The notes: a model not told the origin generated them from the letters alone. A stretch of DNA of 64,000 nucleotides from Euryarchaeota archaeon TMED117 (GCA_002171315.2 NHFS02000013.1:1062-65061), one strand, 5' to 3'; shown: positions 1 to 64,000, numbered from the stretch's first letter. Made by a program: numbers and translations.

Positions 1-1
1 C

Positions 2-3000
2 TTGTCTGAAGAACAAATCATTGACTTCTACACCGCTATCATCAAGATGGATGGATACGAAGTACAAGATTACGAAGGCGCTCCTGGCGAAACAATCACA
101 CGTAACCACGAAATTCGATATTTCGCTGTAGACGATAAACTGTATCCACGTGCTGGTCGATACAACTCCGATGCTGGCTACAATGGTGGGCGACCTCTCG
201 GTATCTTTGGCGCACCTACAATCCTTTCAGGACAAGATTTCAACACATTCACAAGTGAAGTGTACGAAACTGTTCGTGGCGATGAACCAATCCGTGAATT
301 ATCACGAGAAGAAGTAGATGCTGCAATGCTCAAGGATGTACTTGACCAACAGTCTGGTGCTGACATCGATCCGCTTCAGGTGGATGATATCAGAGTAGAT
401 CATCTACCAGAATTCTTTGACACAATGCTTGCCCGTTCCTATGTCGGTTACGGTGCATCAACGCTTGGTGCCGATGCTGGATCTACAAATCCACAGCCGA
501 AACAACAACTTCTATCCTCTGATGTAGGTACGAATTTCCTCCAACAAGCATACCCTCTTCCAGGTGCAATGATGAATCACTTTGTTATTGCAAACTGGTA
601 CAGTCCTAACGAAACATCAATCACGTTGAATCAAGCACGAACAGGTGTCGATATTTATGCAAATGCTGATGTTAAGATCATGAAGTACTATTCAGGTGCT
701 GAAATTGAAGGTACTGTGTACATGGAGGACGAAGAAATTGGTTTGCCAAATACCCGAATTCTAATCGAAAGAGATGCATTTTCTGGAGAGGATGCAATTG
801 ACGGTGATGACGATACCTACTGGATTCCAATTGGATTCACAGATACGGATGAGAACGGAGATTGGAGCTTTATTGCACCTGCTGGGCGAATTCGAGTAAG
901 TGCTTTTGCTGGTATTTATGATGATACTGAAGCGATTCAAACAGTTCAAACCGGTGAATACCAAAGTGGTCTCGGCGACTTGTTGACAGATGTTAACACT
1001 GAACGTGAGGTCTATGCGATTACCGCTATTCTCGGTCAAGTTGCAAACATGACTTGGCTAGGTGAATCCACACTCAACGTCACTGGAGCACAAGCTGATC
1101 GTTTAGAGGACGTTACTGAAGAGATGAACATTGAAGTCGAAGGTAGCGGTGTATCCGGTACTGTTGATTGGTCTGGATTCGGCGATTTCGCTGGAGAGCC
1201 TCTTGTTGAAACCGATTTCATTCTGAGAAACATTTGGTCTATGACAGAGAACTACACATTGACTACAACCAATGGTTCATTCGATAGTGAAGAATCTCGA
1301 GTTATACAAGGAACTGGTGAGGTAACCTTCTCTGATGTTGGTAGCTTCACAAGCGATGGTGTTGCACTTGCTTACAACTTCACAGGTAACTTTACTCGTG
1401 AAATTGGCGATAATCGTGTTTACTCTGGAAATGGAACATGGGTTGGAATAGGTACGCTTGAGGCTTCATGGTTAACGCATGATAATGCATCACTGCCTTG
1501 CGGTGAAAACGAAACCATGCCTGCCAATGCCTCGTTGTGTCTCCTCTCAACAGGTACTGAATTCTCAACATACCTCCTCGATGGGGAAGTTCAAGCGAAT
1601 GGACGATTGACATCACAAGGTGTCAGCAGCCTCAAGAAGGAACTTGTGGGTGAGACATTCGAAGGAACTGGATCATTCGATGGTATTGGTACACTCAACG
1701 GAACTGGTCTCTTCATAGGACCTGGATTCTTTAGTGGAGATCTCGTAAGTCCTGGTTCTTTCTACATGACTGGGATTTTGCCAGGAATATACAATATGAT
1801 TGCAGTTATGCCAAATGGCAGAGAAATCCTATTGCCTGATCCAGTTACTGTCGGTCTTGAACCAACATACGATCTTGCAATGACATTACCTGCATCACAG
1901 ATATCGGACACTCTGTTGACCATGGATGGAGATGTTCTTGCGTACCAAGAACTCGAACTAATCGATGTTGAACTCGGTGAGGAATCTCTGATTTCCTTGA
2001 CTTCTGGTGAAGATGGAAATGTATCATATGGTCCAATTACATCTGGATTCTACTATCTGAGAGTTGACCTTGATGAAGATGGTTTCTATGAAATGAATCA
2101 AACGATTCAAGTCTTTGACGACCCAATGAATATCACATTCGACCTTGGTGTTCCTCAGATGTATGACGTTACAATTACACTCAACGGTCCTGCTGGTTTC
2201 GATGTATCTAATCGAACTGTGAACTTGACAGATCCTCTTGGATTACTACCACTCGATATGGTATCTGACGAGAATGGAGTTGTTGTCATCGAGTTACCTA
2301 TTGGTGAATGGGAAGTTAGCGATAGTTCTGATGAAGATTACATTCTAATCGAAGAATTCTCTGTTGTCGATACAGATGTTACTCTTGACCTGACATACTC
2401 GACTTCAGTATGGGTCAATGGTTCAATCGATGCTCCGAACACAGCCGGATTTACTTACGAGGAATGGTTTGCTCTTCCTGATGAACAGAAATTGTATGAG
2501 AATGCAAGTTCCGTCCCTGTTCGTTTCCATGGAAACAATCTTGAGTTTACTGCTGTGACTGATCAATTCGGAGAATTCAGTCAACGACTTCCATCTGGAT
2601 TGACGTTCAACATTAACGCTGCGAGTTCGGTCTCTACATTCTCTGCTGGCGGTCTTGTGACAGTTGTTGAAGAGATGGCTCCACTCGATGCAATGATATT
2701 GGCACCAACAGTTGAGGTCATCGGAAATGTATACCTTTTCAATAACGAAACCCCATGGAATCAAGATATCCCTGAATTCGAACCTGTAGAAATTTATGCG
2801 ACTTCTGGAGACGGTGTTGTCTGGAAGACTCTTACAGATGTTTCTGGTGTGTTCCAAACTCAATTGTTGAATGGAACTTGGTCTTTCAGCATTCCTGAGG
2901 CAGCATACAATGCAGGAACAGTGACTGATTATTCAGTAATTGTCGCTGATGGAATGAACCCACAACCGGTTGAATTGATTACCAATCCAGCCAACAGTAC

Positions 3001-5944
3001 AGTCGTTCTCAACGTCTTCACCGACCTTGGCGACAGTGTGTTCGAGAACGGTACTGCGATTCGTCCAGATATACAATTGATCCCAGTATCACAGATTGGT
3101 GAGCAAGTTAACTTAACCTCCTCTGATTATTCAGAAGACGGTATTGTTGAAGCGGTTCTAAGTCCTGGTATCTATGCAATACAAACCAATCACCTTGATG
3201 CTGCGGATGAAAATGCTTCTGATGCTAGCTTAGAATTCAATGGAGTTCTCGATGTTATCGCTATTGGGCTTAATGGACCTGAAGATGCCATCGTTGTTCC
3301 AATCGTTGATGAATGGAGAGTTACAGGTAGCATATCTTGGATGAATGGATCTGCAATGGTCGAGAACATCCTCCTCGCATCCGCTGATGGAACAGGATAT
3401 GTTCCACTAAATGTTGATGAAAACGGAACCTTCGCTGAATATGTGCCTACAGGAGATTATGTTATCGTCGTGGCCCCTATGTTAAACGCTGATGGTATCA
3501 TGGAATCATTGCGAATGCCAATCACAGTCGATTCAGATTCTTCGCAGCGAATCGATCTCAACATGAGTATGATCGAAACCGTTGAGGTCTCACTCACACT
3601 CATGGAATCTGGAACCAATCAAACATTGATTGGAAAAGAAATCGTATTGGTAAGTCACGATGGATTCGGTAACATCACAATGAATCCAACCGATGCTGAT
3701 GGTAATGCTACACAAATGCTGATGCCTGGTACATGGAGTCTCTTCATGAACGAGACTGCTGCACAACGTGTTTGGTCACTCGACACTTCGAGTTCCCCTC
3801 AATCGTTTACTGAAAACACAAGCCTAGGAATGGTGTATGCCGATCTTGAAGTCGAAATTGGCGGAAAAGCATTCTGGGATGTTGATGAAGATGACATAGG
3901 AGATATTAATGAAGGCGTTGAAGGTGCGAATGTAACCATTCAAGGTGGAAGTCTTGATACAGTCATCCAAACCAATGAAAACGGTGTTTGGAGCCTCTAT
4001 GTACCAATTCTTGAAAATTACACAGTTTCTGTCGCAAAGGATGGATTTGGTGTTGTCAATTATGATGATAACAATTCAGGATTCTACGTCGTCGGAGGCG
4101 AGCCACTGTCACAAGATATTGAAATGGCTGCTGCGCAAGTGACCGTTACAGGAAGTGTCACTGATATCCTCGATTCTGATCGTCTTGATGGTGCAAGTAT
4201 TGTTCTTTACGGAACTGCGGAAAACCAAGAAGAAATGATTAACGTCACAGGTACCTATGCAGCGGACGAATTAACCTTCACTCAATCGCTCGAGCCAGGG
4301 CAATGGGTTGTTGTCGTATCTGAAGCAGATGCTCCGTTTAACGGCGGTGGAATTGCAATTGGTATTCTCGATGCAGCAGTACAAGATGGTGGTACAGTTG
4401 ACCTTGTTATGAGCAAGGGTGGTTGGATTGACGTCAATACTCAATTCACGTCATTCAGCTTGCAACCATTCAATGCAGGTACAGATAACGCTTCTTCCCC
4501 AGTTCAATCTGTTGTGGAAGTTGAAATCGATCTTGGTGAAGGACAAGTATGGAACATGCCTCTCAACTCAGATGGTACGCTTGAAGTCTTACTCCCTTCA
4601 GGTTCAGCATCTTTCTCTTCTGAATTCACAACAGTTCAAAGAGACCTGACAATGAACTACAGTTCAGGAGTCTCAATTGAGAATGGCGATGAAGGTCGAA
4701 CTTCGATTATGCTTTCATACAACAGAAAGACCAACAGTGATCTCACACTTGGCGTTAATAATGTCGTGAACGTAACTGGTCTTACAAACGAAAACAGAGA
4801 GATGACAGCCACAATTTTGACCGATGATGATGCGAACTACTCAACCATTGAATTTGATGTTCTCGCAACATACGAAGGAACAGAAATTATGGATACGTTC
4901 GCAGTTACCGGTACAGTAACTGTTTCACCTGACCAAGATGATTGGAGTCTTGAATTCTACAATGGCAGTGCATGGGTTGATTCAATTGACCTCTCACTCG
5001 GTATTGGTGATGTTGATGCAAATGCAACAATGAATGGGACAGTTCAAGCAAGAATCACTCTTCCATCGGTTGAAGATGCTTGGCATCTCGATAATGGACA
5101 CAGTTTGAATGTCCGCTTCATGGCAGATACTGGAGACATGACTGAAGTGTCCCTCAAGGTTGCAGTTCCGCAATACTTTGCATTCAATACAACGGATGTA
5201 AGTGAAACTGTTGGTGTATCGCCCGCTGGCTCGACTATTGCGGGATTAACGATCAATAACAACGGTAACGGCGATGATACGTTCACTTACGAAGTCCTTG
5301 ACAACCTTCCCGAAGGATGGACAGTCAGTCCGATGAATGATGCTACAACCATTGCAAAGGGTAACATGCGAGATTTGGCATTTACAGTTTCATCTGATGC
5401 AACTTTCGAAAGTGGTGAAGTACTCATGACCGTTCGAATTACCAGCGAAAACGGTGAATCCCAAGACGTTGAGATCACGATTGAATCCGCAAGAATTTCA
5501 TTATCATTCGACGATGATAAGACTCTGTCAAGAAGCAATAGCTTTGCTGACGTAGATCCGAACATTGTCGTGATTGTTATTGAAAACACTGGGCTACGTA
5601 CAGCTAGTGAAGTTACAGTCTTCCTAACCCCTTCAGGTGGACAAGAAGAAAACCGTACTCTACCTGTTCCTGCTCTTGGTTCACAAGACTTCGAGTTCTC
5701 ACTACCAGCAGCATCTCAAGGTATTGAGAGATATGATGTTCGAGTAGAAGTGAGCGGTGATGATGCAAACTTCACAACTGGCGAATTACCAAATGAGGAC
5801 TTCGGAATTGAATACATCGTTCAAGGTTCGGATGAGGAAGACAGTTCATTGATTCTCGTCGCAATTGTAGCGTTGATTATCATTATCCTTTACTTTGGTA
5901 TCAAGGCGGCACGATCACGCGGCGGCTCAGGCACTCGATTCTGA
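2..5944 (+). CDS. giant cell-surface protein (5' end cut by the window edge) with repeated beta-sandwich modules and a C-terminal TM anchor
   Basis: Uninterrupted 1980-codon ORF that is open at the window start; the M at nt 2 is a TTG chosen by the ORF caller. Segments such as GANVTIQGGSLDTVIQTNENGVWSLYVPILENYTVSVAKDGFG resemble carboxypeptidase-regulatory-like folds. INNNGNGDDTFTYEV and IENTGLRTASEVTVFL resemble CARDB-type domains. The protein ends in the hydrophobic helix LILVAIVALIIIILYFGI followed by the basic KAARSRGG. It contains many N-x-S/T sequons. Confidence 0.85.
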   Translation: MSEEQIIDFYTAIIKMDGYEVQDYEGAPGETITRNHEIRYFAVDDKLYPRAGRYNSDAGYNGGRPLGIFGAPTILSGQDFNTFTSEVYETVRGDEPIRELSREEVDAAMLKDVLDQQSGADIDPLQVDDIRVDHLPEFFDTMLARSYVGYGASTLGADAGSTNPQPKQQLLSSDVGTNFLQQAYPLPGAMMNHFVIANWYSPNETSITLNQARTGVDIYANADVKIMKYYSGAEIEGTVYMEDEEIGLPNTRILIERDAFSGEDAIDGDDDTYWIPIGFTDTDENGDWSFIAPAGRIRVSAFAGIYDDTEAIQTVQTGEYQSGLGDLLTDVNTEREVYAITAILGQVANMTWLGESTLNVTGAQADRLEDVTEEMNIEVEGSGVSGTVDWSGFGDFAGEPLVETDFILRNIWSMTENYTLTTTNGSFDSEESRVIQGTGEVTFSDVGSFTSDGVALAYNFTGNFTREIGDNRVYSGNGTWVGIGTLEASWLTHDNASLPCGENETMPANASLCLLSTGTEFSTYLLDGEVQANGRLTSQGVSSLKKELVGETFEGTGSFDGIGTLNGTGLFIGPGFFSGDLVSPGSFYMTGILPGIYNMIAVMPNGREILLPDPVTVGLEPTYDLAMTLPASQISDTLLTMDGDVLAYQELELIDVELGEESLISLTSGEDGNVSYGPITSGFYYLRVDLDEDGFYEMNQTIQVFDDPMNITFDLGVPQMYDVTITLNGPAGFDVSNRTVNLTDPLGLLPLDMVSDENGVVVIELPIGEWEVSDSSDEDYILIEEFSVVDTDVTLDLTYSTSVWVNGSIDAPNTAGFTYEEWFALPDEQKLYENASSVPVRFHGNNLEFTAVTDQFGEFSQRLPSGLTFNINAASSVSTFSAGGLVTVVEEMAPLDAMILAPTVEVIGNVYLFNNETPWNQDIPEFEPVEIYATSGDGVVWKTLTDVSGVFQTQLLNGTWSFSIPEAAYNAGTVTDYSVIVADGMNPQPVELITNPANSTVVLNVFTDLGDSVFENGTAIRPDIQLIPVSQIGEQVNLTSSDYSEDGIVEAVLSPGIYAIQTNHLDAADENASDASLEFNGVLDVIAIGLNGPEDAIVVPIVDEWRVTGSISWMNGSAMVENILLASADGTGYVPLNVDENGTFAEYVPTGDYVIVVAPMLNADGIMESLRMPITVDSDSSQRIDLNMSMIETVEVSLTLMESGTNQTLIGKEIVLVSHDGFGNITMNPTDADGNATQMLMPGTWSLFMNETAAQRVWSLDTSSSPQSFTENTSLGMVYADLEVEIGGKAFWDVDEDDIGDINEGVEGANVTIQGGSLDTVIQTNENGVWSLYVPILENYTVSVAKDGFGVVNYDDNNSGFYVVGGEPLSQDIEMAAAQVTVTGSVTDILDSDRLDGASIVLYGTAENQEEMINVTGTYAADELTFTQSLEPGQWVVVVSEADAPFNGGGIAIGILDAAVQDGGTVDLVMSKGGWIDVNTQFTSFSLQPFNAGTDNASSPVQSVVEVEIDLGEGQVWNMPLNSDGTLEVLLPSGSASFSSEFTTVQRDLTMNYSSGVSIENGDEGRTSIMLSYNRKTNSDLTLGVNNVVNVTGLTNENREMTATILTDDDANYSTIEFDVLATYEGTEIMDTFAVTGTVTVSPDQDDWSLEFYNGSAWVDSIDLSLGIGDVDANATMNGTVQARITLPSVEDAWHLDNGHSLNVRFMADTGDMTEVSLKVAVPQYFAFNTTDVSETVGVSPAGSTIAGLTINNNGNGDDTFTYEVLDNLPEGWTVSPMNDATTIAKGNMRDLAFTVSSDATFESGEVLMTVRITSENGESQDVEITIESARISLSFDDDKTLSRSNSFADVDPNIVVIVIENTGLRTASEVTVFLTPSGGQEENRTLPVPALGSQDFEFSLPAASQGIERYDVRVEVSGDDANFTTGELPNEDFGIEYIVQGSDEEDSSLILVAIVALIIIILYFGIKAARSRGGSGTRF

Positions 5945-5998
5945 TACGTAGGAAGACAAGGTTTGATACCATAAGAGCCCCACCTCGGTGGGAGGAAG

Positions 5999-7204
5999 AT
6001 GGAGGAACTTCAAGGATTAGAATTGCTCCCTGAACCAGGAGAGCCCAGAATTCTATCCGCGATTGACCCCAGTACTCGAGGTTTTCAAGATCAATGGAGG
6101 GCTGAAGTAACTGGATGGGCGCCTGTAATTCCGGAGCCAGTTTCAATCCGGCCAAGAAGAATGTTTTCCGTTATTTCTGGTACAGTCATTGCCTTAGTAA
6201 TGGCACTCATCGTAGTTCTCTGGCAATCGGACCTTCTTCTTTTGGAATTGCCTCCACCTTCATCGGAGTGGGCTTTCGAAAATACGAACATTCGAGACTT
6301 ACAACAAGACGGTCTGACTGGTGATGATGTAAGACTCTGCATGGTCGATACCGGAATTTCCCTTTCTCACTCCGCTCTTGCAGGAACTATGGTTGAGTTC
6401 AAGGACTTCGTAGGTAGCGAAGTGTCTCCAGTTGATTATGGTTCGATTTCACACGGTACACTCATGGCAGGTCTTCTGATTTCCTCAGGATATCAAGACG
6501 GTATTGCACAGGGGATTACCCTTGGAATGGCAGCAGCTCTAAGTGCAGATGGTGATGAAAATACAGGTTCTGAGTCAAGAGTCGCTTCTGCTATCAGGTG
6601 GTGTATTTTCGACTTTGAAGCAGATATTATCTCGCTTTCACTAGGAGGTGAACAAAATCAAGAAGCCTCACGAGAAGGCGCAACTGTTTCCGCTACTCGA
6701 CAAGCACTGGATCTTGGGATATACGTGATTGCAGCAGCAGGAAATGATGGAGGTTCATCAGACGATGGCTATGTTAGTGCTCCGGGCAACGTCAATCTAG
6801 CCATTACAGTTGGTGCATCTGATCGCTTCAATGAAGTATGGGCAAAATCTTCTGCAGGAGAGCAAGTTGATTCAGATGGCAACCTAAGGCAATACCCCAA
6901 CCAGAAGCCGGAATTAACTGCTCCAGGCGTTTCCATTGTATCGACTGGAATGAACGATGAATGGTATTCATCGAGTGGAACTTCTGATGCCACGGTATTC
7001 GTCGCAGGAGCTCTTGCATTAATTCTTGAAGAACATCCAGAATTAAAGCGAACAAATGAATCTGGAACCGATTGTATTGAACTCGTAAAATCATCTCTGG
7101 CCTCATCACTTTCGCCCGACATGACGCATGATACGCGCAAAGGATACGGCGTTCTCGATGCTAAAGCATGGATGGATTCTATTCCATCATCAATAGACTG
7201 CTGA
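5999..7204 (+). CDS. membrane-tethered subtilisin-like serine protease (peptidase S8)
   Basis: The catalytic triad contexts are CMVDTGIS (Asp), SHGTLMAGLL (His) and SSSGTSDATVFVAGALAL (Ser). There is an N-terminal hydrophobic segment VISGTVIALVMALIVVLW. The SD-like GGGAGGAAG lies directly before the ATG at 5999. An alternative start at M55 (nt 6161) is possible. Confidence 0.85.
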   Translation: MEELQGLELLPEPGEPRILSAIDPSTRGFQDQWRAEVTGWAPVIPEPVSIRPRRMFSVISGTVIALVMALIVVLWQSDLLLLELPPPSSEWAFENTNIRDLQQDGLTGDDVRLCMVDTGISLSHSALAGTMVEFKDFVGSEVSPVDYGSISHGTLMAGLLISSGYQDGIAQGITLGMAAALSADGDENTGSESRVASAIRWCIFDFEADIISLSLGGEQNQEASREGATVSATRQALDLGIYVIAAAGNDGGSSDDGYVSAPGNVNLAITVGASDRFNEVWAKSSAGEQVDSDGNLRQYPNQKPELTAPGVSIVSTGMNDEWYSSSGTSDATVFVAGALALILEEHPELKRTNESGTDCIELVKSSLASSLSPDMTHDTRKGYGVLDAKAWMDSIPSSIDC

Positions 7205-7385
7205 GCAAAAATGCCACCAGATGAGTAGTTTAATTCTGTTTCTAATAATGATATTATTATAGTAAAATGATATTATAGAGTGCCTATATTTGATACTTTT
7301 AGGTAATTTATGATATTTTAATGACAGTCGGCATGGGCGCAGTATTATATTCGTTCAGGTTCTCCGAAGGTTTAGAGGAATTGAA
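7205..7385 (+). promoter_or_regulatory. AT-rich intergenic/promoter region upstream of the beta-helix giant gene, with three ATGATATT copies
   Basis: This is the largest non-coding gap in the window and is strongly AT-rich. ATGATATT occurs at 7248-7255, 7267-7274 and 7310-7317. TATA-like stretches are CCTATATTTG and GTATTATATTC; the latter lies about 35 nt before the ATG. An SD-like AGAGGA lies 7-12 nt before the ATG at 7386. Confidence 0.4.
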
Positions 7386-10300
7386 ATGAGATTCACAAAT
7401 ACAGGAAAAAGTGTCGGTTTAGTAGGATTACTACTCACATCGTTATTGATGGGTCTTATGACCGTACCAGCAGTAAGTGCTGTAAACGAGACATCAAACG
7501 GAACGATCACTACAACTGAAACATGGAGTGGTACTCACACCGTCACAGGAGACGTGACCGTAGCAGAAGGTGCCAAACTTGTCATAAATGCTGGTACGAC
7601 TGTAAACATCAAAGCAGGTGCTTTCATTGAAGTTGAGGGAGCAATCTGTGCAGGTTCTGCCTCCTGTGGGGCTAGCCAAGCTAGTGCTTCCTCCCCAGTT
7701 CGTTTTAATTGGGCATCACCTGCTGACACATCTGTAGTTGGGCGATGCAGTGTTCAAGGAAATAATTTATTGAACAACCCTGATGCTGCATGCGGTTCGG
7801 GCGTCATCATTCGAAATACAATCAACCAGGCATCAACGGGTCTATCTTTCGTTCAATTTGACAAAGCCTACGGCACGCCGGTCTACGTAACTTCATTGCA
7901 GGTTTTCAAGTATGCTGCACTGATTTTTGACGGTTCATCTTTAACAGCAGATAACCTAGGCTTTTCTGATATCAATACGACAAACGTGATTGCAATTGAC
8001 CTCGCAGCACCATCAATACGAGACTCAACCTTCACTCTTGGAATTGATGGACTCGGGTACAATGGCCCCGGTGTTGAAGCATTTAGCGCAGGTGCTGGTA
8101 TCTTGTCCAAATTCAGTATTACTGGTTCAGAATTCACAGGTGACGCTGATGCTTCTTGCGAAGATGGAATAAGTTTGATTTATTCAGAGGATTCCTTCAT
8201 TGAACTAGATAATCTCGATATTAAGGATAATGCGCAAGGTGTGTTCCTTCGAGGATCGTCAGGCTCCTTTGGAAACTCAACACTTGACGTAAAATGCAAT
8301 GGTATTGACACCAATTCTCACAAGATGACTGGCGATTATTCACATACTCTTTATGTCGATAACAACCAAATCACAACTGGTGATGGTGCTGGAATTACTG
8401 CTTATGATGGTTCAATTATTTCTGCAACTGGTAATACGATTTCAGGAGCAGCACAAGGTTCCGGATTTGGTATTCGTGATTCGGCAGTAAGTGCACATCA
8501 GAACACCATTGGTCCAATCACTGGTTACAACGGCTTCTGGGTGTTCGGAAATTCTGACGTAGAAATCGAGAACAATACCGTTACTAATACCGCTAAGGAA
8601 CCAATTAAGGTTGGTGAATACCTCTACCAGGATAGCGGAAGTAACTACCCTAGTCCTTCACCAAATCGCGCATATATTGCAAACAACATCGTTGCGAATA
8701 ACACAGGTGTATGCAACTCTGTTTGGATGTATGGTGGCGATTTCCAATGCCCTGCAATTCACATCTTTATGGCATCTGCTACAATCGTAGGTAACACTGT
8801 CACTGGAAACGCAGGTGATGGGATTCGAATCAAGGGTTCAATTGTAAACGTTCAAGACAATATCATCGAAGCAGGACAGTTTGCTGCCAATATCAGCCAT
8901 TTTGATAACAAGTATGGATCTAAATTTGGTTCGATTGGATACTTTTCAGGTAACACTTGGACAAATGCCACACAAATTTACAACATTTCTGAATCAAGAG
9001 TAACCGTTCAGTCAGAATACATTCCAGATGCTCAAGGCGGATACACACACCCTGTAATGCTCTCATGGCAAGGTGCCGAGTGCCCTTATGTGCAATCTGA
9101 GTGTTTGTTACTCCCTGATACAAGCATTATGCCTCCTCGAGACATGCCGCTTGCAATTGAGTTGGTAAACAACTCGACAGTGTTCTCCTTTGCTGATTTA
9201 CAGAATTTTGATGCTACGAAAGTTCATGTTCAAAATCAGAACTCCGCTTGGGGTACTCAAGTTCGTGAGGGTGAACTTGTTCGGTATCAAGTGAAAGCAA
9301 AGAACAGCAACGTTGCAGGTGCAACAGTCATCATCAAAGACGCTACTGGTTTGCCTATCTATGAACTCACAACCGATGAATTTGGATTCACTCAACAAGT
9401 GTCTCTTCCATCCGACTTCTTACTGGATCGTAATTGGAATCACTTTGTAGGAGAATCTGATGTCACAATACCTGGTGCTCTCGATGATGATGGAAATCCA
9501 ATCGTCGTGACTGAAGATACTTGTTCTGACGGTTATGACAACGATGGTGATACCTATGTTGATGATGAAGATACAGACTGTGTAAACGGCAGAGAATTAC
9601 CATTCTATATTGTCGAAGCATACAAATTTAACAAAGGAAAGAAAGATTTCAACTTTGTTTTGAGTGGACCTGTTGACGATATTATCAATCTGGACAACCT
9701 CCGCCCAGGGGTAACAATTGAACAATACGACGGAGATTCGTTTGCGATCAATGCAGTCATTACTGGATCTGCTTGGGATGGACAACTCGGAGGTCAGACT
9801 GATTACCTCGCTTATCAACTTCAATTTGGTCTGGTTGATCGTGTTGAGATTCAACCACCAGGCAGTTCAGATTGGTACTATGCGGTTGATACATCTGGTG
9901 CTAATGGAGAGTTGACAAAAGAAAATCACCCATTCAAGTCTTGGTCATTCCAATGGGATCTATCAGCTCATCCTGAAGGAGAAAGCGATGTAACATTCAG
10001 AATCCGTTCATACGATGGTCTTGATTACTCTCCAGTTGAAGTACGAAAATTCAAACTCAACCTCGTACCTCCTACATTGTACCTCAACGAACCTCTTGAT
10101 GGTTCAACACACACGAACGGTAACATCCTCTTCACAGGAACTGCTTCTGACCCATATTCAGGTACTTGGGGATCCGATATCCAAGATGTCTGGTTTGATG
10201 TAACTGGACCGAATGGATACAGTTCTCACTTTGCAATTGACGGTTCAGTCGCATGGGCATATCAATGGAATTTCGATGAACTTGAATCTGGTGAATATCA

Positions 10301-11726
10301 TTTCGAAGTTTGGGCGAGTGACAGTGATTATTGTGATGATGAGCAAGATATCTGTGTTATTCAAACAAGAACAGTGATCGTTGTAAATGATAACATCATT
10401 CCAATCGTCGATTTACTTGAGCCAGATGGTACAGAAACAGTTCGTGCAAGTACGAACACGACCTTGATTGGATTTGCAAGCGATGGTGCTGATGGAACGA
10501 TTACTCGTGTAGAAATTGTCATCACGGACCTTGCAAGTGGATTGATTCTCAACAATGGTCCTGGGCCTGTAACCGATTTCACTAAGACCGGGCCTGGATA
10601 TTCATGGACTGCATTGTGGGATACCAGTAAACTCGACCACGAAGGACAGTATGAAATAAGTGTCAAAGCCTACGATGGTGAAGATTATTCAGTTTCTGAC
10701 GTAGTTCGAATCACCATTGATAAGCCAACAGATGAGAACAATATCCCTCCACAATTCGACAGAACAAACTGGAAGAATACGGTTACAATCTTCTGTGTTA
10801 AGGATTCATCATCTGAAAACCAATGTGGCGGCGGCGCTTCTATTGATTTGAAGGAATTCTTCTCAGATCCCGATGGTGGATTTGATGAACTGAGTATCGA
10901 TTTCGTCGATGACCTAACAATCATTGACGACAATTTCCATCCCGTCTATGTCGTCATTGACAGTAATGGTGTTGCCAGATACGATCCAGCAACATCGCGA
11001 ACAGATGAAGCAATTGAGGAATGGACTCTTGAAAACGTTCGTTTCGTTGTTCGAGATACTCAAGATTCAGTAATTTACTCAGAGGGTGTTACATTCTTTG
11101 TTCAATCGATTGAATTCAATGCTCAAAGAATGGATGCTGGTGAGTCTGTTACTGCCAATGATCCTGCAGTCTTTAACGGAACTGGATTGCCTGGAAGCAG
11201 AATTGAAGCACGTACTGTTTCGAGTTCAACATTCGTAAAATCTGTTGTTGTAGGTGACAATGGTATCTGGTCGATGGAACTTACCTTGCAAGACATGAAT
11301 GATGCTTCAAATGAAATCAAGTTTGAAATGGATGGCCAAACCTTCGGAGGTACAAACGATCCAACTGCATTCAATGTCGCAGTTGGTGCTGATGATGATG
11401 GCGGTAATCTAATCCTCATCATCGGATTGGTCATTGCAGCTCTTGTTCTACTTGGGGCGATTGGATTCTTCTTTATTGAACTTGAAGATATTGAAGATGA
11501 GGCATTTGAAACTGAAAATCAACAAGTCGTTGAAGAAGATCCATATGCATGGGGTCGTAAAGACGTCGCAGAGATTCCTGCAGCACAGCAACCTCAACAG
11601 GTTGTTCAACAACCAGAAGCTCAGCCTGAGGCGGCTCAAGCCTCTGCTCAGCACCCTGGATGGCTGTGGGACCAAGAATCAAATCAATGGGTCCCTGATC
11701 CAAATTACCAACCACCTTCACAATAA
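7386..11726 (+). CDS. giant surface protein: signal peptide, parallel beta-helix (PbH1) repeats, Ig-like modules, C-terminal TM anchor and Trp-rich tail
   Basis: N-terminal signal-like VGLVGLLLTSLLMGLMTVPAVSA. PbH1-type repeats include LYVDNNQITTGDGAGITAYDGSIISATGNTISGAAQGSGFGIRDS, VEIENNTVTNTAKEPIKVG and IVGNTVTGNAGDGIRIKGSIVNVQDNII. There is a Cys-bounded acidic motif CSDGYDNDGDTYVDDEDTDC (9522-9581). The TM helix LILIIGLVIAALVLLGAIGFFFI is followed by an acidic segment, a Gln/Pro-rich segment and then HPGWLWDQESNQWVPDPNY. Confidence 0.85.
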   Translation: MRFTNTGKSVGLVGLLLTSLLMGLMTVPAVSAVNETSNGTITTTETWSGTHTVTGDVTVAEGAKLVINAGTTVNIKAGAFIEVEGAICAGSASCGASQASASSPVRFNWASPADTSVVGRCSVQGNNLLNNPDAACGSGVIIRNTINQASTGLSFVQFDKAYGTPVYVTSLQVFKYAALIFDGSSLTADNLGFSDINTTNVIAIDLAAPSIRDSTFTLGIDGLGYNGPGVEAFSAGAGILSKFSITGSEFTGDADASCEDGISLIYSEDSFIELDNLDIKDNAQGVFLRGSSGSFGNSTLDVKCNGIDTNSHKMTGDYSHTLYVDNNQITTGDGAGITAYDGSIISATGNTISGAAQGSGFGIRDSAVSAHQNTIGPITGYNGFWVFGNSDVEIENNTVTNTAKEPIKVGEYLYQDSGSNYPSPSPNRAYIANNIVANNTGVCNSVWMYGGDFQCPAIHIFMASATIVGNTVTGNAGDGIRIKGSIVNVQDNIIEAGQFAANISHFDNKYGSKFGSIGYFSGNTWTNATQIYNISESRVTVQSEYIPDAQGGYTHPVMLSWQGAECPYVQSECLLLPDTSIMPPRDMPLAIELVNNSTVFSFADLQNFDATKVHVQNQNSAWGTQVREGELVRYQVKAKNSNVAGATVIIKDATGLPIYELTTDEFGFTQQVSLPSDFLLDRNWNHFVGESDVTIPGALDDDGNPIVVTEDTCSDGYDNDGDTYVDDEDTDCVNGRELPFYIVEAYKFNKGKKDFNFVLSGPVDDIINLDNLRPGVTIEQYDGDSFAINAVITGSAWDGQLGGQTDYLAYQLQFGLVDRVEIQPPGSSDWYYAVDTSGANGELTKENHPFKSWSFQWDLSAHPEGESDVTFRIRSYDGLDYSPVEVRKFKLNLVPPTLYLNEPLDGSTHTNGNILFTGTASDPYSGTWGSDIQDVWFDVTGPNGYSSHFAIDGSVAWAYQWNFDELESGEYHFEVWASDSDYCDDEQDICVIQTRTVIVVNDNIIPIVDLLEPDGTETVRASTNTTLIGFASDGADGTITRVEIVITDLASGLILNNGPGPVTDFTKTGPGYSWTALWDTSKLDHEGQYEISVKAYDGEDYSVSDVVRITIDKPTDENNIPPQFDRTNWKNTVTIFCVKDSSSENQCGGGASIDLKEFFSDPDGGFDELSIDFVDDLTIIDDNFHPVYVVIDSNGVARYDPATSRTDEAIEEWTLENVRFVVRDTQDSVIYSEGVTFFVQSIEFNAQRMDAGESVTANDPAVFNGTGLPGSRIEARTVSSSTFVKSVVVGDNGIWSMELTLQDMNDASNEIKFEMDGQTFGGTNDPTAFNVAVGADDDGGNLILIIGLVIAALVLLGAIGFFFIELEDIEDEAFETENQQVVEEDPYAWGRKDVAEIPAAQQPQQVVQQPEAQPEAAQASAQHPGWLWDQESNQWVPDPNYQPPSQ
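11652..11708 (+). other. C-terminal Trp-rich tail motif (variant): HPGWLWDQESNQWVPDPNY
   Basis: It lies within the last 24 residues of the 7386-11726 product, after the TM helix and a Q/P-rich linker. It resembles the tails at 30095-30148 and 60425-60478. Confidence 0.6.
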
Positions 11727-11733
11727 ACGGTGA

Positions 11734-14256
11734 GTGGATAAGATGATTGCCAAACCTGGGGTACAGGAAAAAATCCTGTTGCATCTGCTTGATTATGCAG
11801 ATTTCAAAGAAAAAGTGGAGGTTCCATTTTCGCTTTCACAAATGGGAATTGCAAACGCTGTAGCAATTGCACGTTCAAATGTCCCTCGTGCAATATCAGG
11901 ATTAAGAGATCAAGGCCTACTTGTTGAACGACAAGCTCACGTACATGGTGTTAGTCGAAAACGGAAAGCGTATTTTTTGACTGACTCAGGAATTATAGCA
12001 GCAGAAGAAACATGGGAACGTCTTCGTCAATTCCAATTTCGATGCATTGGGTCTGATGGTGAGGCGTTGAGCACCACTTTAGGGGCTGCTCATGAAGTCC
12101 TACCATTTGCAATGAGACCAGTTGATATTATTCGTTATCTTGATGATAATTTAATCCTCGATGTTCGCCCACTGACAGAAGATCTCATCGAGCGTGATTT
12201 ATCGAAGCAAGTTGAGAAACAGTTGGTGACATCTCTTGGTGACCTTCCAAGATTACGTCATTTCTATGGTCGTGAAAAAGAACTCGATAACATGGTCAAT
12301 CTACTTGAGGCGAGAGCTACAACTCTACTCGTCCCAGGTATAGCAGGCATTGGTAAAACAACAATTGCCGCTAAATTGATTGAACGATTTATGCATAGAA
12401 GAAATCTATTGTACCATCGTTGTCAAGATTGGGAAGGTTCTCGTGCCATGTTTGAGGCCATTGCAGACTGGTTACTCAACATCGGTGACTCCTCATTTTC
12501 AGATTATCTGGCAGCAACTCCTGTTCCAAAACCCGATGATGCAGCACGAATTTTAGTTGATTCATTAGAAAATACTCTTACATTAATTGTGATCGATGAT
12601 TTTCATAAAGTCTCAGATCCCATTTTATTCCAAACCATTCAATCGATGACGCTTGGTTTGTTGGGTAGTGAAGAGTCAATTGGACTCGTCATTTTCTCAC
12701 GCTCATTCAGACCGGTTGTTCCAACAAAAGATGCAGAAGGAAGAATTACCAGTTTGGTATTGCCACTTGATGGTCTAGATTCAGAATCTGCACGGCATAT
12801 ACTTTCAGGTTTTGATGACCTTTCTACTGAGCAATGGCTTCACATTCACGGTTTATCCCGAGGACATCCATTGGTCTTGGAATTAATTAACAGAGGCGCT
12901 TCAGCAGGAGCATTTCACGACACACTCGAGCATTATGTTACCAAGGAAATCTTCTCGAAACTTACAGCAGAGCAAAAGCGAGTATTGACCGTACTCTCAA
13001 TCTTCAGGGAATCTGTAACGCTCGAAGCATTACTTGCCCACGAACTCGACGTTGATGTCTTGGATAGTTTAGTCGAACAAGGTCTGGCGAGGCAAGTTGA
13101 CACCGATGTATTTGACGTACACGATTTGATCCGTGAATTTTTGCTTCAAAGTTTAGACGAGCCAACCAAGAAAGAAGTTCACAACAGTTGTGCAGCATAT
13201 TATGCAAAACAAGCAAAGAGTTCAGAAGCTACATTGGAGCAAATTTACCATGAACTTGCATCAGACCATCAACAAGAAGCAATCTCTAAGATTGTGGAAT
13301 TTGGTCGTGATATTGTTTCCCAAGGTCACCTTGAACTTCTCAGTCTCATCGAGGAAGTAAATACGGACGGACTCAAACCAAAGACACTGGCTCCAATGCT
13401 TCAACTTCAAGGTGACATACTGCTCATGTTAGGACGATTTGAGCAAGCTTCAACAATTTTCGAGCATGCAAGTTCAGCCTCACAATCAGCAGGATCAGAA
13501 GTTATTTTCTCAGAAATTCTCGGGTCTCAGGCTGATATCGCTATGAAACAAGGCAAAACCGATTCTGCTCTTGAATCCCATAAACAAGCACTTGAAGTTC
13601 AAGTGAAATTAGGTGATTCGAAAGGGGCTGCTCGAACGTACAATAATATGGGTTATTTGTATCGTAGAAAGAATGACAAATCAAAGGCATTAGCAGCATA
13701 TTCAGAGGTCGAAGCGATTCTCTCAAACGATCATTCTCTACTTAGTGCTCAGATTATTTTGGGTAGAGCATTGCTTGATCTTGGCGAAGTCGAGCGAGCC
13801 AGAAAACATGCATTCGAGGCATTTGAACGAACCGATGAAGCTGAGGATTTGTTACTTCATGCACGTGCTCAAGCACTCCTAGGAAGATATCATGCCAAAA
13901 TGAATGATTCCGAAACGTCTCTTCATCATTATTCGGAGTCACTAAACGTGATGTCTGATGCAGGAGACCCTGTTTCTTTGGTTGAAATCACAATCTTGTT
14001 GGGAGAGGTTTTGGAAGATAGTGGTCGCAGTGAAGAAGCTCTGGAACGCTATCGAGAAGCACTCATTATCGCAGAAGCAAACGATTTGCGCATGCAAATT
14101 GGTGAATTGTTGTCTAAACTTGGTGGTGTTGCACCAGATCGTCAGCGTAGAATGGAATACTTACAGCGAGCCCTAGCAGTGTTTAGAGAATTAGGAGCGC
14201 GAACACGAATGCGAGAAGTACAAGCTCAGGTTCATGCTGCTGTCATGGGGCGTTAG
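11734..14256 (+). CDS. wHTH - STAND/NB-ARC-like P-loop NTPase - TPR protein (putative signal-transducing transcription regulator)
   Basis: The N-terminal winged-helix-like segment is FSLSQMGIANAVAIARSNVPRAISGLRDQGLLVERQ...RKRKAYFLTDSG. Walker A is LLVPGIAGIGKTTIAAKL and Walker B-like is TLIVIDDFHKV. The C-terminal third carries TPR-like repeats, e.g. AARTYNNMGYLYRRKNDKSKALAAYSEV and EEALERYREALIIAE. The start is GTG 11734 or ATG 11743, only 7-16 nt after the preceding stop. Confidence 0.8.
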   Translation: MDKMIAKPGVQEKILLHLLDYADFKEKVEVPFSLSQMGIANAVAIARSNVPRAISGLRDQGLLVERQAHVHGVSRKRKAYFLTDSGIIAAEETWERLRQFQFRCIGSDGEALSTTLGAAHEVLPFAMRPVDIIRYLDDNLILDVRPLTEDLIERDLSKQVEKQLVTSLGDLPRLRHFYGREKELDNMVNLLEARATTLLVPGIAGIGKTTIAAKLIERFMHRRNLLYHRCQDWEGSRAMFEAIADWLLNIGDSSFSDYLAATPVPKPDDAARILVDSLENTLTLIVIDDFHKVSDPILFQTIQSMTLGLLGSEESIGLVIFSRSFRPVVPTKDAEGRITSLVLPLDGLDSESARHILSGFDDLSTEQWLHIHGLSRGHPLVLELINRGASAGAFHDTLEHYVTKEIFSKLTAEQKRVLTVLSIFRESVTLEALLAHELDVDVLDSLVEQGLARQVDTDVFDVHDLIREFLLQSLDEPTKKEVHNSCAAYYAKQAKSSEATLEQIYHELASDHQQEAISKIVEFGRDIVSQGHLELLSLIEEVNTDGLKPKTLAPMLQLQGDILLMLGRFEQASTIFEHASSASQSAGSEVIFSEILGSQADIAMKQGKTDSALESHKQALEVQVKLGDSKGAARTYNNMGYLYRRKNDKSKALAAYSEVEAILSNDHSLLSAQIILGRALLDLGEVERARKHAFEAFERTDEAEDLLLHARAQALLGRYHAKMNDSETSLHHYSESLNVMSDAGDPVSLVEITILLGEVLEDSGRSEEALERYREALIIAEANDLRMQIGELLSKLGGVAPDRQRRMEYLQRALAVFRELGARTRMREVQAQVHAAVMGR

Positions 14257-14723
14257 AACATCGGACGGTCCAGTTCAAGAGAAATTTTACCTTCATGGTG
14301 AACAACCCAAATGTATTCGACACCGGCGAGTTCAACCGTCCCTGTATGGGGCGCTCCACCAGTACCAGACAGTGATCGTTCCGTATCGAGCTCCCCTCCA
14401 GCATCGTACAAAATCAACTGAGTATCTGTCAGTTCAAGAGTGAATTGAGATTCATCAGCTTCTGTTGCTCTCCAGTAGACTCTTTCCGCATAGGAAGTGT
14501 TGTCAATACGGCTTGCAGAATCTGTTCGTTCAATGGCAGATGCTAGATCGTTCATATTAGCATCAATTGCTTCTTCGTTCCAACGCTCTCGAGTTGCAGT
14601 TTCAATATCATATATCCATAGACTAAACATTGTGAGCAGTAAGACTCCAAGCAAAAATGTGAACACGTATCCCAGTTCAGTTGCAGCAGCCTCAGTCCTG
14701 CGTTGGAGTTGCGATTGTCTCAA
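14253..14723 (-). CDS. class III signal peptide (archaeal type IV pilin-like) protein, small
   Basis: The N-terminus MRQSQLQRRTEAAATELGYVFTFLLGVLLLTMFSLWIY has a short charged head followed by a hydrophobic stretch of more than 20 residues, as in archaeal prepilins. Its start overlaps the upstream stop by 4 nt (14720-14723). Confidence 0.65.
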   Translation of the reverse strand: MRQSQLQRRTEAAATELGYVFTFLLGVLLLTMFSLWIYDIETATRERWNEEAIDANMNDLASAIERTDSASRIDNTSYAERVYWRATEADESQFTLELTDTQLILYDAGGELDTERSLSGTGGAPHTGTVELAGVEYIWVVHHEGKISLELDRPMF

Positions 14724-16909
14724 CCAATCACCTCCGCTACGTATGCATCAAGTGATGAAATTTGTAACGAAAATTGAATTGGTTCACCAGCGGTATGCCA
14801 TATCGATTCTGATGTTCCAAAACCTGGATCAGGGACCCAGCCGACATAATCGGATAAGAGGTCAAGCCTGCCTGGATATATTGTCCAATCAAGACTTGAC
14901 TCGAGCCCATCTGTTGAAGTTAAAGCAATTGCTTCACCGTAAGGTTCAGCCCATCCTCTACGAACTTCGTATGCAATATCACTTGCGAGGCTGGTTCTTT
15001 TTGAGAGTGTTACTTCCATAGATAATTTGCCGCTACCAGTTGCAGAGTCTGAGGTTGGGTGGAGCGATGGAATAGTAGCAGCAAACCGAGGGCCGGGGCC
15101 TCCACGATCTGCTGGAGATACAATCACTGTTGGATTAAATTCTGGATGATTGGTCACGACAGCTCCGCCAGTCATTGCAACCTCCATTCCAGTGACAGAG
15201 GATTCAAAGGAGTAGGTAAATCGAGAAATTTGCATAATCCATGCACTTCCAATTGGGGTATAGGGCTCCTCAACAACCATACCATACATTTGCATATGGA
15301 CACTCGCTGGATAACTTCCTGTTTGCCACGCTGTTTGCATGTCAATGATACTTCGTCCACCCATGCTTTCCCATGGCATTTTCAAATCGACCCATCCAGA
15401 AGCAGTAACATCCACGGAGACACATCTTCGCTGACCATCATGCATGGCTTGAATAAGACCTCTTGTTCCATTCATTGCAGTGGTATACATTCCATATCCT
15501 TCGGTCGTATTCAGATATATGTCCTCATTTTCTACAGCCATTTCAAGAGACGCCCCTTGTTCAAGGACCGTGTTATTTGAAATCAAATTAGAGGCGTTTA
15601 AAATCGTCTGTGCTCCATTTGCTCGTACGTTAATATCAAGAGAATGAGTTGTACTTATTTGGAATTGCTTTCCTGATTCCATCCCTGTATCTGCTGCTCC
15701 GATTTGGAAAACCCCGTTTGTTTCGGCGTTGCTTTGCCATTGAATACCAATTGGCACATCAGAATTGAGAGATGCTGCTCCATCAATTCCTGATGGAGGC
15801 CATTGAACTCGATCAGAACTCATTGCTGCCACAGTAATACCGTTACCTCTCCAAGTTGCCGTTGCTGATACTGTGTTTGGATTCGTCAAAACGAGATACC
15901 CTGGTTGGGATGGGGGGATGAATGATGTTCCATGGAGAGCCCCACTGTCGCTTTTCCAAGCAGTTGCCCCTTCAATTGCATCCAGAGACACCATCAACTG
16001 TGCGTCTGCTGTCGTGGTAAGATGGACCACTTGAGGGCTTGCTAAGGTCAATGACTTAGACCAAGAAGTCTCAACATTAACCAATCCTGAAGGAACAGCA
16101 ACTTCTGTGAATGAACCAAATTGTCCGTTCCCGTTTACCATGATGAGTTGGTCAGAAACGATATTCAAGTTTACAATCCCCTGTGGCAAAGGAAGGGCCC
16201 ATGAACGGCCTTTACCGTTTGCACCTGCATCACTGGCTTGGATTTCAGATGAACCATTTCCATTTTTCAACCAATAGACTTCCAATTCTTGTGTAGATTC
16301 AATTTTGTAGTTATCGCCATCAAGATCCCATTGTGTAATGTCGTCTACAAATAATTCCGCTGTTTGAGCAAGAACTCCATCCTGGAGTAGATCTAACGTA
16401 ATCGGGCCGAGAGGGAAACTGAGGCCTGGTTTGGTGGTAAGTATTACTGAGTTGGCCCAAGATGGTGCGGTGTAATGGAACGGGCGGTCAGGCCCAAGTC
16501 GCATATCTGAGAAACAAACTGAACTTGTTGTAGATTCTGGGTGACGTAATTGGAGTTCATCATCGAAATCGATCACATCTCTTATTCGAAACGAGTGGCC
16601 TTCCTCCCATGTCGATGAATACCACATACCACTTCGCATAGCATCCCATTCAAGTGACCCGTCTACCGGTACGAATTCTTGAGTCACTACGTCTCCAGGC
16701 ATCCCTTTTTCTGCTAAAGTTGTGGTTTGTTGATTGAATTGGGTCATCTGTGCTGCCATATCATGACGCTCAACACTGCCTTCGAGTTCTTCGATAACTG
16801 GAATCATTGTGACCATCATGATGCTGATGATCGAAAGAACTCCTCCAAACAAGAGAACAGTTGCAATCGCAGCAGAAACTGCTTCTTCATTTCGCTGAAG
16901 TTCATTCAT
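14720..16909 (-). CDS. class III signal peptide (pilin-like) protein, very large (729 aa), beta-rich ectodomain
   Basis: The N-terminus is MNELQRNEEAVSAAIATVLLFGGVLSIISIMMVTMIPVI, with an AVS-x2-I motif followed by a hydrophobic helix. The start overlaps the upstream stop by 4 nt (16906-16909). There are no other TM segments. Confidence 0.65.
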   Translation of the reverse strand: MNELQRNEEAVSAAIATVLLFGGVLSIISIMMVTMIPVIEELEGSVERHDMAAQMTQFNQQTTTLAEKGMPGDVVTQEFVPVDGSLEWDAMRSGMWYSSTWEEGHSFRIRDVIDFDDELQLRHPESTTSSVCFSDMRLGPDRPFHYTAPSWANSVILTTKPGLSFPLGPITLDLLQDGVLAQTAELFVDDITQWDLDGDNYKIESTQELEVYWLKNGNGSSEIQASDAGANGKGRSWALPLPQGIVNLNIVSDQLIMVNGNGQFGSFTEVAVPSGLVNVETSWSKSLTLASPQVVHLTTTADAQLMVSLDAIEGATAWKSDSGALHGTSFIPPSQPGYLVLTNPNTVSATATWRGNGITVAAMSSDRVQWPPSGIDGAASLNSDVPIGIQWQSNAETNGVFQIGAADTGMESGKQFQISTTHSLDINVRANGAQTILNASNLISNNTVLEQGASLEMAVENEDIYLNTTEGYGMYTTAMNGTRGLIQAMHDGQRRCVSVDVTASGWVDLKMPWESMGGRSIIDMQTAWQTGSYPASVHMQMYGMVVEEPYTPIGSAWIMQISRFTYSFESSVTGMEVAMTGGAVVTNHPEFNPTVIVSPADRGGPGPRFAATIPSLHPTSDSATGSGKLSMEVTLSKRTSLASDIAYEVRRGWAEPYGEAIALTSTDGLESSLDWTIYPGRLDLLSDYVGWVPDPGFGTSESIWHTAGEPIQFSLQISSLDAYVAEVIG

Positions 16910-17946
16910 CCGTTGACCACCATCCGGCGAATATCAATCTCCAAAGAGAGTCCAACGTTTTGAGTTTCTACAGTAAATCCATCTATTCCGCTTGCCCTTT
17001 GATAGGGTGAGATGCCGATGAATTCATCAAGTGTACCTGAGGCTCGATTAAGTGTGTAATCGGTCAGCCAAATTTCATGATATTGGGGGTCTACGATTGA
17101 GTGCAATGTGTTTTTCACCATGACTCTCAAGTTGTATGCCTCTCCCGTAAAGAGTTGGATAGGTCCCATTGATTCAACTTTAAATCCAACATTTGGGCCA
17201 TTGCCTAGGGATTCGCTGAGTTGAACATCTGTAAGGACAAGGGAAAGTCTTGTTGTGCCATCAACAAGGGTGTCAAGACGTAGACGTGGTGCTTTTTCTA
17301 TTTCCCATGATGTGCTCGGATCTTTTGATATTCGTGCATCATTAATCAAAACAATTTGATTGAGGCCACCATCAATGTTGGTGCTAATGCTCAATCCGGA
17401 TAACACAAATCGAGCCCATCGGTGAACATGAGTGCCTCCTTCATTGTACATGTCCACTATCAAGTATGTTTCACTGGTTAAATTATGTTCAATTACAGTA
17501 GAATCAAACGTCGGTTCAACTGCGAACGATACCGAATTCGTAGGATTTGTGACCACAACTGATGTAACAGATTCATTCATTGAGATGTAGTGCAATGAAC
17601 TGCTATTGATCTCTTCCACTTGGACCACTTCATACGGCGTTAAATCCGCTGCAAGCACCCATTCTTCCACAAGTTGTACTGGATTGATTGAAGAAGCTTG
17701 TAATGAGAGGGCTTGGCGAGTTCCTGTTCCATTTGGAGCATCTCCCACAACGTCAAGTCGATCTTCAATACGATCGGCAATGTTGTTGGCACTGTTCCAA
17801 TTCGTATTGTCTTGGAAGGCGACAAGATACGGATTTAGAAATACGAAAACACCTCCCATGATGCTAACAACCATTGCCAACATCATGATAACCCCGAGGA
17901 TTTCGCTTACCCCATCATCCTCTTTATTTCGCTCTCGTCGCTGCAT
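16906..17946 (-). CDS. class III signal peptide (DUF1628-like archaeal pilin N-terminus) protein
   Basis: The N-terminus MQRRERNKEDDGVSEILGVIMMLAMVVSIMGGVFVFL closely resembles the archaeal pilin consensus (R/D)GVS-x-(V/I)-(I/L)-GV-(I/V)-L-(L/M)-V-A. The SD-like GAGGGGGG lies 6-13 nt upstream of the ATG. Confidence 0.7.
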   Translation of the reverse strand: MQRRERNKEDDGVSEILGVIMMLAMVVSIMGGVFVFLNPYLVAFQDNTNWNSANNIADRIEDRLDVVGDAPNGTGTRQALSLQASSINPVQLVEEWVLAADLTPYEVVQVEEINSSSLHYISMNESVTSVVVTNPTNSVSFAVEPTFDSTVIEHNLTSETYLIVDMYNEGGTHVHRWARFVLSGLSISTNIDGGLNQIVLINDARISKDPSTSWEIEKAPRLRLDTLVDGTTRLSLVLTDVQLSESLGNGPNVGFKVESMGPIQLFTGEAYNLRVMVKNTLHSIVDPQYHEIWLTDYTLNRASGTLDEFIGISPYQRASGIDGFTVETQNVGLSLEIDIRRMVVNG

Positions 17947-18013
17947 CGTCGTCCCCCCTCTTGTGTCTTGAGCATCTCGCCTGCATTTAGGGATTGACCT
18001 GCTGTTTATTGAT

Positions 18014-18844
18014 TCATAGCAATTCTCTGGCTATTCTTTGGATTGCGTTTGTTGCAAATCCATCTCCGTCTCTACGGCCTATGAAGTGCGAAAAGTGAGG
18101 GCCGTCTTGGGTGGAGATGTTGATGTCACCTTCAAAGATTTCATCTATTTCAAAAAGAACACTTGACTCTGCTAAGTGCGGTGCATTGTTCATTTCAGAA
18201 AGATGTGTTAGAGTAATGCTTCTGGTTTTATCTGTGCATACCTCTTTCAAGAATTGTCCTGTTTGTTTGTTGGACAAGTGACCTCCTCTCCCAGAGATTC
18301 GATCTTTCAGAGATCGGGGATAAGGGCCATTCATCAACCTGTTCGTATCGTAGTTCGCCTCCACTGCAATATGTTCACATCCATGAACATGGTCAACGAG
18401 TTCGTCAGTCCATGAACCAAGGTCTGTGATTATGGCTGTTCTTTCCCCTCCATGACTGGCTACAAATGCTACGTTTTCTGCTCCTGAATGTGGTACAGGT
18501 ACTGGCAGCAATGATGTTCCTCGAGAGAACTGTAGCACATCTAGAGATTCAAAATGGTGTGTTAATTCAGGAAGAAGACCCAATTCTTGGGTTGTTCGAT
18601 GGTTGGCATAAATTGGAATGCCCCAACGCTTCTGCGCTATCAGCGCACCTCCTCCATGGTCTCCATGATGATGAGTAATGACGATTGCTTCCAGATCCTT
18701 TGGACTCACGTCGAGAAGATTCAATCGTTTTTCTAACTGCACGCCGCTGAATCCCTGATCCACAAGGATGTGGGATGATTCAGTGCTGAGAAGTGTGGCG
18801 TTACCACGACTTCCAGTGCCAAGGTGCGTAATCGATAGCCCCAT
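18014..18844 (-). CDS. metallo-beta-lactamase fold hydrolase (YycJ/PhnP-like)
   Basis: ITHLGTGSRGNATLL...ILVDQGFS, the HxHxDH motif ITHHHGDHGGG, and a downstream GRGGHLSNKQ typical of the YycJ-like subgroup. The ORF track starts at 18886. I prefer M15 (18844), or M10 (18859), because it gives the canonical short N-terminus. Confidence 0.8.
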   Translation of the reverse strand: MGLSITHLGTGSRGNATLLSTESSHILVDQGFSGVQLEKRLNLLDVSPKDLEAIVITHHHGDHGGGALIAQKRWGIPIYANHRTTQELGLLPELTHHFESLDVLQFSRGTSLLPVPVPHSGAENVAFVASHGGERTAIITDLGSWTDELVDHVHGCEHIAVEANYDTNRLMNGPYPRSLKDRISGRGGHLSNKQTGQFLKEVCTDKTRSITLTHLSEMNNAPHLAESSVLFEIDEIFEGDINISTQDGPHFSHFIGRRDGDGFATNAIQRIARELL

Positions 18845-19017
18845 CCCAATCAAGTTCATGGGGCAACAGACGGATATTGAATACACCGCATGATTCAGGT
18901 CAAAAGCATCGAATTCTGGGCTTCTAAAAGCGGTTCACTGTATGAACAACGCTCCATCATTCCTATAAGCATGGAGACAAGGACAAATCATGCGGCGTTT
19001 GCCGCTTAGGTGTTTTT

Positions 19018-22000
19018 TTGCGACGAAGTCAGACAACCTTGCTCTCCACTCTCGCAGTAATCGCTGGGCTCCTCTTCATGTCACAGTTTCCAACGATTTC
19101 TCCAGTTGCGAATATATATCCTGATGATACAACTGGTGAGGGACCTCCTACAACTGATACGGACGGAGATGGGATTCCCGATGTTCATGAGGCTATTTTT
19201 GAGGAGTGGGTGAACTTTAGCGCAGTCGATGGCCGACTCGTTTCGATGGAGGGTATGGATAAAGAAGACGCTTCAGATGCCAATTTCGATACCGATAGAG
19301 ATGGTTTGAATAACACAGAAGAGTATTGTTGGCCGTATCCTGCTAATTGCAATGATCCAGGTTTTTCCAGAGGTTTGACAGGCTTATTGGATGAGAATGG
19401 TGATCGACAATATCTCGATCCCCGTATGTCAGACACTGATGGTGATGGAATGCCTGATGGATTTGAAGCGGCTATGTGCGCTCGTGCCGGTGGATTCGAT
19501 ATTGTCACACTCAGATACATTTGCCCCTATTTTGACCCACTGAATAACAGCGATATGACCGATGACCCTGACGATGATGGGTTTGATGTCAACAGAGATG
19601 GTTTCATCTCAATCGCAGAACAGTATACTTCTCCTGAAGAATATCGGTTTGGTTCGCCGGGTAATTTTACTACTGAACTTGATGGTCTGTGGTGTGCTGC
19701 CACTCTCCCTCAAGGCTCTGTAATTACACAATGGCCATTCATCAATACAGGCGTAAATGCGTCATTCCAGAACATACTTTCTGCGTGTACAACAAATGCA
19801 ACATCATTCGTCGGAGAAGATCTTTGGCTTGGTACCGACCCACTGCTTGAAGATTCAGATCGATACAGCTGGGATGGCTTCGCTATTCGCCCACTGTATC
19901 CCTCCTTTGGAGACGGTATGCCAGATGGCTGGGAAGTACACTTTGGATTGAATCCACTGAATCGTTCAAATGCTTTACTTGACATTGATGCGGATGGTTG
20001 GGATGTAAACCGAGATGGTGTTGTTTCAATTGATGTGAGTCGGACTGAAACAGCCTTGTCATTAGGAGAATCTCTGTCAAATCTTGAAGAATTTTACATC
20101 CATAACGATGAAGGCAATTCGGTAATGTCTGGTTTGAAAGAAATCCAGATTGGGTTAAATGATTCATCATACTACAGTTATCCACTCACGTTCAATGCTG
20201 TTGAAGGCAATATGGCAGTCATGCACCATGATGTTCGAAGTATTTTAGTTGAAGATTCATTCGCATACGTACTTACTCGCTATGGAATGACCGTGCTGGA
20301 TTATGAACTCGGTGTAACTCAAGATTACTGGTTCCCTCAAGGGTTCACTGGCTATGAAGCAATCTTCGTTGAATCTGATAACGGACCTCATTCTGTTGCG
20401 ATAGCAACTTCACACGGTATGCACGTTGCAGCAATTCAAGTTGATGGATTTTTGGAACCAATTAGTTCCTGGTCCTCAAGTGATCCTGTTCCGCTTTTCG
20501 CATTGACTCGACTTGCAATTGATGGATCATCGCAACAGATTATTGCTCTTGGTTCGAATGGAGACGGTGCTGTTTACGAAGTAACAACCGGTGGATTGAT
20601 TTCTCAAACCTTTGAACTAGGTCTTAATCTCAAAGCAACACTTTCCGAATCTCAAGTTACAGTCACAGAACTTGCTCATGGAAGTGTCCCAGGCGGTGGA
20701 TTGGTGCTTTATGTCGGTACTGAACGGGGATTAATGACTCTTGAATCTGCCACTGGAAGAGATGAAGCAACACCTTCATGGAGATTTTTCTTTGACCCTA
20801 ATCCCTCTCTTATTTCGAATCGTATCGATGACCTCAGAACGCTAAACTTAGGGGCAAGCGGCAATCCTGCAGAAGTTCAAGCATTGCATCTTGATGGCCC
20901 CAACCAAGAAAATCCAACGGTTCTGTGGATTGGTACGCCATCTGGTTTGCATCGTTTGAATTTAGAAATCAATGACATGACTTTTGGCGGGCTACTTGAA
21001 CATCCCGGAGGCGATGCTGAAGAACTCTCGAAATCCAACAACATTCATTCCATTCTCCCTACTGGAGATGAAATCATCATCGGTTCTTCCGCTGGTCTGT
21101 GGATTCTTGCAGGAAATCATCTGGACGTTTATGGTCTTCAATCGCAATCTGAATTACCCGGTGAACTTGCTGCTCTGAGCACGTTACAAAAGAACGGCAA
21201 CACATACATTCTTGCAGGGGCTGCTCCTGGACAATTTGCAAATCTTGAACTAATCGATCCTGGAGCAAACGATTCAGATAGTGATGGAATCCCTGATGGG
21301 TGGGAAATTGCCTATGGATTAGATCCTACAGACCCGTGGGATGCATTATTGGATGGAGATGTTGACGGTCTTGATTTGAATCAGGATGGTTCTCTTGATA
21401 GATTGTGGACTAATTTGGAAGAGTACCGTTACATCGCACGTTCTGATGATGGATATAATTCAACACTTCCTAATCAGAGTGATTCCGACTTGGATGGTCT
21501 TCTGGATGGTTCGGAATACTTCGGTTACTTCCTAGAAGAAACCAATTTCGATTGCTACTACAATCCTCAGTTAGTTTACCTCTGTGACGAGACACTTGGT
21601 GAACAAGCAAGAACGCTTTATTCAAGTTCAAACGCTCTTGATGTAGGTACAGATCCTACTGTAACAGACACCGATGGAGACGGCATGCCCGATGGTTGGG
21701 AAATTGAACATCGTCGTTGGATTGGTAATTCTTTCAATGGAGGCAATAATTGGTCTCTTGACCCAACTCGTGCGGAAGATGCAGGCTGGGATGCTGATCA
21801 GGATGGACTTGCCAATCTATGTGAGTATGAATGGTCATTGGTTCGACTCGCAGGACTTGCAGGTGATTTGTTCGAAGACTATGGCGAGAGCCCTGAATCT
21901 GCTGCAACCTGGTCGATACCTGATCCAAACCTCTACGATTCAGATGGAGATACTCTCCCTGATGGATGGGAAGCAGATGGCCAATGCACTTGGTCTCCTC

Positions 22001-24759
22001 TACGCGTGGGAGTCAATCCAATGAATGGTTCAGACGCCTTTGAAAACCCAGATGGTGACGGCTATGATGTCAACAAGAATGGCGTACTAGAGCCAAGTGA
22101 AATGTTTGTTAATTATCTTGAATATCATATTTCTACAGATCTATTCCTCAATAATCAGACGTTCTCAGGGATTGAATTACCGAATGGGTTTGAAACTGAT
22201 TTATTCGATAATATTAGTGATTATGGACTTCCAGAAGCCACTTTTGCAGAACGTGCAAGTGGTGCAATTCTAGCGACACAAATTTCTCTGGAAAAGGGAT
22301 CTTGTGACCCGTTCAAAGCAGATACTGATGAGGATGGTATGCCTGATGGATGGGAAATTTGGTTTGCTCGATGGAACATACTCGATGACGACTGGACACT
22401 TAATCCGATTCAACCAAGTGATCGTTGGCTTGATGCTGACGATGATGGAATGACAAACTGGGAAGAGTACAATCTTATTGACTCAACAGACTCAGAAACG
22501 AATGCTAATCGCTCTTCACCACAGTGGTTTGTTACAACTCTTGGTTCAGCTTATGCATTCCAACAATGGCCTTCTGCTGCTACGACACAATCCTTTGGAG
22601 CATTCATAACCGAAGAACAGTACAACATTTCTGGACCTACAGGAGATCCAAATAATGTCGATACAGATGGTGACGGTATTATCGATGGTTTAGAACTGCT
22701 TTTCACAGCATGGAATCTTTCCGCCTCGACTTGGACATTGAATCCTGTCGTAGCGGGAGACGGAACCTTTGACAGTGATAACGATGGTTTGGTTGATTTG
22801 CAAGAATTTGCTCTGGCTACCTCAAATCCAGAAAATGGAATCTCTGCTCCAGTTGATGCACCTTTGTTACATGAAGATGGCGATGTTCAACAACCAACAA
22901 AGAAGGCTCAGAGAGTCTTCCAAATACTGATTTCTAAAGATTCACGTGGTAAGCGACTCCTCGATGATTTCAACGCATGGCAATCCGGAGAACCTCCAAA
23001 TGTATTCATCTCATTGCTGTTAGGTATGACCGATCCAACCAACCCTGACACAGATGATGATGGAATGTATGACGGATTTGAGTATTGGTTTACTTCATGG
23101 GATCTAAATGAAAATCGTTGGGGTCTCAACCCGCTTATTGAAACAGATGTAAATCTTGATTCCGATGGTGATAGCTACGACTGTAATCGTGATGGTACCA
23201 TTGATTTGGATGAACGTTTCTCGAATTTACGGGAATGGGAATCCCGTACATGGGGTAAATACCTCAATCGTAGCTCTGTGCCTGCCTCAGTTGGTATTGT
23301 CGATTTCGGCGAGGATGCGATGAACGCTTATGCCGAGGAACAAGGGCTTTCCCTTTTGCAGGCTCGTCAATCTCTCATTGATGATTTCAAAGCGAAAGGT
23401 CCTGAGTCTGTGAGTCGAATGTCGACAATCAATTCCTACAATGCAAATAACTTCAATCGAACTCTTCTCGGTGTTGCAGATCCAACGCACCCCGATTCAG
23501 ATTCGGATGGTATCCCTGATGGTTGGGAATATTGCTATGCTCTTTATGGGATGGACAATCCTACGACCGCCAATCATTGGGCATCGAATCCATTGAATCC
23601 ATGGGATGTCAACTATGATGGAGACTCTGATGGATGGTATGGACGTACTGCTTTCGATGTTCCTGCAGTTCAAGGTAATTGGGACGCTCGAACATTTACT
23701 CCTACTTCGCAAGTTATCCAACCAGGTATTGGTGCCCTTCCATTTACTAATTGGATGGAATGGGACAATGAAACACGGCCAGACCTTAATGACAGTGACA
23801 AAGATTCAGAATCATATGTGACGACTGTCAGTAATGGAGTGGTTACAGAGCATTACAAAGATTTCAACCTAACAGACGGGCGTGAGGTTTTCAAATATGG
23901 TACTAATCCAATGGACAACGATACTGATGGTGACATGATTCCTGATTGGTATGAGTATGCAAAGGCTTGGAACGAGACGAACGATAACTATTCTTCATAT
24001 CTCAAAATACAGGTCATTTGGATTGATCCAGCTACTGGGGGGGCGTGTGATACCTCGACAAATTCCTGTTTACCACTCTCGCTTAATGCCGGTACCTTAC
24101 AACGTCCAGAACTTGATTTCGCATGGTTTACCATGGATCCTCGCGATGCAGTCGATGCGAATTATGACCCTGATCAAGACGGAAATTGGGATTGTTCTGG
24201 TGCTGGATGTGTGTATGAACCATACACCAATTTCCAAGAATATTTTGCTATTACAACTGAATCACTATCCAGTCCTAATGCAGTACGATTGTCTGGTTTG
24301 ACATTTGAGGGGCAGGTTATCCAAGAAGGTTGGCAACTTCGATCACTATTGCTCGGTATTGGACAATGGGATGAAGGTGTGAAGAACTATCTGAAGATGG
24401 ATAAAGCTCAAAGCAATGATTTCAGATATGCCTACCTCGTTGATGATAACGATGTAGAATTCCTTGTTCAAGACAGTACGAATCATGATATTCTCTGTGC
24501 AGGAAATATCACTGATGCTTGGGATATCTACTACACAGGTGCTCCAAATACAGCTCCTGTCCGGTCTGTTGGTGAACATGAACTCGGGTGGTATCTCTTG
24601 GATTACAATAGCGACCACGTTGCTGAAGGAACCGATCCTACTAACTGGGATACAGATGGCGATTGGATGGTTGACTGGTTCGAAGTTAATGATGATGAAC
24701 AGGACGGAAGTAGGGGTGAAAGTTCCCCAATTCGGTATGATTCACGTCAAACAACATAG
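19018..24759 (+). CDS. giant secreted or N-terminally anchored protein with more than 20 thrombospondin type 3-like Ca-binding repeats and a central beta-propeller-like region
   Basis: DxDxDG-type repeats occur throughout: DTDGDGIPDVHE, DTDGDGMPDGFE, DSDSDGIPDGWEIAYGLDPTDPWD, DTDGDGMPDGWEIEH, DTDEDGMPDGWEIWF, DTDGDGIIDGLELLF, DTDDDGMYDGFEYWF, DTDGDMIPDWYEY, DTDGDWMVDWFEV and others. Residues about 380-720 carry propeller-like repeats (LYVGTERGLMTLE, LWIGTPSGLHRLN, IIIGSSAGLWILAG). The N-terminal hydrophobic segment is LLSTLAVIAGLLFMSQF. There is no C-terminal TM. The TTG start at 19018 is preceded by SD-like AGGTG (19008-19012). Confidence 0.85.
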   Translation: MRRSQTTLLSTLAVIAGLLFMSQFPTISPVANIYPDDTTGEGPPTTDTDGDGIPDVHEAIFEEWVNFSAVDGRLVSMEGMDKEDASDANFDTDRDGLNNTEEYCWPYPANCNDPGFSRGLTGLLDENGDRQYLDPRMSDTDGDGMPDGFEAAMCARAGGFDIVTLRYICPYFDPLNNSDMTDDPDDDGFDVNRDGFISIAEQYTSPEEYRFGSPGNFTTELDGLWCAATLPQGSVITQWPFINTGVNASFQNILSACTTNATSFVGEDLWLGTDPLLEDSDRYSWDGFAIRPLYPSFGDGMPDGWEVHFGLNPLNRSNALLDIDADGWDVNRDGVVSIDVSRTETALSLGESLSNLEEFYIHNDEGNSVMSGLKEIQIGLNDSSYYSYPLTFNAVEGNMAVMHHDVRSILVEDSFAYVLTRYGMTVLDYELGVTQDYWFPQGFTGYEAIFVESDNGPHSVAIATSHGMHVAAIQVDGFLEPISSWSSSDPVPLFALTRLAIDGSSQQIIALGSNGDGAVYEVTTGGLISQTFELGLNLKATLSESQVTVTELAHGSVPGGGLVLYVGTERGLMTLESATGRDEATPSWRFFFDPNPSLISNRIDDLRTLNLGASGNPAEVQALHLDGPNQENPTVLWIGTPSGLHRLNLEINDMTFGGLLEHPGGDAEELSKSNNIHSILPTGDEIIIGSSAGLWILAGNHLDVYGLQSQSELPGELAALSTLQKNGNTYILAGAAPGQFANLELIDPGANDSDSDGIPDGWEIAYGLDPTDPWDALLDGDVDGLDLNQDGSLDRLWTNLEEYRYIARSDDGYNSTLPNQSDSDLDGLLDGSEYFGYFLEETNFDCYYNPQLVYLCDETLGEQARTLYSSSNALDVGTDPTVTDTDGDGMPDGWEIEHRRWIGNSFNGGNNWSLDPTRAEDAGWDADQDGLANLCEYEWSLVRLAGLAGDLFEDYGESPESAATWSIPDPNLYDSDGDTLPDGWEADGQCTWSPLRVGVNPMNGSDAFENPDGDGYDVNKNGVLEPSEMFVNYLEYHISTDLFLNNQTFSGIELPNGFETDLFDNISDYGLPEATFAERASGAILATQISLEKGSCDPFKADTDEDGMPDGWEIWFARWNILDDDWTLNPIQPSDRWLDADDDGMTNWEEYNLIDSTDSETNANRSSPQWFVTTLGSAYAFQQWPSAATTQSFGAFITEEQYNISGPTGDPNNVDTDGDGIIDGLELLFTAWNLSASTWTLNPVVAGDGTFDSDNDGLVDLQEFALATSNPENGISAPVDAPLLHEDGDVQQPTKKAQRVFQILISKDSRGKRLLDDFNAWQSGEPPNVFISLLLGMTDPTNPDTDDDGMYDGFEYWFTSWDLNENRWGLNPLIETDVNLDSDGDSYDCNRDGTIDLDERFSNLREWESRTWGKYLNRSSVPASVGIVDFGEDAMNAYAEEQGLSLLQARQSLIDDFKAKGPESVSRMSTINSYNANNFNRTLLGVADPTHPDSDSDGIPDGWEYCYALYGMDNPTTANHWASNPLNPWDVNYDGDSDGWYGRTAFDVPAVQGNWDARTFTPTSQVIQPGIGALPFTNWMEWDNETRPDLNDSDKDSESYVTTVSNGVVTEHYKDFNLTDGREVFKYGTNPMDNDTDGDMIPDWYEYAKAWNETNDNYSSYLKIQVIWIDPATGGACDTSTNSCLPLSLNAGTLQRPELDFAWFTMDPRDAVDANYDPDQDGNWDCSGAGCVYEPYTNFQEYFAITTESLSSPNAVRLSGLTFEGQVIQEGWQLRSLLLGIGQWDEGVKNYLKMDKAQSNDFRYAYLVDDNDVEFLVQDSTNHDILCAGNITDAWDIYYTGAPNTAPVRSVGEHELGWYLLDYNSDHVAEGTDPTNWDTDGDWMVDWFEVNDDEQDGSRGESSPIRYDSRQTT

Positions 24760-24808
24760 TGCCCTGTAATGGAACGCTTGATAATCTTTCAAGTGCTGCC
24801 TCTACACG

Positions 24809-27800
24809 ATGAGTGGTAACTTTGTCTCGAGGCGAACCCTGGCAGCCCTGCTACTTTCTCTCTTCATTGGCATGAGTATGTCTCCGTTGAGTGAACTCTG
24901 GATTGAAAATGCAGAGGCTGCAGAAGTAGCACGACATACCTACGAGTTTAGTGATGGGACGACCGAATACATTGCACTCTATCAAGGTGGAAATGCAGAC
25001 AGTGGTGCTAAAATTTCACTGCCAAAGGGGGCAGAAGTTACAGATGTTCAAATGACATTATCAGGTGCATCTGCTACAGGTTGGTCTTCAATTCCAACAA
25101 CAACTCGTGATCATTGGGTTGCCGGTGAAGCATCCAATACGGATAACAAGAGTTCAGATTTGACTCTCGCTATGGCAAACGTTAGTCAGGCATTCAATGC
25201 ACACAGTATCGATGAGGCAGTCAACCCTTCCAGCACAGCTTGGTTGGATAATGGAACTTACGCAGTTCGTCAACCCCATACCTCAAATTCAACCGATGCA
25301 CTCTTTTCTCAACAGCGGAAATTGACACCTAATTCTTTGAATGCCCAAGGTCAAGGAGCAATCCTCCGTCATCATGATTGGTTGTACTTATCGACTTGGT
25401 CCTCCACTTCCTTCCACAATATAGTGCATCGCCTGTATCCAAACAATGGTACACGGGAAAGCATCATTACACTCGATCAAAATGGATGTACTTTGCCTTC
25501 AAAACATTCTTCCTCTTACTATGGACAATGGGGTTTCAGAGACTGGGTAGTAACTGATGATGAGCGTTTGTTCGCCGTACTATCTGGGTACAAATATTTC
25601 TACACTTCAACTGCAAACACAATGTATCATCGTGTTATTGAATTTGATATTTCAAACGAGAACGAATGGGTTTGTTTAAATTCATTCCAACCTCAAGGGA
25701 ACGGAGATTATACCGGAATCACCTACGACCCTGTCGACGATAAAATCTGGATTTTGCATAATCAAAATCGAAGGATACAATCCTATCAGTTGGATGACAG
25801 TGGAAATCTCGAGCGAGGAGATAAACACTTCACCTTCCAAACTTCATCATCCTCTATTTGGCAATGTGGTGTTAGTAATCAACAAGCACGTGGCTTAGAA
25901 ATGAATGAAACACATTTCTTCATGCGATGTCAAGATGGACAATATTACAACGACAGAGATCAACTGGAAGCTTGGGGCCGCTCGGGAACAGCAACCGCAT
26001 TGATTCCAGAGAATTCAATCCGCAGTATTTCTTCTCTTGGTTATGGCCTCTTCTATGATGGTCAGCGTTTCCTTACAGTCGATTCAGGTTATTCAACATG
26101 GTCAAGCACACCATCTTATCATGAATTTGGAACAAGTTGGCAATACAAAACGACTCCAGCACCGGGTACTACGACATGGTTTGGTCCCGTTATCACTACT
26201 GCGGAAGATGTACTTTCAGTGAATATGGAAACTCTTTGGTCAGCTGCATCCATCGGTGATCGGGTTGATTATTGGGTATCTGCCGATAATGGTACGCACT
26301 GGGTTCAAGTCGAATCAAATACGACTGTTCATTTCCAACACCCTGGCACGGAACTCGTTTGGAAAGCAACACTGATTGGTTCTACTGCTGTTTCTTGGTG
26401 GGTTGATTTAGAGTACTCAACAGAATATGAGACGAGTGGGACATGGATTTCACCTGCGAAGCCTACGGGCACAAAGGTAGGTAAAGTTCGACCCCAATGG
26501 ACTGCATTCCAAGATCCTTCTACTACGCTTACCGTTCAGGTTTCAAATGATGATGGAACCACGTGGCAACCCGCAGAGAATATGGTTGAAACCAGTTTCT
26601 CAACAGATGGAGCTGGTAATCTCCTACGTTATGCTGTTACGATGACTACGACTGATCCTTACATTACGCCAGTACTGGATAGTTTGGAACTCTTCTATGA
26701 GGAAGGCTATCCAGATAAGCCCAAAATTGATGTTGGATATGATGGAGTATATGATTGGAAGAGTATTCTTTTCCTAAATGAGTCTTCAATTAATGTCAAT
26801 GATGATTCTGTTGTTGGGGAAGATGTTGAATTCCAGCCAACACTTGTTGATGCCTTTAACGACTTTATTCCTGATAACGGTGATGGGTTTGTTGAAGTGC
26901 CGCTTGCAATTAAAGCACAGACCTCTGGTCGTGTAAAAATCACCAACATTGATGTATCCTACAAGATGAATACTCACGCAATCAATGCAGTATTTGAGGG
27001 TGGAATGGCAGCTCCAGATGGTATTGCTCGAAACCTCATCATCAAGGTTGCACATGGTGATGAAGTAAATTACGTGACTGAAGTCATTGCAGCACTCAAT
27101 AATTCACATGGACAAAATCCTTCATTCAAGTGGCAACAAGGTGACACCTGTTCCACTCTTGATGATGCAGGTGGAATTGTATACTTCGATGTCTCGAATT
27201 GTTCATCTTCAATCGATAGCAATGATGTAAGAACCATTCGAATTCCAATAACTGTTGACTGGTCTTGGGATGATGAACAATCGACTGAGGCAATTCTTAC
27301 AGTCAAAGATTCCTTTGGAACTGCTGTGAGTAATTGGGATACTGAGAATATGGAACTTCGTGTTGAAAATGACATTCAACTGGATGGATTGCAAGTATTC
27401 GATGAAGATGGACGGCAGTTATTCACTCAAGATTGGGTTCGAGGAGGGCAAAATATTTCCTTCCTAGGAAAAATCCACTTTGAATCATCTCAACTCTCTC
27501 CTTTGGCAGGAGAGTTTGAATTGCGTGTCCTTGGACAAAATGTAACATTCGATGGTGATCCAATAGGACAACCTATTGTTTTGGCTCAGGAAGCGAACCC
27601 GAGTTTTGGATCTTACAATCTCACCTTCGTATCACCGATTGAATCCGCACCAGGCGGGATGATTTTCTACGTAGAAGCAATTAATCTTCCAAATGGTTCT
27701 GAATATTCAAATCCAGGATACAATACAATTCGTTTGATTCTTGATGGTAATTCACCTCTGGTAATTGCAGCCACTCCGTTTGATGGGCAAGAACGTCATG

Positions 27801-30169
27801 TTGGTCCACCTGCACCTGGTGGGCAAAGTATTACGGTGAATATTCAAGATAGTGTAGATCCGCCAACACAGCTTACTTTCCATTATTGGATTGGATGCAA
27901 ATCAACGGTTGCTTTAGGTTGTCATGATTTCAACTTTGATGGCTTGCCTCAAGAAGATGAATATACTGAGAAGACCTTCTCATCTCCAGAGACAATCACT
28001 GGTGGGCTGAATATTTTTAGTGGCCTTATTGATGATTCAATGTTGACTCACGGGCAATTCGTCTCATTCTTTGTTACTGGTAAGGATTCACAACAAAATC
28101 AGGTCGCAATGGGTGGCGGTCCAGTCTGTCCACCAACCCCGCAAATTTGTGGTTATGCGCCAGGCCAAGTCATGCCAAGTTGGGATGCTGATCTCTCCAC
28201 TTACCAAATACGTCAAGAATTTGAACCAGAAGTGGATTTGACAAATTCAAGTATCGTTGGGCATGATGATGAGGACCCTCTCCATCCTGGTGTGATGTAT
28301 ACTGCTCAGGTTGTTCTTTCCGATCGTAACGGGTGGGATGATATTCAATTTGTTCAATTCGCCCTTGGTGAAGATGTGAATGACGAGGAAACTTCAATCT
28401 TCATACAACTTCAAGAAGACGAGAATGGAATGCCAAAGGCTCATCTCGAATCAGGTGGAGAATACATTGCAGTCTCGAACCTCTACTCTGAAATTTCGAC
28501 CTTTGAAGGCAATGCAAGCCAACTTTTGATCCGTGCAAGGTTCCAATTGACTTGGTCCTTCCCAGAATCCTTTGATACCGATGGAGAAACGCTCTTTATT
28601 CCTGTTTTACGTGTTACTGATAAACCATGTAATGAAGGCGAAGAGACACCTTGTTTCACAAAGATTTCAGGTCTTGGAAACGATGCATGGAGTCTTGATA
28701 ATGACTTTAGATTCGATACTGAATCAGGACACATCAAAGCCGTAGAACTTCGTGATGGTACAAATCATTACAACGATGAAGTCGAAGAGACTCTCATAGG
28801 ATCTGGACAAGCTCTACGAGTTACTGGACGTGTCTTGTTTAGCGAAGATGAAACACCTGCGCCACCAGGCGCTTTCGATGTTGTCTTTGGGGATTTCGAC
28901 CACGTTTGGAAAACGTCACCTCGCCAAAATGGTGAATTCAGTTTAGATCTCTTGGTGCCATCCGTCAACAGTGGCCATCTTGACCTTCGACTGCAATTAT
29001 CTGATTTACCTGGTCTTGCAATGGATGAAACAGATCCACTACCTCGTGTTCGTTTGGCTGTTGACAGTTCAAACCCATCCATTCAAACAGTCATGCTGAA
29101 TGAAGTTCCTGCTGGTTCTCCGATTTCTATTGGTGAAGCAAATTCGTTACTTGTCATGCTTGAAACAGTCGATGATAATGGATTTGACCTCGACCGACCT
29201 GCGGTACTTCACTACAGAATACGTGCTGGTGAAGCAGAAATCTCCCGTGGTGCCTCAGCTCTTCCAGAAACACTTCCATTTGGTGACCAATTTTTCTGGA
29301 CAGGTAGTATTGACTTGACTGATATGGGAGCAACGACATTGTTACCATCTTACGTCGTAGATGTCTGGGTATCTGGTTCAGATGCTTCTGGAAATCCATT
29401 TGTTACGCTAAACAATAATGTTGCAGAACCCTTTGCATCGTGGCCGTTAGCTCTCCTTGGACCTAGCATTTCTTTCGATGATGAAGATACATCTATTCAA
29501 TGGAGTAATCCAAGCCCAGTCCAAGGTTCATCATCAGAACTTGAAATTAGTGTGGCAAATAAAGGTGGAAAAGGAGAACTTTCCTTCATTCTTCAACGAC
29601 TTGTAGAGGGCGGTAATTGGAACGCGGAATCAAATACGACCATTCCTGTTGCTGCAGGCCTTAGTGCATCGGTTTCTCTGCCGATTATCGCAGAAGTCGG
29701 ACCTGGTGAATCTCAGGAATACAGGCTCCTGGTTACAGTCGATGGGGTTGAAATGGATCGAATGACAGTTGATCCACTCATTGTAAAGAAAGAGACTATT
29801 CGCGATGGAGATGCTCTTGCGGAACAAGCTGGTGAGAGTCAGTTTGCAATTTTCATGTACATAGTCGCCATTGGATCACTCTCGGCATTCCTATGGATGC
29901 TTGTGATGTATCGGAAGATGAAGTACGGAGATGAAGAATTCGAATCTGACCAAACTGATGTCGTAGTCGAAGAAATGGAAGCAAAGATTGTGCCTCAAAT
30001 CGATATTCCACAACCTACAGAACCAGTTGCTCTACCAGCACCAATACCTGCAGTTTCAACAGATGCTAGGGGTATTGCGCCTTTACCTCCAACTGGCTTA
30101 CCCGAGGGATGGACGCAAGAACAATGGAACCATTTTGGTTGGCAATACATCGATTCATTCAAACTGTGA
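24809..30169 (+). CDS. giant surface protein: signal peptide, large ectodomain of unrecognised folds, C-terminal TM anchor and Trp-rich tail
   Basis: 1786-codon ORF. The signal-like N-terminus is RRTLAALLLSLFIGMSMSPLSELWIENAEA. The C-terminal TM helix is FAIFMYIVAIGSLSAFLWMLVMY. It is followed by an acidic stretch, a Pro-rich linker and GLPEGWTQEQWNHFGWQYIDSFKL at the end. The ATG lies 49 nt after the preceding stop. Confidence 0.85.
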   Translation: MSGNFVSRRTLAALLLSLFIGMSMSPLSELWIENAEAAEVARHTYEFSDGTTEYIALYQGGNADSGAKISLPKGAEVTDVQMTLSGASATGWSSIPTTTRDHWVAGEASNTDNKSSDLTLAMANVSQAFNAHSIDEAVNPSSTAWLDNGTYAVRQPHTSNSTDALFSQQRKLTPNSLNAQGQGAILRHHDWLYLSTWSSTSFHNIVHRLYPNNGTRESIITLDQNGCTLPSKHSSSYYGQWGFRDWVVTDDERLFAVLSGYKYFYTSTANTMYHRVIEFDISNENEWVCLNSFQPQGNGDYTGITYDPVDDKIWILHNQNRRIQSYQLDDSGNLERGDKHFTFQTSSSSIWQCGVSNQQARGLEMNETHFFMRCQDGQYYNDRDQLEAWGRSGTATALIPENSIRSISSLGYGLFYDGQRFLTVDSGYSTWSSTPSYHEFGTSWQYKTTPAPGTTTWFGPVITTAEDVLSVNMETLWSAASIGDRVDYWVSADNGTHWVQVESNTTVHFQHPGTELVWKATLIGSTAVSWWVDLEYSTEYETSGTWISPAKPTGTKVGKVRPQWTAFQDPSTTLTVQVSNDDGTTWQPAENMVETSFSTDGAGNLLRYAVTMTTTDPYITPVLDSLELFYEEGYPDKPKIDVGYDGVYDWKSILFLNESSINVNDDSVVGEDVEFQPTLVDAFNDFIPDNGDGFVEVPLAIKAQTSGRVKITNIDVSYKMNTHAINAVFEGGMAAPDGIARNLIIKVAHGDEVNYVTEVIAALNNSHGQNPSFKWQQGDTCSTLDDAGGIVYFDVSNCSSSIDSNDVRTIRIPITVDWSWDDEQSTEAILTVKDSFGTAVSNWDTENMELRVENDIQLDGLQVFDEDGRQLFTQDWVRGGQNISFLGKIHFESSQLSPLAGEFELRVLGQNVTFDGDPIGQPIVLAQEANPSFGSYNLTFVSPIESAPGGMIFYVEAINLPNGSEYSNPGYNTIRLILDGNSPLVIAATPFDGQERHVGPPAPGGQSITVNIQDSVDPPTQLTFHYWIGCKSTVALGCHDFNFDGLPQEDEYTEKTFSSPETITGGLNIFSGLIDDSMLTHGQFVSFFVTGKDSQQNQVAMGGGPVCPPTPQICGYAPGQVMPSWDADLSTYQIRQEFEPEVDLTNSSIVGHDDEDPLHPGVMYTAQVVLSDRNGWDDIQFVQFALGEDVNDEETSIFIQLQEDENGMPKAHLESGGEYIAVSNLYSEISTFEGNASQLLIRARFQLTWSFPESFDTDGETLFIPVLRVTDKPCNEGEETPCFTKISGLGNDAWSLDNDFRFDTESGHIKAVELRDGTNHYNDEVEETLIGSGQALRVTGRVLFSEDETPAPPGAFDVVFGDFDHVWKTSPRQNGEFSLDLLVPSVNSGHLDLRLQLSDLPGLAMDETDPLPRVRLAVDSSNPSIQTVMLNEVPAGSPISIGEANSLLVMLETVDDNGFDLDRPAVLHYRIRAGEAEISRGASALPETLPFGDQFFWTGSIDLTDMGATTLLPSYVVDVWVSGSDASGNPFVTLNNNVAEPFASWPLALLGPSISFDDEDTSIQWSNPSPVQGSSSELEISVANKGGKGELSFILQRLVEGGNWNAESNTTIPVAAGLSASVSLPIIAEVGPGESQEYRLLVTVDGVEMDRMTVDPLIVKKETIRDGDALAEQAGESQFAIFMYIVAIGSLSAFLWMLVMYRKMKYGDEEFESDQTDVVVEEMEAKIVPQIDIPQPTEPVALPAPIPAVSTDARGIAPLPPTGLPEGWTQEQWNHFGWQYIDSFKL
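30095..30148 (+). other. C-terminal Trp-rich tail motif: GLPEGWTQEQWNHFGWQY
   Basis: It ends 6 residues before the C-terminus of the 24809-30169 product. It matches GLPDGWTMEQWNHYGEQY at 60425-60478 at 14 of 18 residues. The two loci share the identical 16-mer GAACAATGGAACCATT (30119-30134 and 60449-60464) and the identical 8-mer GGATGGAC (30107-30114 and 60437-60444). Confidence 0.75.
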
Positions 30170-30178
30170 GGCGCTCGT

Positions 30179-30619
30179 ATGTCTGACTCTGATGCTATGG
30201 TTACGCTGCAAGAGCGTATGGTGAATCTCATTGGTCAACTAACGATGCCTGTGGTGGAAGTTGCTCTCGTTTTACAACATCACATCCATGGTATGATGAT
30301 TTCATTAACGCAACACGTCGCCCAATCTGGAGGTCAATTAAACGATAAGGTTGCGAATCCGTGGCCAATCGTATCTCCAGATGAGAGCATTGATTCGCAA
30401 ATAGGATTTGATGTTGAGAAAGTTCTGAAGATTGTTGATCAAGATCGAATGGATATTCTCTCAACCCTGATAAGAGTCACACTTATCGAGACTGAAATGA
30501 ATCTCATAGAAGGAATTCTTGCTCTACGATCTTGGGAACAACTTGTGCGTCAACAACTTGCAGATGCAAATGGTCCAGGCCAACTCTTTTCACCCATAGA
30601 TTTGCCAGAGGAATGGTGA
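30179..30619 (+). CDS. hypothetical small soluble protein (146 aa)
   Basis: The ATG lies 9 nt after the stop of the giant gene. There is no hydrophobic segment long enough for a TM helix. The protein ends in PIDLPEEW. I recognise no family. Confidence 0.6.
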   Translation: MSDSDAMVTLQERMVNLIGQLTMPVVEVALVLQHHIHGMMISLTQHVAQSGGQLNDKVANPWPIVSPDESIDSQIGFDVEKVLKIVDQDRMDILSTLIRVTLIETEMNLIEGILALRSWEQLVRQQLADANGPGQLFSPIDLPEEW

Positions 30620-30643
30620 GTTAGTGAAATTCAAGAAGCACCT

Positions 30644-31453
30644 ATGGATGGGAACACCATGAGCAAACAATCAATGCTCGGTATTCTCCTTGCTTCACTT
30701 CTTGTCACCGTGCCTATGGCAGGCTGCATTGACGAAATTACAGATGTTTTGGATGAAGGAGAATCATGGGGCAAAGTCGGCGGCTTGACACTTGCATGTT
30801 TGCGAAGTGACACATACTCCAACATGGTTGTAGAGATTGATTATGCTCCGGGATATGCTCCAGAGAGTAGCACTGTTTCTTTACTCAAACAACGACTTGA
30901 ACAGGTTTGTGACAAACCAGGTGGTATTTCGATGAAATTGAACGAAGAAACCTTTTCTGAGACCTCTTCCTGGAACGCAGATTTAGTTCGTTCCGTTGGA
31001 CATGATACGATGGATGAATCACCGTTAAGCGGTTCTACTCTTCGATGGCATGTCATCATGCCTCAAGGCAGTTATTCCGATGACAGTGTCTTAGGTGTTG
31101 CAGTTGATGCTTCTACGATTGCTTTGTTTGGTGACTCCATTGATGATGCTAATGGATTGTTCAATAGGCCTTCTTCCGAAGAGGTTGAAAACAGTGTTAT
31201 GATTCATGAATTTGGTCATCTACTCGGTCTTGTGAATCTCGTTTATACTTCACCAGCTGACCACGAAGATGATGATCATCCAGGTCATTCAAATAATGAT
31301 GAATCTGTGATGTATTGGGCTGTCGAATCACAAAGTTTAAACTCATTTTTTACAGGAAACTTGCCGAATGAGTTTGATGCTGATGATTTAGCAGATATGG
31401 AAGGCATGAAGTCGGGTGAACTCTCATGTTCAGACCAGTTGTGGCGGCCTTAA
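30644..31453 (+). CDS. zinc metalloprotease, HExxH type with a candidate Met-turn; probable lipoprotein
   Basis: SVMIHEFGHLLGLVN...HPGHSNNDESVMYW, i.e. HExxHxxG followed by a downstream His/Asp-rich segment and SVMY. The N-terminus LLASLLVTVPMAGCIDE is lipobox-like (A-G-C). The start lies 24 nt after the previous stop. Confidence 0.7.
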   Translation: MDGNTMSKQSMLGILLASLLVTVPMAGCIDEITDVLDEGESWGKVGGLTLACLRSDTYSNMVVEIDYAPGYAPESSTVSLLKQRLEQVCDKPGGISMKLNEETFSETSSWNADLVRSVGHDTMDESPLSGSTLRWHVIMPQGSYSDDSVLGVAVDASTIALFGDSIDDANGLFNRPSSEEVENSVMIHEFGHLLGLVNLVYTSPADHEDDDHPGHSNNDESVMYWAVESQSLNSFFTGNLPNEFDADDLADMEGMKSGELSCSDQLWRP

Positions 31454-31764
31454 TTCTTCTTTGAATTTGATACTATGATGGTTGCATCTCTCCATGCATC
31501 ATAGATTGACCAAAGCCAAAGTGGAATATAGAGAATGATTGTAAGCGCTAATGGAATTTGAAGCAGGCTCCAGTCAAAGGCTCTTCGATGTTTTCTGTTG
31601 AAGTGTTGGCCTAAGAAGAGTCCTGGGATTGCAGCAAGTAGTGCTGCAAAAATCGGCCGAAAAGCCCCCCAAAGGCCAACTCCGAGGAAGATCTCTCTCC
31701 AAATCTCTCGAACCAATCGTATTGGTGAAAGTTTGGTTTGAGTTGTAGAACTCATAGGCTTCAA
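31450..31764 (-). CDS. small integral membrane protein
   Basis: 104 aa with two to three hydrophobic helices (IFLGVGLWGAFRPIFAALLAAIPGLFLG and IPLALTIILYIPLWLWSIY). Its stop codon overlaps the stop of the convergent metalloprotease gene (TTAA at 31450-31453). Confidence 0.55.
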   Translation of the reverse strand: MKPMSSTTQTKLSPIRLVREIWREIFLGVGLWGAFRPIFAALLAAIPGLFLGQHFNRKHRRAFDWSLLQIPLALTIILYIPLWLWSIYDAWRDATIIVSNSKKN

Positions 31765-31843
31765 ACCTCGGTAGGGCCATTAGTTTGTGAATCTGTTGCC
31801 AACTTTGCATCATAATCAAGAACATTCGATACTAGGGCAGGTC

Positions 31844-32830
31844 ATGCCAAGGGTCTTATTGACAGGTTTCACTCCCTTTGGAGAACATGTTGAAAATATC
31901 TCTGAGAAACTCGTACATTCAATGCCATCAGTCCTCCCAATCAGTAATCCATTCGGTCCAGGTGGAAGTGAAATCTCTGTTGAGAAGAAGATCCTAACAG
32001 TTGACCTTGCAGGATCAACATGGACACGTGATGAATTACATTCAAGAGAATGGGATGCTATTCTCCATCTCGGTCTCTGTGGGGAATGCACTGAACCGAG
32101 AATTGAACTCCGAGCTCAAGATCGTCTCAATATGAACATTCCCGATAATTCAGGTCGCCAATCTGTTGATGAATCCATCAGCGGAAATGGGGATCTTCTA
32201 ACTCCGGTCCAAGTGAAACGTTGGAATCTTCAATCGTGGAAAATAAAACCAACATTATCCTCTGATGCTGGTACCTATCTTTGCAATGAGACCTATTATC
32301 GTACTCTACAAGCGCTTGACGCCTCAGAGGTCGATGTCCCATGTTTATTTCTTCATCTCCCAAATTCGTCACATCTTACAATATCAGAAGGGATACAACT
32401 TATCCGCGATGTGATTTCACACATGCTGTATCGACCATCGATACAAGTTGCTGCGGGAGTATTTCATTCTGAAACTCAATTCCTTGCGATGCAAAGGGCT
32501 AATTCTGAGCCCAAACCAGGAAAATGGGAGTTTCCTGGAGGCAGTGTAGAACCAGATGAATCTCCTGAGGTTGCGATGATTCGTGAATTGAAAGAAGAAC
32601 TTGGAGTAGATTCGGAGATTAATGAAAAATTGGGCATTTGGCCATTTACATATCCTTTCTTACACGTTGACATACACGTTTTCCTCGTCTCTACGAAAGA
32701 TTCTCTCGACATGTCATCATTGGCAGTTCATGAGTCAATGAAATGGGTCAGTTCAGATGAGGCTTTCAAGCTCGATTGGTTGGAAGCAGATATTCCAATT
32801 GTGAAACATCTTCAGAAATTGGGCTACTGA
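31844..32830 (+). CDS. fusion protein: pyroglutamyl peptidase I (peptidase C15) N-terminal domain plus Nudix (MutT-like) hydrolase C-terminal domain
   Basis: The PCP hallmarks are VLLTGFTPFG at the N-terminus, the Glu context PRIELRAQD, the Cys context DAGTYLCNETYY and the His context CLFLHLP. A canonical Nudix box GGSVEPDESPEVAMIRELKEELGV (Gx5Ex7REUxEExGU) lies at 32540-32608. The ORF track starts at 31787; I prefer the ATG at 31844 (MPRVLLTGF...). Confidence 0.8.
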   Translation: MPRVLLTGFTPFGEHVENISEKLVHSMPSVLPISNPFGPGGSEISVEKKILTVDLAGSTWTRDELHSREWDAILHLGLCGECTEPRIELRAQDRLNMNIPDNSGRQSVDESISGNGDLLTPVQVKRWNLQSWKIKPTLSSDAGTYLCNETYYRTLQALDASEVDVPCLFLHLPNSSHLTISEGIQLIRDVISHMLYRPSIQVAAGVFHSETQFLAMQRANSEPKPGKWEFPGGSVEPDESPEVAMIRELKEELGVDSEINEKLGIWPFTYPFLHVDIHVFLVSTKDSLDMSSLAVHESMKWVSSDEAFKLDWLEADIPIVKHLQKLGY

Positions 32831-33336
32831 TGCCAAGTTGCGGCTTCTCCATCTTGGAGCATTGCTAAATCATCGTTTAATTGCCGAGGAATTTCCTGTC
32901 GACCATTGTGCCATGTGACTGCTTCGATCCAATCTGCAAGTCCAGATCCTTGCAACTGTATTGTGAAGCAACCACCGAGAGGGACTTCTTCGTAGGTAAA
33001 TGCGATTTTATTTGCAAATGCTGCGAGTCTTGAAATTGAAAACGAAGTCGAATTTCCATCCAAGTTCTTAGCCATAGCATCCATTGCTGTATCCAATATT
33101 GCCTGTTGGCGAATAAGGGTAAGGAACGTCTCTAAAGATAAATTGAGACACTCAATGACAGCATTACGTTGAGATGGAAACGTTTCTTCTTCGAGTGGAT
33201 CAAATGATGCCTCAGGAAAGAGATTTAACACGGCTTCTGAAATTTTATCCTCATCATCGCCAGGTTTCAGAATCGTTGACAATGTGACTGAAATACCTTC
33301 ATCTCTGCCATTATAGGTCAATGGTTTGATGTCCAT
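32824..33336 (-). CDS. UPF0201/COG1931-like putative RNA-binding protein
   Basis: ISVTLSTILKPGDDEDKISEAVLNLFPEA resembles the conserved V-x-V-x3-V-x-PTED-x2-KV-x2-A-x2-N-x-FP N-terminal signature of the family. Starting at M34 (33336) puts this motif near the N-terminus, as in family members. It also removes a 22-nt divergent overlap with the GT2 gene. The ORF-track start at 33435 remains possible. Confidence 0.4.
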   Translation of the reverse strand: MDIKPLTYNGRDEGISVTLSTILKPGDDEDKISEAVLNLFPEASFDPLEEETFPSQRNAVIECLNLSLETFLTLIRQQAILDTAMDAMAKNLDGNSTSFSISRLAAFANKIAFTYEEVPLGGCFTIQLQGSGLADWIEAVTWHNGRQEIPRQLNDDLAMLQDGEAATWHQ

Positions 33337-33413
33337 GCGCCTATGGATGCATAAACCGCTTTTCAACCTGCTTCTAAGGTGAAGAGTCAAAACCACATCT
33401 TCGATGTCGATGT

Positions 33414-34439
33414 ATGGCGGCAGCATCTCACCCATGGTTAGCCACCGTTATCCCCGTGTTCAATGAAGAACTTCATATCAAAAATTGCCTCTCTTCTTTG
33501 ATGTCTCAAACGCTCGCATCAAATGAACACATGATTTTCGTTATTGATGGAGGTTCTACTGATTCAACTCTCTCTCATGTGAAGGATATGATTGAGGAAT
33601 CAAAGAATAGTAACGGACCAAGAATTGTCCTATTGAACAACGAGAATAGATTTGTTCCTCATGCAAGAAATATGGCTTTGAAACAACTTCCTGAAGAGAT
33701 CACTCATGTTCTCGAATACAATGGCCATATCTCTTCGAAACCAGACCATCTTATCCGTTTGAAATCAGAATGGGACCGTCTTGCGAAACAGGATCCTTCG
33801 ATTGGAGCATTGGGCTGTAAAGTTCTTGGAAGTACTCACAAGAATACGATTGTTGAATCGCTTATCGATGAAACTCTTCAAAATCCTCTCGGTGGAGGTC
33901 CTGGGCAATTTGCGACATTTACAAAGGCAGGTAAAACCAACACCCCTGCTTTCGCACTTCATTTACGAAGTGCTCTGGAAACGATTGGAGGATGGGACGA
34001 GTCCTTCATTACGAGTCAAGATAGCGATCTGAGTATGCGATTATTGAAGAATGGATACACGCTTTATCGAACTCCACTCATAACTGTTGAAATGAAGCGA
34101 AGATCTTCTCTCAAATCTTGGTATCTAATGAGTCATCGTTATGGGTTTTGGAGGACAAAGGTACTGTTGAAACATCCTTCTAGAATTGTCCTGCGAGAAT
34201 TCTTTCCTATGCTCGGTGCTCTCATTACGATAGGACTCTTTGTTATGAATATCCAATGGGGTCTTCTTCCTATCGTGGCTTATGCATCAGTACTCGCCAT
34301 ATCGGGTGTATATGCTTCAAGGAAGGGCATTCAGCACCTCTTGGGAGTGCCTCTGTGTCTTTTGATTCTTCACACTGGTTTCACAATCGGTCTCATCGAT
34401 GGAAGCATTCGAAAGGGTCGCGCTCCACGTGATCGATAA
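33414..34439 (+). CDS. family 2 glycosyltransferase with C-terminal TM helices
   Basis: VIPVFNEELHIKNCLSSL, FVIDGGSTDST and FITSQDSDLSMRL are typical GT2 (GT-A) motifs. The C-terminal hydrophobic helices are FFPMLGALITIGLFVMNI, LLPIVAYASVLAISGVYA and LLGVPLCLLILHTGFTIGLI. Confidence 0.8.
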   Translation: MAAASHPWLATVIPVFNEELHIKNCLSSLMSQTLASNEHMIFVIDGGSTDSTLSHVKDMIEESKNSNGPRIVLLNNENRFVPHARNMALKQLPEEITHVLEYNGHISSKPDHLIRLKSEWDRLAKQDPSIGALGCKVLGSTHKNTIVESLIDETLQNPLGGGPGQFATFTKAGKTNTPAFALHLRSALETIGGWDESFITSQDSDLSMRLLKNGYTLYRTPLITVEMKRRSSLKSWYLMSHRYGFWRTKVLLKHPSRIVLREFFPMLGALITIGLFVMNIQWGLLPIVAYASVLAISGVYASRKGIQHLLGVPLCLLILHTGFTIGLIDGSIRKGRAPRDR

Positions 34440-34469
34440 CAAACAATAAGAGAGAATACATAAGAAGCA

Positions 34470-35417
34470 ATGTCTGGAGTTCATGCTATGACGACAAGGA
34501 AAACGACAGCAATAGGATTGTTTCTGTTGCCCCTTTTTGTCATGGCAAGTTTGCAAGTTGTAGTTGATCCACTCGGGGACATAATCGCATTAAGTTGGAT
34601 TTATTTTGCCATCTGGTATGGACTTGGGGCTTTGATTGGATTTATACTCTTCAAACGAACTCAAGTCACCAAAGATCATGAATATCGACGATTTGAAATC
34701 ATGAAGAAGATGAAGAATGTTTACGAAGCTGAATCCAAGGGTGTTTGGGAAAAAGATGTTGAACTAAATCCTGATGTGACTCTCAACAAAGATGCTCTTA
34801 ATTCAACCATAGGAACGTTTGACAGAGAAGCCCCGGAACTACAGGTGGAGGAAGATGAGCCGTCAGAAGTACGTCTTCTCACCGAGCAAGGATTTGTGCA
34901 AAAAGCGACAAACCGATTATCTGGTAAAACAGATTTTGATGGAGAAGAGATAGATTCTACTGTTGGTTCAATTCGTAAGAAAAGTTGGATGGATGGCGTC
35001 ATTGACAGTATCTATGGCTTCTTTGGCAGGGATACAGAAGCAGAGCGTGAAGAAAAGAGAATGCAACGCTTGCATTCCAATGCTCAACAATCTCCTGTTG
35101 TGGCACAGCGACCTATAGCACCGATTCAGAAGGTCAAGGGTTCTTCTGAGACCAATTCAAAGGACTCAGGAACAATGACATCGATGAGCGATGATGGTGG
35201 GATTATATCTTCAATCGAAGTTGAGAGTAAAGAATTACCAACAATACCGAGTACACCCAGTCAATCGATTGAATCAATGGCTATGCTTGGAAATAGTCAA
35301 CCCTCGTCGGTTGTGATTCAGCCATCTGGATCGAGTCTCGTTTGCTCCAGTTGCGGATTTAGTAATCCTCCTGGTGAGCGTTATTGTCAATCTTGTGGAA
35401 GCACTCTTTCATCCTAA
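34470..35417 (+). CDS. membrane protein with a disordered cytoplasmic region and a C-terminal zinc ribbon
   Basis: There are two N-terminal TM helices (AIGLFLLPLFVMASLQVVV and WIYFAIWYGLGALIGFILF), then a charged low-complexity middle region. The C-terminus is CSSCGFSNPPGERYCQSCG (CxxC-x10-CxxC). Confidence 0.7.
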   Translation: MSGVHAMTTRKTTAIGLFLLPLFVMASLQVVVDPLGDIIALSWIYFAIWYGLGALIGFILFKRTQVTKDHEYRRFEIMKKMKNVYEAESKGVWEKDVELNPDVTLNKDALNSTIGTFDREAPELQVEEDEPSEVRLLTEQGFVQKATNRLSGKTDFDGEEIDSTVGSIRKKSWMDGVIDSIYGFFGRDTEAEREEKRMQRLHSNAQQSPVVAQRPIAPIQKVKGSSETNSKDSGTMTSMSDDGGIISSIEVESKELPTIPSTPSQSIESMAMLGNSQPSSVVIQPSGSSLVCSSCGFSNPPGERYCQSCGSTLSS

Positions 35418-35439
35418 TTACATCGTGAGGTTTTAGTGG

Positions 35440-36600
35440 GTGGTCGCAGCCCAACAAAATGGTGGCACTTTGAGCGACAAGCGAGACTACTACGAAGTGC
35501 TTGACGTTGAACGTTCCGCAACTGAGAAGGATCTCAAGAATGCCTTCCGCCGACTTGCTAGGAAATATCACCCTGATCGAAGCGAAGAAGAAGATGCAGA
35601 GAACAAATTCAAGGAAATTCAAGAAGCCTATGCAGTATTATCAGACTCAGAGAAGAGAGCTCATTATGATCGATTTGGACATGATTCGCCTGCAGGTAAT
35701 CCCTTTGGTGGATTTTCCGGTGGCGGATTTAACATCAACCTTGAAGATCTTCTTGGGGGTGATTTTTTCTCTGGTTTCTTTGGAGGTGGAGGCGGTGGGC
35801 GGAGAAGAGAACGTCGTGGTTCTGACATTCTCATACGACATAGTATCGATATGGCCACTGTCATCTCAGGAAGTGATGAATCCATAGAACTTGATTTACC
35901 ATCTGAATGTCTCGTTTGCAGTGGAACTGGAGCCAAAGGGGGCAGTACTACCACGTGCAACACTTGTCAAGGCCAAGGAAAAGTACGTGTGCGCCAACAA
36001 ATTGGTCCCTTTGTCAATGAAATTGTTCAAGATTGTCGTGAATGTGGAGGTGTTGGTTCAACCATCGATTCGAAGTGCGAAGATTGTTCTGGCCTCGGTC
36101 ACAAAATTGAATCAAAAACCATTCGATTCTCAGTACCACCAGGGGCTGAAGATGGAACAAGACTCCGTTTAAGAGGCCAAGGTCAGCCTGCCGAAAGAGG
36201 CCAAGGGAAGAGCGGAGATCTTCTCGTTGAAATCGAATTACTCACGCATCCATGGTTTGAAAGAAACGGTTCAGATTTGATCATGTCTCTCCCTCTTGGC
36301 TATCCTGACCTCGTTCTTGGAACTACAATTACAATTGATCATGTTGACGGTAAAAAATTGGATATTGTAATACCCGCTAAATCCTCAGCTGGACATACTC
36401 TTGAAATCAAAAAGCGTGGATTGCCACACTTAAGGCGAGGTGGAAGAGGTGATGTCATTGTCTTGCTTAAACTGCATATGCCGAAGTCAATTTCTAAAGC
36501 AGAAAAAAACCAACTCAAGGCAATGAAAGAAGGCCTGAATCCTGATGACCAATTCCAAACAATCCTTGATGATGCATCAGATCGCAGAATAAATGGTTGA
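35440..36600 (+). CDS. dnaJ: chaperone DnaJ (Hsp40, type I)
   Basis: The J-domain is DYYEVLDVERSATEKDLKNAFRRLARKYHPDR, followed by a Gly/Phe-rich region. Four CxxCxGxG repeats are present (CLVCSGTG, CNTCQGQG, CRECGGVG, CEDCSGLG). The start is GTG 35440 or TTG 35470. No dnaK or grpE is adjacent in this window. Confidence 0.9.
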   Translation: MVAAQQNGGTLSDKRDYYEVLDVERSATEKDLKNAFRRLARKYHPDRSEEEDAENKFKEIQEAYAVLSDSEKRAHYDRFGHDSPAGNPFGGFSGGGFNINLEDLLGGDFFSGFFGGGGGGRRRERRGSDILIRHSIDMATVISGSDESIELDLPSECLVCSGTGAKGGSTTTCNTCQGQGKVRVRQQIGPFVNEIVQDCRECGGVGSTIDSKCEDCSGLGHKIESKTIRFSVPPGAEDGTRLRLRGQGQPAERGQGKSGDLLVEIELLTHPWFERNGSDLIMSLPLGYPDLVLGTTITIDHVDGKKLDIVIPAKSSAGHTLEIKKRGLPHLRRGGRGDVIVLLKLHMPKSISKAEKNQLKAMKEGLNPDDQFQTILDDASDRRING

Positions 36601-38823
36601 TTATTCCTCTTCTGATAATCGAGAAAGAGTTGCAGGAATTCTCATTCCCCTTGGTTTCCCATCAACATGACCGTTCAATTCGATATCAACCTGGGCTCCG
36701 TCTCCTTTGAGTTCAACTGTTAGGAAAATCATGGTTCCTTTTGCAATTGAATCCACAAAGATTTCTTCACCTTGATGGAGCAATCGTGGCTCAACATTGG
36801 TTACTTCCCATGGACTTCCATGAGGGGCCTCAAATCTGAATGCTGAAACTTCCCATGTCTCTTCTGGTGTGTGGAGGCCAATCAATAATGGCCAATTTCC
36901 TTCGGTTTTGGATAGACGTTGATCAAGTTTCCAAATTGCGAGCGATGTACCTTGCGTCGAATATGTCCTGTCAGGAACACCCCATGATTCGCAAGCAGAT
37001 TGCCACGGAAGTGTGGCCACCGCTTCGAGGGATTTGACAAGTGTTTTTCTTGTCTGTTTTGGAGTCTCTGTGCCACTATCAAGTAACTCACTAAGTATCT
37101 TCAATCGTTCTCGAACTGCTCCTAATCGGCGTCCTTCATTGCGAGTGGATTTTATTTTGTAGAGTAAAAATAATGCGGGAAGAATCATTGTGATTCCAAG
37201 AATCCATCGTATGGCTGATCCCCATAGTTTCGCTTCATCTGAAGGTGGGAACCACGGTTCCTCCCCTTCTTCTATTGTTACCTTCGTTGCAGTTATGGTG
37301 TAAGATACGCTTTGTAAGTCATTACTCCACGTTTGGTTTGTAAGGATGCTTTCGTTCTTGTGGGAGAACACAATCAGATGCATTCCTGGTCCAACATTCA
37401 GATAAACCTCTCCTTCATTGGAAAACGAATCAAAGTCGATATTGTATTCCGATTTAGTATCAAAACTCTCTTGGTCAAGTTCCCAGACAGTTGCTAATAG
37501 GTTCTGATCAGATGTTCGTATCACGATGTGAATGCGATGCAATGAATCTACCCAACCGTCGACAGACAAGAGGTAAACATCCGTTTTGTCCATTGCTGCC
37601 AATGTTAAACTCCCTTGGAAATCCTCAGTACTCTCGCTAGATAAAATAGGCCATGTGGCAGTATTCTCTGGTTCACCGGGCATAAAACTCGGAGCATCTA
37701 CACTTAGATTCCCGTCTGAAAACGATCCGATTGAAACATCAACCCAATGAACATCTGAAGTAATTTTCAACATTGCCATCGTCGAATTTGGATAAGCATA
37801 AACTCGTTGAATCCTATTTTTTTGGATTTCAATTTCAGGCATAGTGATCCAATTTTCACCTATTTTTACAGATAATTCGGCTTTGATATCCTCGACCATT
37901 GGGGCTATTTTCACATAATTTGTTTCATCGAAACTAAAAGCTGATTGTGATGTCATGTGACCTATCTGTGTGAATGTGAGCGTACTGTCATCGATCTGTT
38001 GTGTGAGAGACTTTGAATGAATTGCGCGCTGTAGTGCATATGCTGAATTTGTAGCAGTTGTTGAAATCTTGACGATCAATCTACCATCTTCAACAATTTC
38101 GATGTATTCTGTTAAAGCTAAGAGGTCAGGGTTGATACCAGTTGCAGACTCGATAACAAGTGGAATTGGGGATTCAACTGTTGCATTTTGGAAGAAGAAA
38201 TCAAACCGTATTTGATTGGATGTGTGGTGGAGTTTGAATTCAATGAGGTCGCCTTCTAGGGCTTCTATTCCCCAATATTCTGGTGCATCAGAGCGAACCA
38301 AACCAGATTCAAACCAAGTAGTAGAGTAGGCTCCAGAAGAGATTGTATTCAAGTTTCCACGGTGCACATCCACGCATTCTGTTGACGATGCGCAACGACC
38401 ATTGGTGTCCAGTGTGAAGTTTTCCTCAGGAGAGGGTCGTTGAGAGGGGTGTTGAGAGTCAGCAGTGATAAGAATCGATGTGGTTATGGTCTCGGTTTCT
38501 GGAGATGAGATTGAAACATTGGCTAAGCCAGTTCCAGTAGCAACGTGGGTTGCAATTGACGCAGACGTTATTGTTGTGCCGTTTTCCTCAATTGAAACCG
38601 AGCAAAAATCACATCCGACGGCAACTGAAATTACATCTCCAACAGAAACGGATTCAGTGAAATCATAACTTGTGGCAGAATTTAATGTAATCATCTGTAC
38701 TCTTTCATCGATGATGAAGACCGTAGGAGATTCATCGGCAAGTGTACTCGTAGGGAGTTGACAAAGCAGAAGAATAGCCAACAGAATTAGACCAGTTCTA
38801 TGGCGTGTGTTCTGACCTCCCAT
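36601..38823 (-). CDS. bitopic membrane protein: signal peptide, ectodomain of about 520 aa, one TM helix, cytoplasmic domain of about 190 aa
   Basis: I prefer the start at M21 (MGGQNTRHRTGLILLAILLLCQLPTSTLA, ATG 38823) over the ORF-track start at 38883. The TM helix is AIRWILGITMILPALFLLY, followed by KIKSTRNEGRR and a non-repetitive C-terminal domain. I recognise no family. Confidence 0.7.
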   Translation of the reverse strand: MGGQNTRHRTGLILLAILLLCQLPTSTLADESPTVFIIDERVQMITLNSATSYDFTESVSVGDVISVAVGCDFCSVSIEENGTTITSASIATHVATGTGLANVSISSPETETITTSILITADSQHPSQRPSPEENFTLDTNGRCASSTECVDVHRGNLNTISSGAYSTTWFESGLVRSDAPEYWGIEALEGDLIEFKLHHTSNQIRFDFFFQNATVESPIPLVIESATGINPDLLALTEYIEIVEDGRLIVKISTTATNSAYALQRAIHSKSLTQQIDDSTLTFTQIGHMTSQSAFSFDETNYVKIAPMVEDIKAELSVKIGENWITMPEIEIQKNRIQRVYAYPNSTMAMLKITSDVHWVDVSIGSFSDGNLSVDAPSFMPGEPENTATWPILSSESTEDFQGSLTLAAMDKTDVYLLSVDGWVDSLHRIHIVIRTSDQNLLATVWELDQESFDTKSEYNIDFDSFSNEGEVYLNVGPGMHLIVFSHKNESILTNQTWSNDLQSVSYTITATKVTIEEGEEPWFPPSDEAKLWGSAIRWILGITMILPALFLLYKIKSTRNEGRRLGAVRERLKILSELLDSGTETPKQTRKTLVKSLEAVATLPWQSACESWGVPDRTYSTQGTSLAIWKLDQRLSKTEGNWPLLIGLHTPEETWEVSAFRFEAPHGSPWEVTNVEPRLLHQGEEIFVDSIAKGTMIFLTVELKGDGAQVDIELNGHVDGKPRGMRIPATLSRLSEEE

Positions 38824-38907
38824 GGAATAGGGTCTGACCTCTACTCTTTGAACACTTTCTTTTTCATGAGTAACACCCTTCAAGAAGCAGAGTACTCAGG
38901 AGTGACT

Positions 38908-40677
38908 ATGGCGGAAGGTCTAGGACGCACAGTCTTGCACCGTTCCCGTTTTGCCCGAATTTGGGGTCTTGGTAACAGAAGTAATCCTGTTGCTCAAACA
39001 CCATGTTTGATATCAGCCTTGAATGATCCAAAGGAGTTGGAAGAAATTGCTCCTTTTCGTTCAAGTCAGACTCGAACGATTCCAGCTAAGCTGAAAATCG
39101 ATACACCTCATTGCCTTACACCTCCAAACTTTGATGTGCCAGGACCCGTTTTTGAGGCCTCCATTGGCCATGTATTACCTCCTTCTCTGGATGAAGCGAA
39201 TGCTGGTGAATCTGCTGATACAGGGTCGGTTTTACCCCTCTCATGGCAGCGATTGCATCATGACCCATCATTACTGGCAGATGACCTGAAGCCGCACATT
39301 GTTGTTCTCGTTGATGCAGTTCAGCTAGCGGCACAATCAGGGAAATTGGTAAAGGCCATCGCTGTTATCAAAAATCGATTTCCTGGAGCCCTACTCTGGA
39401 CTCCTGGATTAGGTGGACCAGATAATGCTGCAGTTCTTGCATGGTTTGGCGTTGATATCTTTGATTTTTCACGTTCTGGATTTGCGGTTGCCTCTGAACA
39501 TCTTCTCACAGCATTCGGCCCACGTGCTCCGCTAGAGGGGGAAGAATGCTCTCCACTCGTTGCGGTCAATCATTACGACCAATCATTGCGCACAGTTCGT
39601 TCAGCAATAGCATCTGGTACACTCCGAACACTTGCTGAACAGCAGAGTTTGAACAGCCCAAAACTTGTTGAGCATATGAGGTTCTTTGACAAGTTGCTCA
39701 AGGAATCTTCGAATGTGATGCGAATTCATCCTCTGGGTGTCAATCGTATCGATTATCTAAGTACAACGAGCCATCAAGATTCTTCGGTTGAGCAATGGGT
39801 TGATTTCATTTCAAACGAGTATCAAGTTCCTGAGAAGTTGGATAATGTCCTCGTATTACTTCCTTGTTCTGCACGAAAACCATATCGATTATCCAAATCG
39901 CATCGTAAATTTATCCAAGCATTAGGAACAAATGCTTGCCATGAAGTCATGGTAACTTCGCCACTAGGACTTGTTCCGAGAGATCTTGAAGATGTGTGGC
40001 CAGCAGCGTTCTATGACATTCCTGTGACAGGAGATTGGTCTCTTGACGAAGTTCATAGAATCCAATCGATGATAACAAACCTTGTTGCTAGGCACAACTA
40101 CAAAGCAATCATCAACCATAGCGGAATGGATTTGCAAATTGATGACGTCGATGTTACTGATACAAGGCAAGGCGAAAGTTCTGGGTCAAGAACGGCTTTA
40201 CAAAGACTGACAGAGGCAGTTCAAGTTGCAAAGGAAGGACATCAAATCCATCGAAGGAAAGGCGAGAAAGTAAACCTCGATCGTTTCAGGAGCATCTCTC
40301 GATATCTTCACAAATCCGATGATTGGCTTGATGATTGTAGAATTCGAGGTAAGCCACCTCGTTGGAAGATTGAACGAGATGGTAAACAAATTGCTCTATG
40401 GTCGTTTGAACGAGCAGGGTTCTCATTCAGTAAAGATGCAGTGAAATATCTTGATGCCTGCTCAGCTCTACCTCGAGTTCATCTCGTTGACGGCGTAAAA
40501 TGGAAAGGGGATTTACACTATGGAATCGTCAAGTCGTTTGACCCTGGAATTCTCATGGGCCAAGATTTGATTGTTATGCAAAACGATGCTGCAGTTGGTC
40601 TCGCCAGAAGTATTGCTCCTGGATGGGAATGGGCAGGAACACCTGGAAGATTGGCAAAATTGCATCAACGAATATAG
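38908..40677 (+). CDS. arcS: archaeosine synthase ArcS (TGT-like, with C-terminal PUA domain)
   Basis: It contains an exact match to the published ArcS signature PC-x3-KPY-x2-S-x2-H: PCSARKPYRLSKSH at 39862-39903. The C-terminus is PUA-like: VHLVDGVKWKGDLHYGIVKSFDPGILMGQDLIVMQNDAAVGLARS. I prefer the start at ATG 38908 (or 38866) because the ORF-track start at 38800 overlaps the divergent gene. Confidence 0.75.
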   Translation: MAEGLGRTVLHRSRFARIWGLGNRSNPVAQTPCLISALNDPKELEEIAPFRSSQTRTIPAKLKIDTPHCLTPPNFDVPGPVFEASIGHVLPPSLDEANAGESADTGSVLPLSWQRLHHDPSLLADDLKPHIVVLVDAVQLAAQSGKLVKAIAVIKNRFPGALLWTPGLGGPDNAAVLAWFGVDIFDFSRSGFAVASEHLLTAFGPRAPLEGEECSPLVAVNHYDQSLRTVRSAIASGTLRTLAEQQSLNSPKLVEHMRFFDKLLKESSNVMRIHPLGVNRIDYLSTTSHQDSSVEQWVDFISNEYQVPEKLDNVLVLLPCSARKPYRLSKSHRKFIQALGTNACHEVMVTSPLGLVPRDLEDVWPAAFYDIPVTGDWSLDEVHRIQSMITNLVARHNYKAIINHSGMDLQIDDVDVTDTRQGESSGSRTALQRLTEAVQVAKEGHQIHRRKGEKVNLDRFRSISRYLHKSDDWLDDCRIRGKPPRWKIERDGKQIALWSFERAGFSFSKDAVKYLDACSALPRVHLVDGVKWKGDLHYGIVKSFDPGILMGQDLIVMQNDAAVGLARSIAPGWEWAGTPGRLAKLHQRI

Positions 40678-40739
40678 TCTCAATCAGCGATGTGATTAAG
40701 AAGGGAGAGCAAGTCGCAAGGCTGCTCGGAGTAGTCAAT

Positions 40740-41195
40740 ATGGCACGTATGTACGCATCCAAGAGAGGAAAAAGTGGCTCATCGAAGCCTTTCATGACAG
40801 AAGCTCCTTCATGGTCTAACAAAGACGTAAAGGAGATTGAGTCCCTCATTCTTCAATATTCTAAGGACGGCATGTCCACAGCGCAAATCGGTACAGTTCT
40901 TCGTGACAAGCACGCTGTTCCAAATGTCCGATTAGTTCTCGGAAAGCGTATCGGTGCAGTTCTCAGCGAGAATGGCGAAAGCAGCACCTATCCAGAAGAT
41001 TTGATGAACCTCATGCGCCAAGCAGTTGCTATCATCGAACACCTTACCTCAAACAGTAGAGATCTTCACAACAAGCGTTCTCTTGAACTAACTGAAGCAA
41101 AGATTCGTCGACTAGGAAACTACTACAAAGCAGAAGGTCGTTTAGATTCAGATTGGCGCTACAAGCGTGACCAACTCAGACTAATCGTCGAGTGA
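40740..41195 (+). CDS. rps15: 30S ribosomal protein uS15 (archaeal S15/S13e type)
   Basis: MARMYASKRGKSGSSKPF is the canonical archaeal N-terminus. Downstream are KDGMSTAQIGTVLRD, the C-terminal HLxxNxxDxHNKRSL and RRLGNYYK. The ORF-track start at 40623 is an upstream extension that overlaps arcS. Confidence 0.9.
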   Translation: MARMYASKRGKSGSSKPFMTEAPSWSNKDVKEIESLILQYSKDGMSTAQIGTVLRDKHAVPNVRLVLGKRIGAVLSENGESSTYPEDLMNLMRQAVAIIEHLTSNSRDLHNKRSLELTEAKIRRLGNYYKAEGRLDSDWRYKRDQLRLIVE

Positions 41196-41242
41196 TTGGG
41201 AGCATTCATGTGTAACGGGGTTGAGGCCCTGTTGGGTCAGAC

Positions 41243-42145
41243 ATGCACGATTTACTTCAGACGACATTTCTTTCTCCATTGAAAGAAGATCTTGTCAAAG
41301 CATCTCAGTACATTGCAAAAGGGCCGTTGGTATTGACCGCTTCTGCTGATTTAGAAGGACTACTCGCACTTGGGTTTCTTGAAGCAGCTCTCCTAGATTC
41401 AGGAATCTCATATTCTCGACGATTTATACGACCTATGAAGAATATTCCTCGAGACGAACAAAATATTGTACCAGATTACAAAGGTACGAAGATTGTGTTT
41501 ATTGATTCATTCGCAAAAACTGACATTCAGGATTCAGACAATGTTATGATCATAAAACCAAGAGAGGTTGAAGTACAATTTCCTCATTCTGAACAAAAAA
41601 GAAGAGGGACAGTTGATGCAGTGATTCAAGCATCTGCAATCGCATCAATGCTTTCACCAAGCGGAGCAAAAGTAACACCGTTCCGCCCATATACTGGTGC
41701 AGGCCAATGGCTCATGGAAGGGCTTGATACAACGATTGATCCAATACATACCCTCGTGAGAGACTTTCTACGCGATGAAGGGACAATCCAGATTGTTCCT
41801 CTTCCAGAAGTACAACAACCACGTATCGAAATGATACCTGGCCTCTCTAAGAGACGTCTAAACAAATTGAGTGACTTGTGGATTGATATGAATGCAAATC
41901 AACGTTCACAGGCATTATCTGAATTTTGCCTCCCCTCTCTTTCAACGGAAGGGATTTCAACTGCTCGTTTTGAAGAGTTGGTATGGAAACGTATGGTTAT
42001 TCCTGGTCAAGCATCGGATTTGGCTTCTATTGTTCATGATTTGCAAAAAGGGTGGCCAGAAACGATTGATACATCTCTCGTTTTCGCAAGTAGATTACTT
42101 GATTCATGGCTTCGAACAGGCCACCTTGCTGAATCGACGGATTGA
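41243..42145 (+). CDS. hypothetical protein; possibly a degenerate DHH (RecJ/Cdc45-like) domain
   Basis: 300-aa ORF directly after rps15. LVLTASADLEGLLALGFLEAALLDSGISY resembles DHH motif I (H-x-D-x-DG-x2-S-x-A-x-L), but with DLEG in place of DxDG. IVFIDSF resembles motif II. The position of the DHH triad reads IIKPRE. The CDS is well supported; the family assignment is weak. Confidence 0.45.
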   Translation: MHDLLQTTFLSPLKEDLVKASQYIAKGPLVLTASADLEGLLALGFLEAALLDSGISYSRRFIRPMKNIPRDEQNIVPDYKGTKIVFIDSFAKTDIQDSDNVMIIKPREVEVQFPHSEQKRRGTVDAVIQASAIASMLSPSGAKVTPFRPYTGAGQWLMEGLDTTIDPIHTLVRDFLRDEGTIQIVPLPEVQQPRIEMIPGLSKRRLNKLSDLWIDMNANQRSQALSEFCLPSLSTEGISTARFEELVWKRMVIPGQASDLASIVHDLQKGWPETIDTSLVFASRLLDSWLRTGHLAESTD

Positions 42146-42170
42146 AACATCATGAGAATGTGGCATTGAT

Positions 42171-42521
42171 ATGGCGATTGAGAGACTGCTAACTGGAAGT
42201 ATACGCGAACGCGTGCAGGATTTGATGTCAACTGAAGATTTGATCATCGAATCGTTCAAGGACATTGTCAAAGACGAACTGAAACTTCATATTCGAACTA
42301 AAATTGAGGAAGACCCGGATTTACACGCAGAAATACGGGAGGCAGTTTCATACTACTTCCAGCAAAAAGCTCGTTCAGTCTATGCTGAATTGAAAGCGAC
42401 AAGAGCTGCAACTCGCCTCGGATTACGTCTTCTTCCCGATGAACTTCAAGGTGAAGTCGGTGAAGCACTCATTGGCTTGTTTGAAAAAGAACTTGGGACT
42501 CTTTTGGACAAGGCACTTTGA
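42171..42521 (+). CDS. hypothetical small helical protein (116 aa)
   Basis: The ORF has a charged, helix-prone composition and no TM helix or recognisable motif. Its codon usage is consistent with neighbouring genes. Confidence 0.5.
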   Translation: MAIERLLTGSIRERVQDLMSTEDLIIESFKDIVKDELKLHIRTKIEEDPDLHAEIREAVSYYFQQKARSVYAELKATRAATRLGLRLLPDELQGEVGEALIGLFEKELGTLLDKAL

Positions 42522-42599
42522 ATCAAAAATCATACCAACTCCTCACAGACGAGCGTTGATGTTATACGCTTGTTGTTCAGCCATACATTTGGGGATAGA

Positions 42600-44642
42600 A
42601 TGCAGAGACAAGCAGTACTCATCTTGAGTTGCTTTTTGTTTGCAATCTTTTTACCCTCAAATGCATTTGTTGGAGTATCTTCTGCCGAAGATATCACCGT
42701 TTGGAATGATTCCGTAGAGGCTGATTTGTATCTGATTGAATCAGGAGGTAATTCCATACTAAATCCATTTGAGGATTTACTTGCTGAAACTCCCACCTCT
42801 GCTTCGTTCGAAACAGCATTGACCTCCTCCGAACAAATTGAGAAATGGACCCTTCCTTCCGCATGGTCAGGTGTTGTCCCAGATGATACTTGGTCTCTCG
42901 ATATCTATTACGAGGTATCGGATGCAGGTGGTGCGCAACTGAACTTGTCTGCGACGGTGACTATTGGAGGCTCTACGTTCACTGGTTATCTTGATCAAGG
43001 TTCCTCATTTGTTGCGGCAGGAAGTGGGTTTGTGACAATTGATATTCCTGTAGAGAGTGTTACCGTAAGTGGTACGTCCGAGGTCTCCCTCACACTGAGT
43101 GCCCGTACAATCGTGTTTAGCGTCCCATCAAGCGGAGCGAGTATTGAATTCCTATGGGGAAGTGTGGAAGAACCTTCGAAAATTTCTGCAAACCTTCCTC
43201 TTGTTGACCTCACGCTTGAAGAGCCAGTTGTTGATGGAGACGTTGTTTATCTTGGATTGCGAATTGAATCACCTTTTGGTATGGAAGCACTTGTGTTTTC
43301 TGATTCAATCAGTTTGAGTGTTGGTAACATTCTAATTGAAACAGATCCTACAGAGGTCTCCGAAGGAGATGCAATTCTAGTCATATGGACATGGGACGGG
43401 GCTTCAGGTGGAGTTGAAACAATTGATATCTCAACGGAATATGTTCTCCAAGCTGGTGTAAAACTCACTGGATCTACGACGTTTGAAATTGAAACGTTTG
43501 ACAGTAATGGCGGAAGTGGTGGATATTATCCCTTAAATGAGCCCTTGCGAAGTAGTGGTAGAGGTTCTCCGTTGAGTATTACCATTGACATGGCACTTGA
43601 GACAAGGGATAGTTCACTCCACTTGTCAAGGTCTACAACCCTTGAAATCGGTGGCGAAATGGCATTTTGGATGCGATGGGGTTTGGATCATATAGGGGAT
43701 GAAACAATACCCCTTTCTCCTGTTTTGAAGAATTTCCAATCGGATGGTGTAACAGATGATGAACGAGGAAGTCGTGTCATTGAAAGTCCAGAAGTCAATG
43801 CATTTGAAGGATTTATGGAGTCGTATTACATTACATATTTCCAAACTGGATTGGGCATAGAATCTGAGGAACTTCTTGGGGATTTATCAAAATCCGTTAC
43901 CTTTGCCATCACACTGGATTTGTTGGGTGAAGAACGGGTGAAAAATGCGCCTCTAACACTTCGCATTGATAGTTTGACTCCTATCGAAGATGGGGGTAAT
44001 TACAACCTTCTGCGTTCATTCATAAAATCACAGCCATCTCCATTGTGGTCTGGATACGACCTCACAGCCTCCGTTTCAACGTCTATTATGACTTCATTTA
44101 CGATTGTAGAACTCGACGCTTCTGACCTTCTTGAGATTGAATATCTCCGATTCCCTTGGGGTGAGATGGTGACAATTACTGGCGAAGATTTGACTCAATC
44201 GGATGAATTTACGATCAGAACGGTTCCCACTTCATCTCCGCTGCATGCACCGCTTGGTTTGACTGTACTCGTTGTTATCATCTTGGCAGGTGGACTTTTC
44301 TGTGCATTTAGGATTGTTCGCCAAAGAAATCGTTATCCTCTCTTGATTGAAACGATTCTTATCCCAATGGTTTTCCTCATGCATTTCTTTGCTTATCCTC
44401 CTTTGTTCGTAATTTCAACAAGCGGTGGCGTTGCCTTGATTTGGTTAGCAACCGCTCTTGCGTCTCCAACGGTAGCAACTGGTGCTGCTAAAGATGCTCC
44501 AGCCAAGGCACCAAATATTGTTACGAGTTTCCCTACAATCAATTGCCCTCAATGCGGTACGCCCAATCCTGTGACGTCAAATGAGCGCCCAATTCGTTTG
44601 GAGTGCACTGGCTGTGGGCGAGTGATTAAGATTGTTGCATGA
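42600..44642 (+). CDS. surface protein with signal peptide, ectodomain of about 560 aa, three C-terminal TM helices and a terminal zinc ribbon
   Basis: I prefer the start MQRQAVLILSCFLFAIFLPSNAFVGVSSA (ATG 42600). The TM helices are LGLTVLVVIILAGGLFCAF, LLIETILIPMVFLMHFFAY and GVALIWLATALA. The C-terminus is CPQCGTPNPVTSNERPIRLECTGCG. Confidence 0.75.
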   Translation: MQRQAVLILSCFLFAIFLPSNAFVGVSSAEDITVWNDSVEADLYLIESGGNSILNPFEDLLAETPTSASFETALTSSEQIEKWTLPSAWSGVVPDDTWSLDIYYEVSDAGGAQLNLSATVTIGGSTFTGYLDQGSSFVAAGSGFVTIDIPVESVTVSGTSEVSLTLSARTIVFSVPSSGASIEFLWGSVEEPSKISANLPLVDLTLEEPVVDGDVVYLGLRIESPFGMEALVFSDSISLSVGNILIETDPTEVSEGDAILVIWTWDGASGGVETIDISTEYVLQAGVKLTGSTTFEIETFDSNGGSGGYYPLNEPLRSSGRGSPLSITIDMALETRDSSLHLSRSTTLEIGGEMAFWMRWGLDHIGDETIPLSPVLKNFQSDGVTDDERGSRVIESPEVNAFEGFMESYYITYFQTGLGIESEELLGDLSKSVTFAITLDLLGEERVKNAPLTLRIDSLTPIEDGGNYNLLRSFIKSQPSPLWSGYDLTASVSTSIMTSFTIVELDASDLLEIEYLRFPWGEMVTITGEDLTQSDEFTIRTVPTSSPLHAPLGLTVLVVIILAGGLFCAFRIVRQRNRYPLLIETILIPMVFLMHFFAYPPLFVISTSGGVALIWLATALASPTVATGAAKDAPAKAPNIVTSFPTINCPQCGTPNPVTSNERPIRLECTGCGRVIKIVA

Positions 44643-44681
44643 TGTCAAAACTATCATGAACATCAACCTACAGGCTACGTC

Positions 44682-45098
44682 ATGAGCGAAACAGTAGCAG
44701 ACCTCGTCCTTGATGATGAACACGTAACAATTGGATTAGAAGATACGTTAGTTGAAGGATGCAAAAGATTGGTAAGCATACCTTCTGGGATTCTTGTTGT
44801 TCTTGATGATGAAGATCAAGTCAAAGGAGTCATTGGACAACGGCAAATGCTCAAAGCAATTGGAAACGGCGTTGATGTTACCGAAACAACATGCAAAGAA
44901 GTAATGGAGATGGATGTGCTAAAAGTTCCATTAACTGATGCGATAGCAGATGTCATAAAATCTGTAAATGAACGTATGCCTCAAGCCGTGGTTGCTGTCA
45001 ATGAAGATGGAGCGTTTGAAGGCTACTTCTCCCCAGAGGACTATCGTCAGGCACAATCCATCCTTTCAGCTAACCCCTCTTTGGGAAGTCTTGATTGA
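44682..45098 (+). CDS. CBS domain pair protein
   Basis: 138 aa with two CBS-like units (ILVVLDDEDQVKGVIGQRQMLKAI and AVVAVNEDGAFEGYFSPEDY). Confidence 0.65.
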   Translation: MSETVADLVLDDEHVTIGLEDTLVEGCKRLVSIPSGILVVLDDEDQVKGVIGQRQMLKAIGNGVDVTETTCKEVMEMDVLKVPLTDAIADVIKSVNERMPQAVVAVNEDGAFEGYFSPEDYRQAQSILSANPSLGSLD

Positions 45099-45101
45099 GA
45101 G

Positions 45102-46817
45102 TTATTCATGCATGAGTAAGAAATCATCTTTTCTGATGATCGCATAACCAATGCGTTCGAGTTGAACAATTGTTCCAATTGGATATTGATGTTCCTCAAC
45201 TTTACCCTGTATGTGTTCAATCTTCTCTTGAAGGGGAAGAGTAAGAGTCGCGTCTTTCGATGAATCAGTTGAAACCCAATGGATGATCGGTCGTCTGTCA
45301 CTTCGAGAGGTCGAACCTAATTCACCACCCTCGTTAATATCTGCAAATTCCTTTAATCGGTATGTCGTGTTCTGAGAATCTTCCATTTCAATTAATATCT
45401 GATTGCTATGCATAGCAATCTTTCTTTTACCCATTGATTCATGGTTTGGATGAACCGGCATTTCGATGACAGGGGGAATGTCTCCCTGAATGGTGACCTC
45501 AACAGGATTTCTTACGAAGGACAAGCGTGGAGCGTCGTCATCAATACCTTTCGTATTGTGTGAGAAAAGCGTTGCTAAAGGTACTGAAATGTCTTTTTGG
45601 GTCACGCCCAGTTCAATCCAGAAATTTCGAAGAGCACCTGGTTGTATTCCTCGTAATTTGAGTCCCTGCAACGTAGGAAGTCTCGGATCATCCCACCCAG
45701 TGTACTCTCCATTTTCGATGGATGCTCTCATCTTCGAGGTGGAAAAGCCGCCCCATTCGTGAACTTTTACTCGTCCCCAGTATATTGTCTCAGGATATTC
45801 CCATCCAAAGTGTTCGTACAGGAGTGTTTGTTTACGTGTCGAATCCATGAGATCTTTCCCACGAACGATATGTGTCACGCCTTGAAGTTGGTCCTCCACC
45901 GCACTTTGGAAGTCCAATAATGGCCATACTCGATAAGTTGATCCAATCTGTGGTCTTGGATGAGGGTTCTTTTCTGTGTCTTGAATTCTCAATGCTGGCC
46001 AATCACGTAATGCTGGATTTTTCAGCGTCATATCGGTTTTTACACGAACTACAGCATCACCTGGTCGATATGAACCATCGAGCATGAAGTTCCATCCCTC
46101 TAGATTTTTCTCTACAGATTTGTCTCTACAGGGACAATTTTGTTTCGTTTCACGATATGTTCGGAAATCTTCAGCAGAGCATTGACAGATGTAACCAAAC
46201 CCTTCATTCAACATACGTTCTGTGTGTTCATAATACAATTGGATTCGATCACTTGCGATGACGATTCGATCCGCAGGACGCCCAAGGAGCCACTCCACTT
46301 CTTGTGGAATGATATCATAAGCATCTAACATTGGAGGCTTCACTGTCGTGTCTGTATCATCAAATCTGAGAATTAAGGTTCCTTTGTGTTCATGCGCATA
46401 TGTGCCATTGATGACGACACCCCGGGCATGACCAAACGAGAGTGGACCATTTGGATTAGGGGCAAACCGAAGGACAATTTCCTTTCCTTCAGTATTTTTC
46501 AAAGGAGGTAGACCTTCTCTTCTTTCCTGCTTTTGACGACCTTCAAGAAGATGAGGTGCTTCTTCGAGAAGAAGAGTTTCGATATGTTCTAGACCTTTTT
46601 CTTGAGCAAGCGAATTTGCTTTAGCAACAGATTGAGCCACTAAAGGGCTAATTTGTCCACCATGTTGGCGAAGATCAGCACGTGTACTCATTATACGTCC
46701 AATAACTGAACCTGCAGCACCTTTTCCATCATATTCAAATGCGTTTTGCAAGGAAAGATGCCAAATTAGATCTTCAGTCTCAGCATCTGGTGACCACGAC
46801 ATAAACTGGCCTGTCAT
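45102..46817 (-). CDS. gltX: glutamyl-tRNA synthetase, archaeal/eukaryal type
   Basis: RFAPNPNGPLSFGHARGVVING is the class I HIGH region. Also present are VTHIVRGKDL and WGGFSTSKMR (KMSKS-like). The start is uncertain: ATG 46817 avoids overlap with rnhB, and the alternatives are 46844, 46802 and the ORF-track start at 46901. Confidence 0.85.
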   Translation of the reverse strand: MTGQFMSWSPDAETEDLIWHLSLQNAFEYDGKGAAGSVIGRIMSTRADLRQHGGQISPLVAQSVAKANSLAQEKGLEHIETLLLEEAPHLLEGRQKQERREGLPPLKNTEGKEIVLRFAPNPNGPLSFGHARGVVINGTYAHEHKGTLILRFDDTDTTVKPPMLDAYDIIPQEVEWLLGRPADRIVIASDRIQLYYEHTERMLNEGFGYICQCSAEDFRTYRETKQNCPCRDKSVEKNLEGWNFMLDGSYRPGDAVVRVKTDMTLKNPALRDWPALRIQDTEKNPHPRPQIGSTYRVWPLLDFQSAVEDQLQGVTHIVRGKDLMDSTRKQTLLYEHFGWEYPETIYWGRVKVHEWGGFSTSKMRASIENGEYTGWDDPRLPTLQGLKLRGIQPGALRNFWIELGVTQKDISVPLATLFSHNTKGIDDDAPRLSFVRNPVEVTIQGDIPPVIEMPVHPNHESMGKRKIAMHSNQILIEMEDSQNTTYRLKEFADINEGGELGSTSRSDRRPIIHWVSTDSSKDATLTLPLQEKIEHIQGKVEEHQYPIGTIVQLERIGYAIIRKDDFLLMHE

Positions 46818-46824
46818 CGTTGCT

Positions 46825-47577
46825 TCATGAACTCGTTGCTTCATCTGGGTTGGAAAAGAGGTTTGGCCCAGAAAGTTCTCTTTTCGGCAGTGGAGATTCA
46901 TAGTTCTTCAACCAGAATCGTTCCACAGTTGCCCAAGACCAACGTATTTCTTCATGTATTCCATCTTCCCTAATCAAATCAGGTAATGCCTTTACTGTGT
47001 TCGGATCTGATGGATAACCGCTTCCAACAGGTTTGCCTAGTTCAGTAGCTATACGATCGATTTCCATATCTCGAACAACTTTGGCAAGAATCGATGCTCC
47101 TCCCACAATTCGATGGTTCGTATCTGCTTTATGTTCAGCAATCATTGTGGTTTTCATCCATGGCCAACCATTCAATCGTTCAGATATTCGATTTCTAAAT
47201 CGTTCTTCGTTAACGTCACAAGCATCCAGTAAAATGTTGAGTTCCTTGTTGAATGTTTGTTGATGTCGATTAAGAATCGAAGCAAAAAGATCAACTTCCA
47301 AAATGTTCAGACCTTGGCCGTAAACTGCGGTATCGATTCGATTTGGTGGACAAACAATCGTTTCAGCATACCATCCTCTTTCTGATGCTTGCTTCTTCAA
47401 CCAATCATAATGCAGTTTCCGTTTTGCATGGGTAAGATGTTTTGAATCCTCGATGTTTTGTTCTTCTAACATGAATTCATCATCTTTTGGTATTGACAAA
47501 AGGCCAACTACGAGCGGTCCGAGAACAGGTCCTCTTCCAGCCTCATCAACACCAACCAATCGCATGATATCCCTCAT
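46825..47577 (-). CDS. rnhB: ribonuclease HII
   Basis: MRLVGVDEAGRGPVLGPLVV carries the DEAGRG catalytic motif. GGASILAKVVRD and GSGYPSD are also present. The start overlaps the upstream stop (ATGA at 47574-47577). Confidence 0.9.
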   Translation of the reverse strand: MRDIMRLVGVDEAGRGPVLGPLVVGLLSIPKDDEFMLEEQNIEDSKHLTHAKRKLHYDWLKKQASERGWYAETIVCPPNRIDTAVYGQGLNILEVDLFASILNRHQQTFNKELNILLDACDVNEERFRNRISERLNGWPWMKTTMIAEHKADTNHRIVGGASILAKVVRDMEIDRIATELGKPVGSGYPSDPNTVKALPDLIREDGIHEEIRWSWATVERFWLKNYESPLPKRELSGPNLFSNPDEATSS

Positions 47578-50003
47578 AAATCGAATTCATCATTTTGTTT
47601 AGATTTTGGAGGCAAAGATGTTTCTTTGGCCTGCTTTCCAGATATGAGGTTTTGAGTATCATGTCGGATGGTACGTTCTGCTATATTTTGAACGGGACTC
47701 AAGTTTTGATTTTCAACGTGTTGGGTTGCAATTCCATCAGATTGTATTGCATGAGCAATCTCATCGATTTGGGCCTTCTGAGCTTCGAGTGCATGATGAT
47801 CTAGAACCGTTGTAGCAACATTTCGAACATCTTCTGGAAGTGGTTCAAGCGCCTGCGAAGGGCCCTTTGATGAAGCCTTGAAAGCAGCTTCAAATTGTTC
47901 GGAAGATACTTGAGGACTCTCAGGAATCTGTGTTGCCGTGGTTTCTTTACGTTCAAATTTTTGCAGCCAATCCCCTTCTTCTTCAGGTTCTTGTTGCATG
48001 AGATTCTTCTGGAGGTTTTCCAGTTCCTTTCGCTGAATGCGATCACGTACTGCTTTGTTGAGGACTATTGAAGCGATTGCGACTGCTGCAATAACCAGCC
48101 ACCATGCCATGAACAAATCAGTCACATCAGTTGCAAATTCTGAAAACGAGTATGAATCCTCTTCTTCTTCTGTAATCCAATTTTCACCTAAGAAATCGTA
48201 CTCTATTGTATAGATAAATTCGGTTTCTGGATCAAATACTGAACGAACAACAATGTCTAGGACAAGGGTTCCATTCGTTATTTGTTTTGTTGGAACATCT
48301 GCAGTCCCTCTTATTGTAAAGTTTGAATCCCGAGATAATCCTTCGATTTCAAAAGTTCTTGGATATTCAACACCATCTTCCACAATGGCTCCATCTGGAG
48401 GATTGAATCCCATGTCAGTTGAATGCGAGGATCGGAGTTGAACAATCAGTCCATCATTCAAGTTTCCATCATTTCGCAATCGGACTGAAAAACTCAATGT
48501 ATCTGTGGAATCAACTTCTGAATTAGCATCCAAAAATGCCCAGTTTACATTTGGTCCAACAAGGACCTCAATTTCATAGGTATTAATGGCAGAACCGCCT
48601 TCAAATATCATTTGAAACTCAACCTTTCCTTGGGTATATGCAGTAGCATTTTCATCGATGTTGATTTGAAGAACATCTTCTGTTGTACTTCCATATCGAG
48701 GTATGGTGATTATATCCAAAGCAATGTCCACAGATGACACAAAATCTGGATAAGAAAGAACCTCGATTTGGAACTGATCATTGTAGTTTCCTTTATTCTG
48801 AATTTCAAGAGTTGCATAACATGAATCACCTGGTTGAAGATACAAGCAATCGGTTGGCAGTATGTTTTCTTCAACACTACGAATCCAATCGATTTCAGTT
48901 TGAGCAGTCTTTTGCACAGTACGGAAAGGGAAATTCGTCGGGTTGATGAATAAATCAACGGCTAATGTTCCACCTGTTTGTAAAGGAGCTTCGACACCGA
49001 TTTGTATCGTTCTTGTTTCATTGGGAAATAAAATCGTATCTTCAAAGGCGTTGAATAGAGCAACAGTCCACCCATCGATTGACAGTCTATCCGACTTCTC
49101 AAGTTGTTTAGTTGCTCCATCAATGACGATATTTCCGAGCATCATTGAAATCGTATCAGGCGTATTGCCAGTATTACGTACGATGACATCGATACGGTCA
49201 TTACCTCCGGGATCAAGAGTTACATTTGATTCGACAGAATCAATACTTACATTTCTATAAGCAGTGATTTCAAGAGAAAATTCCCATGTGATAACTGCAT
49301 AATCAAGCCCAGAAGTTCCTGTTAAAATGAATGTTGGGCCTTCATATGCAAGAGGGGCACCATCGATCACAACCGGTGCTTCAACCCAAATACGAACAAA
49401 ATCCATTGTATTTGGTAAGAGAGTCAACATAGAATCTTCACCTTGAATCTCATCCATATTCCAGCCCCAATTCCAATTCGATGTCGTTTGAATACTGAAT
49501 GTAATATCATCCTGTAGTGAAGCATTACTCGTAATATTTGTCGCTACATTTGTTGTAATTCCAGGGTCGATGACAAAGGTAGATGATTGTGTATTTCCGA
49601 ATTGGATTGCAGAAGGTGTGGTGATTTGTGTTGTAACATTTAGGTAAAAGGTATGATTATCCGATAGGTCAACTATTGAAATTGCTAATGTTTCATTTAC
49701 ACACGATGTCGATTGGGGCAATGTCATTGTCCACAAAAATCGATTTGTTTCTCCTGGAGCAAACACAATCTCTTGACCGTTACCGGAAAAAGAGGCTTGG
49801 ACGTTTAATTGCAATTGGAGTTTCAATGTCGTTGAATCTTCTCCAAAGTACTCGACATCGGCATATTGTTGCACTGTATCTCCTGGATATGCTACATAGT
49901 GTTGCATAGGTGTTATCTCTACGCGGGAATCTGTATCTGCAATAACAACGTATGGCATTGTTAGTATGAACAACAGTGCGAAGGCAATGCATTTGTTGTT
50001 CAT
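47574..50003 (-). CDS. surface protein: signal peptide, CARDB-like repeats, one TM helix, cytoplasmic tail of about 190 aa
   Basis: I prefer the start MNNKCIAFALLFILTMPYVVIA (ATG 50003). Repeats of the type VRNTGNTPDTISM, IQNKGNYNDQFQIEV and LRNDGNLNDGLIV are present. The TM helix is FMAWWLVIAAVAIASIVL, followed by a charged tail. The 80 codons upstream in the ORF track are low-complexity and run into the divergent gene. Confidence 0.8.
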   Translation of the reverse strand: MNNKCIAFALLFILTMPYVVIADTDSRVEITPMQHYVAYPGDTVQQYADVEYFGEDSTTLKLQLQLNVQASFSGNGQEIVFAPGETNRFLWTMTLPQSTSCVNETLAISIVDLSDNHTFYLNVTTQITTPSAIQFGNTQSSTFVIDPGITTNVATNITSNASLQDDITFSIQTTSNWNWGWNMDEIQGEDSMLTLLPNTMDFVRIWVEAPVVIDGAPLAYEGPTFILTGTSGLDYAVITWEFSLEITAYRNVSIDSVESNVTLDPGGNDRIDVIVRNTGNTPDTISMMLGNIVIDGATKQLEKSDRLSIDGWTVALFNAFEDTILFPNETRTIQIGVEAPLQTGGTLAVDLFINPTNFPFRTVQKTAQTEIDWIRSVEENILPTDCLYLQPGDSCYATLEIQNKGNYNDQFQIEVLSYPDFVSSVDIALDIITIPRYGSTTEDVLQINIDENATAYTQGKVEFQMIFEGGSAINTYEIEVLVGPNVNWAFLDANSEVDSTDTLSFSVRLRNDGNLNDGLIVQLRSSHSTDMGFNPPDGAIVEDGVEYPRTFEIEGLSRDSNFTIRGTADVPTKQITNGTLVLDIVVRSVFDPETEFIYTIEYDFLGENWITEEEEDSYSFSEFATDVTDLFMAWWLVIAAVAIASIVLNKAVRDRIQRKELENLQKNLMQQEPEEEGDWLQKFERKETTATQIPESPQVSSEQFEAAFKASSKGPSQALEPLPEDVRNVATTVLDHHALEAQKAQIDEIAHAIQSDGIATQHVENQNLSPVQNIAERTIRHDTQNLISGKQAKETSLPPKSKQNDEFDL

Positions 50004-50094
50004 GTCTGTGCTATGACCTATGGGATTTGAAGCACACGGCAAGATGTTCACATCAATTCCAAAGTAATATGAATCAAAATTGATAGGGCCGTTT

Positions 50095-50463
50095 ATGCCT
50101 CCATTTTGGCCTTTTAAGCGTTCAAAAAATAAATCAGTAGAACTTGAAGAAGAAGCTCCAGAAGCAATTGTGTATCGTAAAAACGAAGAGGTACACACAG
50201 AAAAACATGCTAAATCCGTTGAAAGAAACGATGCAGCATACAAAGACGCACTCGCATTGTTTGGTGGTGGTGATACAACCGTTACGGCATCAACTAATGT
50301 GGCCGATCAATACGATGGAGTTGCAGATAATGATGATTCAGAGGCTCATGCCGAATGGTTTCATCACACAGATGGCTATCATTACCAAAAGAAATCAGAC
50401 GGTAGTTTTCTTCCAACACCCCATCTGAAACAAGCAGACGGCTCGTATGTTCCATATTCTTAA
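50095..50463 (+). CDS. hypothetical small acidic protein with a His/Trp/Tyr-rich C-terminus
   Basis: The ORF starts at TTG 50080 or ATG 50095. The C-terminus is HAEWFHHTDGYHYQKKSDGSFLPTPHLKQADGSYVPYS. There is no TM helix. Its stop overlaps the convergent SRAP gene stop (TTAA at 50460-50463). Confidence 0.4.
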   Translation: MPPFWPFKRSKNKSVELEEEAPEAIVYRKNEEVHTEKHAKSVERNDAAYKDALALFGGGDTTVTASTNVADQYDGVADNDDSEAHAEWFHHTDGYHYQKKSDGSFLPTPHLKQADGSYVPYS

Positions 50464-51089
50464 TCGAATAATGTTCGTATTGGACTAGTAAGTCCCACAC
50501 CTTTTGCAGTGGTTGAATTTACTTTTCGATCAACTGGATGGACATTAATCGGCAAAGAGATGTTCTCGAATGTCCCGTTTTCCAGCCAGTTGTTCACAGA
50601 ACCTTCTGGAACAAGCAGAGGCATTCTTTCATGAATATGAGAGATTGAATCATGAGATGTTGTTGTCAAAATACAAAAGGTTCTCTTTGTTTGGTTTCCA
50701 TCGACCCAATCATCGTAAATCCCTGCGAAGAAAATTGTATCATTTCCCTCAGATTGATGATAGAATGGTACTTTTCCATTAGGTGTCGTTTTCCATTCAT
50801 ACCAACCATTCGCAGGTATAAGACAACGTCTTCTTTGAAATGAATCACGAAACATTGGTTTTTCAGATACAGTTTCAAATCGTGCATTGATGGGTTCCAT
50901 CGAACTTTTTTTACTCCAAGATGGTCGAAATCCCCACTTCATTGATGTGATATTATGGCCCTCATTTTCCATCGTAAGGCAATGAACATTGTCTTGTGGC
51001 GATATGTTGTAATTTGGCTCAATATTAGGAGGTTTAGCCGTCACAACATCTGGCCATTGCTCTCCATCGAAAGCAAATCTTCCACACAT
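50460..51089 (-). CDS. SOS response-associated peptidase (SRAP / YedK-HMCES family), abasic-site processing protein
   Basis: The N-terminus is MCGRFA, with the catalytic Cys at position 2. Conserved YNISPQ, RCLIPANGWYEW and FFAGIYD motifs are present. The length of 209 aa is typical of the family. Confidence 0.85.
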   Translation of the reverse strand: MCGRFAFDGEQWPDVVTAKPPNIEPNYNISPQDNVHCLTMENEGHNITSMKWGFRPSWSKKSSMEPINARFETVSEKPMFRDSFQRRRCLIPANGWYEWKTTPNGKVPFYHQSEGNDTIFFAGIYDDWVDGNQTKRTFCILTTTSHDSISHIHERMPLLVPEGSVNNWLENGTFENISLPINVHPVDRKVNSTTAKGVGLTSPIRTLFD

Positions 51090-51098
51090 AGAATTACC

Positions 51099-52844
51099 TC
51101 ATACTGGGTCGATAAGACATCGGTTTAAGCCATCGACATCAAACTCAGCAGCATTCATTGGGACAAGTAATTCGAATGTTTGGCCAATCGAGGGGTCTAT
51201 CTCTCCAAAGCATCCAACCCATTCACCTTTGATGAGTACCTTTGCAGCCCGACCAGCCAGCCAAGGGCCTTCATTGTCAGGAAGTGGTTCAATTTTTACT
51301 TCTGATGCACCCATATCTCTCAGGAAGGCTTGAATTCTTCCACGAATTGCGGCAAATCCACCGCTCTTTTCTGCGGTGATGAATGCGAGACGTTGTGTGT
51401 TTTTATGGTCTCGAACAACGGTCCCTAATTCGTAAACAGATTGTGGGAGATCATGGTGACGATTTGTTGCTAAAAGTTTCAACAGTCCAGGAAGTAAGAA
51501 CTGTCGCATCATCGTGTGCTCTTGCGTGATTGGATTGGTAATCTGCGTTATTTCATTGGTTGGAATCCACCGCATTCTCTCAAACTGATCGAATTCATTT
51601 GATAATGTAAGTGATTGAATTTGCATAAAACCCATGCCTTGCATGGACGTTCTGATTCTTCTTCGAAGATGTTCATCCTCTCTTGGAATAGCATTCATTG
51701 GAGCACGGGGTACATCTTCTCCTAAGTCTTCAAAACCATGTCCAATAGCGAGGTCTTCGACGATATCTACTGGATGTAAGATATCAAATCTCCAGCGAGG
51801 CATTTCGAAAAGAAGCATGTTTTCGCCATCGTGCGCAAACTGCATTGAATTTCCCTCCTGAATTTCTTCAGGTCTTGCGAGGTCTCTTCCTACGAAGTTC
51901 CCACCCATTCGTGCAATGGATTGTTCCATTTCCTCATCTGTTAATTCTCTTCCTAGTATTGTTTTAACCAGACGCTCAGGTATTCGGTGTTCAACTGGGG
52001 TCCAATTGGGAAGAACTTCTTCGTTACCGTCGCAATCGGTGAGTTTCACAGATTGAATTTCACCTCCACGCTGTTTGGCTTGTAATGCAACCAACATAAG
52101 GCATGATTCGCAGGCTCTTCTATCCCATCCGGTAACATCAATGAACAAATCCCGAGTACCCGAATGCACTGTTGTGTGAGCTCCATTAATGATTGGAGGG
52201 AATGATAATACTGAGCCAGAGGCATCTTCGATAATCGGTACCATGCTCATTCCATCGAGAAGATGTGCGTAATCGATGCCCTTGGGATGCTCTGTGAGTA
52301 TTGATTCAATATCCATTTCAGTCTGATTTGCTAATGGTATGAATGAATGTGACCTGGGGACAGCTCTCACCTTGAATGGTGCTTTGATCGATTTGAGATC
52401 GTGAACGCCAATACTCGCTCTTCTTCTTCCACGGCCTAAAGCAAAGTGTAACTTTTCTTGATGATCCATGAGATTTTTTATGAATGAATCCATTTCATCA
52501 TCATCCTTCATTTGAATTCCTTTCACAACAGCACCGAGAATGATAGGCCGTATTGTTTTCAATTCAGAATCAACGCTGATATGGATTCCACTATCTGTCA
52601 ATGATTCTCGTTCCAATGTTGCCTTGTTATGCAGAAAAGCCCTCATGGCAACTGAAAGTGTTTCACCACTCAATAAATCAGGACGGTCGGGAAATATCTC
52701 GATATCCAATGTCTCTTCATTGCACGTATCTATGTCAGTACCCAGTAACGGAAGTCTGTGATCGACATCTTCGATATCATGCGAGCAGCCATGGTCAGAC
52801 ATTAATTGGGCCAAGAGACTTTGTTCAACAGATATTGTTGGCAT
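51099..52844 (-). CDS. pheT: phenylalanyl-tRNA synthetase beta subunit, archaeal type
   Basis: The protein starts MPTISVEQSLLAQLM (ATG 52844). The B3/4-like and B5-like regions have the layout typical of archaeal PheT (about 580 aa), e.g. DVTGWDR, EDLAIGHGFE and HHDLPQSVYELG. No pheS is adjacent in the window. Confidence 0.8.
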   Translation of the reverse strand: MPTISVEQSLLAQLMSDHGCSHDIEDVDHRLPLLGTDIDTCNEETLDIEIFPDRPDLLSGETLSVAMRAFLHNKATLERESLTDSGIHISVDSELKTIRPIILGAVVKGIQMKDDDEMDSFIKNLMDHQEKLHFALGRGRRRASIGVHDLKSIKAPFKVRAVPRSHSFIPLANQTEMDIESILTEHPKGIDYAHLLDGMSMVPIIEDASGSVLSFPPIINGAHTTVHSGTRDLFIDVTGWDRRACESCLMLVALQAKQRGGEIQSVKLTDCDGNEEVLPNWTPVEHRIPERLVKTILGRELTDEEMEQSIARMGGNFVGRDLARPEEIQEGNSMQFAHDGENMLLFEMPRWRFDILHPVDIVEDLAIGHGFEDLGEDVPRAPMNAIPREDEHLRRRIRTSMQGMGFMQIQSLTLSNEFDQFERMRWIPTNEITQITNPITQEHTMMRQFLLPGLLKLLATNRHHDLPQSVYELGTVVRDHKNTQRLAFITAEKSGGFAAIRGRIQAFLRDMGASEVKIEPLPDNEGPWLAGRAAKVLIKGEWVGCFGEIDPSIGQTFELLVPMNAAEFDVDGLNRCLIDPV

Positions 52845-52854
52845 ACTATCACCC

Positions 52855-54474
52855 TTAACGTGCAAACCAATGCGGTAGTGGACGCTCATAACCAGACATT
52901 CGTAGTCCACTAACTGAAGCAGTATCGTGGTCCAATGCTCTTAGATGTGAGCGTTGTAAGATGTCTATTGAATCGAGGCCCAAATTTCGGAGAGTGTTTT
53001 GAAGATCAATGGTCAGTCCTTGCAACCAATATTCAATATCGTCAATTTCAAGCATGGGCGGTTCTGTAATGACGAAATCAGCACCAGCACATCGGGCTAC
53101 AACGACATCATGTGCATCCGAAGTGAAACCAAATTCAAGTGCAGTAATTACGGATGTTTTATCCAATTCATTCTTTTTGGAGCGGCCCATAATCGGTAAG
53201 GTTGCGGCTTCAGGCGTCCCAGATCCATCTTCGATTCGTGAAATTGCTGCCTGAACCTCATGGTATGCTGAAGATTGATGATGTGACTGAATTCTGGATA
53301 TTCCTTGCAACGTCATGATTGGAGACTGTGTCGTCATAAGAGTTCGAATTGCTACGAGCAATCCATCGATCTCTTCTGGATTCATCGAAGGCAAACTGTC
53401 CATGTCTATACAAACACCTGATACTACAGGAGCGGTTGAAATTAAATTGCAAAGCGATTGAAGGTTAAGTTGCACGATGTCAATAGGACGTGGGTTTTCG
53501 ATAACTAAGAATGGCTGACTTTGGATCCGAGTTAATCTACCCGAACTGTTGTCTTCAGTGCGCAGTAAGTTTCCATCAGGAATGCGTGGTAGAATTGGAA
53601 TTGGTAACATTATAGCAGGTGCTTCCTCCTCAGTACCTGGGATGAAAGCAACTGTGTCAACAGGATGGTTCTCAATCAGAGTTTGCTCACCCATCGGTAC
53701 GAGGCCAATTGTGGATAAATCCCCTGATGAGACATGATTTGACTGTACTTCTAATCCAATTTCGTCATTTGGCTCGAGGCAGAGTGCATCGTCTGATAAG
53801 ACGGTGTCATAATCTAATAGGATAGAATTTATTTCTTTCAATTCTTTTGCTTTTAGTGGACGAAGACTGATGCCAAGAGGTGGTGTTGGACAGCGCCCTT
53901 CGATGATAATCCGACCGCCTTTCATTGCAATTCCAACATCCTCTTCTACATCGCCTTGAATGATGATGAGTCCTCCAGTCATTCCGTTTCCAAGTCGGCT
54001 TCCGACTTGTCCCTGAACAAAGATGGTTCCTTCTGACATGAACATGCCAAGATCTGTATCTGCACCTTCTGAGCCAACAAGCGTTCCTTCTTGCATCATG
54101 AATCCACCACAACGACCAATGAAACCAGTACATGTGACTGTGCTACCGTTGTTGTATGCTCCGAAGAATGAGCCAACTTCGCCTTCGACATTGAATCTAC
54201 CACCTGCTCCAAATGGAGATGTCCATGATCCGAGTTTTCCAAGAGCCTTGATTCGTGCTCCTTCGGGAATACCAGGACATAATCCGACTTCACCATTCTT
54301 AGGAACTTCTTCACCAGAGCCGGTCCAACCGATTCGTAGGAGTGCGTTTTGCTCTACGGCCGCTTTTAGCCGTGGCAAAAATTTCGCATTGATACTCATA
54401 GAGCGTTCAACAACATCCTGGGCTCCCGCCATGTTCCTATGGCGGTGAATGTCGGTCAAATAACCTCGCGTCAT
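52855..54474 (-). CDS. GXGXG-motif protein (glutamate synthase domain 3 / FwdC-like beta-helix) with a divergent C-terminal extension
   Basis: The N-terminal half carries repeated Gly-rich beta-helix units: FNVEGEVGSFFGAYNNGSTVTCTGFIGRCGGFMMQEGTLVGS and IFVQGQVGSRLGNGMTGGLIIIQGDVEEDVGIAMKGGRIIIEG. The C-terminal part, about 330 aa, only faintly resembles the end of the GltS FMN domain (ALEFGF and RNLGLDSIDILQRSHL). I see no GGTGA motif and no Cys cluster. Confidence 0.6.
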   Translation of the reverse strand: MTRGYLTDIHRHRNMAGAQDVVERSMSINAKFLPRLKAAVEQNALLRIGWTGSGEEVPKNGEVGLCPGIPEGARIKALGKLGSWTSPFGAGGRFNVEGEVGSFFGAYNNGSTVTCTGFIGRCGGFMMQEGTLVGSEGADTDLGMFMSEGTIFVQGQVGSRLGNGMTGGLIIIQGDVEEDVGIAMKGGRIIIEGRCPTPPLGISLRPLKAKELKEINSILLDYDTVLSDDALCLEPNDEIGLEVQSNHVSSGDLSTIGLVPMGEQTLIENHPVDTVAFIPGTEEEAPAIMLPIPILPRIPDGNLLRTEDNSSGRLTRIQSQPFLVIENPRPIDIVQLNLQSLCNLISTAPVVSGVCIDMDSLPSMNPEEIDGLLVAIRTLMTTQSPIMTLQGISRIQSHHQSSAYHEVQAAISRIEDGSGTPEAATLPIMGRSKKNELDKTSVITALEFGFTSDAHDVVVARCAGADFVITEPPMLEIDDIEYWLQGLTIDLQNTLRNLGLDSIDILQRSHLRALDHDTASVSGLRMSGYERPLPHWFAR

Positions 54475-54559
54475 TGAGATTGGTTTTTATCGTATTTTTG
54501 AACTACGTTTTACCGCGAACTGTTTATTGACATTCGCTGATGCCATAGTGATGAGCATC

Positions 54560-55597
54560 ATGGTAGTAAAGGTTGCAATAAATGGATATGGGACGATTGG
54601 GAAGAGAGTTGCAGACGCAATTGATGCTCAAGACGATATGGAAATCATCGGTGTGACGAAAACTCGACCTTCGTTTGGTTGTGATTTAGCAGTAAGAAAA
54701 GGATTTCCACTATACTGTACATTCGATGAACCAGAACGGATTGCTGCTTTTGCTCCTGCAGGCTACGATTGTAAAGGAGGATTAAGCGAATTATTGGCAG
54801 CCGCTGATGTTGTGGTCGATTGTTCTCCTGGTAAAGTAGGTGCTCAAAATAAGCAAATCTATGAAGACGCAGGAGTAAAATGGATTTTCCAAGGTGGGGA
54901 AAAACACGCCATGACAGGCCTATCCTACACCTCGAGTGGTAATCATTCTGAAAATATGAATCAATCAGGTACTCGTGTTGTATCTTGCAATACAACAGGG
55001 CTTTCTCGTACACTGGTTCCACTTTTGCACAAATGCGGTTCTCTTTCCGTCGAATGCACAATGATTCGCAGAGCTGCAGATCCTGGAGACTCGAATAAGG
55101 GTCCTATCAATGCGATTAAACCGGTTTTGAAGGTTCCAAGTCATCATGGTCCTGATGTCATGACAATTCGCCCTGAAATATCCATCAACTCGATGGCAGT
55201 TGCTGTCCCAACAACCATCATGCATGTACATGCAATCGTTGCAACTCTTCCTCAAGGGCATGGAATGACAACCGAATCAATCCTCGACTTATGGCATGCT
55301 CAACCAAGAGTCGTTATCATGAACGGTGCTGAAACAGGAATTACCACAACCGCAGAAGTTATGGAATTTGCAAGAGATATTGGTCGGAAGTGGGGAGACT
55401 TGCACGAAATTTTTGTTTGGGAAGATGGTGTGAAACTTGATGGAGACACACTCTATTACTTCCAAGCGATACACCAAGAGTCAGATGTTATCCCTGAGAA
55501 TGTTGATGCAATTCGGGCATTAATGGGTTTGGAATCTGATTGGAACGTGTCTGTTTCAAAGACCGATAAGGCCATTGCTACTTACAACGGATTGTAA
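54560..55597 (+). CDS. gap: type II (archaeal) glyceraldehyde-3-phosphate dehydrogenase
   Basis: MVVKVAINGYGTIGKRVADAI is the Rossmann motif and VVSCNTTGLSR holds the catalytic Cys. VPSHHGPDV and the length of about 345 aa are typical of archaeal phosphorylating GAPDH. The start is ATG 54560 or 54551. Confidence 0.9.
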   Translation: MVVKVAINGYGTIGKRVADAIDAQDDMEIIGVTKTRPSFGCDLAVRKGFPLYCTFDEPERIAAFAPAGYDCKGGLSELLAAADVVVDCSPGKVGAQNKQIYEDAGVKWIFQGGEKHAMTGLSYTSSGNHSENMNQSGTRVVSCNTTGLSRTLVPLLHKCGSLSVECTMIRRAADPGDSNKGPINAIKPVLKVPSHHGPDVMTIRPEISINSMAVAVPTTIMHVHAIVATLPQGHGMTTESILDLWHAQPRVVIMNGAETGITTTAEVMEFARDIGRKWGDLHEIFVWEDGVKLDGDTLYYFQAIHQESDVIPENVDAIRALMGLESDWNVSVSKTDKAIATYNGL

Positions 55598-55642
55598 TCA
55601 ATTAAGGCGCATACTCAAAAACTAAACTGGTGTGGCCAGACT

Positions 55643-58600
55643 ATGCATCTGAAACGACGTTCGTTTATTTTGCTATCAGTATTCTTGCTTTCGCTAGCAA
55701 GTCCCTTGGCTTCCTCCCATTCAGTCGTCGAATCAAAATCCTCTCAGGCCATGGTTTACTCCTCTTCTTGGGATTCGATTACACCTGTTTCAAAACAAGT
55801 AATTCTTACGAATCCTATCGAACCTGTCATAGATTTAGCAAGTTTTTCATTTGATCCACTTTTGAATGACTTAGAACTCATTCCATCGACTTGGAGGGCT
55901 GATTCGGAAAACAATCTTCATCTTCTTCAATTGAATGTGAATAATGGAGCGATTGTTGAAGCAATGGCTGATGAATTTGATTTTTCAATTCTTGAGACTC
56001 ATGGTTCTGCTGTTTGGACAATCCGTCTGAACAATTTGGATCACTATGATTCAATAAATTCTCATGACGATGTACGATGGATTGGAGAATATTCTCCTGG
56101 AATGAAACTTGGAACTCATGTCTTTGGAGCAACCATTGTTCAAATTGTCCTTTCAAATGATTTGAGTCCAGATGCTCTCGCGCTTTTCTCAGCAACGTTA
56201 GCTGAAGAAGGGGCAAACATAGCATGGTGCTCACAGGATATGTGCGAGGCACACTATGAGGCTGGAATCACAAATCAACAGATTAAATCCTTAGCATTCC
56301 ATCAGCACGTACTTTTCATCGATGGTAGTTTCACACTCTCTCTTCACAACAATCTCGCAGCCACTGAAGTAGGCGCAGTCGCAGTACGTGCACCCTCTTC
56401 TTTGAATCTCGATGGTTCTGGTGAAACAATCGCAGTTATGGATACAGGCGTCGATAATAACCATCCTGATCTCGTTGGCAGGGTTGCTGCAATTAACACT
56501 CAATTTGGCTTGGATAGTTCTCCTATTGACAGCAATAGTGGTCATGGAACACACGTCGCAATGACTGTGCTTGGTGATGGAACAGGTGATGCTATTGCAA
56601 CAGGTATTGCACCAGCAGCAAATCTTGTCATGTACGCTCTCGAACACGATCCTACAGGAGTATTCGGAAGACAGGGATCAATCTATGACCTTCTTTCAGA
56701 TGCTGAATTGAAAACGGCTCGTGTTGCAGTTAACGCATGGGGTCTAAACGGAAACTACGGTGCCTATACTGCTGATTCAAGATCTACTGATCAATATGTT
56801 TCAAACAATAAATATCTTCTTCCAATCTTCTCAGTGGGTGATAACGGTGGGACTGGAGCGTCAAAAATTACAGCACCTGGAACTGCAAAGAACGTCCTCT
56901 CAATCGGATCGAGCGTAAATGGTACAGTGAGTACAGACTCCTCAGAAGGTCCAACGCTTGATGGAAGAATAAAGCCTGATTTAGTTGCTCCTGGTGAAGG
57001 AATATGCTCTGCTCGGGCAGAAGAAGCAAAGAACGTTGTTGGTTCAGTCTGCGGTACTGGAACCCACTCAAACGGACGATCGATGTACATGGAACTAAGT
57101 GGTACATCTCAAGCAACTGCAGTTGCTGGCGGTTCCGCAGCACTCGCTCGTGAATATTTACGTGAAGTTGCTGGCATCAATAAGCCATCTGCAAGTCTAA
57201 TAAAAGCGATATTGATCAATGGAGCAGAAGATTTGGGAACACCAGACATTCCAAATGCGAAGGAAGGGTGGGGTCAAATCGACCTTGAAAACAGCCTCAA
57301 CCCATCTTCCTCTGGTGTGGCTTTGGACGTCTTCCATGATGATGAACGCGAACTTCAAGCAGGGTTTTCGCTGATCTATGCATTCAATCTTGATGGGTCA
57401 AAAGGCATAGACATAACCTTGGCATGGAGTGATGCAGAAGCAAGTGCTAATGCAGCACAATCCGAATCTCGACTCATGAATAATTTGGATTTGATTTTAA
57501 TTGCACCAGATGGCACAACCTATCTGGGCAATCATTTTTCATCAGGAGTCTCTACAACAGGTGGGTCTGCAGACGTTCTAAACAACATAGAACGGATTCG
57601 AATTCCAGCAGGTGCGACGACACAAACTGGGGATTGGATGGTAACTGTCGAGCATCGCGGAGGTAGTTCGCAGCGTTATGGAATCATTGTCACTGCTGAT
57701 GCAACACTCATCCCAAAGGCTGATTTAACGACATTCAGTAATAGTATTCTTCCTTCATCATTAACTCCATTGGTTGGTGATCTCGTATCGATTTCTCTTG
57801 CATGGCATAACCAAGGTACACTCGCCTCAGGTCCATATCGAATTCAATTTGAAGATGTGACAAGTGGTTCAATTCTCTATGACTCAAATAGGACCTCTTT
57901 GGAAGGAGGTTCACTAGATTCAGTTTCGTTCTTTACACAATTCTCGACAACGGGTATCCACAAACTGAGACTTTCTCTTGATACAAGCAATCAAGTTCTG
58001 GAATTGAATGATGGAATAAACGGTATTGATAACAACATTATCGAACTTGATATCGAGGTAACAGCTCAAGGTTTACGAGTGATATTCCAAAATCCAGATG
58101 GCAGCATTCCTACAACCTCTCAGGATCGAGATTCTGCAGCATCGGTTACAATGGATGTTCGTAATGAAACAGGTCTTTCCCTACCGTTTGTAATCGCTCA
58201 CGAAGGAACAGGGGAACGTCCAGTTAGTTTGACTGTTTCAAGCGTTCAACAACCTGACCCAACGTATCCAACACTCCTACTAGCCCCGGAAGATTCTTGG
58301 TCTAAATCCGTAAACCAAACGGGCGTATTCACAATTTCTGGACAAGGTGAAGAGAATGATACAATCTATCTTACGTTGAATCTTGATGACACATCTGCAA
58401 GCTTTGATGGTGCGACAAAAAGGTATGCTCGCGCTGGGTCCTTCATCGTCGATGTCACGGCACGATATCAAAATCAACCAACCGTTTCCCACACTCAGCG
58501 CTTGTACATCGAAATAGGTCAAGTCGATTCCGTGGATGTAGTGCCTTCTGGAACATCGGGAGTTTCTGCAAAGCCCGGCGAAAGAACAGGATTCTCAATC

Positions 58601-60502
58601 GGTGTTCGAAACACAGGTAATTCTGCAGCACAATATCTGATGTCTTGTACATCTTCATCCCAATGGCAAATTATGTTAGGTAACTCAAATTCATCATCGC
58701 TTGAATTTGAACCACTCAACATCCTTCAAGATTTGAGCATGGATGTGAACGTATTCATACCATCAATCGCTAATGGGGAGCCTGTTGCTGGGTCAACAGA
58801 TCAGGTAACTTGTGTCGTCACATCTCCTACAGATCCAACTCTCAATCGTGTCGAAGTTGTTGATGTTGCAGTTTCGGAACTCAAAGCCTTCCGTTCTGAC
58901 CTTTATGGTCCAGATGGAGCTGTAGGGCCAGGGGCATTGGCTCAACCTGTTGTGGCAAATACAGGAGAATTGGTGTACTTCAATCATACAATCCAAAACA
59001 TGGGGAACGTTCCTCTGGATTTTGCAGTGACCATTGAGCGTGGGAATCCAACCTGGGCAGCTGAAATACAATTTGGTCAAGAGAGTAGTTCATCAGCACT
59101 TTCAGTCACACTATCTCCGGGTCAGTCTGGCGATGTCGAGATGCGATTATTGGTTCCAGAAACAGCTCGAGAAGGCAATTCAAACACATACACGCTCAGG
59201 GTTGAATCATCTCCTCAGATGTTTACTTTGAATTCCACCTCAATTATCGTTGGTGAAAATTTAGATGTAAATTTAATGCCAAATGGTGGGACACTCATCA
59301 CAGTTCCAATTGAAAATTCTTTCACATTCGCGGAGTTTATCGTTGAAAATACAGGAAACGCAGACTTGGATTTAGACTGGTCCACAAGCCTAGCTCCAGA
59401 TGGTTGGTCGATTGGATATTCGAATCCACCAAGTTCGGTGCCAGTGCTTAAGAACGCTTCAGTTCAACTAGCAATCCAAGCCCCAAATCAAACAATATCT
59501 GGATTTGGATTTGATTTACAATTGTTCGTTAATGCTAGCAATAATGGTCGATACACGAATGCCGAAATCCTTGTCAGAGTCGAAGTTTCAGATTCAAGTT
59601 TTGCAGCAATTCGTGTTTCAGATGAATTATCAGCACCATTGTTGTTTATTCCTCGCGGAGACTCAGCAAAGCAGTCAATTACGATTACAAACGAAGGAAA
59701 TATTCCTTTAACGGGTGATTTGACAGTTGAAGTTCGCGATAATGAAGGCGCTGTCCTTACCGATCGAACTGCAAGCATTTCGCCATCTTCAATTAGCGGC
59801 CTTGCAATAGGTGAGTCAGTGGAAGTTGTTGGTAAAGTTTCAACCAAAGACAATTCAGTGGATGGCCGAATGAACTTAGTGGTTATCTTAACAACCTCGG
59901 ATGGTGTTGTTATCGAATTCATGGCAGATACAAGTGTAAGCTCTCAGAAATCTTCTGGAGGCATTTTCGGGACTCTTCCTGCGTATGTTTCTTACCCTCT
60001 TGTTCTGTTGGCTTTGCTTGGGCTTCTCTACGGTGGTCGTAAATTAAAACAAAGCAGTAAGATGGATGATTATGGAACGGATTTAGTTGCACCGGATGCA
60101 CACACAGATGCTGACCACCTCGGTACAAGACGTGATGAGGCGCTTGACATCAGTCATTCAGTCAATGACATAGCCTCTGGTGAAGTCTCCCAAGATGAAA
60201 TCGCTGCAGCCTTAGCTCAGTCACTGAATATGCCGGCACCTGTGGGGAACGCTCCTGTTCCAGAAGGGCGCCCCCCAGCAGGACTTCCTCCAAAGGGATT
60301 GCCGCCAGCAGGACTTCCTCCTGCCGGTTTACCTCTTGTGCAAAGACAACCAGCACCTGCCAAGGTTATTCCACAATTGCCAGTACCAGTTCCTGTAGCC
60401 TCAGGTCCTCCACTACCACCTGGTGGTTTGCCAGATGGATGGACCATGGAACAATGGAACCATTATGGAGAACAATATCTTCAGCGCATGGGTTTGAACT
60501 GA
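55643..60502 (+). CDS. giant surface subtilisin-like protease (peptidase S8) with a beta-sandwich post-catalytic domain, an array of CARDB-like domains, a TM anchor and a Trp-rich tail
   Basis: The signal peptide is MHLKRRSFILLSVFLLSLASPLASSHS. The triad contexts are IAVMDTGVDNNHPDL (Asp), SGHGTHVAMTVLG (His) and LSGTSQATAVAGGSAALAREY (Ser). The subtilase-associated domain reads TLAWSDAEASAN...NNLDLILIAPDGTTYLGN...NNIERIRIP...GDWMVTVEH. CARDB-like repeats include WHNQGTLASGPYRI, VRNTGNSAAQYLM, IQNMGNVPLDFAV, VENTGNADLDLDW and ITNEGNIPLTGDL. The TM helix is YPLVLLALLGLLYGG. The tail ends in GLPDGWTMEQWNHYGEQYLQRMGLN. Confidence 0.9.
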   Translation: MHLKRRSFILLSVFLLSLASPLASSHSVVESKSSQAMVYSSSWDSITPVSKQVILTNPIEPVIDLASFSFDPLLNDLELIPSTWRADSENNLHLLQLNVNNGAIVEAMADEFDFSILETHGSAVWTIRLNNLDHYDSINSHDDVRWIGEYSPGMKLGTHVFGATIVQIVLSNDLSPDALALFSATLAEEGANIAWCSQDMCEAHYEAGITNQQIKSLAFHQHVLFIDGSFTLSLHNNLAATEVGAVAVRAPSSLNLDGSGETIAVMDTGVDNNHPDLVGRVAAINTQFGLDSSPIDSNSGHGTHVAMTVLGDGTGDAIATGIAPAANLVMYALEHDPTGVFGRQGSIYDLLSDAELKTARVAVNAWGLNGNYGAYTADSRSTDQYVSNNKYLLPIFSVGDNGGTGASKITAPGTAKNVLSIGSSVNGTVSTDSSEGPTLDGRIKPDLVAPGEGICSARAEEAKNVVGSVCGTGTHSNGRSMYMELSGTSQATAVAGGSAALAREYLREVAGINKPSASLIKAILINGAEDLGTPDIPNAKEGWGQIDLENSLNPSSSGVALDVFHDDERELQAGFSLIYAFNLDGSKGIDITLAWSDAEASANAAQSESRLMNNLDLILIAPDGTTYLGNHFSSGVSTTGGSADVLNNIERIRIPAGATTQTGDWMVTVEHRGGSSQRYGIIVTADATLIPKADLTTFSNSILPSSLTPLVGDLVSISLAWHNQGTLASGPYRIQFEDVTSGSILYDSNRTSLEGGSLDSVSFFTQFSTTGIHKLRLSLDTSNQVLELNDGINGIDNNIIELDIEVTAQGLRVIFQNPDGSIPTTSQDRDSAASVTMDVRNETGLSLPFVIAHEGTGERPVSLTVSSVQQPDPTYPTLLLAPEDSWSKSVNQTGVFTISGQGEENDTIYLTLNLDDTSASFDGATKRYARAGSFIVDVTARYQNQPTVSHTQRLYIEIGQVDSVDVVPSGTSGVSAKPGERTGFSIGVRNTGNSAAQYLMSCTSSSQWQIMLGNSNSSSLEFEPLNILQDLSMDVNVFIPSIANGEPVAGSTDQVTCVVTSPTDPTLNRVEVVDVAVSELKAFRSDLYGPDGAVGPGALAQPVVANTGELVYFNHTIQNMGNVPLDFAVTIERGNPTWAAEIQFGQESSSSALSVTLSPGQSGDVEMRLLVPETAREGNSNTYTLRVESSPQMFTLNSTSIIVGENLDVNLMPNGGTLITVPIENSFTFAEFIVENTGNADLDLDWSTSLAPDGWSIGYSNPPSSVPVLKNASVQLAIQAPNQTISGFGFDLQLFVNASNNGRYTNAEILVRVEVSDSSFAAIRVSDELSAPLLFIPRGDSAKQSITITNEGNIPLTGDLTVEVRDNEGAVLTDRTASISPSSISGLAIGESVEVVGKVSTKDNSVDGRMNLVVILTTSDGVVIEFMADTSVSSQKSSGGIFGTLPAYVSYPLVLLALLGLLYGGRKLKQSSKMDDYGTDLVAPDAHTDADHLGTRRDEALDISHSVNDIASGEVSQDEIAAALAQSLNMPAPVGNAPVPEGRPPAGLPPKGLPPAGLPPAGLPLVQRQPAPAKVIPQLPVPVPVASGPPLPPGGLPDGWTMEQWNHYGEQYLQRMGLN
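60275..60321 (+). repeat. short in-frame tandem repeat encoding (P)AGLPP(K/A)GLPPAGLPPAGLP in the tail of the giant protease
   Basis: The 17-mer CCAGCAGGACTTCCTCC occurs at 60275-60291 and again at 60305-60321, a 30-nt period. The peptide reads PPAGLPPKGLPPAGLPPAGLP. Confidence 0.8.
60425..60478 (+). other. C-terminal Trp-rich tail motif: GLPDGWTMEQWNHYGEQY
   Basis: It ends 7 residues before the C-terminus of the 55643-60502 product, after the TM helix and a Pro-rich linker. See 30095-30148 for the near-identical copy. Confidence 0.75.
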
Positions 60503-60535
60503 TACGTTGAAAAGGATGGGCGACAGCGATAAACC

Positions 60536-61162
60536 ATGCTCAACATCGTTTTGTTCGGACCTCCCGGTGCTGGAAAGGGTACACAGGCACATCGACTGAT
60601 GGATGCTACAGGATTGCCTCAAGTCTCCACTGGAGATATGTTACGTGCAGCAGTCAAGGCAGGAACTCCCGTTGGAATTGAAGCAAAATCATACATGGAC
60701 GCAGGAGCTCTTGTTCCGGATTCAGTCATCATTGACTTGATTCGTGATCGTCTCGTTGAGGATGATGCCAAGAACGGAGTCATGTTCGACGGTTTTCCTC
60801 GAACAATACCACAAGCAGAAGCATTATCGGCAATTGTTGAGGTTTCAGCGGTATTGGCTATTGATGTTCCCGATGAACGCATTGTAGAACGAATCTGTGG
60901 TCGATACAGTTGCGGAAACTGTGGAGCAGTTTTCCACGATACATTCAATCCAATAAAAAATGGAATTTGTGAATGTGGATCATTTGTTGAAAAAAGGAGA
61001 GCAGATGATGTTGAAGAAACAGTACTTGCTCGTCTCGAAGCATATCATGCTCAAACATCCCCGCTCGCAGATTATTATCGCAATGCCGGAATATTCCATC
61101 TTGTTGATGGTGACCGTAATATAGACGTAATCACTTCAGATTTACTAGCAGTTCTTGGATGA
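60536..61162 (+). CDS. adk: adenylate kinase, bacterial-type long form with Cys-containing lid
   Basis: The P-loop is MLNIVLFGPPGAGKGTQA. GDMLRA and FDGFPRT are present. The lid is CGRYSCGNCGAVFHD...ICECGSFVEKRRADD. Confidence 0.9.
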   Translation: MLNIVLFGPPGAGKGTQAHRLMDATGLPQVSTGDMLRAAVKAGTPVGIEAKSYMDAGALVPDSVIIDLIRDRLVEDDAKNGVMFDGFPRTIPQAEALSAIVEVSAVLAIDVPDERIVERICGRYSCGNCGAVFHDTFNPIKNGICECGSFVEKRRADDVEETVLARLEAYHAQTSPLADYYRNAGIFHLVDGDRNIDVITSDLLAVLG

Positions 61163-61171
61163 GTGTTTGCC

Positions 61172-61507
61172 ATGGGTCGCCGTAATAGACTTCATCGAGA
61201 AAAACGAAAGGCGCATGCCCTTTGGTCCCAAGGCCAACTTCTCAGTCTACTCAAAGACTCTTCCAGATACACTCCTGAACAACGTTCAAGATTTGCAGTT
61301 CATCTCGTGAAAATCTCTCGAAGACATCGAATTCGATTACCAAGTGAAGTGCGTGAAATTGTTTGCAGGACCTGTAATACTTTGCTTAGGTATGGTGATA
61401 ATGCGAGCATCCGCTTTAGAAACGGTCATAAAATCCAAACATGTTTTTCTTGCAACTCAATTCGTCGAATACCATATCGACAACATTCAATGAAGGTGGA
61501 GGCATGA
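61172..61507 (+). CDS. rnp4: RNase P protein component 4 (Rpp21/Rpr2 family)
   Basis: The basic N-terminus is followed by RFAVHLVKISRRHRIRLPSEVREIVCRTCNTLLRYGDNASIRFRNGHKIQTCFSCNSIRRIPY, i.e. the CxxC...CxxC zinc ribbon with the family-typical VR...R flank. The start is ATG 61172, or GTG 61163 which abuts the adk stop. Confidence 0.8.
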   Translation: MGRRNRLHREKRKAHALWSQGQLLSLLKDSSRYTPEQRSRFAVHLVKISRRHRIRLPSEVREIVCRTCNTLLRYGDNASIRFRNGHKIQTCFSCNSIRRIPYRQHSMKVEA

Positions 61508-61767
61508 GCGTCCCCAATCATATCGTCCGTCAGGCTAAAGATGCCTCACTTCCAATTACAATGAGGGTCGGAAAATCTGGGTTGACAGACTCAGTTGTTG
61601 TTGAACTGGAAGGCCAATTATCGTCTCGTGCTTTGGTCAAAGTCAAAGTAAATCGTGGATTATACACTCGTGATGACCTCAAAACAGTTTGGAATATTAT
61701 GGCTGAAAAAACAAATAGTAATGTTGTGTTTGTCCGAGGAAATGTTGCGGTATTTTGGCGGAATTGA
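61504..61767 (+). CDS. CRM-domain (YhbY/CRS1-like) RNA-binding protein
   Basis: MSVPNHIVRQAKDASLPITMRVGKSGLTDSVVVELEGQLSSRALVKVKV...VFVRGNVAVFWR matches the approximately 90-aa YhbY pattern (G-K-x-G-L-T-x2-V-x2-E-x5-H/R-E/A-L-V-K-V-K). The ATG overlaps the rnp4 stop (ATGA at 61504-61507). Confidence 0.75.
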   Translation: MSVPNHIVRQAKDASLPITMRVGKSGLTDSVVVELEGQLSSRALVKVKVNRGLYTRDDLKTVWNIMAEKTNSNVVFVRGNVAVFWRN

Positions 61768-61816
61768 ACAGCGCCGTAACCCAATCCTCAAAGGGGGATT
61801 GTAGTTGCAGTAAGAT

Positions 61817-63538
61817 ATGGGCGGAAAAATCCTGTTCTCAAAGAGGCATCCTGCACAACTTGTTGCACTGGTTTCGCTCTTGTTTGTAGGCACAATGCAA
61901 TTCATCAAATCGAGCCAAGCTGCAGGAGGCGGTGACGGAATCGATCTGACTGTCACTATTCGAGACGGGATGAGCGACCAAGCAGTTTTCGTTGGCCTTG
62001 GAATTCTCTTGTTCGTATATGCGCTTATCATTACTGAAGTCGTTCATCGAACATTAGCCGCAACACTTGGTGGCCTCCTTGCAGTCATTGCTTTGAATCA
62101 TTATTCGGTCGAAGAAGCACTGAGCCTCAAAGCCGTTACAACAATGATCGATTGGGAAACAATCGGTCTTCTTCTGGGAATGATGGTCATGGTTGGTATC
62201 ATTTCACATACAGGTGTGTTTGAATGGTTTGCTGTCCAAGCATACAAAAAGAGCGGGGGGGAAATATGGACTCTTGTTGTCATCTTGTGTGCTGTTACTG
62301 CAGTTCTCTCAGCATTTTTAGACAACGTTACAACGATGCTTCTTCTAACTCCAGTCACCATTAAAATCGCACAGGTTCTCGATTTGAAACCAATACCGAT
62401 TCTCATTTCTGAGGTACTCTTCTCAAACATCGGTGGTGCGGCCACAATGATCGGTGATCCACCAAACATCATGATTGGTTCAGCAATGTCTCCTGATGCT
62501 ATCAGTGGAAACAAAGACCAAGATATTGCCAATTTAGCCAATGACGGTGTTACGTTTAATGATTTTATCATCGAAATGGCACCAGGTATTCTCATGACTA
62601 TTGTCCCGTCTTTCATGCTTATTCGTTGGTTGTACAAAGACGAATTCAGTGGCCGAAGAGATCGTGATATCACCGAACTTGAACGCCAATATGCAATCAA
62701 GGACGTACAAGGATTGAAAATCAGTGGAGCGATTCTAACACTTGTAATTCTTGGATTCTTCCTCCATCCAGTTATTCATCTTGCAGTCTCATGGGTTGCT
62801 CTTTCTGGTGCGCTGATCATGCTTTTGGCTACCAACCGTCACGAACTCGAAGAACCCTTGGAACATGTAGAATGGACAACCCTTCTTTTCTTTGCAGGTT
62901 TGTTTGTATTGGTGCATTCTCTCCAGTACATGGGCGTCATTGATTACATCGGTGAATATGTCGAGAAAGCAATCAAGTTCTTCCCTGATGATTATCGGCT
63001 AGCAGCAGCAGTTCTCATCATTCTGTGGGTCTCTGCTATTGCCTCCGCCTTTATCGATAATATCCCTTATACTGCTACAATGATTCCAATTGTCTTATCT
63101 CTAGCAGTTGAACTTAGTTTGGACCTCGGACCATTGATTTGGGCACTTGCCTTTGGAGCATGTCTCGGAGGAAACGGTACCCTAATTGGAGCCTCTGCTA
63201 ACGTTGTTACCGCAGGAATGGCTGAAGAAGCAGGTTATCCGATCTCATTCAATGAATTTTTCAAGGCTGGTTTCCCAGTCATGTTACTTTCAACATTCAT
63301 CGTATCATTTTACATGATTTTGGTCTATGTTGTTGGCGGAGAAGATGGTGCAACGACTTGGAAGATTGTTCTGGTCGGCATATCACTCATCGGTATTATA
63401 GCACAATATTCACGTGGAAGAGCCAAAGGTAAATCTCCTGCTGAAGCACTTGTGGATGACGATTTTGATGAACTTGTCACTAGCATCAAATCTGTGGTAA
63501 TTAGCACTACGCCTAACGCAAGTGATGGCGAAGAATAA
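61817..63538 (+). CDS. ArsB/NhaD-superfamily anion permease (YbiR / P-protein-like)
   Basis: The protein is polytopic. DWETIGLLLGMMVMVG, FLDNVTTMLLLTPVT, SNIGGAATMIGDPPNIMIG, VEWTTLLFFAGLF and FIDNIPYTATMIP are characteristic of the duplicated ArsB/NhaD fold. Confidence 0.8.
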   Translation: MGGKILFSKRHPAQLVALVSLLFVGTMQFIKSSQAAGGGDGIDLTVTIRDGMSDQAVFVGLGILLFVYALIITEVVHRTLAATLGGLLAVIALNHYSVEEALSLKAVTTMIDWETIGLLLGMMVMVGIISHTGVFEWFAVQAYKKSGGEIWTLVVILCAVTAVLSAFLDNVTTMLLLTPVTIKIAQVLDLKPIPILISEVLFSNIGGAATMIGDPPNIMIGSAMSPDAISGNKDQDIANLANDGVTFNDFIIEMAPGILMTIVPSFMLIRWLYKDEFSGRRDRDITELERQYAIKDVQGLKISGAILTLVILGFFLHPVIHLAVSWVALSGALIMLLATNRHELEEPLEHVEWTTLLFFAGLFVLVHSLQYMGVIDYIGEYVEKAIKFFPDDYRLAAAVLIILWVSAIASAFIDNIPYTATMIPIVLSLAVELSLDLGPLIWALAFGACLGGNGTLIGASANVVTAGMAEEAGYPISFNEFFKAGFPVMLLSTFIVSFYMILVYVVGGEDGATTWKIVLVGISLIGIIAQYSRGRAKGKSPAEALVDDDFDELVTSIKSVVISTTPNASDGEE

Positions 63539-63593
63539 GCCCAAACAGGCGTTGGGTTGAAGAACATGGACTCTGAGGGTCCAATGGGTCATC

Positions 63594-64000
63594 ATGAACG
63601 AATGTGGGGTATGTGGAATCTTATACCTCGCTGGACCCTCGTGTCCTGCTTGTGGTTCCCAGTTACGTGCACAAGGTCAGTCATACTCTGACTCAGATGC
63701 AGCGATGCCAACAGAAGTCCCTGGACTCGACGATGCAGCACAAGCGTGGTATGATCTTGAGGGTATAGAAGCTCCAGAAGAAGTTGAAGAAGATTCAACT
63801 TCATCGTTGCCCTTTGGTTTTGGAGGTGAATCCCAAACACATCTGTCACGTTTACCATTCGGCATTGGAAGCCATCCAGAAGGTATTCCATTTGCAATTT
63901 CTGAAGAGGAATATCAAACCTCTCAAGGAGATTTCGATTCACAAGAAGTACCATCTCCTAGCACTATCTCAGAGGATGAAATTAAGGAGCCTGTAGCAGA
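63594..64000 (+). CDS. hypothetical acidic protein with N-terminal zinc ribbon (3' end cut by the window edge)
   Basis: This ORF is not in the supplied track because it lacks a stop within the window. My own translation from ATG 63594 is MNECGVCGILYLAGPSCPACGSQLRAQGQSYSDSDAAMPTEVPGLDDAAQAWYDLEGIEAPEEVEEDSTSS...ISEDEIKEPVA, which is open to nt 64000. CxxC-x10-CxxC is followed by an acidic low-complexity region. Confidence 0.5.
   Translation, partial: MNECGVCGILYLAGPSCPACGSQLRAQGQSYSDSDAAMPTEVPGLDDAAQAWYDLEGIEAPEEVEEDSTSSLPFGFGGESQTHLSRLPFGIGSHPEGIPFAISEEEYQTSQGDFDSQEVPSPSTISEDEIKEPVA

What the first reader, a model, noticed from the sequence alone, without database searches (positions are those of the whole stretch)
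14253..17946. Compact three-gene operon of class III signal peptide (type IV pilin-like) proteins, one of them 729 aa, with no assembly machinery nearby
Three consecutive minus-strand genes (346, 729 and 156 aa) are linked by 4-nt ATGA start/stop overlaps at 16906-16909 and 14720-14723.

Each begins with a short charged head followed by a hydrophobic stretch of more than 20 residues, of the archaeal prepilin type:
- ...DDGVSEILGVIMMLAMVVSIMGG
- ...EEAVSAAIATVLLFGGVLSIISIMM
- ...TEAAATELGYVFTFLLGVLLLTMF

No FlaI/TadA-like ATPase, FlaJ/TadC-like platform protein or prepilin peptidase is visible in the 64 kb. The only same-strand neighbour upstream is an MBL-fold hydrolase, 67 nt away.

A 729-aa pilin-like protein is far larger than a major pilin. 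It suggests a tip adhesin, or a pseudopilus- or sheath-like surface structure assembled by machinery encoded elsewhere.
Basis: partly seen in the sequence, partly recalled or inferred. Interest (0 to 1): 0.6.

Follow-up and report, generated by a model that had tools for sequence, protein, structure and literature searches.

The report
Pilin-like three-gene operon in marine archaea
Three back-to-back genes in a Marine Group II archaeon (order Poseidoniales) encode surface proteins whose front ends look like archaeal type IV pilins; the trio is kept in both families of the order sampled here, but what it does, most likely a small pilus-associated adhesion complex, is still only inferred.

Summary
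Three minus-strand genes (346, 729 and 156 aa) overlap by 4 nt, but the second junction is TTGA (TTG start), not ATGA.

The window comes from a Poseidoniaceae (Marine Group II) archaeon. All three N-termini carry an acidic-x-[A/G]|V-S (third protein: |A-A-T-E) site ahead of a single hydrophobic helix. This is the processing motif of Haloferax and Natrinema type IV pilins. Position -1 is A or G in every orthologue examined.

- **Profiles:** Pilin_N, arch_flag_Nterm and DUF7289 match only this N-terminal segment, and mostly below their thresholds.
- **Structure:** AlphaFold2 gives the 346-aa protein a pilin-like shape, a 60-residue helix followed by a beta-rich domain (pLDDT 85). The 729-aa model failed.
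- **Distribution:** the 729-aa family has no relatives outside Poseidoniales (119 clusters among 1.84 billion).
- **Conservation:** the trio, its overlaps and a TATA-like box upstream recur in loci with 34-62% GC, including Thalassarchaeaceae.
- **Machinery:** none lies within 64 kb. That is normal for archaeal pilin genes.

Best reading: a fixed-ratio minor-pilin-type complex with the 729-aa protein as the exposed subunit. This is a new variant of a known kind, of moderate interest.

The parts
16906..17946 (-). g1, 346-aa pilin-like protein. Predicted processing between G12 and V13. The model has a helix at residues 9-68 followed by a beta-rich domain.
   Evidence: ORF. Pfam Pilin_N E 0.0029 and DUF7289 E 2.4e-4, N-terminus only. 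TIGR02537 E 0.0026. AF2 pLDDT 85, pTM 0.77. N-terminal alignment to solved archaeal pilins. 82 orthologues.
17911..17946 (-). g1 predicted class III leader, MQRRERNKEDDG (residues 1-12), ending in G at -1.
   Evidence: V13, S14 and E15 are invariant in the 24-sequence alignment and at +1 to +3 of the 73 distinct N-termini fitting the search pattern. -1 is A or G in all orthologues.
14720..16909 (-). g2, 729-aa pilin-like protein. Predicted processing between A10 and V11. It has a single N-terminal hydrophobic helix, and the low-confidence model and its composition suggest a mostly beta, acidic ectodomain.
   Evidence: ORF. DUF7289 N-terminal match E 0.049. Family alignment. Only 119 clusters in 1.84 billion representatives. 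AF2 failed, pLDDT 37.
16880..16909 (-). g2 predicted class III leader, MNELQRNEEA (residues 1-10).
   Evidence: Among the 98 distinct N-termini fitting the search pattern, -1 is A in 96 and G in 2, -2 is E or D in 84, and +1/+2 is mostly VS. The 6 variants that do not fit the pattern also read A|VS.
15470..16372 (-). g2 variable middle region, about residues 180-480.
   Evidence: Mean column conservation is 0.38-0.66 here, against 0.8 or more at both ends, across 75 orthologues.
14750..15202 (-). g2 conserved C-terminal region, about residues 570-720, with invariant motifs T-x-HPE, R-x-GW, S-x-DW and DY-x-GW.
   Evidence: C132 and C496 are also invariant.
14253..14723 (-). g3, 156-aa pilin-like protein with a TTG start. 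Predicted processing between A12 and A13, ahead of the invariant AATELGY-FTFLLGV.
   Evidence: ORF. Alignment. -1 is A or G in all orthologues. Weak full-length DUF7266 match in 5 of 21 members, best E 0.004.
16906..16909 (-). ATGA overlap of the g1 stop and the g2 start.
   Evidence: A 4-nt overlap is kept in 123 of 137 distinct loci.
14720..14723 (-). TTGA overlap of the g2 stop and the g3 start.
   Evidence: A 4-nt overlap is kept in 105 of 137 distinct loci, with ATG, TTG or GTG as the start.
17985..17990 (-). Conserved TATA-like box, CTAAAT, 39 nt before the g1 ATG. Probable promoter of the three-gene operon (inferred).
   Evidence: CTAAAT, CTAAGAA or CATAAGAA is present in 103 of 127 distinct MBL-g1 spacers, in 100 of them 60-89 nt before the g1 +1 codon, against 2.5% of random windows.
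17953..17960 (-). Shine-Dalgarno-like GAGGGGGG, 6 nt before the g1 ATG.
   Evidence: Read from the sequence. Similar GGGGAGG or GAGGGG elements occur in orthologous spacers.

Best explanation
g1, g2 and g3 are three type IV pilin-like (class III signal peptide) proteins of a Poseidoniaceae archaeon. They are transcribed from their own promoter and translationally coupled, so they are made in fixed, roughly equal amounts.

Proposed mechanism:
1. Each protein is inserted by its N-terminal hydrophobic helix.
2. The short acidic leader is removed after the conserved A/G by the cell's prepilin peptidase.
3. The three proteins assemble through their helices into a small minor-pilin-type complex. The 729-aa protein supplies the exposed, fast-evolving, probably adhesive part.
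4. The complex sits on or primes a filament built by FlaI/FlaJ-type machinery encoded elsewhere.

Shown: the genes, their coupling, the conserved motif, the pilin-like model of g1, and conservation in both families of the order.

Inferred: cleavage, complex formation, dependence on the machinery, and adhesion.
For: - **Motif:** the processing-site motif is identical in type to Haloferax PilA (DA|VS, RA|VS). It is conserved in all orthologues of all three proteins, with A or G always at -1 and acidic residues at -3 and -4.
- **Profiles:** three independent profiles (PF07790, TIGR02537, PF23960) align from their first positions to this site.
- **Solved relatives:** the top three PDB sequence matches of the g1 profile are archaeal pilins.
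- **Structure:** the g1 AF2 model is a 60-residue helix followed by a beta-rich domain (pLDDT 85). PDB fold matches are only weak ones to Ig/FN3-like sandwiches, which fits the all-beta, Ig-like description given for euryarchaeal minor pilins.
- **Topology:** each protein has one hydrophobic segment only and an acidic ectodomain.
- **Coupling:** 4-nt or 1-nt overlaps occur in at least 90% of 137 loci. This argues for fixed proportions, which suits a complex rather than a major filament subunit.
- **g2 conservation pattern:** conserved ends and a variable middle, as expected for an exposed surface.
- **Machinery in the lineage:** all MGIIa genera carry an archaellum operon with FlaHIJ.
- **Precedent:** pilin sets encoded away from the machinery are documented.
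- **Expression:** pieces of all three genes appear in marine metatranscriptome assemblies.
Against: - No profile match reaches its curated cut-off for the window's proteins, and all matches are confined to the N-terminal helix.
- The -2 residue is charged in only about 43% of g3, 71% of g1 and 86% of g2 orthologues that fit the search pattern. A charged -2 is reported as critical for archaeal prepilin peptidases.
- The g2 structure is unknown, and g3 was not modelled.
- No prepilin peptidase, ATPase or platform gene was seen directly in this genome. Their presence rests on the literature for the family.
- No major pilin partner was identified.
- The trio also occurs in Thalassarchaeaceae. Many lineages of that family are reported to lack the archaellum operon, so dependence on that machinery is doubtful.
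- The metatranscriptome evidence is low-depth contigs that may include DNA.
Confidence: 0.5

Rival explanations
1. The three proteins form a static, membrane-anchored surface complex. They keep a pilin-derived N-terminal helix as a plain signal anchor, cleaved or not. They form a cell-envelope complex without any type IV pilus assembly ATPase, for example one that anchors or organises the envelope, as the pilin-like FlaF/FlaG do for the archaellum.
For: - The trio is kept across both families of the order, in single copy in every locus read, including Thalassarchaeaceae. Archaellum genes are reported missing from many MGIIb lineages.
- No machinery lies within 10 kb in 172 loci.
- -2 is often uncharged in g3.
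- Fixed-ratio coupling suits a stable complex.
- JGI labels some g1 homologues 'FlaG/FlaF family'.
Against: - The strict A/G at -1 and the acidic leader are conserved over deep divergence, which a plain anchor would not need.
- There is no Pfam match to archaellin or FlaF/G families.
- Whether archaellum-less lineages that carry the trio lack all T4P machinery was not tested.
Confidence: 0.25
2. The trio is a pseudopilus-like device that serves the neighbouring giant surface proteins. It would be a short piston or scaffold, analogous to the type II secretion pseudopilus, that helps to export, anchor or display the 1400-2000-aa proteins and subtilases encoded on both sides.
For: - The gene order giant-giant-MBL-g1-g2-g3-STAND-beta-helix giant-S8 is kept in loci with 34-62% GC, where g2 is only 29-40% identical.
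- The neighbours are Sec-signal, C-terminally anchored surface proteins.
Against: - The collinearity continues into unrelated genes (the NUDIX gene in L161, L162 and L165), so it may be plain genome conservation.
- The neighbours are on the other strand or in separate transcription units.
- No archaeal type II secretion analogue is known, and there is no secretion ATPase nearby.
Confidence: 0.08
3. The three proteins are accessory parts of the archaellum, encoded away from the fla operon. For example, they could be the FlaF-like stator components that were not annotated in MGII fla operons.
For: - MGII fla operons are annotated only as FlaA, G, H, I and J.
- g1 gives weak arch_flag_Nterm and UpsA matches.
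- JGI names some homologues 'flagellin-like'.
Against: - There is no match to PF01917 or other archaellum families at E up to 1.
- The trio is present in Thalassarchaeaceae, a family in which many lineages lack archaella.
- At 729 aa, g2 is unlike any known archaellum component.
Confidence: 0.07
4. The three proteins are the major structural subunits of a thick pilus or sheath-like fibre.
Against: - Translational coupling at about 1:1:1 and low representation in metatranscriptomes are not what major subunits show.
- Major archaeal pilins are small, often stand-alone genes.
- The sizes are very unequal (156, 346 and 729 aa).
Confidence: 0.05

Closest known systems
Haloarchaeal type IV pilins with the Pilin_N (DUF1628, PF07790) N-terminus: Haloferax volcanii PilA1-6; Natrinema PilA2 (PDB 8gi2); 8fj5; 9myg
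   Same: An acidic leader, a processing site [D/R]-A|V-S, then the G-V-I-hydrophobic helix. The g1 consensus 'DERAVSEVLGVIMLLAMVVTI' aligns with 'DEERAVSPVIGVILMVAITVIL'.
   Different: - Those are 140-170-aa major pilins encoded by stand-alone genes, whereas here the proteins are 346, 729 and 156 aa in one coupled operon.
- Similarity stops after the helix.
- The Pilin_N score is below its cut-off (18.9 against 25.2 bits).
- E replaces P at +3.
arCOG02911, the 'signature' predicted minor pilin of euryarchaeal clade 2 type IV pili (Makarova et al. 2016)
   Same: A class III signal, 250-550 aa, all-beta and Ig-like. It was recognised only through TIGR02537. The g1 model fits that description.
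   Different: arCOG02911 usually lies next to the ATPase and TadC, for example in Aciduliprofundum. Here no machinery is adjacent. Membership could not be tested because no arCOG profile was available.
[quoted passage not shown]
   Same: Several pilin-like proteins, needed together with a separately encoded major pilin.
   Different: The Epd proteins have KGQ/RAQ sites cut by EppA, with Q at +1. There is no sequence similarity, and none of them is a 729-aa member.
Bacterial minor (pseudo)pilin tip complexes: type II secretion GspI-GspJ-GspK, and type IV pilus minor pilins with the large adhesin PilY1
   Same: This is an analogy only. It is a small set of unequal pilin-like proteins made together, with the largest at the tip. 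From general knowledge, GspK lacks the conserved Glu5. Here g1 (E at +3) and g3 (E at +4) keep an invariant Glu, whereas g2 has none in its first residues.
   Different: There is no homology and no outer membrane or secretin. Complex formation was not tested. The Glu pattern is suggestive only, because archaeal pilins often lack this Glu.
Pfam DUF7289 (PF23960) and DUF7266 (PF23928), archaeal families of unknown function
   Same: These are the best Pfam matches for g1 and g2 (DUF7289) and for g3 (DUF7266). Some g1 homologues carry a precomputed PF23960 hit.
   Different: DUF7289 matches cover only profile positions 1-72 of 238, which is the N-terminal helix. Only two of the four g1 homologues tested just reach the 27-bit cut-off. 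DUF7266 reaches at most E 0.004, in 5 of 21 g3 members.

Membership tests
Archaeal class III signal peptide (type IV pilin-like) proteins | A short charged leader, with a small residue (G/A/S) at -1 placed directly before the hydrophobic domain, not after it. | tested here: met
   -1 is A or G in every orthologue of g1, g2 and g3 in 172 loci. -3 and -4 are mostly D or E. The hydrophobic helix follows at once.
Archaeal class III signal peptide (type IV pilin-like) proteins | A charged residue at -2, reported as critical for archaeal prepilin peptidases. | tested here: inconclusive
   Among the distinct N-termini that fit the search pattern, -2 is charged in 52 of 73 for g1, 84 of 98 for g2 and 32 of 74 for g3. 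The window's own proteins have D, E and E (rule).
Archaeal class III signal peptide (type IV pilin-like) proteins | A long N-terminal alpha-helix followed by a beta-rich globular domain. | tested here: met
   Met for g1: helix 9-68 followed by beta strands, pLDDT 85. Unresolved for g2 (pLDDT 37).
Archaeal class III signal peptide (type IV pilin-like) proteins | Cleavage by a PibD/FlaK-type prepilin peptidase and assembly by a FlaI/PilB-FlaJ/PilC pair. | not testable with these tools
   No such genes lie in the 64 kb. The rest of the genome could not be read. The literature reports FlaHIJ in all MGIIa.
Pilin_N (PF07790) / arch_flag_Nterm (TIGR02537) | Score at or above the curated cut-off. | tested here: not met
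   g1 scores 18.9 against 25.2 bits, and 17.2 against 20 bits. g2 and g3 have no hit. Homologues score 19.4-20.1 bits. The alignment register is right, from profile position 1.
DUF7289 (PF23960) | A match over the 238-position profile at 27 bits or more. | tested here: not met
   g1 scores 21.2 bits and g2 13.6 bits, over positions 2-72 only. Homologues score 24.9-28.7 bits, over positions 1-65 only.
DUF7266 (PF23928) | A match at 27.6 bits or more. | tested here: not met
   g3 scores 14.2 bits over positions 5-144 of 145. 5 of 21 members match, best E 0.004.
arCOG02911 minor pilin | Membership of the arCOG profile, and adjacency to a clade 2 ATPase/TadC. | not testable with these tools
   No arCOG profile or member sequence was available. 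Adjacency is not met in any of 172 loci.
Archaellins / FlaF / FlaG | A match to the archaellin family profile (PF01917). | tested here: not met
   No such hit at E up to 1 for g1-g3 or at E up to 0.1 for divergent homologues.
Anti-phage STAND/MBL systems (e.g. AVAST type 1), considered for the flanking MBL and STAND genes | A significant match to defence-system profiles, and a patchy distribution. | tested here: not met
   PADLOC and NCBIfam give only weak hits limited to short N-terminal stretches: Avs1a at 17-21 bits against a 420-bit cut-off. Both genes are kept at the same place in almost every locus that reaches that far, at 49-73% and 42-71% identity.

The most novel reading that the evidence does not exclude
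The trio is a core, order-wide envelope complex of Poseidoniales. It descends from type IV pilins but no longer depends on any pilus assembly ATPase. On this reading it is present in lineages that lack archaella and all FlaI/FlaJ genes. It would work as a fixed membrane-anchored stalk or adhesin, possibly organising the giant surface proteins encoded around it. That would be a case of pilins recruited to a non-filament role, with a 729-aa ectodomain family that has no relatives elsewhere.
Probability: 0.2. Interest if true: 0.65.

Novelty: new variant of a known kind. Interest (0 to 1): 0.4.

Why it matters
Marine Group II archaea are the most abundant archaea of the surface ocean and remain uncultured. 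How they attach to particles and algae is a central open point of their ecology, and so far it has been argued only from archaellum, thrombospondin-like and flotillin genes.

A pilin-like trio found in both families of the order has so far been annotated only as 'hypothetical'. It is a concrete, testable candidate for a second adhesion structure, or for the adhesive end of the known one. It also adds new families (g2, g3) to the catalogue of archaeal class III signal peptide proteins. If the trio occurs in lineages without any pilus machinery, it would show pilin-like proteins working outside a filament.

Tried and rejected
- **g2 structure:** AF2 on a 25-sequence alignment with at least 68% identity gave pLDDT 37, which is unusable, so no fold search was run on it.
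- **g1 fold search:** Foldseek against the PDB found nothing below E 1e-3, only generic Ig/FN3 sandwiches.
- **PDB sequence searches:** profiles of g2 and g3 gave only noise.
- **Paralogy among the three:** profile-profile comparison of g1 with g2 and of g1 with g3 found similarity only in the N-terminal helix, so they are not recent duplicates.
- **Defence-system reading of MBL + STAND:** rejected.
- **Terminator hairpin after the MBL gene:** clear hairpins exist in some lineages, but folding energies are not different from random windows of the same loci (median -12.0 against -10.8 kcal/mol). The claim was dropped.
- **Synteny as proof of a functional link with the giant surface proteins:** rejected as proof, because collinearity runs on into unrelated genes.
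- **Literature:** searches for DUF7289/DUF7266 and for pilins in Poseidoniales found nothing relevant.
- **Archaellum-less genomes:** an attempt to link trio-bearing MAGs to the archaellum-less subclades through the supplements of Tully 2019 failed, because TMED85 is not listed there.

Full report
**1. The observation**

Listing ORFs over 12-21 kb gives three consecutive minus-strand ORFs:
- g1, 16906-17946 (346 aa, ATG start)
- g2, 14720-16909 (729 aa, ATG start)
- g3, 14253-14723 (156 aa)

At 14723-14720 it shows TTGA, not ATGA. g3 begins with TTG, and there is no in-frame ATG before its hydrophobic segment. The MBL-fold gene (18014-18886; Lactamase_B and Lactamase_B_2) ends 67 nt upstream of g1. 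The g3 stop overlaps the stop of a convergent 840-aa protein with an HTH, a STAND-type AAA_16 ATPase domain and TPR repeats (11734-14256).

Each of the three proteins has exactly one hydrophobic window, at the N-terminus, and an acidic remainder. A six-frame scan of the whole window for 'polar residue - A/G - V/A/Q - S/A/T ... hydrophobic 22-mer' found only g1 and g2.

**2. Source and surroundings**

The exact g2 protein lies on TARA and other marine metagenome contigs. Its relatives are named Candidatus Poseidoniaceae or Poseidoniales, so the window is from a Marine Group II (MGIIa) archaeon.

Pfam scans of every ORF of 120 aa or more that does not lie inside a longer ORF found housekeeping genes, two subtilases and several giant surface proteins. 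The housekeeping genes include aminoacyl-tRNA synthetases, ribosomal protein S15, RNase HII, DnaJ, GAPDH and adenylate kinase.

This is ordinary for archaea. Makarova et al. describe ATPase/TadC modules acting on pilins encoded in trans, and many pilin genes outside T4P loci (PMC4858521). In Cuniculiplasma the pilin genes lie about 500 kb from the machinery (PMC12448462).

**3. Are the N-termini of the prepilin type?**

Family alignments show the following:
- g1: ...[D/E]-[D/E]-x-[A/G] | V-S-E-[V/I]-L-G-V...
- g2: ...[D/N]-[E/D]-x-A | V-S-A-A-[I/V]-A-T-V-L-L-F...
- g3: ...D-x-x-[A/G] | A-A-T-E-[L/I]-G-Y-x-[F/L]-T-F...

Across the 172 loci fetched, the residue before the bar is A or G in every orthologue of each protein, including variants such as A|LSDVIGM or G|TVEIGY. 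Among the N-termini that fit the search pattern, position -2 is charged in 71% (g1), 86% (g2) and 43% (g3).

The review table of experimentally studied archaeal pilins lists DA|VS and RA|VS as the PibD sites of Haloferax PilA1-6. It states that G/A/S at -1 is general and that a charged -2 is critical in archaea (PMC4371748).

Profile evidence agrees in register but is weak in score:
- g1 hits Pilin_N (E 0.0029, 18.9 against 25.2 bits), DUF7289 (E 2.4e-4) and TIGR02537 (E 0.0026).
- g2 hits DUF7289 (E 0.049), and g3 hits DUF7266 (E 0.037).
- In more distant homologues, DUF7289 reaches 24.9-28.7 bits but always over profile positions 1-65 of 238. Only the N-terminal helix is shared.
- A profile of 119 g1 relatives searched against all PDB sequences ranks three solved archaeal pilins first (8gi2, 8fj5, 9myg), aligned as rederAVSEVLGVIMLLAMVVTI against DEERAVSPVIGVILMVAITVIL. 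E is about 0.3 each, not significant singly.

**4. Structure**

AlphaFold2 on the 119-sequence g1 alignment gave pLDDT 85 and pTM 0.77, with a helix over residues 9-68 followed by a beta-rich domain. This is the pilin architecture. Foldseek against the PDB found only weak matches to Ig/FN3-type sandwiches. That fits the 'all beta, Ig-like' description of the euryarchaeal minor pilin arCOG02911 but identifies no specific relative.

The g2 model failed (pLDDT 37) because the only admissible alignment was shallow. g1, g2 and g3 are not detectable paralogues beyond the helix.

**5. Distribution**

A profile of g2 searched against 1.84 billion representative proteins found only 119 clusters. About 14 of these are full-length, all 715-768 aa and collinear. 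One cluster is named Thalassarchaeaceae (MGIIb), and the others are named Poseidoniales or 'Euryarchaeota' MAGs.

The g2 family keeps two invariant cysteines and the motifs T-x-HPE, R-x-GW, S-x-DW and DY-x-GW. Its two ends are conserved and residues 180-480 are variable.

In 92 Poseidoniaceae loci and 80 further marine metagenome loci (GC 34-62%, g2 down to 29% identity), the order is nearly always giant - giant - MBL - g1 - g2 - g3 - STAND - beta-helix giant - S8. In the low-GC loci one giant gene is missing, and the collinearity continues into a NUDIX gene. I therefore treat the wider synteny as genome conservation, not as proof of a functional island.

**6. Operon structure**

In 137 distinct loci the g1/g2 junction is a 4-nt overlap in 123 and a 1-nt overlap in 11. 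The g2/g3 junction is a 4-nt overlap in 105 and a 1-nt overlap in 19, with ATG, TTG or GTG starts. This argues for translational coupling and fixed proportions.

The MBL-g1 spacer carries a TATA-like box (CTAAAT, CTAAGAA or CATAAGAA) in 103 of 127 distinct spacers, in 100 of them 60-89 nt before the g1 +1 codon, against 2.5% of control windows. In the window it lies at 17985-17990, followed by GAGGGGGG at 17953-17960. The trio therefore probably has its own promoter, and the MBL gene is probably a separate unit. This is an inference.

Assembled contigs from four marine metatranscriptomes cover parts of g1, g2 and g3 at low depth, several-fold below the beta-helix giant next door. That is weak evidence of expression.

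**7. Mechanism**

The most likely mechanism, with steps inferred from the known biology of type IV pilin-like proteins, runs as follows:
1. Sec/SRP insertion by the hydrophobic helix.
2. Removal of the acidic leader after A/G by the prepilin peptidase.
3. Association of the three helices into a small complex made in equal amounts.
4. The large, variable g2 ectodomain is exposed, either on a filament made by FlaI/FlaJ-type machinery or priming such a filament.

All MGIIa genera are reported to carry the archaellum operon, which has been argued to serve adhesion (PMC6461757; PMC6336850).

There is a suggestive parallel with bacterial tip complexes. g1 and g3 keep an invariant Glu at +3 and +4, while the largest protein, g2, has none. 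From general knowledge, GspK, the largest pseudopilin at the type II secretion tip, likewise lacks Glu5. This is an analogy, not evidence of homology.

**8. Main doubt**

The trio is present across the order, including MGIIb, where many lineages are reported to lack archaella. Either another T4P machine exists in those genomes, or the proteins work without one. The static-complex rival is therefore given 0.25.

**9. Verdict**

- The 'class III / pilin-like' reading is well supported at the motif and architecture level, but not by any curated family threshold.
- The 'tip adhesin' role is a reasonable, untested inference.
- This is a lineage-specific variant of a known kind of system. It involves new protein families (g2, g3), in an ecologically important uncultured group. 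Interest is moderate.

Noticed in passing
window 24809-30169 (+) and 55643-60502 (+): Two giant surface proteins, a 1786-aa protein of unknown family and a 1619-aa S8 subtilase, both end in a C-terminal TM segment. It is followed by nearly the same tail motif...P(T/G)GLP(E/D)GWT(Q/M)EQWNH(F/Y)G(W/E)QY... The 1446-aa beta-helix protein (7386-11726) has a looser version (GWLWDQESNQW). This may be a shared cytoplasmic sorting or anchoring signal.
   Followed up: no
window 2-30169; loci L001-L172: A block of about 30 kb keeps its order and orientation in both families of Poseidoniales sampled, in loci with 34-62% GC. The block runs giant surface protein, S8 subtilase, beta-helix giant, HTH-STAND-TPR regulator, the pilin-like trio, MBL hydrolase, then two giant proteins. 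In low-GC loci (L161, L162, L165) the second giant gene is absent and the NUDIX gene follows directly.
   Followed up: partly
window 19018-24759 (+): A 1913-aa secreted protein has 19 DxDxDG calcium-binding (thrombospondin type 3-like) motifs, a Sec-type signal and no membrane anchor. It is probably one of the 'thrombospondin' adhesion genes noted for MGII.
   Followed up: no
window 17985-18000 (-) and orthologous MBL-g1 spacers: A conserved spacer element, GGTCAAT-N2-3-CTAAATG in MGIIa and GGCTAAGAAC or GCCATAAGAAC in other lineages. In several lineages it is preceded by a perfect hairpin just after the MBL stop, for example CACCCCCCTAAGGGGGGGTG or CACCTCAGTATGAGGTG. The box is strongly enriched. 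The hairpins are not enriched as a class against random windows.
   Followed up: partly
window 14253-14256: The stop codons of g3 (TAA, minus strand) and of the convergent STAND-TPR regulator gene (TAG, plus strand) overlap. There is no room for a terminator between the two convergent genes.
   Followed up: no
loci L008 and L009 (long polished contigs of 1.87 Mb and 0.58 Mb): g2 and several neighbouring giant genes are split into two or three ORFs, whereas the closely related L007 has them intact. These are likely indel errors of long-read assemblies rather than pseudogenes.
   Followed up: no
loci L041 and L043: Contigs carrying this archaeal locus are deposited in MAGs labelled Salipiger bermudensis and Rhodobiaceae bacterium. 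This is probably mis-binning.
   Followed up: no
window 11000-12400 against 14250-17950: In four marine metatranscriptome assemblies, the 3' part of the beta-helix giant gene and the start of the STAND gene reach word depth 15-30 in three of the four runs. The trio reaches only 0-12.
   Followed up: no

What the first reader, a model, noticed from the sequence alone, without database searches (positions are those of the whole stretch)
30095..30148. Shared extreme C-terminal Trp-rich motif on three unrelated giant surface proteins (candidate cytoplasmic docking or sorting module)
Three giant proteins have unrelated ectodomains: beta-helix (7386-11726), unknown folds (24809-30169) and S8 protease (55643-60502). 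All three end with the same architecture:
- a single TM helix
- an acidic stretch
- a Pro/Gln-rich linker
- a terminal Trp-rich motif

The motifs are GLPEGWTQEQWNHFGWQY (30095-30148), GLPDGWTMEQWNHYGEQY (60425-60478) and the looser HPGWLWDQESNQWVPDPNY (11652-11708). Two copies share 14 of 18 residues and an identical 16-nt core, GAACAATGGAACCATT.

With an N-terminal signal peptide and one TM helix, the motif is predicted to lie in the cytoplasm. It starts like a WW domain (LPxGW) and is reminiscent of GW/DUF2510-type Trp repeats, but it is too short to be either. It does not resemble the known archaeal PGF-CTERM/archaeosortase signals; those are cleaved TM signals, whereas this motif lies beyond the TM helix.

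Other anchored proteins in the window (2-5944, 47574-50003, 36601-38823) lack it, so it marks a subset. It could tether surface enzymes or adhesins to an intracellular partner, direct their secretion or localisation, or transmit signals inward.
Basis: partly seen in the sequence, partly recalled or inferred. Interest (0 to 1): 0.7.

Follow-up and report, generated by a model that had tools for sequence, protein, structure and literature searches.

The report
Shared cytoplasmic tail module, marine archaea
Many unrelated cell-surface proteins of the abundant, uncultured Marine Group II archaea carry the same unnamed ~26-residue tryptophan-rich module at their inward-facing end, which most likely plugs them into a common, still unidentified partner inside the cell.

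Summary
Two giant proteins (24809-30169 and 55643-60502) end in one conserved module, here motif A: PPLPxxGLPxGW[TS]MEQWx[HY]YGxQ[YW]L[DE].

- **Spread.** A profile of motif A finds 602 protein clusters. A DNA pattern finds at least 119 genome loci, almost all in Poseidoniales (Marine Group II).
- **Hosts.** It sits on at least 9 unrelated ectodomain families.
- **Position.** It lies 32-155 residues after a single membrane helix that is followed by an Arg/Lys cluster. In type II proteins it sits at the N-terminus. It therefore marks the cytoplasmic end, not the C-terminus as such.
- **Third tail.** The tail of 7386-11726 is not motif A. It is a separate, equally conserved motif B (HPGWLWDxxxNQWVPDPNY), predicted to form a beta-hairpin. 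A and B replace each other on homologous ectodomains in three independent families, so they are probably functional alternatives.
- **Known families.** Nothing matches in Pfam or NCBIfam. Nothing in the PDB sequence search is significant, and Foldseek against PDB finds nothing. No literature match was found. It is not a WW domain and not a PGF-CTERM signal.
- **Function.** The best reading is a membrane-tethered docking mini-domain for a shared cytoplasmic partner. That function is inferred, and no partner was found.

The parts
30077..30166 (+). Motif A, copy 1 (APLPPTGLPEGWTQEQWNHFGWQYID + SFKL). It is the cytoplasmic C-terminal module of the 1786-aa protein 24809-30169.
   Evidence: Translation. 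Family HMM 60.5 bits. DNA pattern hit at 30101-30138. Orthologues L040, L100, L048 and L009 keep the same tail.
29849..29905 (+). Single membrane helix (IFMYIVAIGSLSAFLWMLV) of protein 24809-30169. It is followed by MYRKMKYG.
   Evidence: Hydropathy 2.22. A basic cluster directly follows the helix.
29906..30076 (+). Tail linker of protein 24809-30169: a basic cluster, then an acidic stretch, then a Pro-rich stretch.
   Evidence: Sequence. The same layout occurs in 114 related loci.
60407..60499 (+). Motif A, copy 2 (PPLPPGGLPDGWTMEQWNHYGEQYLQ + RMGLN). It is the cytoplasmic C-terminal module of the 1619-aa S8 peptidase 55643-60502.
   Evidence: Translation. HMM 62.5 bits. Pattern hit at 60431-60468. 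AlphaFold2 model with pLDDT 84-90 over the motif.
59963..60037 (+). Membrane helix region (IFGTLPAYVSYPLVLLALLGLLYGG) of the S8 peptidase. It is followed by RKLKQSSK.
   Evidence: Hydropathy 1.8. Sequence.
60038..60406 (+). Tail linker of the S8 peptidase. It holds a family-specific conserved stretch (LVAPDAH...EIAAALAQS) and (G)LPP(A/K) repeats.
   Evidence: Sequence. The same stretch occurs in P0018 and P0258-P0260.
11652..11708 (+). Motif B (HPGWLWDQESNQWVPDPNY). It is the cytoplasmic C-terminal module of the 1446-aa beta-helix protein 7386-11726 and is distinct from motif A.
   Evidence: Near-invariant in 95 homologues. 120 metagenome loci. AlphaFold2 beta-hairpin with pLDDT 81-86. Not visible among the motif A HMM hits.
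11538..11561 (+). Second conserved tail element of the beta-helix family (DPYAWGRK).
   Evidence: D, P, Y, A and W are invariant in alignment A3 (sequences).
11409..11465 (+). Membrane helix (LILIIGLVIAALVLLGAIG) of the beta-helix protein.
   Evidence: Hydropathy 3.05.

Best explanation
Motif A is an autonomous mini-domain of about 26-30 residues: a Pro-rich PPLPxxGLPxG segment followed by a Trp/Tyr-rich amphipathic helix. It hangs on a flexible acidic and Pro-rich linker of 30-155 residues at the cytoplasmic end of single-pass surface proteins of Poseidoniales. It most likely acts as a common handle that a conserved cytoplasmic or inner-membrane-face partner recognises. That would let proteases, Ig/PKD/CARDB binding proteins, beta-propellers and other ectodomains be retained, co-localised or coupled to an internal scaffold. 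Motif B, a Trp-zipper-like beta-hairpin, is an alternative handle for the same role.

Shown:
- conservation of the module;
- modularity across unrelated hosts;
- placement on the cytoplasmic side;
- A/B interchange on homologous ectodomains.

Inferred:
- that the module binds a partner, and which partner;
- the fold, which is a prediction only.
For: 1. Real and widespread.
- 602 clusters at E<=1e-3 among 1.84 billion representatives.
- At least 119 genome loci, against about 1 expected by my own chance estimate. Almost all are labelled Poseidoniales or carry older names for such MAGs, and both families of the order are represented.

2. Modular.
- At least 9 unrelated ectodomain clusters. They include S8 peptidase, CARDB/Ig, PKD, TSP3 repeats, RCC1 plus ephrin-receptor-like repeats, and WD40-like propellers.

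3. Cytoplasmic.
- 114 of 121 hits have a strong membrane helix 32-155 aa upstream; 5 of the other 7 are cut by the locus edge.
- K+R counts are 2.9 in the 15 aa after the helix against 0.47 before it, higher after in 104 of 112 cases. 58 of 60 complete hosts have a signal-like N-terminus.
- In a type II family of about 255 aa (P0135, P0249-P0254), and in the SAP-domain protein of L050, the motif is N-terminal to the membrane helix.

4. Mini-domain rather than a loose motif.
- Positions that the search pattern did not force are 76-99% conserved: P-10, P-9, L-8, P-7, G-4, L-3, M3, Q12, Y/W13, L14.
- The flanking linker positions have entropy above 2.8 bits.
- The variable positions 7, 11, 15 and 18 form one helical stripe.
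- T/S/D at the predicted helix N-cap.
- AlphaFold2 gives pLDDT 87-90 over the motif and a helix at residues 23-37.

5. A and B swap on homologous ectodomains in three families.

6. The conserved polar residues E4, Q5, Q12 and D/E15, and the absence of conserved Lys/Arg, fit specific recognition better than lipid binding.
Against: - No partner was identified. The neighbourhood analysis of the 119 motif A genome loci gave no neighbour family shared across host families.
- No binding test was possible, because the tools fold single chains only.
- The fold rests on one AlphaFold2 run of a 40-residue peptide (pTM 0.51) and has no structural neighbour in the PDB.
- A and B are predicted to fold differently (helix versus hairpin). 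A single shared pocket is therefore not obvious; there could be two partners.
- Topology comes from hydropathy and the positive-inside rule, not from a dedicated predictor or an experiment.
Confidence: 0.45

Rival explanations
1. Self-association module. The aromatic helix (A) or hairpin (B) of one tail binds the PPLP/Pro-rich linker of neighbouring tails, or the modules dimerise. Surface proteins would then cluster from the inside without any separate partner.
For: - An invariant PPLP and a Pro-rich linker lie immediately upstream of the aromatic element.
- The weak best PDB sequence similarity is to WW domains, which read PPLP/PPxY; the top match is a Salvador homolog 1 (SAV1) WW domain. That this SAV1 WW domain homodimerises is from my own memory, not from a tool.
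- Motif B is a WW-like two-strand hairpin.
- Several carriers can lie side by side in the genome: 2 in this window, and 2 within 8 kb in each of L034, L071 and L077.
Against: - The PDB matches are not significant (E 0.07-0.3).
- AlphaFold2 places the PPLP segment confidently within the same chain (pLDDT 87). That suggests intramolecular packing.
- No oligomer prediction was possible.
Confidence: 0.15
2. Recognition tag for a biogenesis or turnover factor, such as an insertase or chaperone, a membrane protease (LonB or FtsH-like) or a quality-control system. In this reading it is not a localisation scaffold.
For: - The position is terminal in 110 of 121 genome hits and about 80% of database hits.
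- It is carried by very large exported proteins that would need supervised assembly.
- It is lineage-wide.
Against: - A free C-terminus is not required. Extensions of 30-650 aa and N-terminal placement occur.
- Most other anchored proteins in the same genomes lack it.
- Its extreme conservation and predicted fold are more than most degrons need.
Confidence: 0.15
3. Membrane-interface anchor. The Trp/Tyr-rich amphipathic element folds back onto the cytoplasmic leaflet as a second, in-plane anchor.
For: - Trp- and Tyr-rich segments favour membrane interfaces (general knowledge).
- The variable positions form a single stripe on the predicted helix, so it has one exposed face.
- Both A and B are Trp-rich although their folds differ.
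Against: - No Lys/Arg is conserved. Instead E4 and D/E15 are conserved, as are Q5 and Q12.
- My hand calculation on the Wimley-White interfacial scale gives only about -0.4 (A) and -1.2 (B) kcal/mol. This is not a tool result.
- The module sits at the far end of a long acidic linker (median 73.5 aa).
- The invariant PPLPxxGLPxG has no role in this model.
Confidence: 0.1
4. Degenerate WW-type reader. A and B are truncated relatives of WW domains and themselves bind Pro-rich ligands on cytoplasmic proteins.
For: - The GLPxGW start, 8 residues from W to G, and then Y-hydrophobic-D match the SAV1 WW domain spacing.
- By my own reading, B resembles WW strands 2-3 (aromatic-x-aromatic-D/N ... QW-x-P).
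- B-like repeats score 19.5 bits on DUF2510.
Against: - The Pfam WW model gives no hit even at E<=10.
- The second Trp is 5 residues away, not 20-22.
- There is no third strand. A is predicted helical.
- The PDB matches are not significant.
Confidence: 0.08
5. Nascent-chain (ribosome-arrest) element that pauses translation near the stop codon until the membrane helix has integrated.
For: - It contains Pro-Pro and Pro-Gly runs and Trp residues, and lies near the stop codon in most carriers. Arrest peptides such as SecM share these traits (own knowledge).
Against: - N-terminal copies exist in type II proteins.
- The distance to the stop codon is variable.
- The conservation pattern has helical periodicity, and the predicted fold is confident.
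Confidence: 0.03

Closest known systems
WW domain (Pfam PF00397), in particular the Salvador homolog 1 (SAV1) WW domain
   Same: - Starts with GLPxGW.
- Has the same 8-residue W-to-G spacing, followed by Y-hydrophobic-D.
- WW domains are the best, though insignificant, PDB sequence matches.
   Different: - No Pfam hit.
- The second Trp is at +5, not +20-22.
- There is no third strand and no W-x-x-P.
- It is predicted helical.
- It is about 26 aa long, not 35-40.
PP-fold peptides (pancreatic polypeptide, NPY) and the Trp-cage miniprotein
   Same: The predicted order of elements is the same: a Pro-rich non-regular segment packed next to a short aromatic amphipathic helix, in about 30 residues (the comparison is from my own knowledge).
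   Different: - No sequence or Foldseek match.
- Those are secreted hormones or designed peptides, not membrane-tethered tails.
- The packing could not be inspected, because no coordinates were returned.
C-terminal sorting signals of prokaryotes (PGF-CTERM/archaeosortase A, PEP-CTERM, LPXTG)
   Same: A short conserved terminal element shared by many unrelated surface proteins of one lineage.
   Different: - Those signals are motif, then membrane helix, then a short basic tail. They are cleaved, with the motif on the outer side.
- Here the order is membrane helix, basic cluster, a linker of 30-155 aa, then the motif on the inner side.
- No NCBIfam model matches.
Cytoplasmic tails of apicomplexan TRAP/MIC2 adhesins and other eukaryotic receptor tails (functional analogy only)
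   Same: A type I surface protein with an acidic cytoplasmic tail that ends in a conserved Trp-containing element. In TRAP this element links the adhesin to an internal machine (own knowledge).
   Different: - No homology.
- The archaeal partner is unknown.
- The archaeal module is longer and is predicted to fold.
DUF2510 (Pfam PF10708)
   Same: The B-like tandem hairpins (SPDGxYxWDGTKWxP) at the N-terminus of type II orthologues score 19.5 bits, E 8e-4.
   Different: - The score is below the gathering score of 24.
- The window's motif B and motif A give no hit.
- The function of DUF2510 is itself unknown, and no paper in the held library mentions it.
Cohesin-dockerin assembly of cellulosomes (functional analogy only)
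   Same: One small docking module appended to many different enzymes and binding proteins, which would gather them on a scaffold.
   Different: Dockerins are extracellular, Ca-binding and about 70 aa long. Here the module is cytoplasmic and no scaffold is known.

Membership tests
WW domain (PF00397) | Matches the family profile | tested here: not met
   No Pfam hit for any of the three tails at E<=10. The profile search of PDB gives WW domains only at E 0.07-0.33.
WW domain (PF00397) | Two signature Trp 20-22 residues apart, with a Pro three residues after the second | tested here: not met
   The invariant Trp residues are 5 apart (W1, W6). No W-x-x-P follows, and the chain ends 12-18 residues after W6.
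WW domain (PF00397) | Three-stranded antiparallel sheet | tested here: not met
   AlphaFold2 predicts a helix at residues 23-37 for motif A and only two strands for motif B. These are predictions, not structures.
PGF-CTERM / archaeosortase-type sorting signal | Matches a curated NCBIfam/TIGRFAM sorting-signal model | tested here: not met
   The NCBIfam scan of the tails gave no relevant hit at E<=10.
PGF-CTERM / archaeosortase-type sorting signal | Tripartite order: motif, then membrane helix, then a short basic tail at the extreme C-terminus | tested here: not met
   The order here is membrane helix, basic cluster, 32-155 aa linker, motif.
DUF2510 (PF10708) | Profile score at or above the gathering score of 24 bits | tested here: not met
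   The window tails give no hit. B-like repeats of P0255 give 19.5 bits as an isolated 50-aa segment and 14.6 bits in the full protein.
PP-fold (pancreatic hormone family) | Profile match, or structural match of a PPII helix packed on an alpha-helix | tested here: inconclusive
   No Pfam hit and no Foldseek match in PDB. The predicted order of secondary-structure elements is compatible.
GW domain (SH3-like, about 80 aa, Listeria InlB type) | A domain of about 80 residues that matches the profile | tested here: not met
   The module is about 26 residues and gives no Pfam hit.
Proposed new family: Poseidoniales cytoplasmic tail motif A | PPLPxxGLPxGW[TS]MEQWx[HY]YGxQ[YW]L on the cytoplasmic side of a single membrane helix | tested here: met
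   Both window copies score 60-62 bits on the family HMM and have the membrane helix plus basic cluster upstream.

The most novel reading that the evidence does not exclude
Motifs A and B, together with the SAP and zinc-ribbon tails seen alongside them, are the visible half of an undescribed archaeal system. In it, the surface proteome of Marine Group II cells is physically coupled, through modular cytoplasmic tails, to an internal scaffold such as a cytoskeletal element, the nucleoid or a membrane-associated lattice. This would be a prokaryotic counterpart of eukaryotic adhesion-receptor tails. A and B would be alternative plugs for the same socket.
Probability: 0.3. Interest if true: 0.85.

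Novelty: new variant of a known kind. Interest (0 to 1): 0.68.

Why it matters
Marine Group II archaea are among the most abundant surface-ocean archaea and have never been cultured. [quoted passage not shown]

- **A census tag.** The module is a simple sequence tag for listing a large part of that surface proteome in metagenomes (602 clusters so far).
- **An unknown component.** It implies an unknown intracellular component that handles or organises these proteins.
- **An unusual layout.** Known prokaryotic sorting signals sit outside or within the membrane and are cleaved. A conserved, folded, swappable module on the cytoplasmic side of single-pass proteins is not among the sorting signals I compared it with, and it resembles the logic of eukaryotic receptor tails.
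- **A practical bait.** The peptide is short enough to synthesise, so the partner can be fished out directly.

Tried and rejected
- **Pfam and NCBIfam on the isolated tails.** Nothing relevant.
- **Word-indexed protein search with a 42-aa tail.** Only 3 fragment hits, so too insensitive for a short motif. The exhaustive profile search was needed.
- **Foldseek of the motif A model against PDB.** No match.
- **PDB sequence-profile search.** Only insignificant WW and thymidylate synthase hits.
- **Treating the third tail as a diverged copy of motif A.** Rejected by the HMM.
- **Looking for a partner by conserved gene neighbourhood.** In the 119 motif A genome loci, neighbours follow each host family's own synteny. 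None is shared across host families.
  - 11734-14256 is an HTH-STAND-TPR regulator, also syntenic in L120.
  - 30179-30619 is conserved downstream of one host family only.
  - Neither could be tested for binding.
- **Viral contigs.** 0 hits with the narrow and the broad motif A pattern.
- **'Bacterial' MAG labels (L005, L041, L044, L069).** Their host ORFs cluster with Poseidoniales orthologues, so I read these as binning contamination.
- **Apparent soluble carriers.**
  - P0018 looks like a frameshifted S8 tail.
  - L106 is interrupted by masked N runs.
  - P0100 is a GLPHGF repeat artefact.
- **Literature.** No paper contains GWTMEQW or DUF2510, and a Marine Group II genomics paper checked does not mention tails or anchors.
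- **Model coordinates.** Not available, so the PPII-on-helix packing could not be verified.
Full report
**1. What is in the window**

ORF 24809-30169 (1786 aa) ends ...APLPPTGLPEGWTQEQWNHFGWQYIDSFKL. ORF 55643-60502 (1619 aa) ends ...PPLPPGGLPDGWTMEQWNHYGEQYLQRMGLN.
- The 18-residue cores share 14 residues.
- The DNA is 40/54 identical, and the 16-nt core occurs only at 30119 and 60449.
- A degenerate DNA pattern for the motif hits the window twice, against 0.00 expected in shuffles.

ORF 7386-11726 (1446 aa) ends ...SAQHPGWLWDQESNQWVPDPNYQPPSQ.

All three proteins have a signal-like hydrophobic N-terminus and one strong membrane helix 90-170 residues from the C-terminus, followed by an acidic and then Pro/Gln-rich stretch. 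Pfam confirms Beta_helix plus Big_7 for the first protein, nothing for the second, and Peptidase_S8 plus CARDB/Ig-like domains for the third. The window has 43.6% G+C. Its gene order matches Poseidoniales MAGs.

**2. Motif A is a large, lineage-wide family**

A five-sequence profile (A1) was searched exhaustively against 1.84 billion representative proteins. It found 602 clusters at E<=1e-3 and 67 at E<=1e-10.

A DNA pattern (P-x-G-W-[ST]-x-E-Q-W-x-x-[YF]-G) was scanned over one genome per species for 185,579 species.
- 115 loci are labelled Poseidoniales, Poseidoniaceae, Thalassarchaeaceae or older euryarchaeote names for such MAGs.
- The four loci with 'bacterial' labels carry ORFs that cluster with Poseidoniales orthologues. 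I read them as binning contamination.

Anchored on the invariant GW, the module reads P-P-L-P-x-x-G-L-P-x-G-W-[TS]-M-E-Q-W-x-[HY]-Y-G-x-Q-[YW]-L-[DE].
- In the profile-derived set, which is not constrained by my DNA pattern, P-10, P-9, L-8, P-7, G-4, L-3, P-2, Q5, Y9, G10, Q12, Y/W13 and L14 are 74-100% conserved.
- Linker positions upstream have entropies of 2.8-3.3 bits.

The unit under selection is therefore about 26 residues, not 18.

**3. It is modular**

The ectodomains upstream of motif A fall into at least 9 unrelated clusters. Representatives carry the following:
- Peptidase_S8;
- CARDB and Ig-like domains;
- PKD;
- thrombospondin type 3 repeats;
- RCC1 propellers with ephrin-receptor-like repeats;
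- a WD40-like propeller;
- several folds with no Pfam match.

Both window proteins are syntenic core orthologues whose tails are conserved across the order.

**4. It marks the cytoplasmic end, not the C-terminus as such**

- In 114 of 121 genome hits a strong membrane helix lies 32-155 residues upstream (median 73.5). Five of the seven exceptions are truncated by the locus edge.
- The 15 residues after that helix hold 2.9 Lys+Arg on average, against 0.47 before it. The count is higher after the helix in 104 of 112 cases.
- 58 of 60 complete hosts have a signal-like N-terminus.
- Among database hits with enough upstream sequence, 74 have the helix and one does not. That one is an apparent frameshift in an S8 tail.
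- The motif lies 18-25 residues from the stop in 110 of 121 genome hits. It lies 18-24 residues from the end in 119 of 149 database matches.

The exceptions are informative.
- A PKD-family subclass carries a 30-60-residue extension that ends in a second, acidic motif (...LLDDLDL/F).
- A family of type II proteins of about 255 aa (P0135, P0249-P0254) has motif A at residues ~10-35. A Pro-rich linker, Lys residues, the membrane helix and an ectodomain follow.
- In L050 a SAP domain (35.9 bits) and motif A precede the membrane helix and a 520-residue ectodomain.

A free C-terminus is therefore not required. Being on the inner side is the constant.

**5. The third tail is a different motif that does the same job**

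The family HMM for motif A scores only two window ORFs. The beta-helix protein does not appear in the visible part of the output, which ran down to about E 76 before it was cut.

Its tail is nevertheless almost invariant in 95 homologues: SQHPGWLWDxxxNQWVPDPNY, plus an upstream EDPYAW[AG]K.
- 114 loci have the motif within 15-24 residues of the stop.
- 112 have a membrane helix upstream.
- 93 of 97 ectodomains belong to the beta-helix family.

The remaining ectodomains are the key result, because A and B replace each other on homologous ectodomains in three independent families.
- **CxxCH family, about 360 aa.** It carries motif A in L003, L035, L065, L070, L103 and L118, and motif B in L157, L215 and L233. 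Identity is 32-37% over about 220 aa, E 1e-40 to 1e-51.
- **CARDB family, about 1190 aa.** It carries motif A in L012, L044, L082 and L101, and motif B in L160. Identity is 27-31% over about 1000 aa, E<=1e-103.
- **Type II family.** The more distant orthologues P0255-P0257 replace N-terminal motif A with two tandem B-like hairpins (SPDGxYxWDGTKWxP...DGFWMWNGNDWMPNPNQPP).

This is the strongest evidence that the two motifs are functional alternatives.

**6. Predicted structure**

For motif A, AlphaFold2 was run with a 63-sequence alignment.
- Mean pLDDT is 80, and 84-90 over residues 11-40. The PPLPPGGLPDGW segment is non-regular, and a helix spans M23-M37.
- Independent support for the helix comes from the sequences. 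T/S/D at the N-cap position and a single stripe of variable positions (7, 11, 15, 18) fit helical periodicity.
- The Pro-rich segment is placed confidently, and an invariant Gly sits on the aromatic face. Together these suggest a PP-fold or Trp-cage-like packing. No coordinates were available and Foldseek found nothing in PDB.

For motif B, AlphaFold2 gives a two-strand hairpin (GWLW / NQWV) with pLDDT 81-86.

**7. Comparison with known families**

- Pfam and NCBIfam give nothing for the tails.
- The best PDB sequence matches to the motif A profile are WW domains of Salvador homolog 1 and Itch, at E 0.07-0.33. They share GLPxGW, the W-to-G spacing and Y-hydrophobic-D. This is a lead only. The second signature Trp, the W-x-x-P and the third strand are absent, and the predicted structure is helical.
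- B-like repeats reach 19.5 bits on DUF2510, below the gathering score of 24.
- PGF-CTERM-type signals have the opposite order of elements.
- No paper in the held library contains the motif string or DUF2510. A Marine Group II genomics paper that I checked does not mention tails or anchors.

**8. Mechanism**

Shown:
- a conserved, probably folded, swappable module;
- its attachment through a flexible acidic/Pro-rich linker;
- its position at the inner end of many unrelated single-pass surface proteins.

Inferred: it is a handle recognised by a common cytoplasmic partner that retains, clusters or couples these proteins.

Points favouring specific recognition over lipid binding:
- the conserved Glu, Gln and Asp residues, with no conserved Lys/Arg;
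- the invariant Pro/Gly framework;
- the distance from the membrane.

Points against a degron or a C-terminal sorting signal:
- the N-terminal copies;
- the long extensions.

I could not find the partner. Neighbourhoods are uninformative, and viral contigs carry no copy. The neighbouring TPR-STAND regulator and the 146-aa protein are each tied to a single host family by synteny only.

The rival explanations are self-association through PPLP-aromatic contacts, a biogenesis or turnover tag, an in-plane membrane anchor, a degenerate WW-type reader, and a ribosome-arrest element. They are listed with their tests.

**9. Verdict**

The finding is real and statistically overwhelming, and the module is unnamed in the libraries and literature I searched. 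The 'three copies of one motif' claim becomes 'two copies of motif A plus one of an interchangeable motif B'. The function remains inferred.

Noticed in passing
window 42570-44642 (+) and 34470-35417 (+); loci L005, L008, L016, L028, L030, L085, L097: Other single-pass proteins end in a cytoplasmic zinc ribbon (CPxC...CPxC). Examples are ...INCPQCG...CTGCGRVIKIVA and CSSCG...CQSCG. In seven loci such a protein lies directly upstream of the ~1180-aa motif A family. Zinc ribbons therefore look like a third class of tail module.
   Followed up: partly
L050:1042-3465 (+) and L080:6851-7999 (-): SAP domains scoring above the Pfam gathering score sit on the cytoplasmic side of Poseidoniales membrane proteins. 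One is N-terminal, next to motif A, in L050 (35.9 bits). The other is at the very end of the tail of an S8 peptidase in L080 (52.1 bits). SAP domains usually bind nucleic acid, which hints at a link between surface proteins and the nucleoid.
   Followed up: partly
window 47574-50243 (-) C-terminus (...NDEFDL); P0036, P0063, P0074, P0077, P0085 and others; L025, L045, L068, L094: A recurrent acidic-hydrophobic extreme C-terminus (LLDDLDL/F, DLDLDF, GFGSMFD, DLPFDLFDD). It occurs on its own or as a second motif 30-60 aa after motif A. It resembles the C-terminal peptide of ribosomal stalk P proteins (own recollection) and was not investigated.
   Followed up: no
window 36601-38883 (-) and 61817-63538 (+); several loci (L018, L020, L075, L084, L115): Many membrane proteins end in a run of Glu, for example ...LSEEE, ...ASDGEE and ...GEEE. 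This may be another C-terminal signal, or it may be compositional.
   Followed up: no
L003:6633-7709, L066:1682-2989, L215, L157, L233: The small (~360-436 aa) host family that carries either motif A or motif B has a conserved CxxCH motif (C[AG]GSCHG) just after its signal peptide. This is the signature of a c-type haem site, so it may be an extracellular monohaem protein in Marine Group II. It has no Pfam match.
   Followed up: no
window 2-5944 (+), compared with L120:1-1152: The window's first ORF is cut at its 5' end. In the syntenic locus L120 the corresponding 2041-aa gene carries an STT3 domain (the family of oligosaccharyltransferase AglB) fused to a large CarboxypepD_reg-containing C-terminal region with a membrane anchor.
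   Followed up: partly
window 11734-14256 (+): This is an HTH (Crp-like) plus STAND ATPase (AAA_16) plus TPR regulator. It starts 8 bp after the motif B beta-helix gene, and the adjacency is kept in the divergent locus L120. It may be a signalling pair or plain synteny.
   Followed up: partly
window 14720-16909 (-) and 16906-17946 (-): Two adjacent genes have archaeal type IV pilin-like N-termini (short charged leader, then a hydrophobic helix). The L120 orthologue of the second has a weak DUF7289 hit.
   Followed up: no
L216 and L236 (metagenome contigs): Motif B-like strings (QQHPGWLWDYGSGQWVPDP and QQYPGWLWDGAAQQWVPDP) occur in Gln/Gly/Glu-rich ORFs that do not resemble Poseidoniales proteins. 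A PGWLWD...QWVPDP hairpin may therefore exist outside this order.
   Followed up: no
P0249-P0257 membrane helix (for example residues ~92-150): The membrane helix of the type II family gives weak, sub-threshold hits to the archaeal type IV pilin N-terminal domain (Pilin_N, E 0.0015-0.17). If real, motif A would sit on an unusually long pilin-like leader.
   Followed up: no
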